In this document: piece after piece, positions 1 through 64,000 of the stretch
How positions within the stretch are numbered: position 1 is the first letter of the stretch
Layout of the letters: the number at the start of each line of letters is the position of its first letter
NCBI RefSeq assembly: GCF_003704095.1
Contig: NW_020843402.1
Location: forward strand, 372,001-436,000
Length of the DNA stretch: 64,000 bases
Source of the DNA: Pocillopora damicornis
Taxonomy: Eukaryota
Reading direction: 5' to 3'
Translations under genes and position numbers: made by a program
Notes under the pieces: model-generated
Told to the model about the DNA's origin: nothing
Database searches by the model: none
The model's input: only the letters and a program-made list of their open reading frames with translations

Positions 1-3000
1 GGAATACCCAAACCAGTTATCACATGGAGCCGAAATGGGGACGTGATTGAGGAATCTCTTTACAACATCATCGGAGATGGATACTTGCTAGTCAAGAGGC
101 TTGTGTTGTCCGACATGGGACCCTATCAGTGCTTTGCAGAAAACCACTTGGGAAAAATTCAGGCCACAGCAGAACTCAACGTTTACATGAAAGGTATGGA
201 CTAACAAGTCTATATTTTATCTCAGATCTTAATGTTAGATTTGGCAACTTCTGTCAGATGATTATCTTTAAGAACTTATTTATGTAACTTTTTTAAATCC
301 TTGTCACATAGGCCAACCGCTTCCATCATTACAAACCACAACTGCTCCGAATACAGAGAGAGCAGAGAAACCCATATCAGCATCTGTTTCAGATACGAAG
401 ACAGCGCAGAATACCGCATCGGCATCGTACACCACAGTTGAGCCAGAGACGACAGTAGCCTCAGAGAGCTCAACGAATTTAAGTATGACAACAACTTCAG
501 TGGCAACAGTAGTCCCAGTTACCGAGTCAATCTCAGATATTTCAACAGCCCAGGTTACTACTGCAGCACCAGATTCTACTCCAACTACAGATAGTACAGT
601 TGACGTGCACAGCTCAGCTGTGTCAGATCCTACAGTGACCTCAGATACTACAAAATTTTCAGTTATGACAGATGCGTTACAAGGATCATCGGCAGTGCCA
701 TACACCCCGTCTGCCATGTCAACCATTGCAAGTTTTGGAACAAGCCCATATCCCGTGAAGACAGCAACAAATAAGATTGCGACAAATCAAGACACAACAT
801 CAATTCCAAACTCGACAGCATCCTCAGCTGAACCCAAGACCTTACCTTCAATGGAGACCCTGGATACTACAGTAGCAAAACCAGATCTCATTACACTAAT
901 CCATGGTACCTCTGGAACCCCGGCTTCCACGAGAGTTGCGGATTCCATACCAGAGACCACAGATGCCTCAAAACATCCGTATTCTACAGCCGCGAAAGAT
1001 ACTGCATCAACAGTAGAAGCCACAAATACTGAGACTGTGACTGTGGCAAACCAATTCACCACAGCAATACGAGAAGTCATAACAACATCGGACGCTAGGC
1101 AACTTTCGCACCCCCCAACTCGAGAAATCACTGCTTTCCCAAAGGCAACCTCAGACTTTACAACGGAACCAGAACCAGACGTTACAGCTCCTCCGGTTAT
1201 AACAACAACACCAGATGTCCAGCACCGAGGTTTGAAATGTAAATTTTTTTGATGATCTTTCTCACAAGTTTGCCAACCGCGGCAAGCAGTGTGAGATTAG
1301 AAAAAGAAAAACGGGGACACCTCTAAGTTGTCATGGAAAGGGTGTTGCAAAATTCGTTTTTAAAGATCTATATTTCTTTTCAGTAAAACCTCATTTAAAT
1401 ACCTTTAGGGAACATAGTGATCGATGAAAAGCTATTAAGAAGTGGAATTAAAAAAAAAGGGTTGTCAAAACATTGCTATATGTATTTAATTGTGGTCGTT
1501 TCTGTTTTGGACCAATGAAAAATAACTCGCATGAAAACAAATTCGTGTAATGATTATTAGCAGAAAGTGCAATAAATAATTACTCTAACATTTCAACAGA
1601 TGAACTGCAACCTATTGTCAAAGAAAAAACCGTAAGAGAAGGCTCGATAAAAGTCATCAAATGCATAGCAACAGCAATCCACAAACCTGACGTAGACTGG
1701 TACAGAAATGGCAAGAAGTTGCCCACAATGAAGTGTTCCGAGTTAAATGACGTCAGATGCCAGGGAATTCCGTATGAAGTTTATGAAGAAATTAAAGAAC
1801 ACAAGTTTGGAGGAAAGAGCGCTAGGACTATAAAAGTTCTTAAAATACGAAGTGCATTATACTCGAGAGATCAAGGAGAATTTGAATGTATTGCAACAAA
1901 CGGTCACGCCCAACCTGCAAAATTAATCATTGATCTGAACGTCCTAGGTATGTATAAACTGAAAGCAGTATTTAACTTTTGTATTCGTACTCAAAATTTT
2001 GTTACCTGACACCCAGGTCTTTGACTCAATGATCTGGAAGGTTGGCAAAAATCATGTTTGTTTTATGTGCACACGTTTATTTCTTCATTGCACATTTTTT
2101 TCGGTTTCACAATGTTGATGCAAATGCAATTTCTACCATAATCCCCATCGGAGAATTTTGCTATCCTTTACCCTTAGACCTGCATCAGGGTAAGTCTTTT
2201 ATCTTCTAAAACTAAACCAATGCAGGTTAATTATCTTCTTCAGCTCCCCCCCGATTAATACAAAAGCCCGACAAGGTGCTCAGTAGTAGCGGCAAAGGGT
2301 CGAAAGTGTCTTGTGTGGTGAACAAAGGCAATCCTCTGCCAACATTCAAGTGGGAATACCAAAACACGGATTGTTTCACTTTCAACACGAGCTCTTGTGA
2401 CCCAGTTGAAAGTCAGTGGATGCCAGTCCCTGAGAGTCTAATAATGACTCCTCCAAACACACCGACAAAGAAGAGTGTGGTAAACGTTCAAGGCAATCAG
2501 CCAACTGCGAGCTTCAGGTGTCTGGCGTCTAATAAACTAGGAAGGGATTTTCATGTCATCAAACTTGTTCGAAGTGGTAAGAAATTTGTCTTTTCATATG
2601 ATCCTTAATTCTGAGAAAGTTACTCAAAATTCATCAGAATTCTTTTTATATTTGCTGATATACTTCACTTGTTTTTCTTGACAGTACCCTTGGCTTTTGT
2701 TAAGAAACCACAGAATATCTTAAAGGGATACCTGGGCCAAAAGATACTTATAAATTGCTCCACCAATGACCAAGATGCTACAGTGTCCCTTCTTTACAGG
2801 CGCCATCCATTTGTGGCCTTTGTNNNNNNNNNNNNNNNNNNNNNNNNNNNNNNNNNNNNNNNNNNNNNNNNNNNNNNNNNNNNNNNNNNNNNNNNNNNNN
2901 NNNNNNNNNNNNNNNNNNNNNNNNNNNNNNNNNNNNNNNNNNNNNNNNNNNNNNNNNNNNNNNNNNNNNNNNNNNNNNNNNNNNNNNNNNNNNNNNNNNN

Positions 3001-5647
3001 NNNNNNNNNNNNNNNNNNNNNNNNNNNNNNNNNNNNNNNNNNNNNNNNNNNNNNNNNNNNNNNNNNNNNNNNNNNNNNNNNNNNNNNNNNNNNNNNNNNN
3101 NNNNNNNNNNNNNNNNNNNNNNNNNNNNNNNNNNNNNNNNNNNNNNNNNNNNNNNNNNNNNNNNNNNNNNNNNNNNNNNNNNNNNNNNNNNNNNNNNNNN
3201 NNNNNNNNNNNNNNNNNNNNNNNNNNNNNNNNNNNNNNNNNNNNNNNNNNNNNNNNNNNNNNNNNNNNNNNNNNNNNNNNNNNNNTTAACTGTTCTACAA
3301 ATGATCAGGAGGCAACAGTATCTCTCCTATACAAACATCATCCGCTTGCTTCCTTCCATGAGCTGGACCTTAAACAAAACAAACTATCGAGGAAAGGAAA
3401 CGTTTTTACTTTACTAAATGTTGAACGCAGAGATGCTGGAATATATTCCTGCCAGGCGAGTAATCGGGGTGGTTGGAACATTCGATGGCCACCTGGTAGA
3501 GGATATTTGATTCCTATTCGAGGTAAGGTAATTTACAAGATTCAAGCCAATTTATTTAGGATTAAACATAACCTCAGCTTTCCGATGACCTTTTTCCTTC
3601 CATGATAAGGTTCGATAATCGTAACAGGCGTTACGGTTACAATGGTAATGTTGTTTTGGTCCCATAGTTTGTCTTTAATGCACCTTAGTTGTATGAGACT
3701 ACAAAGCCACCGCAAAGCCTGAACCATCAACGGGACAGCCTACTTACACTTATCATTTGAAATTTGCAAGGGCTTTTCCTTTATTTTTACAAGCATGCAC
3801 CTTTAATATTAATTTATTTATTCTGGCAGGTGGATCGCCAAATCACTTTGTTTTGAGGCCTGAAACACCACTTAATGTACAACAAGAGCAGCATGAATTT
3901 TTCGAGGGCTTTCCCTTACTCTTTCAAGTATAGACCGTTGATATTTATTAATTTTTTCTGGTAGGTGGATTACCAAATCATTTCGTTTTGAGGCCTAAAA
4001 CACCGCTCACTGTACGACAAGGGCAGCAAATAACTATTACTTGTGAATCAGAAGGTATCTCAGAGACCAAACTACACTGGATGAAACAAACCAAAACAGG
4101 AGATGTTTCTGTCCCAAGTAACCTTGTCACTGTTGATAAGGACAGATCCACAAATAAAGTTAGAGCCTTCCTTAAGATTTCAAATGTTCAGGCAGAAGAT
4201 GCTGGTGTTTACAAATGCGTGTTAAGGGTCTTTGACAAGACAGATCACAAGATGATTTCATTGTATGTTAGAGGTAATTTAAGTAAAACTTATGCAGTAA
4301 TCACGGAAAATGTAAATGTGGAGATCTCTTCGAACATTGATGAAGGCAAGGATTTTGTAGTCGAGTCCCAAACCACCATCGAAATATTACACAGATGCTT
4401 GAGCAAGTCCCTTTTGCTCTACAGGTTTCAGATCTTCACCTAGTCATATCGTTTTGGTTGCTTGCATGGTGCATACACGATTGAGTTCGTTTTATCATAA
4501 CTGCCTATGAGGAAGGCCAATAAGCAATCTTTTCTCATGGCCACCTCAAGGAAGGTAACGGTTTACGAGCTTACTTTTGTCCAAAAAGCTTTTCAGTTGC
4601 ATACCACTTACAAATCAATTTTTGTTTATTGTCAACTTTTTCGCAGAACCATTATCTTTCCTCGTTAAACCAGACGTGATTTTGCACGGATACCAGGCCC
4701 ATAGTTTGACATTAAACTGTTCCACTAACGACCGAAATGCTACAGTATCACTCTATCACAGACACCATCCCCTGGCACCTTTCAGGGAGCGAAAAATCGA
4801 CGCAAAGAAGGTTTTGTTAAAGGGTCAAGTATTTACACTTCTAAATTTAAGTCTAAAAGATCAGGGAACATACGCCTGTGAGGCCAAAACTGAGGAGAAT
4901 GAGAGCATACGCTGGCCATCTACAAGAGGTTACCTAATCGTGAGCCAAGGTAAAGAGAATTTGTAGAATCTTTGCACTTGTTTTTGTTCAGCGGTTCAGA
5001 TTTGTTTACAAATTTTGATTGTTTTCAAATTTAAGAGAGTTATTTTCGGCACCACTATTTCGTTTTAATTAATAATTAGTAAAGTATTATAAGAATAAAA
5101 ACCCATCATATCAGTAAAGCTGTCTCTCTAGGATGCCGTGTCTCAATCAAACTTATAATGACGCACTTTACTTTTAAATTCGCTTTAAGTGCAATGCAAG
5201 TTTGTTTCCTACAATGGACTAAAGGTGAATCATCTGCAAAAATCTGAATAAACTCTGGCAGTAACAGGCCACTACTCTCGTTCACTAAGACCAACTTTTG
5301 TTAGCCGAGTTGTATTAAACTCATATTTAAATTTGCAGCTCGAATCCCCGACTACTTTGAATTGAAACCAGCCAATCCGATCATAGTGCCGAAAGGTGGA
5401 AGTACAATTGTCACATGCGAATCAGAAGGAGTGTCAGAGATTCAGCTTCAGTGGAAGAAAGGAGATGTCAGTAATGGTAACGCGTCAATCCAGGACAGAA
5501 TGGTTAGTATTGTGAAAGACTGGTCCACCAACCGAGTGCAAGCTATCCTCAGGATTACGAACGCTCAAATGGAGGACAGTGGAGTCTACCAGTGTGTGCT
5601 AAGGGTATTTGAAAAGACGAGCATGAAATCTGTTGAGATCACGGTTA
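1..5647 (+). CDS. Partial multi-exon gene: multi-immunoglobulin-domain extracellular protein with a Ser/Thr-rich mucin-like stalk (VEGFR-ectodomain/hemicentin-like). 5' end is outside the window; 3' end runs into a gap
   Basis: Phase-1 GT-AG exons: <1-193 (I-set Ig GIPKPVITWSRNG...DMGPYQCFAENHLG), 312-1229 (Thr/Ser/Pro-rich), 1600-1947 (Ig, C..WYRNG..DQGEFECIATN), 2244-2576 (Ig, CVVNKGNPLPTFKW..FRCLASN), 2685->2823 (gap), <3286-3522, 3965-4273, 4647-4949, 5339->5647. Complete Ig exons show C...W or C...Y/FxC patterns. No TM or kinase exon seen. Confidence 0.88.
3765..3894 (+). repeat. Truncated tandem duplicate of the acceptor and 5' part of exon 3965-4273
   Basis: ttctggcag|gtggatcgccaaatcactttgttttgaggcctgaaacaccac (3821-3872) matches ttctggtag|gtggattaccaaatcatttcgttttgaggcctaaaacaccgc (3956-4007). 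Upstream intron sequence agggcttt.c is also repeated. Confidence 0.85.
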
Positions 5648-7338
5648 NNNNNNNNNNNNNNNNNNNNNNNNNNNNNNNNNNNNNNNNNNNNNNNNNNNNN
5701 NNNNNNNNNNNNNNNNNNNNNNNNNNNNNNNNNNNNNNNNNNNNNNNCCTGCCAGCAGTGTTTGGAGTTCAACACTGACATGATTTTATCTAAAAAACGC
5801 TTTTACTTGAAATATCCATGTCATGAAATGTGTTTATGCAGGGCTGATGTTTTTTTTAAGATACGTTTTAGAAAAATACTCCCCAAACATCCTAATCTTT
5901 TGTTATAAATGGGTAAATTATTCAAGTTAAACCATCTTCGGCCTGTTTATCGTTATAATTTTATTTTTGTAGGGACATATGGACTTAAGCTTAAAGAATA
6001 TCTCGACGCTCAAGACATCTGTACGAATAACAATATTCACGCCCACTCTAGAAACGTGACTTATCCGCCAATAATTCACTTGAAAACGAAAGCCCCAAAA
6101 GTTAAAGTCACATAGCTAAACCTTAGTAAAAGGTATAACTTAAAACCCTTCTTTTGTACCAAAGTAGAATGTTTGTGAGTATTTTTGAACATTGCATGTC
6201 GTGTTCCTGTGCTCTACTCCGCTTTCTGCCACAAATGCTGCGATCTGATTGGCTATTTGCCAGCTATTTCGAGTTAAATATTTGAATAAAGTAAGTTATC
6301 TAACATTGTGTGGTTGTCAACAAAATAAAATAAAAACATGATATTGTCATGTTAGATTTTCAACACCTAGAAGAATTATTCAGGAAAAATTCGATTATTG
6401 GCTCTCGATTTCTGTGCGTGATACTTTTTTCAAGCTTCACCTTCGTCAACTATCATGCGTTTGAAATCTCAAGCTTAAAGCGTAGTTTTTAACTCATGTG
6501 GGTCGGTCGTGACAAAAATTACCATCTGAACGGGTATCCTAATTCCAGGCGAAAGAGCCGGCACGTACGAGATAACGTGACTCAGTTCCTAAACTGACGT
6601 GTTGTTGTTAATACCTATGATGCAACTTCCCGGAAATATTTGGTATTTACGTACATTGAACTTATCTTCTGGCCACCGATTTGATAGTATCGAGATATGT
6701 CTGCTAATGGTGTTATGGCAAACTGACACTTTTTCATCTTTCGTGTGAAGCGCAAAAGTAGCGGAGTTCGAGGCTTAAACATGATCTTCGGTTTATATTA
6801 TGTCACTTGAAATATTGAACGAAAAACTACAACCTCTCAGCCGTTACAACTCATTAAATGACGGAGATAACCGTGCTTCAAACATCGATAACTTTTGTTG
6901 AAGTAATCAAGTTAACCCCATCGATTTTTCTTTTACATTTTCACATCAAAGGCTTCATTTCAAGCTCATTTCTATATGTACAAATGGCAAACAAAATCGC
7001 ACGTTCTGGTGATGATTCTAGAGATGAGATGACCTTTAATAGAATTGTAAAATGCAGAAAGCCAAACTCGGACAAAGCTTTTTATTATTTTTTCCGTATC
7101 TTTGTACAAACACGCAAAATGCTTTGTAGGCGGGAAATATTAGTGGATATTGCGTGAAGTATTTCAGTCCGCCTTTATTAAGGCAAAGAAAAGTCACTCT
7201 CCTGCTTACGACCAGGAGAATTTTTGTATTAATGTAATTTAAATGTCCTTTCTATTTTATTCAGAAGCTTTCGTTCAAATTTGATTTTTTTTGAAAAGAA
7301 CAATCCTCACTCCTTAATTGTTAATCACCAAATTAAGT

Positions 7339-8340
7339 TCAACGAGAGCCTCTCATCCATAACTTTATGCACAAAAAACGATTGAACATTTCCTTCAAAG
7401 CAGTAAGGAAATTTGTGCTCGACACGAAAAGTATTATGGGGTTGATTGCTGCTGGTAAAGATGGCAATATGTAAAATAACAAACCTAGTACAAGCAAACA
7501 AGAGTCTCTGTCTTGCGATGGGTAAACTGCTTCAAGTAATATTAGATATACAACAATTGAAGTCCAGCAGACGAAAAAGACCACGACAATTGATGCAAAG
7601 ACCTTCATAATATTCTGGTTTTGTTTGTGATTTCTTGCTCTTATCTTATTCAGCGCTTGGTCCTGCTCATCAGTGACACGTCTTGATCGCTTCAAACTTT
7701 TTATGATCTTGGTATAAAGAACGATGATCAAAACCAGGGGGGTACAGTAGAACATAACAAATCCAATAGCATAGAATACATAGCGGTTCTCCGCTTCCCA
7801 CGAAAGCGAGCAGAGTGGTTGATTCTCATTAAGCCTAACGATCCGTAAGAATCTGAGGTATGGTACAGCTAGTAGTAACGGGATGATCCAAGTCAGTGCC
7901 AATGAAACAGCTCGGGGTCGAGTCTTTTCCATCAGAACTTTAGCCTTAAGTGGATGAACTACAGCAACGAACCTCTCCACGACTATACCGACTAAGCTGA
8001 AAACTGAAATAACCTGTGACACGCCTCTGAAATACAGACTTATTTTACAAACAGCTGTGGCTGCTGGATCATCGATCAAATGTTTCCCTGACAGCATCCC
8101 CTCAGTGGCGTACAGCGGCCATGTGCTCACAGCGGACAATAGATCCCCAACGGCCATGTTAACAATGAAATAATTTGTACTTGTCCTAAGGGTTTTGTTG
8201 GTAAGAAAAACTGCAGTCACCAAAATATTGCCGACCAACGAAAAAATGCTAACAACAGAAATAGCTGTTGTGATCAAAGCAGAAACGATGGGAGAACAAG
8301 TGGACTGGTTCTCGAGAACATAGCTACTAGAATTATCCAT
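7339..8340 (-). CDS. Rhodopsin-class (family A) orphan GPCR, intronless CDS, paralog 1
   Basis: Seven hydrophobic segments; GN in TM1, NMAVGDL in TM2, C...ERF in TM3, W in TM4, FYCTP in TM5, FFVCWTS in TM6, INPIILF in TM7. Likely start MDNSS at 8340, N-terminal N-glycosylation sequons. Confidence 0.93.
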   Translation of the reverse strand: MDNSSSYVLENQSTCSPIVSALITTAISVVSIFSLVGNILVTAVFLTNKTLRTSTNYFIVNMAVGDLLSAVSTWPLYATEGMLSGKHLIDDPAATAVCKISLYFRGVSQVISVFSLVGIVVERFVAVVHPLKAKVLMEKTRPRAVSLALTWIIPLLLAVPYLRFLRIVRLNENQPLCSLSWEAENRYVFYAIGFVMFYCTPLVLIIVLYTKIIKSLKRSRRVTDEQDQALNKIRARNHKQNQNIMKVFASIVVVFFVCWTSIVVYLILLEAVYPSQDRDSCLLVLGLLFYILPSLPAAINPIILFVSSTNFLTALKEMFNRFLCIKLWMRGSR

Positions 8341-10282
8341 TTCTTGGTCTGAACGGAGGCCTAAACACAAAGAATATCGACACCACACCTGCGATCCTTC
8401 GACTGTCGTCATAAAGGTTAAACACAAACAACTAAGAGTTGACTGTTTTAAAAAAGTGATTCTTGATATTTTGTGAGTTTATTATGCGCAGCGTAATAGC
8501 GTCACGACCCCTGGCTTAAAGGGGAATATTATCAAATACTATCAAATACTGTGACATGGTTATATCAGCTGTATATGCAAATTCACTGGACTAAAGAAAG
8601 TATTTACATGAGTATAGGGTTTAAACCAAACTGGAATGACTTGGTTCATCGACATGAATATCATTTTACCGACATTAATTTAGCGTTGTAGTGCTGAAGT
8701 TGGTTCAATCTAGTAGAGAAAGGAACGTAGAGTAGTGGAAATCAGATACACTGATAAGTTTAAATACCGAGCCAATGTGACAGAGTAATAAGGTGTTATT
8801 AATTTCTGTGACTTTGATAATAGGCACAATGTTGGACTGCATGATCATACGCAGAGAGCATTACGCAAGTTTGAGTGCGTTAAAATATAAAACGGAAGTT
8901 CTAGAGATTTCTTTGACGCCATTCAAATTGCAAAATCAGTTCAATGCGCAAAATCGACACATCGTAGTGGACTATTTCTCCAAAACTCGCAGGACTCAAA
9001 GTTATATTTCTTCTAACAAAGTATTCACCACTGGTCTTCTGTAGGTGTTAGTAGTCTAGTTTTCACTCGCCGCGTCGTGTTCCTTGGAAAGACCAATGCC
9101 TTTGGTATAGAGAGATGTCTCGCGAACAAGTCTCTCTTACAATGGGCCGTATGCCCGTGAAAACGTAGCTCAACGGTGGGGTAGAAGAAAGAAATTAATA
9201 CTCTGTCTTCGTTTAGGTGAAAAAGGTCTCTTACCAAGGATCGCTTGAGGGATGTTGAGAATTAACTTCCTGTGTAATGTTGGAACAATTTTATTACTGT
9301 AAAGACAGATTTGCTTGAACGGGAAAAACAACAGTATGTAAATATAAACCGCATTAGTTTTAACAGCAGTTCTACTGAATAATGCCCATAACACTGACTG
9401 AAATCAATTCAAAAAGTTGACGAAAAGCCAGAGAAACTAAGCAATTTAACATGTTTATTAACCTGAAGGATTTATTTGTCAGTTCCGATGACTCAGTGTC
9501 TTCTATGATCCACATCCTTAGTATAAGGTTAATGCATTTCCAGTACAAGAGCCATGGTGGTTCAATGAAGTGAGACCAGTTTTTGCATTGAACTGACTTC
9601 GCAAAGTTTTAAGACAGAATACTAAAGTTCCCAAAAGCCGGGTCTCTCTACCTAGTGGAAGAAATGTAAGAGATTCAAACAAAAGCCTTGAGTAATTACT
9701 TTTGAAAATTTCTAAGCGCCTCAAACTTGAGAGAGTAAACTTTAATAGACAAAACCAACTTGATTTTCCATATGATAATTCATTGCGGCTAAGCCCTGCC
9801 AACCTTTTTACCTTAAGTACGTCGATCTGACGTCATCTAATAAATCACAACTCAGGGCCTTAAAACTTCCTGTTTATGAAAAAGTTTCTCGTTACTTTGC
9901 TTGTCGTCATCAGAAGAATACTTAAATTTCTATTTTAAAGTCTTCAAAAGAAAGGAAACGAGGTAGGTATCTACTTAATCTACTTAAGTCGTTTTATCTT
10001 CAAACGGCAGCAAAAACATCCAAGGAGGTTAAACAATTAGAAACAAATGAAGAAACAACACGAACAAGCCAATTGGTAATTAAGCCGAGAGGAGACGTAA
10101 ATAAAATTGTTTGGATAAAGTGGGTGTGAAAACATTTCACCCTATCATTAGTAATGGAAAGTTTTACCGTAAAGTCTATTCAGAAGTTAAGAAACACAAC
10201 CTTGTAAAAAGTAGCATTTAAGTGTCGACGTTAGGGAGCCCGTGATTAAAATTCCTCTTTGCAAAACCTGACAGCAATTTCC

Positions 10283-10289
10283 TATAAAA
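10283..10289 (+). promoter_or_regulatory. Candidate TATA box of the hydrolase gene
   Basis: TATAAAA about 70 nt upstream of the ATG at 10354. Confidence 0.45.
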
Positions 10290-10353
10290 ATTTATGTAGA
10301 ACTACATTATATGTGGTTTAATTGTTGGTTTAGATCTCCTCTTGCGAGCTGTG

Positions 10354-11448
10354 ATGATGAAGGTTCTTTCCATGGTCCTCGTGCTGCTGCTAAGGCTTTT
10401 CGTTACAAACGCCTGTACCGAATTCCGCTTGACTTCCGAAGATAACTCGGTGGTCGTCGGTCGGAGTATGGAGTTCTTCGATCTAAGGTATGATCTCGTT
10501 GTAGAACCTGAGCAGTATCCTGATATAGCGATTCCTAAGAAAGAATGCATCGTTCATTCCCCATCGCTTCTACAGTGGAAAAATAAATATAGCATTGCAT
10601 ACGTCAACGCTTTGGACTTGCCCGTAGCTACCGATGGTTTTAATGAAGCTGGTCTTTCTGTTGCTGCAAACCTCTTCGTTGGCTTCGCCCATTTCCAGAA
10701 AATACCGGTCGAAAAATGCCACATGGCGGTGTCTTCTTTGCAGCTTCCATTGTGGATTCTTGGAAACTTTGGGACAGTTCAGGAATTAAGGGATGCTTTG
10801 AAGAAGGACACTTTCCCTCTGGTGTTTGAGTTTAACCTTCCTGAAAAGGTTAAGAAAATCCTTCAGCTTCACTATTCCATCGTGGACGCTTCTGGGGATG
10901 CTATCGTTATTGAGTTTACTGAACAGGGGAGAATGGTATTCGACAACACTCTCGGCATCTTAACTAACTCCCCGCCCTATGATTTCCATCTAATGAACGT
11001 CCGCAATTATGTTGAACTTTCCAAATCGGCCCATGATTCTCTGGTGTTGGGCAAAATGACGTTCGAAGCTACTGGCCAAGGAAGTGGACTCCTAGGAATA
11101 CCCGGTGACTTCACACCGCCATCAAGATTTGTACGCGCGGCTGTCATGGCTCATTTTTCCGATCAAGTCCAGACAGGCAAAGACGCAGTTATCAAGGCTT
11201 TTCACATCTTGAATACCGTTGATATACCCCGCGGAACGTCCTTTGATTACACTGTTTGGTCTGTTGTCAAAGACTTGACGACAAAATCGCTTTATTTCCG
11301 ATTCTACGATGACCTTACCATTTGTGTACTTCACATGAATGACGTCAAGAAAGACAAAAGGCTGAAAATGAAAATGAATGAATGCATTGGTGGTTTTGTT
11401 AACATAGCCAAAGACCTCAAGCTGGCCATGGTTCATGATGAACTTTAG
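10354..11448 (+). CDS. Choloylglycine hydrolase / penicillin V acylase family linear amide C-N hydrolase (Ntn-hydrolase), with signal peptide and C-terminal HDEL, intronless
   Basis: MMKVLSMVLVLLLRLFVTNA|CTEFRLTSEDNSVVVGRSMEF: nucleophile Cys (10414) directly follows the signal peptide. Family motifs DGFNEAGL, LHYSIVDASGDAIVIE, GILTNSPPYDFH..N..NY, GLLGIPGDFTPPSRFVRA, AFHILNTVDIP. Ends VHDEL*. Confidence 0.93.
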   Translation: MMKVLSMVLVLLLRLFVTNACTEFRLTSEDNSVVVGRSMEFFDLRYDLVVEPEQYPDIAIPKKECIVHSPSLLQWKNKYSIAYVNALDLPVATDGFNEAGLSVAANLFVGFAHFQKIPVEKCHMAVSSLQLPLWILGNFGTVQELRDALKKDTFPLVFEFNLPEKVKKILQLHYSIVDASGDAIVIEFTEQGRMVFDNTLGILTNSPPYDFHLMNVRNYVELSKSAHDSLVLGKMTFEATGQGSGLLGIPGDFTPPSRFVRAAVMAHFSDQVQTGKDAVIKAFHILNTVDIPRGTSFDYTVWSVVKDLTTKSLYFRFYDDLTICVLHMNDVKKDKRLKMKMNECIGGFVNIAKDLKLAMVHDEL

Positions 11449-11794
11449 GAAACTCCATGATGATTCATTGAAAATTCTCAATCAGAGAGAATTTTCGGTC
11501 AAACTCCGCCGTTCAAACAACAGACTCTTGTGTGATTGTGTGAAAGAGTCTGCTAGGAGCAAAATCTCTTGTGTGATTCTAAAGTGTGTACTCTAGTATA
11601 ATATCTTGTGTGATGTAGAAGTGTCTCTCATGAAGAGCGATATGACTTGGGAGTGTTTGCCTAAAGCATAAGGGAACCTTAATGTAATTTCGAGTGTGTT
11701 CCACAAGGAAGAGCTCTAATGCAACTTGGAGGGTGTGTCAAAGTACAATTTAAGTCTGTGTGATTTGGAGTTGTACGCTAGAAGCAAGGAACAA

Positions 11795-12066
11795 TGTTCA
11801 ATTGAGTGTCGTGAGTAATCCGAGATTGTGTAGGTTATGCTTTTCTTCACTCTGTGATTGGTCCAGAAAACTTGCACCACCTTCTCAACTAATCAGATAC
11901 AAAACTAAAACCAATCATGAATTGATCGCCCACGTTCTCCCGCTGCAGATAGTTTGGTAGTTTTTACTTTGAGTTCTCATTGGCTCTTAGGGGTATTTTC
12001 TTTCCTTCTGATTTTGGCCGTCGGGATTACTTTGGTTTTAGTTTTATAAAACCAAAAAGTGCTCTT
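11795..12066. repeat. Interspersed non-autonomous repeat, family B copy 1
   Basis: ttcactctgtgattggtcca...ctcaactaatcagatacaaaact...cgttctcccgc aligns in reverse complement with 29600-29770. Confidence 0.65.
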
Positions 12067-12462
12067 AAATATTGTGTGATTTAGAAGTGTGAGCCAAAAG
12101 CGTAATTTAGACAAAGGGAAATTATCATTACATAATTTGGAAGTGTGTGTGAGATATTCCATGTATGATAAGTCCTTAGATAATCTTTTTCAAGACTCTG
12201 TCTGAGGAAAAATAATAGACAACTTTATTCAAGAAGCTGTGCTAAAATTAAATGATAAAACGCAGACCACGGTGTCTTAAGAATATTACTCAACTTAATT
12301 TTTAAATATCCCCATAGGAAATCAAAAGTAAATTCATGACATAATGTTTTAAACAAATCTGCAAACTGTATCGCTGTAATTAAATCCCTCGTTCATATAT
12401 ATTCAGTGCGCCATTGACTTAAATCCAGTTTCTTCTGCTGGAAGGCCACCAGCTTCAACTAG

Positions 12463-13470
12463 TTAACTTTTCTCTTTTCTGCCACAGAAGAATCTCCCGA
12501 GAGAAAACATCCACAATTTACGCAGGGCTTGACGGAAATTCGTGCTGAATGCAAATAAAATAATTGGATTAATTACTGAACTTAGCGACGGAAACACAAA
12601 ATAAGCGAACCCAAGAATCCACTTGCATTTGTCTTTGACGAAAAGTTCAGGAAATGTCATCTTGAGAATCAAATAAACGAAAAAGGAAGAAAAAGAAATG
12701 AAAAACATAACAACGATTGATTTGAATATCTTCAAAATGTTTCGGTTTTGCTCATTTCTCCGATATTGATAAGAACTGCTGTCTCTCGCACCAGTTCCTG
12801 GTTTAATCCTTTTTTGCAAAACACTCATAACCCGCGAGTAAAGAATGACAATGGCAATAATTGGTGCGATCTCAAACAACGCCAAACCAGTAATATAATA
12901 TATCATGAGAGCACTGCTATTCCATGCAAATTTGCAATAAGTTTCTTGACCAAAGTCTTCGGCTCTGGAATAATACAGCATCGGGAAGCAGTATGCCATT
13001 GATATCGTCCATGTCGCAAACAGCAGAAATGTTCTGACTTTCCCAGTGACCAACGTTGATTTTAATGGGAACACGGTAGCGATGAATCTATCCACAGCGA
13101 TCAACACCAGGCTCAGTATTGACACAATAACTGACGTCATTCTGAAAAATACTCCCACTTTGCAACCAGCAGTGGCCAGAGACCCTTTAAACAGACTTCC
13201 TCTGCTCGTTATGATCTCGTTTGAAAGATAAAGCGGCCAAATGGTGAGGCTTGAGAGAAGATCAGAAATGGCCATGTTGACGTAGTAGTAATTAGTACTT
13301 GTCCTAAGGCTTCGAGTTTTGTACACTGCAACGATCACCAGAATATTTCCAAGTACAGCAACCATGCTTAGGAAAGCCGTAGATGTTGTGAAAAATATAG
13401 AAATAGTGTCAGGGCATGGTGAATCACTATCACTGAAATTCATCATCGTATGGCTGTAGTTGTTTGTCAT
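12463..13470 (-). CDS. Rhodopsin-class orphan GPCR, intronless CDS, paralog 2
   Basis: 335 aa; GNILV, RTSTNYYYVNMAISDL, C..DRF, ETYC in ECL2, INPIILFAFSTNFR. TM6 CWxP is replaced by SFSS. Confidence 0.93.
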   Translation of the reverse strand: MTNNYSHTMMNFSDSDSPCPDTISIFFTTSTAFLSMVAVLGNILVIVAVYKTRSLRTSTNYYYVNMAISDLLSSLTIWPLYLSNEIITSRGSLFKGSLATAGCKVGVFFRMTSVIVSILSLVLIAVDRFIATVFPLKSTLVTGKVRTFLLFATWTISMAYCFPMLYYSRAEDFGQETYCKFAWNSSALMIYYITGLALFEIAPIIAIVILYSRVMSVLQKRIKPGTGARDSSSYQYRRNEQNRNILKIFKSIVVMFFISFSSFFVYLILKMTFPELFVKDKCKWILGFAYFVFPSLSSVINPIILFAFSTNFRQALRKLWMFSLGRFFCGRKEKS

Positions 13471-16280
13471 GATAAGCTCAGTCTTCTGGAAAATGTTTTG
13501 TTTGTTTGTTGTAAACCGCTCTGTTGGATGGCTTCAAAATTAGTCCCACTTGACTGAAAAAGTTAAGACGCATTTATAAGCTTAAATATAACCCAGATAT
13601 CAATAAGCTGCTTGAAAAAAAAACTTTTTCTCGTTGTAATTTGTAAATGTCATAAATCAAAAGTTCAGGAGATAAAATTGGGATTTTTAACCCAACATTA
13701 AGCATTACATGAATAGTAAAATGGCAGTCCATGCCTACACCTGCAAGAAAATATATTTCTGTTAGAGGATGTTTTCAACAAAACGATTAACCTGCGAAAG
13801 GTAACCTTGATTCCTTCTAAAAGCAATGTAGAGAATCGTGGTGTTTCCAGTTCTTTCTGCAGTTTTTGTATACGGGAAATTTCTAGGACATCACGAAGGA
13901 CGTCCACCATGGAGCAGAACGGCTAACTTTCTGCCTCGCAAACTACATCGCGGCAAACGTTTCTTGAAAACTTACTTCACGAACTTCAGAAATGGACAAA
14001 ATAATAAAGGCCGAAATAAATGTTCATTAATTTTGGTCACCATATCCGCATGTTATGTTTGGGGATTATTTATGGCAAATATCCACAGTAAATTGCACAA
14101 TATATTTGAACGGGAACTGCGACAAACTTGCGAATGAGTTTTAATGACCATTGCGAGATAACGAGCACATCGACATTGTCAAATAGTTTTGGGCCATTGA
14201 ACCATAGCAAACTGTAAGAAACGTGAAAGAAATATTGATGTTATTGCTAGATATAATTTGGGCTTTAACTGCAATTAAAACTCCAAAACGTTTGACCTAC
14301 GTGAACCATTGAGCGAGTGCAATATTTTAACGCAAATTAAATTTGTCGCAAACATAATGTACATAACACGTTCTTCGATTTTTTTTCTATTCGCTTAAAA
14401 ATGATAACATTCCAAGGATCAACATCCTGTTACGTATTGATTTAACACACGGGATAAGGCTACAGAAAATGTAAAGAAATCTTACCTCAGTTATAACACT
14501 GAGATATTTCGTGATCAAAAGAACTCTAGCAAACAGTTATTGCATTAATTAGGTTAGATTCTTAAGTCACGTTTGCGTCTCTAACACCCTAAAGAATGGC
14601 TTTATCCATGTTTTCATTTTTCCTGTAGGACTGCCTTTGTACAAAAAGATAAAAAATGAAATGTTATTTAACTGAAACTCTTTTAAAGCTGGAACTTTTT
14701 TTTGGTTGAGAGGAAATACTGAATTTTCAGTCCTACACCTAATGCACCTGCTCATATTTTCAGCGGACAATTTTCTAAGAATCGATATTTCACTATGGTG
14801 TGTCAACAAGGACAAACATGAAACTTATGAGTAACCAAAAATTGGCATTTAATTGAATTCGCAGAAAAAGAAAACAGAGCTGTGAACTGATATACAAATT
14901 AAATATATAGGAAAAAGGCAACGTCGAGACGAAATCTCTTATTCAAAGAAAAAATATCTCCCAAATTGATGCTCTCTCATGTCAAGTTCGTACAAATTGT
15001 GACTTACCGCTTACTTACAGCTTAACCGAATGATGTATTGATATCAATCCGCAAAACTTGAGGCGCAAAAGAACGAGAATATTGACACCTCTGTATATGG
15101 TTCGAAATACAAATGAAATTGTCAGCCAATTCTCGTCATGTTATTGGATGTATGAATGTGTGCACGATTAAGAACAAACAAATTGACAGGGAGTCCGCAT
15201 TATGAATAATTTTTAGCTCTGTCATTTAAAACCATAACAGGTCCAATATCCTCATGCTACAAAGTAAAACTTACTTCTACTTTATATTGCATTAGGTATA
15301 TATTTGAAGGACTTTGTTTTTCGCAAACGACTCTTAACTCATTTGGATCAGAAAAAAGTGGAAATAAATAAGATAACTGCACTAAGATGTATATGTTATT
15401 GTGCTGTGGGAAAAAAAATGACATCAAGTGAGCATTAACGGCTGCTCTGTGGAGAGGAAACATTTTGGTTAGGTTACTCAGTCACGTCAAAGTCACAACA
15501 ACTAAACGCTCTCAGCTGTACTGAGCTCACAGGTATCACATCATAAGCTTGATGTTGAGACAATGAAAGATGCTACTTTTCATTTTCTGTGGTTCTTTTC
15601 TTACGATTTCTTTCCTCAAGAGAACACAAGAATACATGTCATTACCTCGTTATCTCTGAACAAACTTATTGATCACTGTCATTTGACATCTGTTATAAAA
15701 TGTGATTAGGATGTTGTTGCCTGATGGGAAAGAGGTTTTGAAAATGTCTATGCAAAAATACTTTTTTGAAAACGGGTTTCCTGTTTACGTTCTACCCAGT
15801 ACCTTTTCCTTTTAGGCAGGAGTGATTAAGTTAGGGTTGAGATGGAATACGTAAACGTAATTCATTTTATTTATTTGACATCTTAACAATTCTAAATACA
15901 AAAGTATATCCCTAACATAAAGAGACATGATTTTGACATTAAATGTTTTACAAGCATTATCGGATTCAGGCCGACCACTTCTTATTTCGTAAGATTTCCC
16001 GGCTGATACTGGAAAACTAAGTTATTAACTTTAAGACTGATCATTATTCACTGTATCATGGTTGTAATTAACAATAATAACACGCCAAATTGAAGTCGAC
16101 TTTTTATACATTTTATTTCATTGCGCAATGTTTTGCAATCCTTGTAAGATTGAGAAGTTTCCATTCTCTTTTTTGAACTACAGCTTTTTGTTGCTGAATT
16201 GTTGCAATCTCGTGGCTTTTCTGCTATGACCAGTTATTTATTATCAGTGTTTTTCCAAATCCGTCAAATATGAGAGACAT

Positions 16281-17342
16281 CTAGCTTAACTCTGCCTTAC
16301 CAACATGATCTATTTCAACTGATCCAACCCTATTCTTGGGTATGCACAGAAACCGGCGACATTTATTGAAATCAAGAAAAGGAATACGAAAGCTTTTCAT
16401 CGCCTGTCGAAATTTTGAACTAAACTGGAAAAGGATAACAGGATTGACTGCTGTGCTGAATGACGGAAAGACGTAGAAAAACAAACCTAGGAGTAAGAAG
16501 CATTTATCTTGAAGAAACAACCCTGAATGAAACATTTTTAATGCCAAATAAATGCAAAGTGGTGTCCAACAAGTAAAGAAGCTGGCAACAATTGATGTTA
16601 AGATTTTCATTAATTTCCGATGTTGATCTCGTCTTCTTCTGATATGCTTTTCTTGGACTGAGTTTCCTATGTTTGGACGATTTTTAAGTGTCTTTGTGAT
16701 GTGAGTATAGAGAATGGTTATACCAGCAAGAGGCATGCAATAAAATATAACAAATCCAACAGCATTAAAAATTATGTGAGCTGATGCACTCCAAACTACT
16801 CTACAGAATGTTTGGTTATTTACCTTCACAATTTCAGCGAACGTGTAATATGGGTAAGCAAAGCAAACAGGAATGATCCAAGAAAACAACAGTAAAATAA
16901 CTCGAAATTTGCCATTACTCATTACCGTTATCTTTACTGGGTGAACGATAGCCGCATATCTGTCGACGGATGTTAGAACCAAGCATAACACGGACACTAT
17001 TTGTGAAATTGCCCTGAAGCAAATTCCCAGTTTACAGAGAATTAAGGCAGAGTGTTGGTTGAAGAACTCAGCTCTTGTCAGCATTCCTTCAACTGCATAA
17101 AGTGGCCAGCTAAAACATGCACAAATGAGGTCAGACATGGCCATGTTGATTATATAATAATTAGTCCTCGTCCTCAGGTTGGGAGTTTTGAAAAAACTTG
17201 CAATGATGAGAACGTTGCCAATCAGAGCCGCGAGTGTGACCATGGATATAATAACTATAAATAGCGTGGACACCACGTTAGAACAGGGTTGGCTTGGACT
17301 GGGGTGACTCAAAGTAGGCGTAGAAAAACTGGAAATATTCAT
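16281..17342 (-). CDS. Rhodopsin-class orphan GPCR, intronless CDS, paralog 3
   Basis: Start MNISS at 17342; GNVLI, NMAMSDL, DRY, FYCMP, FFTCWTP, VNPVILF. Confidence 0.93.
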   Translation of the reverse strand: MNISSFSTPTLSHPSPSQPCSNVVSTLFIVIISMVTLAALIGNVLIIASFFKTPNLRTRTNYYIINMAMSDLICACFSWPLYAVEGMLTRAEFFNQHSALILCKLGICFRAISQIVSVLCLVLTSVDRYAAIVHPVKITVMSNGKFRVILLLFSWIIPVCFAYPYYTFAEIVKVNNQTFCRVVWSASAHIIFNAVGFVIFYCMPLAGITILYTHITKTLKNRPNIGNSVQEKHIRRRRDQHRKLMKILTSIVASFFTCWTPLCIYLALKMFHSGLFLQDKCFLLLGLFFYVFPSFSTAVNPVILFQFSSKFRQAMKSFRIPFLDFNKCRRFLCIPKNRVGSVEIDHVGKAELS

Positions 17343-19550
17343 TGCTACACGTTTCGCAAAGAATTGTGACGATGCTGAACTGTGGGAACAACAAAGAAAA
17401 CGTACAAATGAATTAATTACAAAAGGAAGATAAAACAAGTCTTTAGATAGAATAAGAGAGATGGCAAGTTTTGAGCTCGGTAAACGATCATTTCAAAGTG
17501 CGACAGAACCTCGCTAGCTAACATCTACCGTTTTTCTACGCCATTGTATCATTAAGGAGAAAAAAGATGTCACACTTCGAACTTACACCAAGTACGTTAA
17601 GAGTTACAAAATGCGACAATCTTCTCAAACAAAGTGCAACCGAATGACTGTTGAGGTGACGATCGAACTAACTAAAGTCAAGACTGTCCGATCTTACAAA
17701 TAGCCAAGTTTCAGAGGTCACCTACTGAAAACCGATTGCCAGATTGCGTTACATTAATCAAGAAGCAGTACGATCAAGTATACAACCAACTTTAGATGAA
17801 CCAAAGTCTAAAATAACGATGTCGCCCTTTTTCGTAGTTCATTTAGCAACTACATAACGCTTCTTATTAATTTTAACCCTCGTTTTCATGACATATCCTC
17901 TAAAGATAATACAAAACTAAAGGCACCCACCTCATCACAGTCGTCTGTTATCTTAGCCGGGAGATTTCGACGCGAAGTGACTCAACATCTTTTTGTAAAT
18001 CACGTTTCCCCGATGTATTTATATCTTACACCAGCGATATTTGTCTTTCTATTATCATATAACATTTTCCTTTTTTAACAGTGTCATAAAAATTAGCATA
18101 TTTCCTTGCTTCCCTCTCAGCTATCAATCATCAAGGGAATACATTTATTTAACTGATTGGTTTTTTTTCTAGTTGTGAGGAGTCTCTTTTCATAATTGCT
18201 TTACGATTGCTTTCGCTTTTCGCTTTAGTTGTGAGAATAATAGGAAAAGGTTTTCATTCTTTAACAAATAATAGGTCATTTGAACTGAATAAAAGGAAAT
18301 TAAAAGGGGTCGAAAGTAAACTCATCATACCTGTCACCTCAAGAGAGTTTTCAAAGCTTTGAACAAACGCGTATTAAGAAATTGAATGTGAAAAAATGAA
18401 AAGAAAATTGCCTCTGCTCTTCCAAAAGCTGAACCAACAACAGCAGCAAGCGCAATTTTACTGTATGTCAATTTTAATTTTCTTAATTGGCCATTAACAT
18501 TTTCCATGCTTACTCATACGACAACATCATATTTTGATCACGCACAACTTCGCATATCGTCATCAGAGCTAAAATTGCAGGCGAAAATGCTTTTAAAGGA
18601 CATCTTGAACTGGTTTTCACTATCGTTCCTAGAACTGAGTCTAACAGGAAGTCTTTACATGTGAAATAGTTGTTTGCTATCCACCATTTTTATACCTGAA
18701 ATTTATATACTATTATTTGATGGCCGATGTTTTTTTTTTCTTCTGCCACGGGAATCGTAACATTAAATGAAACGAGGGGGTTTAGGTAGAACTTCTTGCT
18801 TCGCCAGGAAGATTTCAAACGAAAAACGAGGTAACGAGAAACAGGAGAAGGAAGGAGACAACGGAAGTAGGTAACACTAAACAAACAAGAATCATGACAA
18901 CGAATAAGTGAGGGAAAACTAACAGGTATTGAAAACCGTCCAAAAAATGTGACGAGTTTCGTGTTGTTTAAACTGATAAGGAAGTTGTTTTCATTTATGA
19001 TACACAGTAGTTGTCTGTTACGTGATTCTGGGTATTTTTCGATCCCTGTGGATTACTGAGCTTACTGCACGTTTGTGAACCTGAAACAGGCAAAAATATT
19101 GGACTATTAATAGCTAGTTATAGTTCGCAAGTTTTAAGCTAATCAGAGTAAAGCTCTCGTAACAGATCACACTCTATTGTTCATGGCGTGGGGCCTATGT
19201 CTAAGAGCGCTATCGTAAGCTATCTGCTATAGTTAATACCTCTTTTTTGAGTTCCCGATATTGGTGGCTTACGAGAGCTTAAACCATCTTTTTTCCTATT
19301 ACATTAAGAACTGGGATTTGGGATTTGAATTACTTCAGACTGGTAAAAAAATGGCGAATATAGCAATAACGGAGAGCAATTTGGATATATATTTGACCAT
19401 ATGTGTATTTGCATAAGAACACGTAAATTAATTAAATACAAATTTTATAGTACTCAGACCGAAGCCACAAACACGAGGATTTGTCAAGAGTCTGTCTCTA
19501 TGTGTTACTCCCTTTCTTTTCTGATTTTGGATTTTCTTAACATCGTAGTT

Positions 19551-20582
19551 CTACAGTCTCGATTCATAGGAAATGGTGTTGTTCTTCGATGAGCGCGTCC
19601 TCCTTCTTGACAAATATGACAGACGGCCTTTCAAGACTTTGCAAAGAATTAAGTCGTTCAGTGCCCTACGGTAGTTTGAACTAAGCAGGAGAAGGATGAC
19701 AGGGTTTATGGCGGTGCTTAAAGATGGAAGAACATAGAAGAGAGCGCCAACAAATATCAGACAAACGTCTTTCGGGAAGAGTTCTGGATGAAACATCTTC
19801 AAAGCCAGATAAACAATGAGGGGAGTCCAACAAATAAAAAAGCCTGCAACGATTATTATCACGAATTTTATGACCTTCTCGTTCTGTTTCTTCCTTTTGT
19901 CATAAATTTTACTTGGCAAATTTTCTTCTAAAGAAACTGGACGTTTCCGTAATGTCTTGATTGTCAGAGTGTAAAATATGATTATTGCAAGGAGTGGACC
20001 ACAGTAGAAAATAACAAACCCAACGCCGATGTAGATTGCGTTCAGTGATTTGCTCCAAACAGTTCGGCAAAATACTGGTCCGTTCAGTTTAACAACCCTT
20101 GTGTAGAATAAGTAAGGAAGACCACAAACAACTGGTAAAATCCAAGAAAACAGCAAAATTAGGCGGACGTTTCTCCTGCACAGCATCGTAGTCTTCAGAG
20201 GGAGAGCAATAGCGGCGTATCTGTTCACAGAAATTAGAACCAAGCTCAAGACAGACACAATTTGTGATATTCCTCTGAAGTACAATCCTAGTTTACAAAC
20301 GACTGACGCGAAAGGCTCAGTGATAAACTCTGACCCGGTCAGCATTCCTTCGGTTGCGTACAGCGGCCAGTTGAAGCATGCGCAAATAAGGTCGGACACC
20401 GCCATGTTGACAAGGTAGTAGTAGTTAGTGCTTGTTCTTAAGCTTCGTGTTTTGTAAAAGGTAACAATTACAAGACTGTTACCAATTAAAGCTCCTAAGC
20501 TGATGATGGATAAAAGTACTGTAAAGAGCGTTGATGCCATTTGAGAGCAAAGCCCTTCTCGTTGAACCGTAGTGTTGTTCAT
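19551..20582 (-). CDS. Rhodopsin-class orphan GPCR, intronless CDS, paralog 4
   Basis: 343 aa; GNSLV, NMAVSDL, NRY (for DRY), FYCGP, FFICWTP, INPVILL. Confidence 0.93.
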   Translation of the reverse strand: MNNTTVQREGLCSQMASTLFTVLLSIISLGALIGNSLVIVTFYKTRSLRTSTNYYYLVNMAVSDLICACFNWPLYATEGMLTGSEFITEPFASVVCKLGLYFRGISQIVSVLSLVLISVNRYAAIALPLKTTMLCRRNVRLILLFSWILPVVCGLPYLFYTRVVKLNGPVFCRTVWSKSLNAIYIGVGFVIFYCGPLLAIIIFYTLTIKTLRKRPVSLEENLPSKIYDKRKKQNEKVIKFVIIIVAGFFICWTPLIVYLALKMFHPELFPKDVCLIFVGALFYVLPSLSTAINPVILLLLSSNYRRALNDLILCKVLKGRLSYLSRRRTRSSKNNTISYESRL

Positions 20583-21009
20583 GATTTGTTTACTAATATT
20601 CAGGCTGAATTTTCAGGTGTACTTGACACTTTGAGGTTCTTACAGTGACCTGTAACTCAACGCAAGATTTCTATATAAGTATAGGTTACAAAAAATTGAT
20701 AGCGAACTATTCCTCAAGAGATTTTTTGGTTTTATCAACTGAGTTAGTTGGTGATGTAAATTAGCCACGGTAAAGAGGAGTTTTAGAAACTCTTTACGGT
20801 GGCCAACCATACATTATCTTGTATTGTCCCCCGACGCGTGATTGTTGCGTTTGAGGTGAAAGTCATATTACTTGACTACCTAACAAATCATACGTCATCG
20901 TTTGTATCAATTCATTTAGTATTTGCATTATTTTTAAATTCTCAGTCCCTAGTATTTAGATCAGACTTAATTAGCATAGGTGATTAAAATGTTTTGAGTG
21001 CAATAAAGG

Positions 21010-21110
21010 TTTGTTTTTTTTCGTCTTGTCACGAGCGTGGGCTTATTGAAGATCTGAGTTCTCGCGAGGAATCGAACCTAAGATGTTTGGATGCTCTGCT
21101 CTGCGCTTCT
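21010..21110 (-). mobile_element. tRNA-derived SINE 5' remnant
   Basis: gaggaatcgaacc is a reversed Pol III B-box (GGTTCGATTCCTC). Flanking tttcgtc...agcgtgg...tgagt is shared with the copy at 31535-31750. Confidence 0.5.
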
Positions 21111-22158
21111 CTTTCCTTAGCTCGTATATTCAGAGTTTTCACGAATAAATCATTCGATTATTTGCAAGTGTTATAATCCGACTAATTTAAACGTCTTGCA
21201 ATCAACTTCATCTTTCTGCATTGTTTAAGCATGCCAAGAATTTTGCACGGTTATTATCTTTACCTCTCGATAAATTTCGAAACTTAAACGTATACGAATA
21301 ATATCAAAGAAACAAATGTTTTGTTATTTGAAATACAGTAATGAAAACCGAGAAGGATCCTTGACAACCTGACAACTACGGTAAAGAATTGCAGAAAAAA
21401 AACTGCTCATGCTAATTTGTATCTCATGAATACCAATAGCTCTCTTTTGATGCTGCGAGTTCGTTCGTTTAATTTTCTGTAATTTCACACTAAAGTGTGG
21501 ATTATTTCCGGACCAGATGGTTAGGTTACATGGGTCTATAAGCTTGTAAGTTATATATCATTCGCCACAACCATTACTCCACGTAGAGCTACTTTTCAAG
21601 TTCTTAAATTCACGCATCGACTTTTCTTTCACACAAACATAAAATATTAACACACGTTCAAATGTTTATAAATTTGAAAGCAACGAATCTCAGGTTTGCT
21701 CTCTTGTACTTTTGGGAATATACAGAAACGCTTTGCAGCTAAAAAGGTCCAGTGCTAACCGTGAGACGATCGAGCCACAAACGAACAGCATCGATCCAAT
21801 GAGGAGGTAAAGGAGTTAACTTTCAATTTTTCGAATAACTTAATATGGGGAATTAATTACCTTACGTGGAAAGAAATCATGAAATGTTCGGTTATTGGGT
21901 CAAACAAATAGGAGAGAAGATAATCGAGGATAGGGAGGATTGGCATAAATTGCAAATTTGTTCGGCTTTTCGGTGATTCACAGAGATCTTTACTCCACAA
22001 GTTTCCTTGTAACAAATATGTGCACCATGAGATGAAATATTTAAATTACTCTTGATGCTGTTGAGGGTACACTTTTAATTTGAACCTAAACCAGAGTCTA
22101 ATCAGCAAACATATCATTTGGTAACACGGTGTCAGTTCAACTGAGTTCACTGAGACTT

Positions 22159-22580
22159 GATCATGATCGACCAACTGCAACGTTTGCAGGTGCATGTCCT
22201 CTAAAGGTAAAATTCCTGCTTAAGAGCATCACAGCTTGCAATAATAATATTATCATGGATGAACTGTCGTTTATGGAACCACAGTAACAGGTGAAACTCC
22301 CCGCTCTACTTTATGATTTAAATCTCAAGAAACTTTTCAAATCAGGTAACCACAAGACGCTAAGAAAGAAGGAAACATTATACCCTTACTACATGGTCCC
22401 GAGGGAAACAGTTACTTTCGTTTTCCTGTGAGTCCTGATGTTTTTTTGAGTAAAAGTCTAGGTATATAACAATTTTACATAACAATTAAAGCCTAATTTG
22501 CAACCTGTGATGCTTTACAGCAAGAATTTTACCTTCAGAGGACATGCACCCGCGAACGCTACAGTTGGTTAATCATGATC
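22159..22580. mobile_element. Foldback/MITE-like element with ~80 bp imperfect inverted repeats
   Basis: 22159-22241 gatcatgatcgaccaactgcaacgtttgcaggtgcatgtcctctaaaggtaaaattc...agcatcacagcttgcaa is the reverse complement of 22498-22580. Confidence 0.8.
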
Positions 22581-23772
22581 CATGATTTGTTTCATGTACC
22601 TTGATAATTAACAGAAAAAAAGGAATTTACAAAGTTACGAATGGAGTTTTAAGTTAAAAAGTGAAGCTTCAGTCGTCGAACAGTTATCTACGTGTCTTTA
22701 ACCCGCCACTTTAGTCGGCTTGCACCGCATACGAACGCAAATGGATCCTGTCAAGTTGGGCGGCACGAAACAACACTGAATATAATAATCATGATTTAGT
22801 TAGTTAGTGACAAAATTAATTTCAAAAAATTAAAAAGCTTACAAGGGAACTGAAGCCAATCTTATTATACTGTTGTCCTGCTTCACTGCGATTAATAAGA
22901 GTGACGGGGCGATTTAAGTTGTTCTCGTCTCTTGCAAAAGTAGGATGTCCATAAAGTATATCTGCTGCACTTGAAACAGATGTAAATTTTTGCGCTCAGT
23001 CAAGTAATCTTTACCTGGACATATTTGCATATCTGATTACTTGCAATAAACGGTGTTAACAGGGACGTGATAAATTTTCAAAAGTCCTTTTTAATTCAAG
23101 TTCATCCGTTTACCGCCAGCAAAAAAAGGTTAAATCACTGGTGTTACCTTCTATCGTAAGCAGGATATTTTTATTTCCTCTTCTTTTTTTCCCACGTCAC
23201 TGATTACCCATGCAATATGTGTTCACAAGTGTGGGAAATGAAGGTAAGGTGTAACCTCCAGGTAATTTTAGTTCAAATTTGTCGGCCAAGAAGGAAGTTC
23301 AAAATGTTTTTGTCATCTTATCACTCTAGCGTGGCGTACAATTTTCTACACGTTTTGTTCCAAATACGTCATTAACCTTCCGCTACTTATGAAGGTGAAA
23401 ATTAGAGGTTATTTTTAGTCTCTTTTTCATTCTTACAACTTTCTGAGCTGAGAGAGAACCTTGTAATGTTGTTATCTAATTTCTTAAGCTCTGTATACAA
23501 TTTCCTCCTCGTTTTGTTCGAAGAGATCGCCTATCCGACTTGCAAGTGTTGCAGATTTAGTAACTGATCAGGTAAAGGTGTGAAATGGAGGACATTTCAA
23601 TCTGACATAATTTTGCCGATGTATTTTGTAGTGAAGTGTAAATTGGTATGTCAATACATCCTCTCTTGATTCCGGCGTAGCATAACTACAAGCCACCTTA
23701 GCCTGCAGGTAGGGGCCACGGCAACACTACGGTCAAACGTGTGCACATGAGTGAACTTTACGACAGCTACGT

Positions 23773-24974
23773 GAGTATAATTTTACAGGCTAATAACATT
23801 CACTGCTTAATTACACGCAATATTAGAATCAGAGAACATAAACTAAGGTTTTTTCACAGGCAACGTTGCCAGGCCATAGCTTACAGTCATCTAGAGTGCA
23901 TAGTCTCGCTAATGGTTCAGGTCGTTCTCTTTCCTTATCTTTTCTGTCTTTCCTGCTCCCTTTGCCTTTTCCTTTTCTGGCACAAACCATGGTTAGGGTA
24001 AGTGCGAGAAAAATGACTTGCACCCAGAAGAATTACGTGATGTTTACTCTCAGAAGTTGGGAAAGCAAATTTTAGGATACGAAAACTAGTTCCAACCAAG
24101 TATCATAAACAAATATCAGCAATACCAGCCCCAGAATGACTTCTATAACCTCGTAGTTTATCATTCTACAGTGTACAGAATGTCTTTATAGAATGTCTTA
24201 CATCTTGTTTTGATCAAGAGATCTTCTCTTAGTTTTGAATTAAATTTTCTTCTCTTAAACATGTGACTTGAATTTGATGTAAAATATTGGTGCGGGATAA
24301 CTCTGTGTAAAGGCTTCTAAGACGAATTGAGATCTGAAAAAACTAAATTTCCGAGTTGAAGTTCGATAACAGTTCTTGCATTTTTGTTCAATATTATAAC
24401 ACTAAGTTGGCGCAGAAACACTAATTGTCGGCTTTAATTTTCGAGTAGATTTTCAGAGAGAAGCTGCGAACAAATGAGAGACAAACGTAGGCTGAACTAT
24501 AGCGCTGAATCAAGAATTCTAACACATCTTTTCATAAGTTGTAAAGTCCTTATAATGGCGTTGTAATCCCAGAGGTACAACTGAGCCAGATATGTCAACT
24601 GCAGTCTTTTCTTTTACGTAACATTTCAAAAAGCGCTACATTGATATCGTCTAAAAATTGACGCGTGATGTCATTAGAATGATTGTAATTAGCACCATTT
24701 ACTGCCTGCAGTTTCATTTTTGACGTTTTCGACAGCTACGCCCTGCAGGTTAAGTTTTGTCTTGGGGTTTGAACGTCAAATATCGCACGTCTAGAAGTGC
24801 TTTTACGTCAAGTGTCAAACCGTTGTTAATCATCCAAGTAAATAAGTTTTTTTTCCCCTAAATATTTCCTCAGGTCTAAGGAGTATAATTTACAGGCTAT
24901 AACATTCACTGCCTAATTACACGCAATATTAGAATCAGAGAACATAAACTAAGGTTTTTTCACAGGCAACGTTG
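23773..24974 (+). repeat. ~95 bp near-identical direct repeat (23773-23868 and 24881-24974)
   Basis: gagtataattt(t)acaggcta(a)taacattcactgc.taattacacgcaatattagaatcagagaacataaactaaggttttttcacaggcaacgttg occurs twice, 1.1 kb apart. Confidence 0.92.
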
Positions 24975-25411
24975 GCTTGTTTCCCCTTCAGAGCTGCTTA
25001 CAAGAAGAAATTATATTTTCACACGCAGTAACGCTACTTTCTCATGAGGGGGTGGAGGGGGGGAGGAGTCCAGAAAACTATATTTCTTGCAATTTTGTCG
25101 TATTAAACGCCTACGCTTTAAATGAATTCTTTCTCAGATCACAGTTTTGAAACCTTAATTATGCAAAAGTAAAGAAAAAGCATTTGGTCACACAATATTC
25201 TTGAACACCCGTGATATTTGACATTTTCTGATCTGAGTACAATAATGAAGCCATCTCGAATGATTTTTTGAATTGAAAGATAAAATAATAACTTTTGGGT
25301 CTTACCAAGTGGCTGTTATGTTCGTTCAGCCACAATCTGAGCTAATTGAAACATATCTCCATGTCAAGCTAGCTGTCTCAATAAGATCACACCCGGTGGC
25401 TCCATATAAAT

Positions 25412-25430
25412 TTATATATATATATATATA
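25412..25430. repeat. (TA)n microsatellite
   Basis: Run of tatatatata. Confidence 0.85.
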
Positions 25431-25578
25431 AATTCATATTCCTCTTTCTCGTCTTCTGTAAACGCCGAGGTTTTATTAGCCGAAATTCACTTTTCTCGAT
25501 TTGATATCGTCAATAATCATGAGATCTAACAGACAAGTATAATAAAGCCTTATATGAACATTTTGGTCTTTCACCAGT

Positions 25579-25790
25579 TAACCCCTACAACAGTAGTGAG
25601 CTCCTGCCCCTAAGAGTGACTGACTTCTAATTTCTCCTCACGGTACCAGCCTTGGATTCAATGTAAAGGTTGTGAGAATAAAAGAAATAATCACCAATTT
25701 AAGAAGCTCCTGATTGTCTCAGAAATTCTCGTTGTCGGTGCTGATGGAAACGTAAAGAGAACAGTCTGGAGAATATAATGATTTTTATTG
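25579..25790 (+). mobile_element. MITE family A copy
   Basis: ttaacccc...ccctaagagtgact...ctaatttctcct...gagaataaaagaaataatcacc...agagaacagtctggagaatat is shared with 54501-54660 and 33111-33326. Confidence 0.7.
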
Positions 25791-26299
25791 ATGCATTCAT
25801 ATTTATAAAGTTAGGATTTTTGGAAAATGTCCCATGATAATGGTTTGTAAGTACTCGGAACTGGGTATTCATTTCGTATCGATCCAAATTTAATTTTATT
25901 TCTTTAAAAGACCTGAGATAGTTCGCAATTGAGTCTTACTGATCCTATAGAAGTCTCACAATTACTGAAATACAAAGAACGGCCTTGCTCATATCAGTAA
26001 TTAAAAATTGAGGAGATCGATGTCAATTTATGTCGCAGAGGATCTTCCGACTGACTTGGTTCAATATTGACTCACAGTGATCAAAGAGAAAAAACCATAC
26101 GTGAGAACAAAGGTCTCAGTATATTTTCACGAAAGCAACAGCTATCCAACGTCCGAAAGCAAATTTAGCTGACTGTGAATGAACGACATAGTTTGTGCTG
26201 AGGCAGCGGTTGTAAGAAAACTAAGGTACTCTTTTAGGGGTTGCATCAGCCGTAAGCTAGAAGCAACTGTAATCAGTAGACTTTATTTTTTCATACTTT

Positions 26300-26574
26300 T
26301 TTATTGTTTCTACTTCATAAACAAGGTCTGAGCCGTGTTTAGCCTTAAAAAAAATTTCAAAACCTAGTGGAACTTAAAATAGCTTGCAGAACTGGCGCAG
26401 TTTATTGCGTTTTTTCAGGCGAACGGGGCAAGTGTTCCGTTTAAAAGAAGAAAAATTACAGCTGTTCACCAGGGTATCTTAATGTCCACTCTAAAAAAAA
26501 ACTCTACTAGGTTTTGAAATTTTTGTTATGCTAAAACACAGTTGAGACCATGTTTATGAAGTAGAAACAATAAA
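26300..26574. mobile_element. Foldback/MITE-like element with ~70 bp imperfect inverted repeats
   Basis: tttattgtttctacttcataaaca.ggtct...aaatttcaaaacctagt (26300-26368) versus actaggttttgaaattt...agacc.tgtttatgaagtagaaacaataaa (26506-26574). Confidence 0.8.
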
Positions 26575-29500
26575 TTGTGATAGACCGTGTTATGGTTCGT
26601 GATACACTAGTTGCAGTACGTACTAGCAGTGCGCACCAACAGTACGTAGCAACAGTGCGCAATACGCAATTTTACAATTTGTAGACAAAATATGATTTTG
26701 TACAAAATGTCAATACAAAAATAGAAAGGCAAACAGTAATTCCATCGCTTCAATATTTTCATTATTTGTATCGCATTTTGATATTTTGCGTCCTCGGCAA
26801 TAATCTATCAACGGAGAAAAAAGGTGTTATGAAAAAGGAAAAAAAGGCGCAAGGTGATTATAAATCATATAATTCAATTTATTTTCATCAAATGAGTGGA
26901 GTTTCTTGCTCTTGTTGCGAGCAAATTTAATCAAATTTCAATTTCACATTGTCTATGGCAAAGAAACAAAACTGTCTGAATAGAACCACAAAATTTCATG
27001 AATTAACATATTAATTATCAGAAACACTTAAATTTCCATTTGGATCTTCAGCCGGATTTAGTCACGCGATTGCATGAGGCATGAATTGTTTTTATTCAAG
27101 GAGCCGATTTGGAAGACCTGTTATGGTTCAAGGCACGTTTAAGCATTCAATAACAAAGTGCCAGATATGACGGATAACCCACACAATTTGTTCAATTAGG
27201 CATTACCTATGAAAAGAGCCTTTGTATTCTCATCCAGCCAAATTGTAGTACACCACTTGTTTTTCAAGCTACAATTGTTATCTTTCCTGAGGCTAACGAC
27301 GGGGGGTAATGATATAATAAGTATCAACCTATCACTAGATAATCTACCATGCATTAAGTGTTTACAAAGATACGACACTTACTGAGAACACCTGAAAAAT
27401 CTTCGCCTCTCGTTTCACGGAGTTTAAAAAGGTAAGGGCTCGGTAACTGTTCTTTCTCTCGAATGCAAGAAATTTTCGCTTCACTTGAACAATTCTGGGA
27501 TGCAAAGTTTCAGAAGGACTAATATACCCGAAAGCGTTGTGTTTCAGTTGTTTGGCACCCGCAGGGAAATTTTATCACAAAAATCTAGGTTGAAGTTAAC
27601 AATGAAGTTTTGAAAACTTTCGTTAGCCGAAACGTGATGTGATTATACAAACATATGTACAGTTTGCTGAAATTTAAGAATTTTATAAATTTGAAAATGG
27701 TTTGGTACTAAGCTATTGATAACGACGAGACAGCTTAGTCACATAGTTCAGTGCCAGTTTAACCACCAAAGAACTCATCAGTTTTAAAATATTAATGTTA
27801 CAATGTACTCATGAATTTGCCGAGTGCAACTGAAGTAATTTACAGAAAAAAAAGAGGGCTTTCCTTGCACTATACGAGAATTTTTCAAAAGTGTATAACA
27901 TTTTTGTTGCTTCATGGTCAAGTGGTCTTTGAAATTCGAAAAAAAAGGGTCTTTTCCCGCATCAAACGGTAAAACATTAGTTTCTCTACAAGTTCTAAGC
28001 TTAATAACAATACTTGTCTGAAGTTGATCAACGAAGTCGGCTTAAAATGTTTGAAGGTCTTTCTACGCTGATTATTTTGAATGTTTTACGACTGCACGTG
28101 TACGTTTAAAGGCGTCGGTACTTGATAAAACGTGATCAAACATGTATCACATAAAGCAATTAAACCGATGCACAGATGGAAAGCGACTAATATAGTTAAA
28201 TGAAAGAAATGAAAACGCATTGCTAACTCAATGTGTTGGGGTGTAATCTATGCCTGTGGTTTCATCGGCACATTGGCCAGAAGCTTTGATGTGAATTTAT
28301 CCAATATGCAGAAAACCTTGCCGGAAATCAGAAAATTTTAAAGCAATCTTGTTTCAAGCTAATAGATTGAGAGAATGAAAACGAACAGAGCAGTCCATAT
28401 CTATTGTCAAAAGTGGTAATAAAAAGATTACAGCATGGAAAAAAGCTTGAAAAGACATGAATATATAATGCTACCTGAGAATATTGCAATGGTTGATTGG
28501 TTTTCATTTGTTTCATTCTATTCTGTTAACCAGATTCGCGAATTAATTTGTTACACGAGGTCTTTTGTGGGTCATGATAGATCGTCTGAGAGACACGACG
28601 TTTAGTTTGCGTTTGTTAGCCTAGCCGGAAGATACCCCAGCCTCATAAGAGCAGAAACTTCGATTTTCGGGAAGGCGAACAAATTTTCACACGACGCGTA
28701 ATTGGATGGATGATGTTTGAGCTGACTCTAAACATTAGCGGGTCACCATGGTGAACTGAACATGGTTCCTTTTCGTGACTGGAGCCGCACAAGCTTTTCA
28801 TAGTATTTTACTTTTCTATCTATTCCTGAACTTGATAAATAGAGGTCGCGTTGCACAACGCAACTTCTAAAGTTAACATCGTTGTAAACAGAAAACGTTA
28901 AGTCGCCAACAGGGTGAACGACTCGATCAATATTTTAATTCTTAGAAACACGAGCTAAGAGTTTTCAGAGCTAATAGAGAGCGAATATCGATACCCCTCG
29001 TGTGATTTTTTACCCAAGCAAAACAGATATGCGCAGATTTAAAACGTTCTATTCTGTTCAGAAGCAGCCAAAGTTTATAGACCTTTCCACCCACAGAAGT
29101 GATCAACGTGCAACGTCTCCTTTCAAAGTCTAACTACTATCAAATAAACAGATAACGAGAATTAAGGAAATTATGAAATGGAGATATTAAGTCGATCTAG
29201 GTGGGACCTCCCACAATTTACAGCTAACGAAGTGTCTGGCACTCCAAGGAGAATGTCTGTATAGATCTTGGGAGAGAATCATGAAAAATTGCGTGCGTCA
29301 CGACAGCCTGCGCAGCAGGAGACTCCGCTGTCCAAACTTCCACAAGACAGCCAGACACGCAAAGTACTTGGCGCACGCTGAAAGGCGTGATTCTTCATCG
29401 ATGTATATGCTGCGAAATCATAATGCACACCAGTCTCTTGGTTACCAAGTAATTTTCTTTTACTCTAAAGCGCGTTCAATGAAAAGTCCTCGCTTTTGAG

Positions 29501-29599
29501 TAAAACTAAAACCAAAGGATTTAAAAAGGCCTGTAATTAAAACAAAGGTCGATGTGATCCTGATATCACACGGAGCTATTATTCGCTTAAAAAAAATTA

Positions 29600-29770
29600 A
29601 AAAGAAAAGCAAGGCAAATACTGCCTGGAGCGCGGGAAAACGCGAGTGACCACGCAGGGTCAGTTTTGAATCTGATTGGATGAGAGGATAGTTTATCTAT
29701 TTTTGACCAATCACCGAGTGAAGAGGGGAAACCAATGCGATCCAGGATTACTTTTAACTCATAGTCAAAG
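29600..29770. repeat. Interspersed non-autonomous repeat, family B copy 2
   Basis: gcgggaaaacg...agttttgaatctgattggatgag...gaccaatcaccgagtgaa...ggattact is reverse-complementary to 11795-12066. Confidence 0.6.
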
Positions 29771-29922
29771 ATGTTCGTCATCAGAAGTCTATAAACTAAC
29801 TATTGTTTTCATATTTGCCGCCAGGAATCATTCAGCGTAGGATCGTGCCTTTGGATACGTTGATTCGCTTTAAGCAACGAAGAACACGATTTGAAACATT
29901 TCTCTTATATTTGATTTGAGCA

Positions 29923-31020
29923 ATGAACAATTCTTCTGTTCAACCGACAAAGATTCTAAATCAGGATCTGTCTTGTTCTGATGCAGTGACCACGTTATTT
30001 ACAGTACTTCTTTCCATTGTAACACTAGCGGCTTTTATTGGAAACTTCGTTGTTATAGTATCCTTCATCAAAACCACGAGCCTTAAAACCAGTACTAACT
30101 ATTACATAGTCAACATGGCCGTGTCAGACCTTTTCTGCGCATGTTTCAACTGGCCGCTGTTCGCAGCTGAGGGGATGTTAACAAGTCGACAATTTATCAG
30201 TGATCATTTGGCTTCAGTTGTTTGCAAACTGGGAATGTACTTCAGAGGAATATCACAAGTGGTGTCGGTTTTGAGCTTGGTTCTTATCTCTGTGGACAGA
30301 TATGTGGCTATTGTATTCCCATTAAAGATCATAGTGTTGAATCGTAGAGGAGTACGACTTGCTTTCTTGACTCTCACCTGGATTATACCGATAGTTTGTG
30401 GTTTCCCGTATGTTATTTATACCGAAGTTGTCAAAGTCGACGATAAAACTTTCTGCAGAACTGTTTGGAGCAGATTGCTGAGAGTAGTCTTTAACTTTAT
30501 AGGTTTTGTCGTATTTTATTGTGCGCCAATTTTTGTAATGACAATCCTTTATGCTCGCGTTATAAAAACTGTTAGGAATCGTCCAAATACAGCAGATAAG
30601 ACACAAGACCAGATGAACAGCAAGAGACAAAAACAGCATCAGAAGATCACGAAAATATTAATATCGATTGTTGCGGCATTTTTCGTCTGTTGGACGCCAC
30701 TTTGTATATATCTGTCGCTGAAAATGTTCCATCCGGATCTCATCGCGAAAGACAAATGTTTGGTTTTTGTGGCTCTGTTTTTCTACTTGTTTCCATCTTT
30801 TAGTACAGCAATCAACCCTGTCATTCTGTTTCTTTTTAGTTCAAATTACCGCCAGGCATTGGCGAACATGAGCCTTCAGGTGTACTACTTCTTTAACAAA
30901 AAATTTCGCGTGCTTGGACATGCAAATAGGCGTGTCGGATCATCGCACGGGCTGGACAATGTTGTTTTGACTGCATATGTCCGTGGAGAAACTGCTTCTA
31001 CCATTTGTGTTAAATCTTAG
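29923..31020 (+). CDS. Rhodopsin-class orphan GPCR, intronless CDS, paralog 5 (inverted relative to the others)
   Basis: 365 aa; GNFVV, TSTNYYIVNMAVSDL, DRY, FYCAP, FFVCWTP, INPVILFLFSSNYR. Closest to paralogs 3 and 4. Confidence 0.94.
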   Translation: MNNSSVQPTKILNQDLSCSDAVTTLFTVLLSIVTLAAFIGNFVVIVSFIKTTSLKTSTNYYIVNMAVSDLFCACFNWPLFAAEGMLTSRQFISDHLASVVCKLGMYFRGISQVVSVLSLVLISVDRYVAIVFPLKIIVLNRRGVRLAFLTLTWIIPIVCGFPYVIYTEVVKVDDKTFCRTVWSRLLRVVFNFIGFVVFYCAPIFVMTILYARVIKTVRNRPNTADKTQDQMNSKRQKQHQKITKILISIVAAFFVCWTPLCIYLSLKMFHPDLIAKDKCLVFVALFFYLFPSFSTAINPVILFLFSSNYRQALANMSLQVYYFFNKKFRVLGHANRRVGSSHGLDNVVLTAYVRGETASTICVKS

Positions 31021-31059
31021 TGAAATCCCGTCTAGAGTTCGATCCTTGTAACACCCAAT

Positions 31060-31525
31060 GATTAATATTATTATGCAATTTCAACCCACTATCTCTTGAT
31101 TGGCCGTAAGCATACTGGGAATTCTCGAAATCAGCGCCTGGGACGTCATCCACCTGCAGATTACACATGTTATCTAGCTGCAGATTATCCTATGGACCCA
31201 TAAGGTCATGGGTAATCATGTCATGTATAACCGCGGTGCATGATTTCTAAGGATAATCATGTCAAATACGCGTACTTTGTGTTGCTCACTGATTTGTATG
31301 TTTTTACGCGTTTAGAAATAAAATATTAGATTCACTTACTGTTGTAACCATTTTTTTCGCCCAATGTATATAAAAAAAGTTATTAAAGTCGGTTTCTGTG
31401 ATATCCAAAATAATCAAGATCTCGGTAAGGGTTATCAGCCGACGCTGATGGCTTCGGCTGTTAACTCCTACCTCGACCTTAATTATTCTAGATATCGCAA
31501 AAACCTCATCCAATAATAGTTTAAA
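31060..31525. repeat. Probable interspersed repeat with internal inverted segments
   Basis: gatatccaaaataatcaagatctcggta (31400-31427) is inverted against tacctcgaccttaattattctagatatc (31469-31496); short internal direct repeats ctgcagatta and taatcatgtca. Confidence 0.5.
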
Positions 31526-31534
31526 GAATTCTGT

Positions 31535-31750
31535 TGTTTCGTCCCAAGCGTGGAATAAGAAAAAAATTTGAGTCCCCAAAGAGGAATCGAACCCTTCGCA
31601 GTCCACGCTACGATGCTCCACTAATGAACTTTGGAGAACTCAGTAATAAGCTAGGCGTCCTGCACTTTGCTAGGATCATCTCAACATTATTCTCACACAA
31701 CGCTTTAAACACCGCTGATCTTAGTAGCATGCAGTACGCATGTCACATGT
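31535..31750 (-). mobile_element. tRNA-derived SINE remnant
   Basis: tgagtccccaaagaggaatcgaaccc is a reversed B-box; A-box-like tagtggagcatc lies upstream on the minus strand; homologous to 21010-21110. Confidence 0.55.
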
Positions 31751-32725
31751 AAACTTTTAATACCTCCTTCCCATCACCCCTTTCTCGCCTACTCCAACGT
31801 ACACATTTTGGAGTTGACTGGGAATGAGTAAGACTGCACGATAATGTCTAATAAAATTACATATTACGAATTATTGTTCTGTAGCAATCGCATCTGTCAT
31901 GACACCCCAGGGAGAGATCTTGTCCTCAACTTATACTCCGTCGTTGTTGAATTGAATTTATTTGATAAGACATTTTGAGAATAAAAAGGTCAAATGCTTG
32001 GAAACTATCCTCGAATTATCGTCAGAAACAAATGCTCATGAGAGTTTAATGTTGAAAGTATTTCGCTACTGGGAGGTTCCAAGTTTAAAACTACAATAAA
32101 AAAAAAGCTGAGGAGTTAGTTTACCCCAGCACTTGCATAGACTTCTATAGACTTCATCGAGTAATTTTACGAACTACTATAATTGAGTAAATAGTTTTTA
32201 TTCAGATATATCATTAACGTTACAATCTCCACAAATCTAATTTCATGCACAGGTAAACATTATCGATTAAAATGTGATTTATAAGCTCGACAACAAACAA
32301 GTAGTAAATACAAATAAATGAGGGAATAAAAAGAATAAAACTACTAGCATATACTGCTTTACAATAAAACCCTCAATGTGAGGTCGAATTACTTAAAAAC
32401 CATTATTATCAACAAGTCGTACATACTTTGATAGACTTAGGAGTACGTACTTTAGACAAACAAACGAGGTTGGAGTTTAAAATTAATCATTTTCACTTAT
32501 CACTTTAAAAGAACAATACTTAAAACTAACAGTAAGAGTGCATTGTAAACATTAAGTCAATAAAAAAAATGCCACATCAGGCATAGATAACCATAAACCA
32601 CTGTACATCTAGTTGTTCGTTTCAATACCCAGTGAGCAAAAAAACACCTCACTTTAGCGCACGCATAGCCACCTGTGTGCTATGGTCAGGCCGGGACATA
32701 CCAATAAGACAAGTCGCTGGGACTA

Positions 32726-35700
32726 TTAGTCTCGCGCATTAGAAGGAGAGGAGATCTCCAAAAGTGTATAAACCACCTCATCTTTTCCATAATCATTTTC
32801 CACGGAGCACTTCACTTGAAGGCGCGTGGCGAAACATGAAGATGCTTCTTTCCCAGGTGTTTCTAGGATGCTGCTTTTAGCCCCGTCTCTTTGAGTAAAA
32901 CACCCCTTATAAAATTTATTTTTAGACGAGACAAACATTTTAGTCGAACCAAATGCTATAAACCACTTAAAACGTAGCCGTGGGGCACCTCGTGTAGCAT
33001 GACATGAAAAGACAATTGACTTTTTCTGCCCTGCATACCATTTCACAATTTTCTCTCTTCCCTTTAGTTTGTCTAATACAGGAGGACCTGTAAACGAAAT
33101 CAAAGTTCACTTTAATCCTTTAGCCCGTAAGAGCGACCCGCATCTAGTGTCTCCTTACAATATCGTACAATGTTACAATTAATAACCTAAACCACACGTT
33201 ATGGTGGTACATGAGAAAAAAGGAAATGATCACTTCTGATTGGAAGACAAAGTTTCTAGGAAGTGCTATTAGGAATGCACAGAGAATAGTAAGGCGAACT
33301 TGCATACTGATTTTAAGATGTAAAGGAACTACTAGGCTGGAGCGGATCGGGGATCTGTGAACAACAGTAGAGGGCGAGGGCGCTGAAAATCTCTTTTTTC
33401 CGACGTTGGTTTCTTCAGTTTCGAGGGACCGAACCCTGCGCCTGGCCTAGTTCTGCCAATGTTAAGGGAATATACTCAAGAAGCCATAAACTTGTGATCG
33501 CCACTCCGTAAAAGAGCATAAGTCAAAGTAGGATAAACATTTAAAATTCTTCTCTTGTTTCACCATTCTTGTTCCATTCAAAAAAAGACAATCATTGCAT
33601 TCAATGCTATGACTCTTCATGACAACATGACACACTTCAAGGTGTAAATTTTCTATCTACTAAACCTGTCTTCAACTCAATGAGCCTCTCAGATTAAAAT
33701 ATTTCAGTAACACAAACCCCAAATTTCCAAACCTTCTCTCACTTTTTTCTTAAAAGCAGTCAGAACAAGTACCAAACAAACGACTTACTTGGAAGATCAA
33801 CAACAATCTCTTTGGAAGCCCTTCCAAAAGCATTCTCTGCTTCACAGCGATATACTCCTTGATCATCAAGACTGAGATTCTTCTTCCGAATGATCAAACC
33901 ATTGTGGGATGTTAAAATATATCGCTGAATCTTTTCACATGGGTGGCTTTTATAACACTTCTTTATTTCTTTGCCATCTTTTGTCCATGTTATCTTTGGT
34001 GGAGGGAAACCACTGACTCGACAGTCAAGTTCTACATCTGGACCACTGTCTGTGTCATTGACAAATATGCTATGGGGTGTTACAGATGTGATACTAGCAG
34101 GTTCCGGAGCTGGAAGAAAAAAGGTCATCCCAAACTATTAAGAAGTTACAAGGTCAGCAAACATTTTCATCACATACAGTTATGCAAATAGAGTTGAGTA
34201 CATTGTAACAAATACCCAGTTGAAAATCAGATTCCAATTATTGGACTCTTTTAAAAGAACTGAGATACTCTGCTAATGATCACAATAAAAGAGCTGAGAA
34301 ATAAGTTACATTGAAAATGTGCACAAAAAAATTTCTTATCTCTTAAGCCTTAAACAGTTAGGCAACTATGACTTTTAGTTACCTTTGACACTGACTTCTA
34401 CATATTGAAAAGATGTGAATCCTTTTAAAGTTAACAGACATCTGTATCTGCCACTATGTGCAAAGTCAGCCTGTAAGATGACCAGATCCTTTTCCAAAAT
34501 TCCATTAGGACCATGTGAGGAGAAGACACTGACACCTGGCAAACTGTCTGTTGGAAGTTCCACGCCATCTTTGAACCAAGTCAGCGTTCCCATATTACCC
34601 TCACAGACATATTTAAGAGGGGAACCATGTAAAACTCTCCTATTCTTATGAGGGTCAACAGTAACACTAGGAGTTCCTTATAAAAGAGAGAGAGAGAGAG
34701 AGAAATTGACATTTAGAAATCAAAGCGAAATAACTGATTACATTTTTTCTGTATTACCAACTATAACTTGCATACATTTCAAAGTCTGAAGTACAAAGCA
34801 ACAGCTATTTCATATTGTTCTTCAAATAGCCATGGAACATCACAAAAATCCTTTGTGATTCTTAGAAAAGAAAAGCACGAACTTACTGGAATCGATATAT
34901 AATAAGATCTTTCTGGTGATAACTTGTCCATTCTTCCTCTTAGCAACACATAAGTAGTGACCTGCATCATATCTTGTGATGCCATGAATAGTGAAGACTG
35001 CACCATTTCTGGTTATTTTTTGTTGTCTAAGTTGGCTGTCAGTTCGATTCAATGTGACATTAGCAGTTAAGTCATTTGTTGTGCAGTTGAACACAGCAGC
35101 ACTTTCAATGGCTGTGTATACTCTTCTCACTTCCAAGTCTTGATTGATGAGAAAAGAAAAATTCCCTTTTACTGGAGAACACTGAATGCCACCTTTGAGA
35201 AGAGAAAAAAGGCACATGAAAGACACTGTTATGTAACAAAACTAGCTAAGTTTTATTAATCTTATTTAATTAATAAAATTATGAAGGCTGGGAATAAATT
35301 GTTAGATGCCTTGAAATTTCAACATTTTTTACAGACTACAGTCACAGAAATCTATACCCACCCACTTCATAAAGGAAACTTAATTCCAAGGTAATGGGTT
35401 CTTCAAAGTAAAACAATTGAGGGTTTAAGCAAGAAACTAACCTGACATTTTCAAAGGGGATGCCAGATTCAGATTTAGAGGTGGACATTTGGTGATTAAT
35501 CAAAGCTAAAACAAATTTCTTGAATGTGATCGGTTATCACCAGCCTGATTTGAGCACTGAAAGGACAATGTCTGTGTCATGCTTGTAATTGGACAGTGTA
35601 ATAGGATGGTTAAAGGGACAGTTAACATGTCATAACGGTGTAAGTAACAGAACGTGTCATGTGCACACACTCTTGTCTCTTGAATGTGATTGGTTATCAC

Positions 35701-37030
35701 CAGCCTGATTTGAGCACTGATAGGACAATGTCCGTGTCATGCTTGTAATTGGACAGTATAATAGGATGGTTAAAGGGACAGTTAACATGTCATAACAGTG
35801 TAAGTAACAGAACGTGTCATGTGCGCACACTCTTGTCTCACATTTTGCCAAGTTAACTGGTTTTTTTTTCATGAAAACATAAAACTGATGTCTAGTTTGT
35901 AGTTTTCAAATTTTGTGATACTTTTGATTAATTGGTAACAGGACTTCATGTTGTCAAATTCTGTTTGTAATCATACCTAAAATTAACAAATTGAACTCCC
36001 ATTTCGTGCTTGTCCAATTTTACTAATCACTTGTATGATTATAAACCTAATCATAACCATAACTAATTTGTCAAATATTATTGGTGTATTCAGAGCTTCA
36101 TTTCTTCACTGATCAATCTGTACAGTTGTAATTCAGTGTAGTCAGACAGTTAGCAGCAATCAGACACCTGTGCTGGACAGTTGAAGGAGCCAATCATACT
36201 AAGTCCACTCAGCCAATCCCATAATCACAGAAATGATCAAAATAACCATAGCAACAACCACTTATCCAAAGATATATGAAGATATTTGTTCTAGGTGTAT
36301 TTGTTTTTCCAGAAATTGAAATGGATATGACAAATTGGTAACAGGACTTCTTGTTGTTCAATTCTGTCAGTAATTGTACTCGTGATAATCAAATTGGACT
36401 CTGGCTTTGCGGTTGTCTGATCTTTTAATCACTCATAATTGGACTCCACTCGGTCTTATTACTATTAGAAATCAGACTCCACTTGGTCCTAGTACCATTA
36501 TAAATTAGCCCATTCCAACAGCAACATCACCGAATGCGAATGAGGCAACACTTATTATCACCAGTCAGTCAATATTGTGATAAATATTGTCAAGCTCATG
36601 AGAAAATGAACGCATACATTCAAATACAAAGTTTGCCCATCCTTCATTCACAACCCACTCCCCCATTCATCCAAAGACATTTTGTTTAAATTTTCATTGG
36701 TAAAGTAAAACCCTTTACAGATGCACAAAACCCGCTTGAATAGAGCAAAAAAATTCATCTATAAAATAGGAAAACATATCATGTCACAGTACTAGCCAAA
36801 CTGCCTCAGCAGAAAAACTAACATAATCAAACTTAAGTCAAATTTAAGCCTAATTGCAATATCTATGCTCATTTCTGTCCCATAGAAATACATTTTCTTT
36901 CAATATCAAATTTTCAGCCTACTGATCTAGTGTCTGAGTTATGCTTAACTATGTAAAATGTTAGCTTGTTAATCTTACCAGCTAACACTAGCAGCACGAT
37001 AGCATGAAGAAATGGCATTGCTAACTTCAT
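32726..37030 (-). CDS. Secreted four-Ig-domain protein (~445 aa), VEGFR/PDGFR-ectodomain-like, no TM segment
   Basis: Phase-1 exons: 37030-36979 (MKLAMPFLHAIVLLVLA), 35192-34887 (GGIQC|SPV...NCTTND...DAGHYLC), 34676-34383 (CEG..WFKDG..HSGRYRC), 34109-33789 (CRVSGFPPPKITWTKDG..DQGVYRCEAEN), 33087-32726 (CHATRGAP..FKW..CSVEN..NARD*). Minus-strand AATAAA near 32197-32202. Confidence 0.88.
33111..33326 (+). mobile_element. MITE family A copy (intronic, degenerate)
   Basis: tttaatccttt...taagagcgac..gcatctagtgtctcct...ggaaatgatcac...tgcatactgattttaagatgtaaagg matches 54501-54660. Confidence 0.65.
34685..34702. repeat. (GA)n microsatellite forming the polypyrimidine tract of a minus-strand acceptor
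   Basis: agagagagagagagagag just 5' (minus strand) of exon 34676. Confidence 0.8.
35519..35838. repeat. Near-perfect 160 bp x2 tandem duplication (intronic)
   Basis: cttgaatgtgat.ggttatcaccagcc...cacactcttgtct at 35519-35678 and 35679-35838 with few substitutions. Confidence 0.95.
35929..36500. repeat. Two degenerate copies of a short interspersed repeat (about 35929-36045 and 36332-36500)
   Basis: aattggtaacaggacttc.tgttgt.caattctgt..gtaat..tac...aaattg.actc present twice; gactccact.ggtc.ta.tac subrepeat. Confidence 0.75.
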
Positions 37031-39899
37031 TTTTCCTTCGTTGGGTCTTGATGTGAGCCTGCAAAAAAGTCCCCAACTATGAGTTTCAAGAGCAGTTGAA
37101 AGCAAACAAACTGTTCAAACAAAGTAAAACAATAACAACATGCTAGGCAACACTCCTAAACTTTCTTATTCAGTTACCCTTTGGCCTCTTGAAATGAAAA
37201 TCGAACTTGCACCGCCATATTACGTTCGACAAATGTGACAACACTGAGATCGTGCCGTTTTTTTTAACGAATTCACGCGGTCCTTTCAAGTGCTTCAGGT
37301 TTCGCCGACTCATTCTAATTTGGTGTGTCATAGGTGATAGATAAACAACGCCTATTTGAAAAGACTCCCAGGCAATATTCAAATTTAACCGCCTTTTCAA
37401 TACACTTCACGCAACTCATAAACACTTCAAGCAAATAATTCCCAGCATGCAATGTAATTCTAAAGCAGTGAAGAACAATACCAGATCAGGTAAGCAATCA
37501 CAGAAACAATAACAAGAATATTTGTTATACGTGAAATCCATGTAATGGTCTTTTGACTCCTTATCTCTTAACATCATGAAACAAAAAGACGAAAAGCATG
37601 CTTTAGAGCGGCGATCGAGCGCTTTTCCGTGATGCTGAGACAGTAAAGAACTGTTACTACGAATGACCCTGCTCGCAGCGAACGAGAAGCGAAAGTTTCA
37701 AATAGTTTTCTTGTAAAATTAGACGATGAATGGAATAAATTCAACGCTTGACTACCGCATGCTTTACAATAGAAATTGAATTATTTGTTTCCTTCGCTTT
37801 CGGAAAAACCTGGCGGGAAGTGCAACGTTCTATGGATTGGAAAACAGGAGTAAAATAAATAAATTACTGACGTGATTTTGCACGAAAAGTAAAATCGAGC
37901 GGGTAAAAGGAATTATTAGCACTACTTACATCGCAATACCATTTCCATTACCCGTAATGTTTAATATCGACTGCTGGATTGTATTATTTAAGCAGCATTG
38001 AGACCCGAGTGATCTATGTGACCTCTGAAATCTCTCTTCTCCACTGACGGAGCCTTCCTCTAGGTATTACTCTTGGGCAGTTCTCTCGCACTAAAAGTGA
38101 CATCAGCAGACGAATTTGCTCAGAGACATAGCGAAATAGTTTGTTAACGGGAATGAAAACGTGCCGATATCCCAAATTTAAATACGCCACAAGCGTATTA
38201 GAAGCTTGATAATGCACACATAGAGAACGATATCACAAACTGCAAACGCGCTTGATTTAAGAATTACATAAAATTGCGACTTACATCAAAACTGCTACTT
38301 TTCCTAAGAAAGATAGTTATTGGGAGCTCTAATTAGCTTCAATCCGCGTGTTCTGCGTTCAAGGTTTCTGGTGATTTTCTGCCGTCAGGTTGAAATGTGA
38401 ATCTTTTTTATAATGGCTTGCCAACAAATACGACAGGAAATGTCATCATGACAATATTTCACCAATGAGGGAATTATCATAGAGCCGCGCCTTTTTTTTT
38501 TTCACCCACCTCGAAAGATAGAACATTATTTGGATGAGACTCGGGAGTTAGGTTACAAAGCCGATTATAAACCTCAAATACTCTCATAAATTTAGCTCTG
38601 AAATTTTAAGGAAGATATGTGCCATGACTATCAAAAAAAAATTTCAAATTTATTTTGTGTGATGATTGAATTAATTTGCTACATCCCCGCCATCAGAGAC
38701 CTCTAAAACTGACGTTAAATGAAGTTCTCGCTCCCACAGGGAACAGCGGAATCGCAACGGAAATGGCACACAATAAAGTTTACTTCACTCTAATTGGATC
38801 ACAGCTTGTTAAGGAAAGTGACTCTGGGGCTTTTCCAAACTCACACAACATATTTACAACCTCTCTACGTGTACAGACAACTGAAGTAAGACGATATGAA
38901 ATCGATAATAGATTTGATATTTACGTTAAAAAACAGATAATTTGCATTATTGGTGAGAGAGATAGTTCTGAATTCCTTCGGCTAATTACTCGTTTGTATA
39001 AAGTTCATTTTTCTTCGGATTTAAAAAATTTGAGCACGCGGAACAGCTGCAGTAAACCAACTAGACTGTACTTTTATCAAATTCTTTAGCAGTCATCTAA
39101 GTCTCATATCAATTCCAAAGGAAAATAAGGTAAGATTTTAAAGCGCGCACCCACTCCGGCCGGAGACGGGATGGGACGCAGACGCTGGTGACAAAGCAGG
39201 TCTGCGTCCAAAAGTCGCACGTCACCCGAAGACTGGAAATCACGAGAAAGTGAACAAAGTTGATCGACTTTTCACGTCCATTTGCGGTGTGAAACAACAT
39301 AATTATTAGCACGTGCTAACTTTTATAGCAATTTCCGGTTAGTGTAACAGGAAATGTCCATGGCCACAGTTCACCCCCACAAATAAGCATCTGAACTATG
39401 TGCGCTGACCTAAGACCTCCTACGCAGAAAAAAACAGCAAGATTGACGCAAAATGAAACGCTTATCGTCATAGCCTTGGTTTTTGGACAAAGGGCGACGA
39501 AATAATCCAAATATGTGGGGCTCCATAATCGCTAATATTCAGTAAGGATCAGGTCTCACAGATTGACTGAAGCTTAAGGTAAATGCTTGTACATGACAAG
39601 TTAAATCGGTTTGTTTGCAATTTGGGGAGGCTTCGGTAAAAGTTTTCTGTACGGCGTGTTTTGATGTTCCTTAAGTGCAGAATTGAACTGAGCAGTAATG
39701 TACACTTAAATTTATCACTCAAACCCTAAAGTAGTCTAAAATAGTCTACACCGACCTTGGCTGTTCGAAGTGCGAATACAAGGGGGGAAGTTTCTAAAGT
39801 TTCAAAGCTCAGCCGAAAAAGCTGGTAAGCTAGAACACAATAGCGAAGACAGCTGCCAGTGTTTTGTTTAACTCAAAACCAACAAATCATGGAGCGAGG

Positions 39900-41100
39900 C
39901 TTCAACTGAAGCTCTCAAAATTCTTCAAGACTTCCTTTGCTGACCTTTCCGACTTCCGATCACACGGTTTATCATTTATGCACACGATATATCCTTGCTA
40001 TACAGATTGTAAAGCTGAGCCTGGAATATCATTCCCTGAAGCTCGGCTCCGGTAAAATTAATTCCAATATTGTAATTTAATAAACCTCCAGTCGAAAGCG
40101 AGATTTCATCCAGCAGATCAAGGACTCAACCGATTACTCAGCGGTAGAGTTTCTAAAGGAAAGAACTGGCGTCTTCATTATACTTCAATGAGCCTTGAGC
40201 AACGAATTTACTCTTTTTTAAAAAAGTATCTTTTAGTCCATGATAGCTTCAGCTACAACGCTTGTACACAGAAAAATTGTACATCCCGACATTCTGTAAA
40301 CAAAAGTATACAACCCGCTCTTGTTTTGATATATGATTTGTGAGCAATAATCTTGTCTGAGCTTAATCTGATCGTTGATCAAACATCGGTCATGTAGTTA
40401 TTCATGACTTTGGCCTTAAATTCCATTTCCATGTAATTAGCTGCTCAAGGTTTCGCTAATCTCCCCACGACAAGACCTTTTTAGAAAGAAAGATAGACAG
40501 CGACAGAGTCGTCGAAAAATCCCCTTCCTGCGGAATGCAGCGAAACCTTTATTTAGATTTCCTTACTCGTATTGGTCTAATTTGTGTAATTACAAAATAC
40601 CATCACGACAACACGTTCACATGAAATTATATGATAATCTCTTCAACTTCAACTTCATCAGTGAGAGGAAATTCAGTCATTACGTTTTTACAGAAAAACA
40701 TGATCTCATCTTCCTCAAGGTTTTTTGAGATGTCTCTCACTGGCACCTTGGTCAGGCACTTTGAGTTCACATTTTAGATTCTTCGCCCCGTTAAATTTAT
40801 AGTTTAAAGTTCCAGAATTTTCTGGTTCCTGATTTCCTTTTTCCTTTTGCTTTCTTCACTCAGTATCTTTTTAAAATGAAAAATAATCAAATTCTTTCAT
40901 CGTGATCGCGTCAATTGAAATCATGTCAGGGGTGAATAGTTTCAGGAGTACGTCTTTAAAAGGGATTTGCGATCGAAGCTACCTTTTTTCCCGATACTTT
41001 TATGTTTTAAAACGCATAATCTATATTGAACCCAAAATAATTTTGTCGTGGTTCCTTAGAGCATCTATGAACTCATCAGTGCCAGGAAGAGATTAAAACT
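39900..41100 (-). mobile_element. Possible heavily decayed Penelope-like reverse transcriptase remnant
   Basis: Stop-interrupted minus frame reads NVNSKCLTKVPVRDI (cf. motif A DVxSLFTNVP), KGLVVGRLAKP*AANYMEMEF (cf. motif B GxxMGSPLxPxLANxxM) and, after a shift, STGGLLNY (cf. TGxxLNY), in the expected order. YxDD not recognisable. Confidence 0.35.
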
Positions 41101-44100
41101 AACACGATTCGGCATCCAGAAATTAAAATCCTTTCTCTTGACACTTTTATTTCCAACAAAACTTTGACGAAATAGTACCTTCGAAATCATCCTTTATGTT
41201 TTCTCACTCTCAACTATATGAAAACTTATTCGAATATTAACGTTGCGATCGTAAAGAAAAGTATGGTCATGGAAAAAACAAAACACAAAAGTACATTCAA
41301 ACTTGTCGAGTTTTCGTCAGGCTGACTATATGCGTGTCGACCGACCTTAGTAGCACATTTTAACGTAACGATTTGGTTTATGAAATGTATGGATCTTAAT
41401 AGCAATGGGTTCGTAAGAACAAGAAGCTGAAATTTTGCGTCCAGTTTTAAGGAATCCCTTCCTAGTTAGCAAGATTATTCCCTTTAGTTTCAAAGAACCA
41501 TGCGTTAAAACATGGTGCAATTATGTGATTCATTTTGTCACGCAGACGTTAGATTTCGCGCTCCGATACTCTGTTAGTTACCTTCGTGCAGCTCTTACCT
41601 GCAATGTCAAAAATGTCGTATTTGTAGGTTTCAATAGATTGAAAAGGATGCTAGATTTCAAGCGCGGTTTACGAATAAAGAAAACCGTGCTCTTATTTTT
41701 GTCTCGAGTGAATCAAAGAAAAAATATGAACATTTTCCCACGCGAGTGAGATTAGCCAAGAGCATCTATTTGTGATCGACAACTAAGCTAAAAAATTTAC
41801 CTTCTTTCTTGAACTATTTACATCAATGGTATTGTTATCTAAGCGGAACCATCGAGTTCAGCTTCGATCGCGAATTGCTTTCAGTGCGAAAAAAAGGATC
41901 TGGATCAGACTAAAGAAGCCTTTTCTAAATATTTAAAATGTGCAGCACTTTCAACACATGGTGTAAAAGTTAACCCTAAACAATACCATACCTCTTGGAA
42001 AATATTGGGATAGCCAAACCACTTTCAAATATATCTCCCTAGTCAGATCAACTGATCTCCTTGCAGTGAACAAACGAAGTGAAATCTTCGAGATAAGTCA
42101 GCCACTTATAACAATTAATTTTGATGTAAATTTGAAATTTAAATGAACTAGGAGAAGAATAAGCGGGTAAATATTTCTTTTCTTTCCATATCTTATCAAA
42201 TCATGAAAAAGGCAAATATCTCCAGAAAAGAAATATACAACTGAAAACATTGGAAATGTAGTTTTCCGAGTATTGTTGAGTTCGTGAGAGTTTTTGATTA
42301 GCCTTTGATTGTTCGATTTGAAATCGATAACAGTGGAAAATGGCTTTCAAATCTATGTTAGCTATCATCGGCTCATTTTCAAAAACTTTCATGCTTATCT
42401 TTAAAATTATTTCCTTCTTTGGCAGAAAAATTTAAGCGCAAACCGCGACAGAGCATTTCACGCTGGAGAAAAGCATGTTTGTTTAAGAACATGCTTCTAT
42501 TTATTTAAGTAGCACAAAGGTGATTTTGGTCTCCCAGTTAGACATGAACCCACAATACCTTTGGCATTTTTCATTGTTGGTTTGCGAGGAATACAATGAA
42601 CAGCAATCGAAAGGATAAAGTTCTATCTGTATGCTTCACCTGACAGATAATAAAAACAATTCTGCTGTTAACATCGGTAAGTCCCAGATTTGTATTTATG
42701 TTACCTAATCATTTCATGATGGTGAAAACCGACTTCACTTTCGAAATTAGCTGTTGGTGACATTTTACTTAAAAATTTATAGTATTTCCTGTACTCTATT
42801 AGTAAACAGGTTATTGTTGACGTTGTCTGAGTTCTTTTTTAATTAAAAAAGTTCTCATGCAATTTCGGAATTAGTCTGCTACTGATCACGTTCGCACATT
42901 GACGAATGTTTGGCTGAATTTTCCTTGAATCGTATTTCCTTTAGTCTGTATTATCCGGACATGAGAAAAAGATTTGACGTTCTTTCAATTTTAAAGACAT
43001 ACGTAGTTCCAAAGGAATCACCAATTTAGTCTAATCAACAGTACGGATTACCTTAGAAATAACGACAATTTAGTAAATCGACAGAGGAAGATCAGTTTTT
43101 TGTTAATTGTTGTTACTAGATGTAAGATGAAATCACCAAAAAAAAAAAAACCCAGCACCATGGTCACGTACGAAGCATAATTTTTTTTAACCCTTCTATG
43201 CCTAGAAAGGTCTAATTTCGTTACCCGCTGACAAACAGTGTAGAAACAAAGTTACACAGATCAAATATTGTTAAATTACTTTAAATATTTAGAGCTCTTA
43301 GATTTTACACGGAGATTAACCAGTCACCTTTTTTTTCTTAGCTCGAATTGATTGAATTGTAGTTTTCCTCTTCCATCGTGGTTCTATTTCAACAGCTTAT
43401 AGAAATGCTTGGGTTGGCCCTCGAGAGTTTTGAATGACACCTGGCCAAGCAGCCGGAGTTAAACCCTCTCCGTATTAGCTCCAGGAGTAACGAATCTGGC
43501 TTACAACGAATATACTATCTCAAGCTGAGTGGGCAGAAACTGATGGTGTAGCCAAACAGTTTTGATACCAAGGTTACGTTCATGTGGGGCTAGAATGTTA
43601 TTTTTTCTTTGAACGATTTCGACGGAATATCCCGTGACAGATCTAGCAAGGAAAGAGTGACTGTCCTTTGTCGTAAAAGTTCGGCATAAATTGTGGAACG
43701 ATTGGAAGCAGAGCTTACTGCATAATATATTTTTAGGAGGACAATTCATCAAATCCTAACCCACAATTACAAAACTGTTAAATCAGAATATGAGAATTCG
43801 ACTGCTAAGTATTTTATGCGGCTACAAACGCAAGTGAATAAATGCCCTTTTGTTGCGCCCCAAAAATAATTAGGACACATTTCTGAACGTTAGACCGCAG
43901 AAGGGGTCATTTTTGAAACAGTACATCAATAATTTTATTTAGGTTACACTAAATTGAAAAACGCTATTTATCATTCAGATAAGACATACATTAATTTCAC
44001 ACGCATATTGAGAAACTAACACGTACGTGTCTACAGTTACCATACCGTGTTATCTTACAGGTTTTTTCCTTTTTCCAAAGTAGTCAATGTTCCAATAATG

Positions 44101-44799
44101 TTCCTGCAACAACACAGTTTTTTAAAACTACTATCTCAACTGATTTCAATCACAATCATTGGTGTCACTTATCTTAAGCATCCAACAACTGGCTTGGGGG
44201 TAAATAACTGGAATAAAATCACCTTCAGACGTAAGTACTGGTTCATGATTCTTTTCAAATTATGTTAAATGTTTCACTAAAAAAACGATAACAAATATGT
44301 GACGTAAGTCTTTCCTTAGGTATAAAATAAAATATTTAATGCACATACATACTTATTTTAAATAGACCATCTCTCTTCTCTATTTTTTCCTTTACTTTAA
44401 AGAGTTTTTCGACGCTTTAGCTATCTTGGTTTTGCGTTTACTTTCACCATTAATTCTCAGTTACTTATGGCAAAGCTGTTATTATTGTGACGCAAATTAA
44501 GCACACATATGATCTGCTATGACATGATGTGGGGTGCCGGAGACAGCTACATGCTGTCGCTTCGCCTGTGTTACACGAATTTTGTGGCTCTCATTTCCTC
44601 AGTAACCAAAAGACGGGAAGACAAGCGATGCAATTACGCCTTAACTCTCCTGTAGTTCTAAGAATTTCACACTAGAATTTGCGGTCAGCGCTATGAATGG
44701 TAGGGAAATATTCGAAAGAATGCTGGGGCCTACGAAAGATTTTGAAGCATACATAGCGAAATATACGTAACAGGAACGATGTCGATTTAAAATCTGCTG

Positions 44800-47700
44800 T
44801 CATTCGACGGCTGAAACCGAGTTCAGCTGAAGCAGAAGTTGCTGACATTCCTGCAGTGTTCGCTTGTCTCCGATTTTCTCCAGGGAAGTGGCAGCCTCAA
44901 CCAGCATCTTCTTACGTTGACACGGACCTGATAGGAAAGGCAGAGGGAGGTGTCGGCAGGCCATCATAAGGGCTGCAGCCTTCTCCCGCTCACCTGTTAC
45001 ACATGTTGTCTCTTCCTCGTCTCCTGAAAACAGTAAAAAAAAAAAAAAAAAATCAATCAGTCAGTCAATCATCTGCTAACTAATGGTTGACACATTCAAG
45101 GAAAATAACCAAAAGATCACCTTCGTCTTCAGGCTGCTGTCCTTTGTGGTGACGAGAGGTGACCACTCGCTGTCTCAGCGTGCTCCTCTGTAACAGATGG
45201 TGAGTCTCAGTGGGGTTGGCGCCTGCCATTAGACGAGCCACAGCCTCGTATAAATAGAGCTGAGGGAAAAAATGGCACAACATTAGCCTCCAGCTCACAT
45301 AGAATTCGCAGAGGGAATCTTGCTTATTGTCTTCATTTAAATGTAAGGGAAGAAGGCCCGCACAGAGAAAATAGGAGTTTTTCCTCCTTTATGTCTGAGG
45401 CAAGGGAAATGGGAGTTGTCCACATCGTGGCTAACAAAAAAAGAAGGAAAGTTTACCCTTGGCAGAGCAGCTGGAAGGTTGTGGGTGAGTTTCTGCAAAC
45501 TCTCCAAATCATTCTGAAACGAACGCAACTCAACCGGATCAGTTGGGACAGTCGCAGTAAAGTGAGGCTTCTGTGAAAATTCCCAGATATCCTTTCGAGT
45601 ACCCAGCAGCCAATCACAGCACAAAAGCTGTGCGAGCTGGTGTAGGCGGCTGCTGGTGGACTGGTACAGAGACGATGTCAGGTTGATGCTCTCTTGTAGA
45701 TGAAGACCCGACTTCTTGCACAGCTGTGCACAATCTTCAAGTGAGCTGGGTTGCGTGTCCCCACTCAAAATCTGTTTCTTAGCTAGGTACGCTCTAAGGA
45801 TAGCTTTTGCTAATGGGTCTCTTGAGTTTGCCACAGGATCTCTAAAGCAGAACAAATTGTCATGGTCAGCAAAAATTGTAAACAATTTTACAGATGTTCT
45901 CACGGAAGAATGACTGGAAGGGACAAAAGAGCATCAGAAGCATATCTGTTTTTTTATTTAACCTTATGTCAGCCATTTCTTTTTCAACATAACACTGTCA
46001 AAATAAAGAAGAGAATGATTATGAAACCACTCTAACCATCGAGAAATTAAGGGGCAGAATTCACTGGACATTTGTTTAAAATACTTTTTAATTTTCATTT
46101 GTAATGGTCAATATTATACCATTCCCTCAACTGAACCAAAGAAAACCAGAGAAAAATCCTTGTGGTTTGCCTCAACAAAATACCCTTGTGATAAGGGTGA
46201 CCATATCGTTAAAGATCAGGATAAAAAATGTGGCTCAGATATTTGTTTACAAAACTGACAATGTCTATGTAGCGTGCAAGTCCAGTCCACTTACACACCA
46301 TAACACATCTAACTTACTCTGCATTCCACAAGCTCTTGGGAACACTCTCAATTGTACTGTAAAACCTCTCAGCAGTCTCGTCTTCTCCTTGCAGCCAATG
46401 AACTGCCACCATTCCCACTGCTACCCACCATTTGGCAACCTCATCATCACCAACAGCTGAAGACATGTTGACAGGCTTTTCACTAGTAGATGCACACTCG
46501 TTCAGCATGTGAAGATACCTGAGGGCATCTCGCACACTCTTATCACCAGTGGTATCTTCATCTGTTGCACTTGGTAATACAATAGACGAGAGAGCATAGC
46601 GGAGGAGGTACTCCCGGAATGCTTGACTCACATGAGCCACTGGGTTGGCTAAATGGTAAATTGCATCAAATAATTTCAGTCTAGTAGTAACTTCTCACAC
46701 ATAATTTATCTTCATACATATGTAAAAATAAGGCAAAATAAAAGTAACATGTTCCACCAAATTCCGACCATCTTAAGCACAAAATTTTTGCAATAATACT
46801 TTTAAACTTGTTTCCATTTGTTACTATTTCTCCAGACCTGATGTGCAAGCCTTATGCTAATCCAGAAGTGAAAGTTATAACCATGGCCAAACTCACTAGG
46901 TAAGAAACTTAAATAACAAAACGCCTTTCTCCATTCAGGAGTACAAATAAAGGTAGCAGCCAACTTTCAGGAGATTCCATCTGACAAAAATACTGTGGGA
47001 GAGGAGGGGTGGGGAGCCGAAAGATGGTAATCTACACTGAACTACTGCCCTATCCATGAAAGATCAAAAGGACTGTTATTTGCTCACCGCTGCAGATTTT
47101 ATGGATACCCCTTGTACTTCACCTGCCTTACTCCATGCAGCTGACAAAAGGAGTGGAAAGTTTCTTTTTTCACAAAATTACACTCACTTTTGTCACTGAT
47201 ACTGGCCCACATGCTATCACCTCCCTGGCAAGTCCACCGACTGCTGACGAAGAAGCGGTGTCCCTTTGGACGGAAGAGCCACTGCAGTGAAGCTGGAACT
47301 GTTGTTCCACGAGATGCATAAGATGTTTGTGCCCGGCCAAGGAAGTACCTCTGAACAAAACATATGGTGTCATGCGTAACCATTCTAATACCTATGTCTA
47401 ACAACATATGAAAAGTCTGCAGACTTAGGACGGACAAAATGAAATGATACACAGACTGATGACACTGGAATATGTCAAAACTGAAAAAGTCTAGTCACTG
47501 AAAGAGCATACTGTACTCTCTTTGAATATTCAACTCACAGCAATAAAGTGAAGTCCATCTGGGAATGAAGTCCTTATCTGTATTGCAGCTGATACGTAGA
47601 TTTCTGCTAAGATGTCAATGCTCATCAGTTTGTCTGCAGACTCTGCAAGGTTCACAGCTGCCAAGCCAAGAAAGGAAGAACGCCAGCCATTCACAGAGAC

Positions 47701-50700
47701 ATGACCTACAAAAATATACATACACTTGTACTATGAGAAAGTTGCACCTTTCCAATGATACTCTCTCACAACATACAGAAAGTTTGATCTAGCATGAATA
47801 ATTAGAATAGTATTTTCTCCTAAAATTTAGCTGAAGAATAAAAGGTAAAGCTTACAAACACTTGAGCAGCATGTAGGACCTTCAAAGAACATTACCTGTA
47901 AGGCTCAATTGATGCAACTTATGGTAGACTAAAGCTGCATCTTTGGCTGATATTTTAGCATAATCCTTTGTATCAGTACTTCGTCCCCATAAATTTATTC
48001 CTCCAGCAGCAGATGCAAGCCAAGTTCCAATCCATAGCCTCTGAAGAACATGACGCATCAACTGCCAAACAAGGCCACAAGCCACGTCAAGCTTTGAAAC
48101 AGGAAGGGGACGTTTTAGTGCCCTGAGGCAAATTTCTAGGTGACGTGCTGCTGAGATAGTATCACCCTGAAAAAGAAATTGACAACTCTTAATTAATGCA
48201 TACAAAGTCTCAAAGGCCATTACACTTCGAATTTAATACAACTGTAGTCATGTGACATACTTTCAGCCACAACTGTAAACAACAAAGACAAAGCAATTTA
48301 ATTTCAACATAACAAGACTCATCTAAAGGCTGTGATATTCATGTCTAGGCTTGCTTTGACAGTGTTCCGAGCTGCCTCACAATGGAAAGCAGAAAAAAAA
48401 ATTACTTTGTGTTAATGGAAATGGTTCACACTGAGATAAACATTTGCATTAAATATCATAATATTGAAGTCCTGTTGCTTTCTCTTCAGCAAAATTGGCT
48501 ATTTAAACTCAGTTGCCTAAGTATTAAGCTTTGAGAAGTTGTATGAACCTCCAAAACTGATTGTCAGGCAACTTTGCCCTAATTTCTGGCAATGATATTG
48601 AGAATTTAGGTAGTCACAACCTGACCTTGACAAAGTTAAGCTTGGTATTCACCTCTCCATTGTGCTCCTTTTAACCTTACCTTGATTAAGTCTTCATCAG
48701 CTTGATTTCTGTGTCTCCAGAATAGGACTGCATTATCAGAGTGTGGTCTCGTCACAGGCTCCCCAAACACAAAGATACGCACCAACACTGCCAAGGCTAC
48801 AAAAGCATGCAGAGACCAGTTAAGGGCAATCAGGGCAGTATTCCAAAGTCCATTTTCCTGCTGTATGGTGACATTATCCCCATAAGAATGCAATGTCCTT
48901 CCGGCAGCACGGGGTCTTTCACTTTCCACAGGGTTAGAGAAAAGCATACCTGTTTGAACAAAGTGCACTTTACAAAGACAGTTGGAGCAAAAACACTTTT
49001 GTTACCATCATAAATTTCCACATGTGAATAATAAAACCTCAAAGTTAGAATAGTATAGGTAGTTCAAAAGTCACAACCAAACATTTCAAAAAGGTTTTGT
49101 GATTACAGCATTTCTGTGCTCAAAGTTACTTCTTCTGCAACTGATTTTGTTTATACTAGAGAAAAATTTCAGTAGTGAATTTACTAGTTTGTTTTACTAA
49201 TGGGAATTACATCAATGAAAAAAGACTTGTGAACTTATGCAACAATGAACAAGTGATGTTGAAACTTTCATAAAAACATGAAATTTAGGCTGTTCTGTGT
49301 ACTATTCTTAATGACTGTCTTTCAAAAGAAGCGACATTGTGAAATTCAGGTAGATAACAGCAGTCAAAAAGACACTGAGGCTATTGACTTCACCTTTATC
49401 AAGCTGAGGCACGATGTAACTCAAAGGGTTGATAAACAAAAAGGTAAACATGAAAGCAAACAATGCCACGCGGGTGCGATCCATCATTCCACAGCTATTG
49501 ACAGGCAGGGCTTCTACTTTGATGTGAGTCTTGTCTTTGCTCTGTGGATCTGGTGTAGGAGGTGTAAGAGGGCTTGTTATAACACTACTAGCTTTGGCAA
49601 CTTCTTCTATCTTGTTGGATTCTTCACTCTTTACAGCTTCAGCCTCCATCATAGTGCAGTCTTCCATTACCTCTTTCTTTACCTGATGTTCCTTTTGCTT
49701 TCGAACAAGCTCTGTGATGGTTTCTGAGTAGGATTGAAGGGAATTAATCCATTTTTTTCAAGATCAATATAAAGCAGTATTTTACCCTAAGTAAGCGCAA
49801 ACAATACAAAAGTGCTCAAAAGTTTGTTTTAACCTACAGAATGTTAATGAACCAGCCTGACAAGAGTACTTCAAACCAAGGAAGTACCTTGTGACATGTG
49901 CCTGTTACAGTCCCCAGAACACATTAACTAGCCTTTTGAAATACATGTAGACAGTACTTTGTGTAATATGTGCATTTTACTCCTTGTCTTACAAAAACAG
50001 TATCAATAGTCTTTACCTCTTTTTTGCTGTGCCATTTTCAAACTCATGTTTTCTTGTTTGAGGCGTGCATTTTCATTTTGGAGCTTCATTATTACCTCTA
50101 TGGCCTTCCGCAACACACCAGCCTTGTTCATCTTAAAAAAAAGTGGCAACAACATTAAAATCACACACACCCTTAGCAAAGTTCCTGTTTTCTTTCTTTC
50201 AGCAAACTGCAATGCTTCTACAAAAAATGGTAAAAATTTTATTTTTATAGTTTTAGATAATAATAAGAAACAATGATTGTTTCAAAGTGATAGCCTCACC
50301 TTTGCATCTGGCCCACACACAAGGTCTTTCAACTCCACAATCTTGTCATTGATACTTGTGCGGTATCGCTTCTCAATCAAATTGTGAGCTGATCGCTTTT
50401 CTGTTTTGACTCCTCCTTGGCCCTTACCATTTGTCAGGCGACTAATTGGAATCTTGTTTGGATCCAAGACAATGGGAATGGTAGCTGTTAGGACCCCATT
50501 AGGACCTTGGGACAGTGTGGGCTGAATCTGTGATTGGCTAAGTTCAATAGTTCCAATGACAGTGGAAGCAGAATCTGGCTTTACGATCTGTGGTTGAACA
50601 AGATTCTGGAAGATACAGAGTTACAAACAATTTAAACACACAGCACTATTCTTACATTAAAAGAGTTCAAGAAAAAATTTGAGCATAATAATCTTTATGA

Positions 50701-53656
50701 GGGAAATTCAGTCTTTTTAGGGAATTTCTATAATAACTGAAATTTCATATGAAAGGTGTACTTGTGAGTATGATCATGGTTTCTAGATACATGTAAATGA
50801 TGATACATAATAGACTTCAATGTTTTCACTAGTAAATTGCATGTTTCCAACAGATGATGTGTTTGAATTGTAATGTATCACAAGAAGAAGCATGATGTTT
50901 AGCTGCTATTGGTGCAATTGTGAATGCTATCATGGGCCCACTATGTTACTTTTCTTTAATTTGGGCCAGCTAAAAGAATTCACTCACATCTAGCCACAAT
51001 CATGGTGAAACAAGTGGTAAATCCCCCCGAAAGTCAGTGAGAGATTTCAACCAGACTACACTTTATTAAAAGAATCACTCACCTGCTGAGTTTGTGGACT
51101 TGTGACTTGTGGATTTGAATGAACAGGCAACACTGGAGAAGTTGGATGGACAGGGGATCCTGGTGCTGATGACAGTGAAGAGATAGAGGCTGGAGAGGGA
51201 ACCTGTTGTTGAGGAGATAACTGTTCTTCAGGAACTACCACTTGCTGCTGTGGCACTACAGTTGTGCTCTGTTTGGGTAACACACCCAGTTGCTGCAAAA
51301 GCTGTTGTAGCAGAGTGTTCTGACTTGATGAAGGCTGGCTTGTTGAACACTGTGGCTGGACAGTTGGCAGCTGAAGCTTGGGNNNNNNNNNNNNNNNNNN
51401 NNNNNNNNNNNNNNNNNNNNNNNNNNNNNNNNNNNNNNNNNNNNNNNNNNNNNNNNNNNNNNNNNNNNNNNNNNNNNNNNNNNNNNNNNNNNNNNNNNNN
51501 NNNNNNNNNNNNNNNNNNNNNNNNNNNNNNNNNNNNNNNNNNNNNNNNNNNNGGAGTTGAGGGGTTGTCTGAGACATCTGTGGTACCTGTTGTGTAACAA
51601 CTGTTGGCTGTTGGACTGTAACAGCACAAGACTGTGAGGTTGGTGCAAGGATTGAAGGCTCCTGAAGAAGCTGTTCTAAGCTCTTGGTGTGCATTGCAGG
51701 GGGAGCTGGTTTGGAATTCTGTCCTTGAAGTAAATTAAGCAGGTACTGGGTGGTGGTATTCTGATTCTGTGTAGGAGTGCCATGCTGACCAGGATCACAA
51801 ACTCCTGGCTCCTGTTTCACCTTTACCTTGGGTTGAAACATAGGAGATGGTGATTGGTCTTGTTGTTGTGTTGTAAGTTTGGAGAGATAGTCTGCAAAAT
51901 TCAGTGAGGATGAAGAATCATCATCTGTATCCATTGACTCTGGAGGTGTGATTGGAGGTGAGAGAATAAGCTGTGAAGGGTCAGTCTTAAGGTTCACCCC
52001 AGGTGAAAGTGCTGTACTGTTTTGTTCCTGATCACCATCAGATGGTGCTCCACAAAGGAAATCCAAAAATCCCTCTAAATACAAAGATGAAGATGTCATA
52101 AATAAAACGATATAAAAAAATAAAAAATTAACCAGTTACCCTACAATTGCACATCCGTGTTATAGACACTTATCATTTTTTCCTAACTGATTCTCCAAAT
52201 CCTGTTGAATTATCTAGGGTTTCACGGTAATTAAATATACTGTATAATGGGATCAATAACTCATAAGACACAGAAAGAGAGAATGTGCAAAAAAGCTTAC
52301 TCATATAGGAGGCTGAACACCTATTTATCTATCAAACACAAAAAAGTTTTATTTGGAATATCAGACATAAACAAGTCAACATGTTAAGAGAGAGTGCAGA
52401 ACTAAGATAAGAACCTCTTTAATTAATGCAGGTCTACAAACCTCTTCACTTAACATGTCACCCATACGTAATATGAAGTTGATCTACATGACCTTGCACA
52501 AATTGTCTCATTTGTCTAACTGTGTGATCTACATTTGCCTTCTAAAAGAGGTTTCAGTAAAAGAGAACAATTCACAGACTAAATGCTGTTTTACAGACTG
52601 CATACTAGACAGCTTGGCTAATGAATTCCATACATTAAAGATTAACCACAAACCTAAACTACTAACTGACACTTGCAGCGATAAGTACTGTTTGTAAACT
52701 ACAATGGAAGTAGCTTTGCTTCCATGAATTAGGCAAAACTTACAATCATTTAATATTTCATGGACCAAGTTTGGCGAAACAAAACTACATTTAGCCAGTA
52801 TTTTGATGAATTTTACTCCTTGTAAATTTATTTACAATCTGAAGGTAAATACACCCTATGTGGACGATTTCGCTTCAGACGTGAAAAGAAATACGTCCTA
52901 GCTAAGCTCAGTTATTTAACAGCACACAAGAATCCACCCCTGACATGCCCTGATCAAACCTTTTTATGCAACAAGCCAATCACGAGACATAACCAACGCA
53001 TGCATGGTCCGTGGTTCACTTAATCAACAACAAATGTCACATGCACATATGCAAAACTGAAAATAAACTTTGTAACATGCTAATCTTGTCACGAGAGTGC
53101 ATGCCCAAAGCTTATTTATCGGTGTCAGAAAAAAAAGTTGGTTGTTGAGGCTTTAGGAAAATACAATACACGAGTGACTATAAGCATAATTTTAATCAAG
53201 CGCATGGGCTGCCTTACGCTTAAGGAAGTGAAACAGAACATAAATTAACAATCCGCTTAGAGTCACATTTATATCTGCTACGTGTGTGTACATTCGCACT
53301 CAACTTTGACGACACTAAACATCACAAGTGAAAAACAAAACTTTTGCAAGATCTTTTCATTCATTTCGAATCATCTGGCAAACTTAATTATGGTAATTTA
53401 CCACCTTTTCTCTGATATGAACGAAACATCCTTGTAACTTAATGCAAAAAACAACGACCAAGTTACGGTGATCTTGGACAGGAATTTAGCGAGTAATACG
53501 GACACTAGGTAAAGATATGAAAAGATGAATAAACTTACCGTCAAAATCGCCTATCAGAGGATCATTCATGGCTCTATCATCGTTAAAATTCGTTCCTAAC
53601 TCAGGTATCGTTTCACTCAAAAGTGACTGCCATCCATCGTCCGGAGGGTCCGCCAT
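44800..53656 (-). CDS. SREBF: Sterol regulatory element-binding protein (SREBP), 13 coding exons
   Basis: Exons 53656-53539, 52074-51083 (contains gap), 50605-50300, 50131-50017, 49723-49394, 48949-48681, 48166-47896, 47705-47539, 47350-47188, 46648-46318, 45841-45457, 45259-45121, 45023-44800. Acidic N-terminus; bHLH-Zip [20 protein letters not shown] with the SREBP-diagnostic Tyr; DRTR-TM1-NP (S2P); luminal GRTLH; TM2; FWRHRNQAD; [13 protein letters not shown]; C-terminal [17 protein letters not shown]. Confidence 0.97.
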
Positions 53657-53687
53657 TTTGGCTTCATCACCAAGCTATTTTTTTCTA

Positions 53688-53716
53688 CCAATCACAGCGC
53701 GGCTAGATCGGGTGAT
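53688..53716 (-). promoter_or_regulatory. CCAAT (NF-Y) box plus SRE-like element next to the SREBP start
   Basis: CCAAT at 53688-53692; ATCACCCGAT on the minus strand at 53716-53707 (one mismatch from ATCACCCCAY). Confidence 0.4.
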
Positions 53717-53818
53717 CTTCGAACGATTTTGCGTCATATTTTTTTTCGGATAGTATCCCACATATACTTGCGATCTTTGGGAGTCGTTTCGTGGAGTGTC
53801 GTGGGACTGTTTTGACGG

Positions 53819-53839
53819 GTTGCCATGGTAATGACGTCA
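53819..53839 (+). promoter_or_regulatory. RFX X-box overlapping a full CRE in the SREBP/TTC29 divergent promoter
   Basis: GTTGCCATGGTAAT (53819-53832), then TGACGTCA (53832-53839). X-boxes are typical of ciliary genes such as TTC29. Confidence 0.7.
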
Positions 53840-54086
53840 CAGCTAATGGTGCTTCGTGATCAGAAAACATGGCGAAAATTGGGAATGGTACTTTCGTTTG
53901 GACGGGAGAAGTGTTATCTTTGATGAAGTGATCGATTTGCGGTGGAAACAGGTACATTTTAGTGTTTTTCTTTTATTTGATCCACCAGAAGGCAAGTGTT
54001 TGGGGACAGATTGTTGACTATTTTGTGCGGGTGTTTAAAGTCTTAGGCATTTGTCAGTCTTGACACCTCACTACCTGAGGCCGTCG

Positions 54087-54109
54087 ACATACATACATAC
54101 ATATATACA
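54087..54109. repeat. (ACAT)n microsatellite
   Basis: acatacatacatacatatataca. Confidence 0.7.
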
Positions 54110-54500
54110 TCTTTATTTAACAATGCAGGTTAGAAGGATTGGCAAGACCGAAGTCCTGAAAGTTACTTTCGAAGTCTCTTGTGTAGAGGCTCTTGAACCA
54201 CTGTGTTTTATTCATATTTCAAACTATGAAATAGAATGGGTGAATGTAATTAAATCGGTACACTCGACCACAAATTCAAAGTTATTGTGGGGTTACACTT
54301 GCCATTTAAGTTCAAAATCATCTCGACCTAAATTGGTCCTCTAAGCAAAAAGAGAGCTACTCTATGCTTTAAAATTTTACATTACATTAGTTCTCTTGCG
54401 TACTTGATGATCAGTTTAGTGATAATTGTATTTGGTACCTGACCAATGCTAAATATTTATTCATATTTGTGTTCAATACATCACCACTGTCGAGGTTTTC

Positions 54501-54660
54501 TTAAACCCCTATACCCCCTAAGAGTGACTTGCATCCAATTCCTAACTCCAACTAAAGATGCTCTTGATTGTTAAACAAGTTCTTCTTGACAGCTAGTTAA
54601 AAAAAGTGTAGAGAACAGTATGGAGAATATGCATACTGATGTTAGGGTGTGAAGGGTTAA
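54501..54660 (+). mobile_element. MITE family A copy with terminal inverted repeats
   Basis: 5' ttaaacccctataccccctaa and 3' ttagggtgtgaagggttaa form imperfect TIRs; internally deleted relative to the 25579 copy. Confidence 0.75.
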
Positions 54661-54812
54661 ATACCTCTTTGTAGCCTCATTTTCCTGGTCCTAGCTGTAA
54701 GTCCAATCATCAAAACACATATGTCAGCATATGTCTCTGTGTTTTAAGTGGAGTAAAGCAGGCCTTTTCATTTTCTAGTACTAACATTTAGAAGACCTCT
54801 TCAGAACTCAAG

Positions 54813-57726
54813 ATGACCTCACTGGCTACTGCGCTTCCTCCTATCAAAGTTGGTGGCCAGGTCACTCAGCAGGTCATTCGACATGTCCCATCTCCACCAG
54901 CCAAAGGTTCCTCTTTAGGAAGTCCATTACGAAGTAGCAGAGGAATACAAAGACCAGAAGGCTCCTTTGTAAGGAGTCCTCCTTCTGATCTGAAGAAAAC
55001 AGCTAGTTATGAAAAGATTGACACTTCGAGGTATGTACATACATGTGTGGGAGTTACCAGTCATGAGAGATATTTGTATTGATTTAGAGCACAAGTGTAG
55101 TAACTCGCTGAGAGACTGATATGTGCTTCTGTCGACTGTACTAATCATAAATCTTTGTTGTGGCAGGTATCGGAATACCTATGAGCACAATCTTTGCCTT
55201 GACATGTTGAAAGAAGGTTTCCATCAGTCATTTCAAGAGCTGTTTAATTTGATGGAGAAACAGAAACAAGATATAAAAAGTTTAGGAGCAGACTCTGGTC
55301 TGTCTGATCAACCTTTGTTAGAAGATCAACCAGAGAAACTCGACCAACTGAAATATCATCTAACAACAGCAGAGGCAGCAAAGAGAAGGGGTGAGTTACA
55401 AATATGTGATGTACTGATATCCACCATTGGTATAGATATCATGAAGATATGAAATTAACTATTGCTTGTTTTTCTCCCTTTAATTTTTAGGCAAGATGGA
55501 CCAAGTTTATCACAGCTTATTGGCCCTGGCAAGATTCTTTGAAGAGGCTGGTGACTTTTGGCTTTCAGATCACTTTTATGGCTCTTGTTTGAAGACAAGT
55601 CTGAAGATTAGAGGAGATGGAAGAAGGAAGGAATCAGAGGCTAACTGCAACATGGGATTGGCCTCTGAGAAAAGAGGTAAAATTGTTGATCAAAAGACAA
55701 GGTCCAACAACATCTGATGTTTAGATCAATTCTTTTTATGGTTTCCCTGTCTTAAAGCTTATGAAATATGTTATTTCAAAAAATATATTAAAATTATAAA
55801 AATATATTAAGTTTTGCAAACAAAGACAAACTAGAGTGTGTACAATAATGCTGTTAGTGGTAACTTATTCATGATTTTTTATTTACAGGGGACTTGTTCA
55901 AAGCAGCAGAGTATTTAGAATCATTTTACAACTTGACTAAAGGGCGACTGTGGCAGACAGATGATGGAGAAAATCTACATTCACTCTCTTGTGGACACCT
56001 TAGGAGAGTGTATACAACCATGGCAGATGAGGTATAGTGCAAACAATATCTTAGGCTGGAAAATTTGACTTGGATCTCTGATATTAAACCAGAAGTGAAT
56101 ATAGATCTACTATGTAACGTGTTCTATTTATTTCCAATCTGTGATTTTTCTTTCAATTTTCATAGGTTAAAGAGGTTGACTTGATGAAGTCAATAGAATA
56201 TCTCCTGAAAGCATATGGAATGGCAAAAGAAAGTAAGTCTGAAAATTCCAGGAGCATTCTCTTTTGCTGTTTGCCTGTCTGTCTCCCTTCCTCTTGACTG
56301 ATATATTTTAATGCCCATAATAATATTTTTTTTAGGCAGATAAATGATCTTGCAATTTCCATTTCCATCTGTAAAATCAAACAAACAAACTTCTATGATT
56401 CTGGCTTTGTGATAGGTGGTGATAGTCAACAAGAAGGTTTGGCTGGCTATCGCTTGGGAAGTGCTTATGAGGAGATTGGAGATGCTGAAACAGCCATTCT
56501 GGTAAGAAATAAGAGAGGTTTCATCAGTAAGATAATTTGTCTTGGTGTAATGGTGTAACTGGCAACTCAGTTTACAGATAGCTAATTATCATGCTTGATA
56601 TATTTTTTAGTATCATAATGGGTACTTGGAGAAATGCCAGCAGAACACAGATGATGTTGGAATGGGGAGAGCTTGTCAGGCCTTAGCAAGAGCTTATGAG
56701 TTGTAAGTTCTTTTATTTTGTCTAATAATTTTCCAAAACATGCACTAGCAAGGTAGCAGATATACAATTTGGCAAATGTTTGCTATTAAATAAACCATCA
56801 CTTTAAAGAAGTTTCAACCTGAATTTTTTATTTGTTTAAGTTAAGTTTTTGGGTGTGTGTAAGCAAGGGTATAATTGATTCCTTTCACAGGCAAGGAGAT
56901 GTGGAAAGTGCTATGAAGTATCTTGAGATGTTTGTTGAGTTGGCTGATCGATCTCAGCAATTACCAGAACAACAGAGAGCTTGTACAAGTCTTGGTTCTA
57001 TTTATAACTCCCTGGTAAGACAAGAGACCTGTGCATGGCACATTTGAACTTTATTATTCATTCAATATCCTTTATTTTCTTTAGCTATTCCAAAGTTGTG
57101 CAAATAGTTTTTTGAGCCTTATACATGAACTGAGCTGCTAGCTAGCCTTATCCATCTATTGCTATTTGTGAGGTGTGATTGGAAGGAAACCAGCCAATAT
57201 TCAGCGGCCACAGATATAGCATCATGATTTTCTGACAAAAGTTCCCTTTATTTCCTTTATTCAGGGAAAGTATGAAGATGCTGTGCGCATGTACAGGAGA
57301 GGCTTTGAGATAGCTCAGGATCTGGCTGCAGTTGAAACCACTGAAACAACAAGAGTGGAATATGGAGTTGCTTTGGCACACACTCTTCTTGCAGGCTACT
57401 CTCAATGTATGGATCAGGTTAGCAAGAGTAATATACAAAGACTGCTTGACTTTAAGAGCTCAAGATGGGACACTTTCTCAGAAGAAGCAACTCTTGGTGA
57501 TGAAGAGGGTGAAGAGAATGAAGGAAGTCAGCCAAGCAGTGTTGTGGGTACAGGAGAAAGTGAGGACTCAGTTGAGGGGGAGGGTGACAAGGAAACTAGA
57601 ACTACTGACCCTACTGCCGAAGGAGAAACCAAGGATGTGCAAATGAATGGTGGATCAGATTCAGGGGTGACAAGTGAAGGAGAGAATGGGAAAGATGACC
57701 ATCTTGAAAGTCAACCAACAGAGTAA
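54813..57726 (+). CDS. TTC29: Tetratricopeptide repeat protein 29 (motile cilium/flagellum), 9 coding exons
   Basis: Exons 54813-55030, 55167-55390, 55491-55676, 55889-56031, 56166-56232, 56416-56501, 56611-56702, 56891-57014, 57265-57726. YRNTYEHNLCLDMLKEGFHQSFQELFNLM, PLLEDQPEKLD, WLSDHFY..C, ESEANCNMGL and LTKGRLWQ match TTC29 as I recall it. TPR repeats; acidic tail. Confidence 0.92.
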
Positions 57727-58267
57727 AGTATTTGCAAAAGAACATTGAAACAAAAAAAGATAAATGTATACATGACTTGTGAGATATAATTCATTCAAAC
57801 TGAGTGTGAGCAGAACAAGGGTCCACTGGGAGTCACACCAGATTTTGCTGAAGAATGGGTCAGTGTACTCCAGTCAGTAACCTTTGGCAAAGTGATCCTA
57901 TTTTCTTACAAATGAACAAAGATTCCCTTTTGATGTGACTAATTTGCCGGACCATCTAATCTTTAAACAGAGTGTTATGAGAATGGCAGGCTGCTTTATT
58001 TATTTCTTGTCACAATTCATCATTCCTCTGTTAAATTGAAGGGTTTGTTACCAGTGACTGTTTTGTTTTTTTTTTAGGTATTAAGATACAGAAAGTTTAC
58101 ATTTTACATAATGTGCTTGGCATGCACTACACAATCGACTATTTCTACATTGTACATATGAGTATCATTGTAAAAATGTAAATTAAATCTCCCTTTGTGT
58201 GTGGTGGTAGAAGTTGTGCTTTTACTTCCAGTATCAAATCATAAAAACTTCTTGCAGTAATAAAAAA

Positions 58268-58898
58268 TTATGGGGTGCCAAACCAGTCAATATTCCCTCA
58301 GTCTGTATTTCTGTGACCTAGTCTACTTTTTACATGGTCAATTCAACTTTTTATATGGTCAACTTTTTACTTTTTATATGGTCAACTAAAGTTTTTATGT
58401 GGTCAACTTTTTACTTTTAATAAGGTCAATTTTTACTTTTCATATGGTCAACTTTTTACTTTTTATATGGTAAAGTTGACTTTTTTACATGGTCAACTTT
58501 TTTCATATGGTCAACTTTATACTTTTTATATTGGTCAATGTAAAATGTAGACTGTAGACTTCAGACTTCAGACTAATAAAGTGCAGACTGAGGGTAAAAT
58601 GCAGACTAAAACTAACTGTTTATGACTGTGGTCTTGACCTGATTGTGAAGCGCAAGAGCAAAGTGTTGAATGTCTTGAAGCTTCTGATACAGAGCACCAA
58701 TTCCAAGATCATGCCTACCTTCACAGTAGGTGAAGTCAAGGTGAAAAAAAGTAAAAAGTGATCTTATTAAAAGTAAAAGGTTGACTGCATAAAAACTTTA
58801 GTTGACCATATGAAAGGTAAAAAGTTGAATGTATAAAAAGTGAACAAGGTCACACAAATACAGACTGAGGGAATATTGACTGGATTGGTGCCCCATAA
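58268..58898. mobile_element. Foldback-type element: ~55 bp terminal inverted repeats plus subterminal tandem array
   Basis: ttatggggtgccaaaccagtcaatattccctcagtctgtattt.tgtgacct versus aggtcacacaaatacagactgagggaatattgactggattggtgccccataa. About ten tttt(t/c)a(t/c)atggtcaact units at 58325-58540, mirrored by agttgaccatatgaaa at 58800. Confidence 0.85.
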
Positions 58899-59791
58899 AA
58901 AAATTGTTTGATGTTGGGCTTTTATCGACATTCAGATGCAACCATGCTACTTGTAGACAAGACCACTCAACATTACTCATCATTTAAGAAGTTTATTTTC
59001 ACATCACTGCTCGTTACAATGCTATTACTGCTCAGTTACATGACACAACCATCAAGCACATTGAATAATTATTAACCACAACCAAAATCTTCACTCAAAT
59101 AGTTTGAACCCTTCTACAATGGGTTTTTTTTTCACTCTTCAAAATTTGATTCACCTCCAATAAAAACAAAGGAACTTTTGTACAATGGAATTGAACTCAT
59201 CAAAATCCAAAATCCAAAACACCTTTTGAATGCATGAAAGGCCATAAATGAAATGTCAACTTCAGATTTAGACAAAGTAGCAAGAAGTTGCCTCCTCCCT
59301 TGGCAATTAACTGTAACAAACATTATTTGGTAATCTTATGAGGGAACTAGAAAAAAAGATAATTTTCACTAAAAAAAAAAATTGAACCTCTTGAATGGCA
59401 AAAACATTCAACTGGTCTTGAAGGTATTTCTCCTCCTATTCATGTTTCTCTCAATGTTACTACAGCAGAAGAAATTACAAATCCTGAGAGGAAAAGGCCT
59501 CTATTCCAAAAGGCACCAGAAAATTTTTTTCTAAATTTCTGTAATTATCACTTAAAAATTAAAACTTAATACATTTGGCTATACAATCATTTAGTTTCCA
59601 GAAGGCTCCCAGATACCAGATCTGTCTAATTTTTTTGAAACAGTTCTATGCAGTTGACATTTCATATGCATGATTCCAATGGTTAGCAATTCCCACAAAC
59701 TTAGTACATGCTAAATTAAACTGAAAAATTACCACACAAAAAACAACAACAATTGGCTACATATTAGGCAGGATGCACTGTGAGATGTCCA

Positions 59792-62510
59792 TCAATTCTT
59801 CCCCTCAAACTGCATGGCATCAAGGACTTTGTTGAGATCATAACCCTTGGTAGTTATCAATTGCCGCAGCCAGCCACTGTCATCTTCAAATCCCATTGCA
59901 CGCATCTTTGCTATGGCTACCTCCAGAGGGTCAGATGGGACTTCTTCATCAACTGTTCCAGAGGCTCCTTCTTGTGTCTCAGCATTCTCATCAACCAAAA
60001 CAAACTCCTCTGGAGGCTGGACATCCTAAAAAAACACACTTAGGTTATTTATACTCAAGTAATTACAGCTGGCAGTTTCATGAGGTACAAATATGTCAGC
60101 ACATACCCCCATCCATGGATGGGTAAGTGCCTTTCAGATCTAAGGGGTGGCAGAAAGTACTTTGAAAAGTGGAGGGTCATGCTTTTTTTTCCATCCTCAA
60201 ATTATGCACGGTTGCTGCTATTTAAGAACACTGGGATGTGGAAACCCACATAACCCAAAAATGCATGCTTGACAGATCATTGCAACTTGAATGTAACATA
60301 TTTTCCTGTCATTTATAGATTCCTACCATAACCCAAGTCATGCAGTTACAATGAAGAGGAGTTGTACTGCTGTAATGATTAAGAAAATTTACTAACACAG
60401 GGTTTGGCATCTCCCAAGTCTAGTATTTCAGCATGCACCACCACTTATATGGGTGAACTTAATCCATTTTTCATATCGAGAAAATATGTTAGATTGTGAT
60501 AAATTGTCCCAAAGTGATTTCCTAACCATTGCAGAGGTTTCTTTTTCATTTGTTTGTGTGACATTTCCTGGAGCACTTTCATTCATGCCATCATTAACTG
60601 TTGGTTCTGTGAATTCTTCAGCAGGACCAGTATCTGCAGTAGGTTGTTGGTCACTTTCCTGACATCTGCCTTGACAACAATCTGCATTTATAATCAGAAT
60701 CATGACATTAAAGAAACACAGCATTTCCTCCCCATTCACAATTAATTGTTTCTTTAAACATTTCCCAGAAATCTGTGATGCAAGAATGTGAGTGTTATTC
60801 CTTAGTACCCAAAGCTATGAACAAAATCATCTTTTCCAATCCTGAAGTTAAGGCTATTTATCCCACAGGAAGTTTCCAAAATTTAATTCATAACACTCAT
60901 AACTTTTTATTTGTTCACTTATTTAGGAATTATAACAACCTCTAGCCAAAATCAAAACATGTTCTATACTAATGAAGTCAAGCAATCCAGTTGACGTGCA
61001 AGGCTTCTGTAAATGCATACCTTCCTCAGTACTTGCATATGTGTGCACCTCTACACCCAGAGGCCCAAGAAATGACGCAATCGTCTCTCCAACGGCATGA
61101 AGAAAGGGCGGTCCAACAGGAACCTCTCCAGTGTTGGCCTCTGTATGGCGATCACATTTCTTTCCACCACTGTTGCAACGGCCTCTGGCTTTGCCACAAC
61201 GACCACGACCCCCTCTGCGGCCAAATCCACGTCCCCACGGGCCAAATCCACGTCCAAAGTCAAATTGATAGGGAGGAATTCCATGAGGAGGAGGAGGACC
61301 ATGAGGGGGGTGGTGTGGTGGATGACCATGAGGGGGGTGGTGAGGTGAGTGACCATGTGGGGGGTGGTGAGGTGGATGACCAAATCCAAATGGGTTGAAG
61401 CCACGGAACCAGTTGTCTCCAGGAGTTCTTGGTGTTGCAATACGTAGCATCTCATGTTCCTTATGCATTCCTTTAGTCTCACAGGTCATGCAAAGGTCAA
61501 AGTCTGGGCAAACCACACACTTGAACCGGATCCCAAAGATGTGCTTCTCACAACCATCGCACACCACACCAGGGTGGGCTGTGTCAGAGTCCTGTTGTTC
61601 AGCTGAGTCCTCTGAAAAATATAAAGGTCAACAAAATCAATGCAAATTTAGTAATGTTGGTGTTTATCCTTATAAAAATATGTCAACAGTCACAAGAAAA
61701 AAGTAAAGACGAAAAGAAAAATTTAACTGGCAGTAAACGGGATTCAGTGTAACTGCTGGCTCATGATGATCAGGCAAAAAGATTTCCCTTTCACACCTAC
61801 TTAGTTGGACCTGCCACGTCACCTACTGTATGGAAAACATTCTTGATGAATGTGCAAGAAAAAATAATTGTATCCGACAGTAAGCTCGAGGCTTAGTTTT
61901 TTCGATCGGTCAGTTGGAAAACAAACAGATGGAAAAAGTATAACATCTTACCATCATTACTGGCGTCCGGTTCACCACCTTTCACAAACACACGAAACAC
62001 ATCGCCACTGATACTTCCCAATGCTTCCACCAACTCTTCATCGCTCGAAAATGTTATCATCTCGTTGTCGGCATCTACGAAGAGAAAAATATGGAGTACA
62101 TTCAGTTACATAACAAAACATTGGAATAAAAACAGATATAAGAATTGGCATCGGCCCTTCTATCCTTTAGTCTGTTGGTTAAAATCTTTAGGAAATTTGT
62201 TCTTCCAAACTTTGTATCTGTCCCTGTTTAAGAAAACAGCTTTTAAGTGAAACTTGTACTGGTACAAAACATAGAGAACTCGACATTTCCAGTCACAAGA
62301 GATCGAGCGTGCAAAGCGAATTAACAGAAAACCGATTATCTTACCTTTCCAAAACAATTTGAACACCTTGCCCCTGACGGATGGAAAGACCTGCTCGATC
62401 TTCTGCCTCAAATAGGCAAAATTGGCCGAGGCACCTTCGTCGATAGCAAAACGACGAATTTCTTGCTGATTGGTTTCTGGGTTCAAATATGCCTTCACCG
62501 AGAGGGCCAT
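59792..62510 (-). CDS. SQSTM1: Sequestosome-1 / p62 autophagy receptor, 5 coding exons
   Basis: Exons 62510-62345, 62074-61952, 61611-61021, 60681-60527, 60025-59792. PB1 (MALSVKAYL..EIRRF..WKDADNEMITFSSDEEL), ZZ finger (HPGVVCDGC..RFKCVVCPDFDLC..C..H..H), FLHAVGETIASFLGPLGVEV, LIR-like EEFVLV, UBA (MGFEDDSGWL). Confidence 0.96.
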
Positions 62511-62609
62511 CTCTTTTCTTGTGTTCCACTAGAATACAGTGAGAATTACTGATACAAACTGATCGATCACTTGCACAGGAATAAAATGAAAACCACGTGT
62601 CACTGTGAG

Positions 62610-62616
62610 TTTTATA
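62610..62616 (-). promoter_or_regulatory. Candidate TATA box of SQSTM1
   Basis: TATAAAA on the minus strand about 100 nt upstream of the ATG; E-box CACGTG at 62594-62599. Confidence 0.5.
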
Positions 62617-63201
62617 AGGCAATCCTATGTGCTCGAAAAACGTTCGAATACGTTTGTCAGCAAGTTTTCTGCCTTGTCATAAATGGAAGGTGTTTGTAAA
62701 TAAAGGATGATGGTATACGTCACCTGAGCTCGGTCGGGAAAACTGGAGATAGGAAACTTTTGTGCCGTGTGGGCTCCGTGCGGGTTTCTATCTCCACCCT
62801 TCGCAGGCTAGGGAAGAAGGCCCGTAGTTCATTGAGCGTGCTACATTTTCTCTAATGTTCTTAGTATGTGGCGTATTTTTCCCCGACGTAATTCGTGGCA
62901 TGAGTCCAAAGAAGTCCTGATGAAAAGACGACAGAATAATTTTTTTCGCCGAGGTCCCGCTTGTCTATCATACACACCGTCAATTTTAGAAAGACTAGAC
63001 TCGTCAAAAACGAGAGAGGTGACTCTGATCAATATTCGATAAAACAACTGCTGTACGGGAAATCAGTCTCCTGGTCTCTCTTTCGAGAGCAAGGAATATT
63101 ATGTTCGAGGACCAGACCTGGGAAAAAATTATCTGCATCCAGGCCCCAAATAAGAGAAGTACCCAGTTCCACTAGAAATATGAGAGGTGCATCTGCGGTA
63201 T

Positions 63202-63223
63202 GTCATGTGACGATGAGTCAGCA
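63202..63223. promoter_or_regulatory. Adjacent CLEAR/M-box (MiT/TFE) and ARE (CNC-sMaf/AP-1) motifs upstream of SQSTM1
   Basis: GTCATGTGAC (63202-63211) and ATGAGTCAGCA (63213-63223). Confidence 0.6.
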
Positions 63224-63505
63224 TTACGTTAAGGATCCAAATTAGGACGGGCCGTGAGAGGGAAACAAAACGTGGCACGTAGACAAGCACTCACAAATAC
63301 AACACCCGTAGTTGTGTTCCATAGGTTTGTGCGCCTTTGCTCCTTGGATCTTCGTCAATATAATTTTACCTCTCATCCTATTACTTCACAGAACTTCCTT
63401 GTAGAAAACTGATGAGCGCTTCTCTCGTTTACTTTTCGATATTCGGTGAGGAATAAGTATTTTCAAGCGGGAAACGAGACACATTCGCTGGTGAAACTCG
63501 ATGAG

Positions 63506-63535
63506 ATGTCTTCTGAGCGATATTTAGATAACAAG
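63506..63535 (+). CDS. Candidate first coding exon (MSSERYLDNK) of an unidentified gene divergent from SQSTM1
   Basis: ATG in gagATGt context, 10 codons, then a strong donor AAG|GTGAGA; lies downstream of a CpG-rich promoter-like region. No homology recognised. Confidence 0.3.
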
Positions 63536-64000
63536 GTGAGAGATACAGAAATTAATCACACTGACTTTAGAAGTTAAATTCAAATGTAGCGTTGCGCGAA
63601 ATGTTAGTGAATCATAAAATGGGTTTAGTTGGATAAGATAATTCTTACATTTGGGTGACTTATGATTTTTTTTAAATTACGCTTGTCTTAATATAAAACG
63701 GGCATGGATTACACAAGCATGAATATACAAAAGGTTTCCCAGTCATGATTTCAGACACCCACTCTGCTTTCCTTATTGGATGCTTTTTGAAATTTGATTT
63801 TCACAGCAGTTTTCTGCCAACTGATCGATATTGTTGATAACCCTTAATATCTGGACTTGAAGCATGACTCGTAAATGGTTAGGTGGCGGAAATATTTGCG
63901 TTGACTAGCTGACAGCGTTTTGTACTTGCAAAATAAAAACTTCATGTCATTAATTTTCTATGTCACGCAATTACGATTTATTTTGAATAGCGTCGATCAA

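Follow-up and report, generated by a model that had tools for sequence, protein, structure and literature searches.

A bacterial-type CBAH amidase gene with a spliced 5'UTR and an ER-type C-terminal tail in a pocilloporid stony coral

The window is a stretch of 64,000 nucleotides of the Pocillopora damicornis genome, and hosts an open reading frame of the CBAH family (Pfam PF02275) between two intronless rhodopsin-type GPCR reading frames on the opposite strand. Features of the locus are collected in Table 1. The CBAH reading frame is intact over 364 codons, the region around it is gap-free (zero N bases in 8000-14000), and both flanking genes are GPCR genes, all as read in the first-pass annotation. 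The repeat found 3' of the gene had been said to recur at 29.6 kb. A match does exist there, but it is a 63-nt inverted piece (11844-11906 vs 29662-29724), 78% identical, of a high-copy dispersed repeat. No AATAAA or ATTAAA polyA signal was found in 11449-12100.

Table 1. Coordinates of the features of the CBAH locus, given as positions in the window
Feature	Position	Strand	Evidence
Rhodopsin-type GPCR ORF, intronless, upstream neighbour	7342..8427	-	Pfam 7tm_1, E=1.1e-45
5'UTR exon 1 (minimum extent, RNA contigs)	9855..9962	+	X1 record 4 (9855-9960) and X7 record 24 (9905-9960), both joined to exon 2
5'UTR intron, 371 nt, GT..AG, GC 0.34	9963..10333	+	Junction in RNA contigs
5'UTR portion of exon 2	10334..10353	+	RNA contigs restart at 10332/10334; first exon 2 ATG at 10354
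CBAH/Ntn-hydrolase precursor CDS	10354..11448	+	ORF list: 364 codons plus stop, uninterrupted; Pfam PF02275
Predicted signal peptide, residues 1-20, predicted cut TNA/C	10354..10413	+	Hydrophobic core
Codon of Cys21, predicted as nucleophile at the N-terminus of the mature enzyme	10414..10416	+	Invariant in 61 sequences
HDEL codons, ER-retrieval-type tail	11434..11445	+	Translation; extreme C-terminus
3'UTR (minimum extent)	11449..11870	+	RNA contigs reach 11860-11877; contigs break at the repeat
High-copy dispersed repeat, 3' of the CBAH gene	~11743..12136	.	Depth of X15 260-300 vs ~5.6 in flanks; many loose ends
Rhodopsin-type GPCR ORF, intronless, downstream neighbour	12466..13470	-	Pfam 7tm_1, E=3.7e-41

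RNA contigs from three studies cover the exons, and leave the 5'UTR intron and the flanks empty. The RNA evidence comes from one polyA run and two runs listed as RNA, the listing being a guess for one of them. The splice joint, from 9960 to 10332 (cut +2), is present in all three runs, and absent from the DNA-like run X15. The donor reads GAG/GTAGGT at 9963, the ends of the intron are GTAGGTAT...TGGTTTAG, and the acceptor TGTTTAG/ATCTC is kept in a contig of another coral (L097). The gene had been described as intronless; this holds for the coding region, but not for the gene, since the 371-nt GT..AG intron is spliced from the 5'UTR. The TATAAAA element (10283-10289) noted upstream of the reading frame sits inside this intron; hence it did not serve as promoter for the transcripts seen. 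A uORF in exon 1 was considered as a second signal peptide and discarded, as it resembles the genuine signal peptide no more closely than shuffled sequences do (p ~0.25).

An intronless CDS whose closest non-animal relatives are bacterial (42-43% identity, among the matches listed), and whose GC3 (0.49) is slightly over that of the adjoining GPCR reading frames (0.37-0.46), might suggest contamination from bacteria, a chimeric assembly, or an insertion of very recent date that only this assembly carries. Against this stand the removal of the 5'UTR intron in polyA RNA, the even depth (~5.6 over 8000-13900) of the DNA-like run, in which the gene is covered as are its flanks, and a 2.26-kb contig of the same run (9616-11877) collinear with the window. 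The GPCR/CBAH/GPCR order and the single reading frame are found also in contig L097, the one contig used for the comparison of synteny, in which the CBAH protein is 71% identical. A cluster of 350 members holds proteins 98% identical from many independent samples, and orthologues reside in Stylophora and Acropora. Splicing, synteny and orthologues already refute contamination, misassembly or a very recent insertion, to which we assign next to no probability; the checks on polyA RNA, gene order and depth that the first-pass annotation had called for thus ended in favour of the gene. Comparison of the CDS with that of L097 yields a dN/dS of 0.19 at a dS of 0.80. The reading frame belongs to a genuine gene in the nuclear genome of a pocilloporid stony coral, and this gene is expressed.

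Residues 21-331 of the protein correspond to positions 1-306 of the 316 of the PF02275 profile (E=2e-57, 195.6 bits vs a gathering cut-off of 20.4), and the match begins exactly at Cys21. The 20 residues which precede it make a predicted signal peptide, as originally proposed for the segment ending in TNA directly before CTEF. Residues 4-17 have a mean Kyte-Doolittle value of 2.79, and T and A are found at positions -3 and -1 relative to Cys21. Among 61 homologues, 51 have A at -1, and the residue at -3 is T, S or A. In the AF2 model (pLDDT 86, pTM 0.86) residues 2-15 are drawn as a helix, and residues 1-20 have lower confidence (mean pLDDT 72 and 62).

Cys21 aligns with position 1 of PF02275 and with Cys2 of the Clostridium perfringens bile salt hydrolase (BSH) 2bjf. 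The remaining catalytic equivalents of BSH enzymes and of penicillin V acylase (PVA), recognised already at first reading, are Arg37 (in GRSMEF), Asn97, Asn205 (in TNSP) and Arg258 (in SRF). Cys21, Asn97 and Arg258 are invariant in the 61 homologues, Arg37 and Asn205 invariant or nearly so. Where BSH and PVA have Asp20/21, the coral protein has a Glu (Glu40), and so do at least 90% of the 61 homologues in the alignment, those from bacteria among them. The best Foldseek matches are PVA and BSH structures (E ~1e-28, TM 0.73-0.86), which feature the Ntn-hydrolase alpha-beta-beta-alpha fold. Scores obtained with the NCBIfam equivalogs for BSH (NF038245, 191.1 bits) and for YxeI-type penicillin V amidase (NF058572, 169.7 bits) are below the respective cut-offs of 350 and 600. 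Judged by profile, residues and fold, the protein is a CBAH-family Cys-Ntn linear-amide hydrolase, predicted to enter the secretory pathway. CBAH enzymes have broad acyl-amide specificity.

Among solved structures the closest are Gram-positive BSH and PVA (E ~1e-41). The C. perfringens BSH and the Lysinibacillus sphaericus PVA (3pva/2pva) share with the coral protein the fold (TM 0.7-0.8) and the catalytic Cys, Arg, Asn, Asn and Arg; they differ in being cytoplasmic and devoid of a signal peptide, and are ~25-29% identical to it in structural alignments. The first-pass annotation had stressed the affinity to PVAs of Gram-negative bacteria. These periplasmic proteins are exported CBAHs, in which Cys1 is freed by signal-peptide removal, and those of Pectobacterium and Agrobacterium have AHL (acyl-homoserine lactone) acylase activity. 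The claimed affinity is not borne out, as Pectobacterium 4wl2 (E=2.9e-12) and Agrobacterium 5j9r (E=2.2e-18) are far more distant than the Gram-positive enzymes, and are not the nearest branch. The lysosomal ASAH1 and NAAA belong to the same Pfam clan, share the same chemistry and act on N-acyl amides, but their genes have many introns, and the proteins feature lysosomal targeting and an alpha chain before the Cys, which is removed by self-cleavage. Only 20 residues precede the Cys in the coral protein, and the 32 solved sequences that it matched at E<=0.01 include neither an ASAH1 nor a NAAA chain, so that the distinction initially drawn from these enzymes stands.

The best named matches are from stony corals, followed by Hydractinia and Thermodesulfobacteriota at ~42%. 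The bacterial proteins are exported CBAHs from marine Thermodesulfobacteriota/Dadabacteria MAGs (e.g. L014-L017, P0082), which align at full length with 42-43% identity and resemble the coral protein in length and catalytic residues. Their signal peptide measures ~24 residues and ends in ...SNA/CTEFRL, a junction almost as in the coral protein. They end in ...DVTxxLKxxE, without the xDEL extension. A clade made by stony corals, Hydractinia and other eukaryotes is monophyletic in all three trees (FastTree, 228 rows, support 100; quick IQ-TREE PMSF, 109 rows, 100; careful IQ-TREE LG+G4, 56 rows, 100/100), and is nested among bacterial lineages, in groups with support of 98 and 94/93.

The composition of the clade bears on whether the family passed from bacteria to cnidarians, or is of ancient eukaryotic origin, with vertical descent and many losses or with exchange among eukaryotes. 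P0207, a eukaryote-like protein encoded on megabase contigs, belongs to the clade, and so do sequences from short contigs resembling transcripts, whose tails are KTEL or RDEL. A search with P0207 yielded no named eukaryote, and the names obtained from protein clusters for non-coral sequences were Hydractinia and a Cercozoa MAG. A possible sister is a protein of Cercozoa with KDEL at its end, a common origin having p=0.40 in the AU test (56 rows); donor and number of transfers are therefore uncertain. An ancient eukaryotic family is nonetheless quite improbable, as it fits poorly with the supported nesting of the clade among diverse bacterial lineages, and with a signal peptide and N-terminus nearly the same in the P. 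damicornis protein and in those of Thermodesulfobacteriota. Moreover, no other animal phylum or fungus is named among the best 120 matches, and no match was reported in human, fly, worm, yeast, Nematostella or Hydra (Hayward 2011, PMC3204972). The trees fit an old acquisition from bacteria. Most likely, the family descends from a bacterial ancestor taken up in the distant past, earlier than the split of complex and robust corals, and its acquisition probably predates the coral-hydrozoan split. The first-pass annotation saw a bacterial-type amidase domesticated in an animal genome after horizontal acquisition. The gene is indeed a CBAH amidase gene, nested in bacteria, integrated and fixed in a stony coral; its acquisition is old rather than recent, because the family is common to complex and robust corals and to a hydrozoan. 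The 'penicillin acylase' ascribed to horizontal transfer in Mnemiopsis (PMC6005172) was evaluated as a relative and set aside; it belongs to the unrelated PF01804 family, which has no match in this genome.

The coral protein is 49% identical over 365 residues (E=2e-127) to P0337, which is XP_029207486.1, the AmNtNH1 protein of Acropora millepora (PMC12924552). AmNtNH1 corresponds to AET09722.1, transcript A5 of Hayward 2011, who reported for this Acropora member a signal peptide, a tail reading KEEL and an affinity to bacteria (PMC3204972). According to the accounts in PMC12496222 and PMC12924552, Mason et al. 2024 (Curr Biol 34:3226) named AmNtNH1 and found that it inactivates AHLs. AmNtNH1 is reported to be induced by MDP, a bacterial cell-wall fragment (PMC3723955), and members of the NtNH family are expressed in settlement-stage ectoderm (PMC3204972, PMC12924552). 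A 'penicillin V acylase' is included in the planula proteome of Pocillopora acuta (PMC12960093). The coral NtNH family, its bacterial ancestry, and the destruction of quorum signals by one member have thus already been published (2011, probably 2016, and 2024).

AmNtNH1 and the P. damicornis protein belong to the same cnidarian clade, and share the signal peptide, the Cys directly after it, the CBAH domain and an ER-type tail, which is KEEL in the former and HDEL in the latter. The P. damicornis protein groups with Stylophora P0002 and Acropora P0006 (99). In contrast, the close acroporid relatives of AmNtNH1 (P0065, P0061, P0059, P0058) form a separate subclade (100), restricted to acroporids among named members; two of them, P0065 and P0061, are found with the P. 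damicornis protein in the eukaryote clade (100, 100/100). Gene structures differ too. On contig L099, the CDS of an AmNtNH1-type gene (97% identical) is interrupted by a phase-0 intron after codon 114, whereas the P. damicornis gene has an uninterrupted CDS and an intron in the 5'UTR. From sequence comparison and tree position, the P. damicornis protein is a member of the cnidarian NtNH family, and a paralogue, not an orthologue, of AmNtNH1. It resides in a different subclade, and its substrate may therefore differ; in the accounts of Mason et al. 2024, AHL inactivation is attributed to AmNtNH1 only. AHLs are a reasonable guess as substrate, because the AmNtNH1 reported to inactivate them is 49% identical. 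All in all, we are fairly confident that the locus carries a functional, expressed coral CBAH gene of the cnidarian NtNH family, derived from an old bacterial ancestor and paralogous to the AHL-inactivating AmNtNH1.

The protein ends in HDEL, as first noted and as translation confirms. ER-type tails (HDEL, RDEL, HTEL, HDEF, KEEL) are found in 58 of 70 coral homologues, and in 0 of 80 bacterial loci; the coral tail is an extension past the bacterial C-terminus. Conservation of HDEL in related genomes had been suggested as a check, and an ER-type tail is in fact kept in orthologues and paralogues alike. Tails in the orthologue group are HDEL, RDEL, HTEL or HDEF. The PROSITE pattern for ER retrieval is [KRHQSA]-[DENQ]-E-L; HDEL fits it, HTEL and HDEF are outside the strict motif. 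Members of one subclade end in HDELR or HTELR, and Hydractinia members have a hydrophobic tail in place of the ER-type one. The genome encodes a KDEL-receptor homologue (PF00810 match on C2763). In the accessible parts of the literature, Mason et al. 2024 aside, the tail is noted for Acropora A5 only, and its conservation or location is not analysed.

These features suggest the following route. The gene is expressed as a two-exon mRNA with a single 5'UTR intron, and the precursor would go into the ER, where signal peptidase would cut after Ala20 and thereby activate the enzyme, leaving Cys21 as free N-terminal nucleophile. The oxyanion hole would be made by Asn97 and Asn205, with Arg37 and Arg258 supporting the site. 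The bond split by the enzyme would be the amide bond of an N-acyl amide, most likely that of an acyl-homoserine lactone or of a lipid amide like it. Through HDEL, the KDEL receptor would bring most of the protein back from the Golgi to the ER, and the enzyme would then work early in the secretory pathway, on substrates able to permeate membranes, or escape from secretory ectodermal cells. The ER lumen is an odd place for an enzyme directed against external bacterial signals.

Two other readings concern substrate and location. The enzyme may be a true ER resident, which serves not in quorum quenching but in the cleavage of endogenous N-acyl amides of the lumen (amides of lipids, N-acyl derivatives of amino acids or of taurine, or N-acylated proteins). 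The conservation of the tail across paralogues and orthologues despite saturating synonymous divergence, the broad specificity of CBAHs, and the fact that the protein is not the orthologue of AmNtNH1 are consistent with such a role. We regard it as rather unlikely, as no candidate endogenous substrate is known, and the sole assayed member of the family inactivates AHLs, according to the accounts of that work (PMC12496222, PMC12924552); the induction of AmNtNH1 by a bacterial cell-wall fragment (PMC3723955) and expression of the family in settlement-stage ectoderm (PMC3204972, PMC12924552) point the same way. Alternatively, most of the enzyme may be secreted, to end up in the mucus or on the surface used for settlement, with a tail that is leaky, masked or removed. 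A role against external bacteria has been proposed (PMC12496222, PMC12960093), the final R of the HDELR/HTELR subclade would mask the signal, and Hydractinia proteins lack the tail. Still, a retrieval-type tail is strongly conserved in 58/70 coral sequences, which makes secretion a doubtful, if possible, main destination. AHLs cross membranes, and hence secretion is not required for a role of the enzyme in their degradation.

The theme of an animal co-opting a bacterial enzyme against bacterial signalling is already in print for the Acropora paralogue, and the NtNH family bears on the control of the coral microbiome, on larval settlement and on disease. What is added here is a second, pocilloporid paralogue group, marked by splicing of the 5'UTR, a CDS free of introns, a conserved order of genes and purifying selection. 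Since the ER-retrieval tail is kept across most coral paralogues, we tentatively propose that coral amidases derived from bacteria may work inside the early secretory pathway, either as a sink for membrane-permeant AHLs or on an endogenous luminal N-acyl amide. If so, paralogues with other C-termini (HDELR, the hydrophobic Hydractinia tail, tail-less proteins) would be sent elsewhere. The family-wide ER-type tail, absent in bacteria, turns the site of action of these enzymes into a testable question.

The choloylglycine hydrolase (CBAH) gene of the window is, as the first-pass annotation had read it, an intact, uninterrupted ORF of 364 codons counted from the first ATG. The encoded protein, whose exact sequence is already present in NCBI nr, matches the Pfam CBAH model over residues 21–331 (E=2e-57), profile position 1 being Cys21. 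Residues 1–20 form a predicted signal peptide (mean hydropathy 2.79), with T at -3 and A at -1, the latter found in 51/61 homologues, and the protein terminates in HDEL. The catalytic residues are in place: C21, N97 and R258 are invariant in 61 homologues, R37, E40 and N205 nearly invariant. Where bile salt hydrolases (BSH) and penicillin V acylases (PVA) have Asp, this protein has Glu40; of the 61 aligned homologues, at least 90% also have Glu. The closest solved structures by sequence are C. perfringens BSH and L. sphaericus PVA (E about 1e-41), and no ASAH1/NAAA chain was matched in this search. The AlphaFold model (61 homologues as input) is confident (pLDDT 86, pTM 0.86), and PVA and BSH structures are its first Foldseek matches. 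The protein scores below both NCBIfam equivalog cut-offs (BSH and PVA), and is far in sequence from the solved Gram-negative PVAs degrading acyl-homoserine lactones (AHLs). It has therefore been filed at the family level only, as a paralogue, not an orthologue, of AmNtNH1 of Acropora millepora (XP_029207486.1, see PMC12924552; 49% identical). Over codons 44–70, most differences between Pocillopora RNA contigs and the window are non-synonymous (L44V, R45G, V49F, D57H, P70Q); this segment may form a variable loop at the surface, close to the N-terminal lobe.

Contigs of three RNA runs (a polyA metatranscriptome, random-primed RNA-seq, and a third listed as RNA only by guess) join 9962 to 10334, skipping 371 nt with GT..AG ends. 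Thus the gene, initially called intronless, is so in its CDS only, and the TATAAAA at 10283–10289, taken as an upstream element, is intronic. A DNA-like run gave a 2.26-kb contig that is unspliced and runs collinear with the window, and the depth of this run is even (~5.6) across 8000–13900. In the RNA runs coverage is on the exons, with none in the intron and in most flanking bins; the RNA signal can therefore not stem from DNA carry-over. The hydrophobic upstream ORF was considered as a second signal peptide and rejected, its similarity to the real one being that of shuffles (p about 0.25).

Features of the CBAH gene and of the surrounding receptor (GPCR) cluster in the window
Feature	Position	Strand	Remarks
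TGACGTCA	9828-9835		just upstream of exon 1; candidate promoter element only
AATAAAT	9839-9845		just upstream of exon 1; candidate promoter element only
Exon 1	at least 9855-9962	+	RNA contigs
Upstream ORF	9876-9938	+	20 codons; in 5'UTR exon 1
CBAH ORF	10354-11448	+
GPCR ORF	7342-8427	-	rhodopsin-type, intronless
GPCR ORF	12466-13470	-	rhodopsin-type, intronless
GPCR ORF	16284-17438	-	rhodopsin-type, intronless
GPCR ORF	19554-20582	-	rhodopsin-type, intronless
GPCR ORF	29923-31017	+	rhodopsin-type, intronless

The region is gap-free (0 N bases between 8000 and 14000), and the CBAH gene is flanked by GPCR ORFs, as had been noticed. These belong to a cluster of five which surrounds it, and which is present also in L097, a contig of another coral carrying an orthologue (protein 71% identical). 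L097 keeps the GPCR(-)/CBAH(+)/GPCR(-) order, and its CBAH gene is one uninterrupted ORF, with the acceptor TGTTTAG/ATCTC directly before the start codon, as in the window. The two genes diverge with dN/dS 0.19 at dS 0.80. GC3 of the window gene (0.49) is only slightly higher than that of the adjoining GPCRs, and among named proteins the nearest are those of stony corals (Stylophora, 77%; Acropora and Oculina, about 57–60%; Montipora, 49%). Altogether, these data exclude contamination, chimerism, recent insertion and pseudogene status. An insertion not shared by the window, a zf-RVT (reverse-transcriptase-associated) ORF at 11970-13547, separates the CBAH gene of L097 from the downstream GPCR. 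Stretches 70–79% identical shared by GPCR ORFs (16883-17149 with 20144-20410, 20192-20433 with 30087-30328) point to local duplication. The repeat reported to recur at 29.6 kb turned out to be a 63-nt, 78%-identical inverted match, a piece of a high-copy dispersed repeat at ~11743-12136, where depth is ~50x that of the flanks in the DNA-like run and every contig breaks; the repeat is abundant in RNA runs too. Immunoglobulin domains match the ORF at 2766-3602 (+) weakly (E about 1e-4); this ORF is probably one exon of a larger gene.

Among prokaryotes, the closest relatives (42–43% identity) belong to marine MAGs of Thermodesulfobacteriota, Dadabacteria and 'Deltaproteobacteria'. These proteins are exported, and their signal peptide ends ...SNA/CTEFRL, which is nearly the junction of the coral protein. 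Three trees were built (FastTree, 228 rows; IQ-TREE LG+C20 PMSF quick, 109 rows; IQ-TREE careful LG+G4, 56 rows). In each of them, the coral sequences fall without exception into one clade, which also takes in four hydrozoan or hydrozoan-like ones (three from Hydractinia) and a few eukaryote-like sequences (support 100, 100 and 100/100, respectively). This clade lies within a group (support 98; 94/93) including Thermodesulfobacteriota/Dadabacteria, Legionella- and Coxiella-like Gammaproteobacteria, Planctomycetota, and a symbiont-like lineage residing on a dense ankyrin-rich contig. The most economical history is a single old acquisition from bacteria with later duplications. Eukaryote-to-eukaryote transfer steps are possible, and a sister position of a Cercozoa MAG protein with a KDEL end is not rejected (AU p=0.40). 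On an Acropora-like contig (L099:3074-4666), a gene of the AmNtNH1 type (97% identity to AmNtNH1) gained a 486-nt phase-0 GT..AG intron after codon 114, a sign of long residence, whereas the CDS is uninterrupted in the group of the window gene. The AmNtNH1 family is reportedly widely distributed in stony corals and of bacterial origin by lateral transfer.

Bacterial homologues end at ...DVTxxLK(xxE); coral proteins extend 5–12 residues beyond, finishing in xDEL-type tetrapeptides. ER-type tails mark 58/70 full-length coral-like matches (most commonly HTEL 24, HDEF 14, HDEL 4, RTEL 4, RDEL 3, KEEL 2), and 0/80 bacterial loci. HDEL, RDEL, HTEL or HDEF are found in the orthologue group of the window protein, HTEL, HNEL or HSEL in a second eukaryote subfamily (nucleophile context CQE). 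The tail signal is therefore a conserved trait, restricted to the eukaryote side. Hydractinia proteins carry no ER-type tail, and one finishes in a hydrophobic stretch. Three metatranscriptome proteins forming a coral-like subclade (P0062, P0073, P0135) end in HDELR or HTELR, in which the extra residue would mask the retrieval motif unless trimmed. A KDEL-receptor homologue is encoded in the genome. The second CBAH locus of the assembly (234.35 Mb, 4,393 contigs), at G000:C3436:6460-9143, is 99–100% identical to P. damicornis XP_027053848.1 and has an HTEL tail. An inverted copy of the gene's first half (84% identical) interrupts the locus, leaving aa 1-190 on one side and aa 190-339 on the other. 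The inverted piece lies between 100-N gaps (6917-7016 and 8477-8576), and so looks more like an artefact (scaffolding or haplotig) than a true duplication.

The finding is real and had been interpreted largely correctly, but the coral CBAH family is already published. A. millepora transcript A5 codes for a CBAH protein of 369 residues, whose closest similarity is to bacterial choloylglycine hydrolases; this protein has a signal peptide and, as putative ER-retention signal, KEEL. A5 is unmatched in Nematostella and Hydra, and at settlement its expression forms a band in the larval ectoderm (Hayward et al. 2011, PMC3204972). It is induced by MDP, a bacterial cell-wall fragment (Weiss et al. 2013, PMC3723955). 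The A5 product was named AmNtNH1 by Mason et al. 2024 (Curr Biol 34:3226), and is described, in later papers, as a quorum-quenching hydrolase inactivating AHLs (PMC12496222, PMC12924552). The coral HGT candidate 'Seriatopora_10994 penicillin amidase, Anthozoa, 100, Bact' (Bhattacharya et al. 2016, PMC4878875) probably belongs to the same family, because no PF01804 penicillin amidase was found in this genome. In the Pocillopora acuta larval proteome a 'penicillin V acylase' is planula-enriched, and quorum interference has been proposed (PMC12960093).

Identity, expression, selection, ancestry and tail conservation of the gene rest on tool results; cleavage site, location and substrate are inferred. 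The protein would be a secretory-pathway Cys-Ntn amidase, in which removal of the signal peptide would expose Cys21. The enzyme would cleave N-acyl amides, most likely AHL-like molecules, and HDEL would hold it largely in the early secretory pathway.
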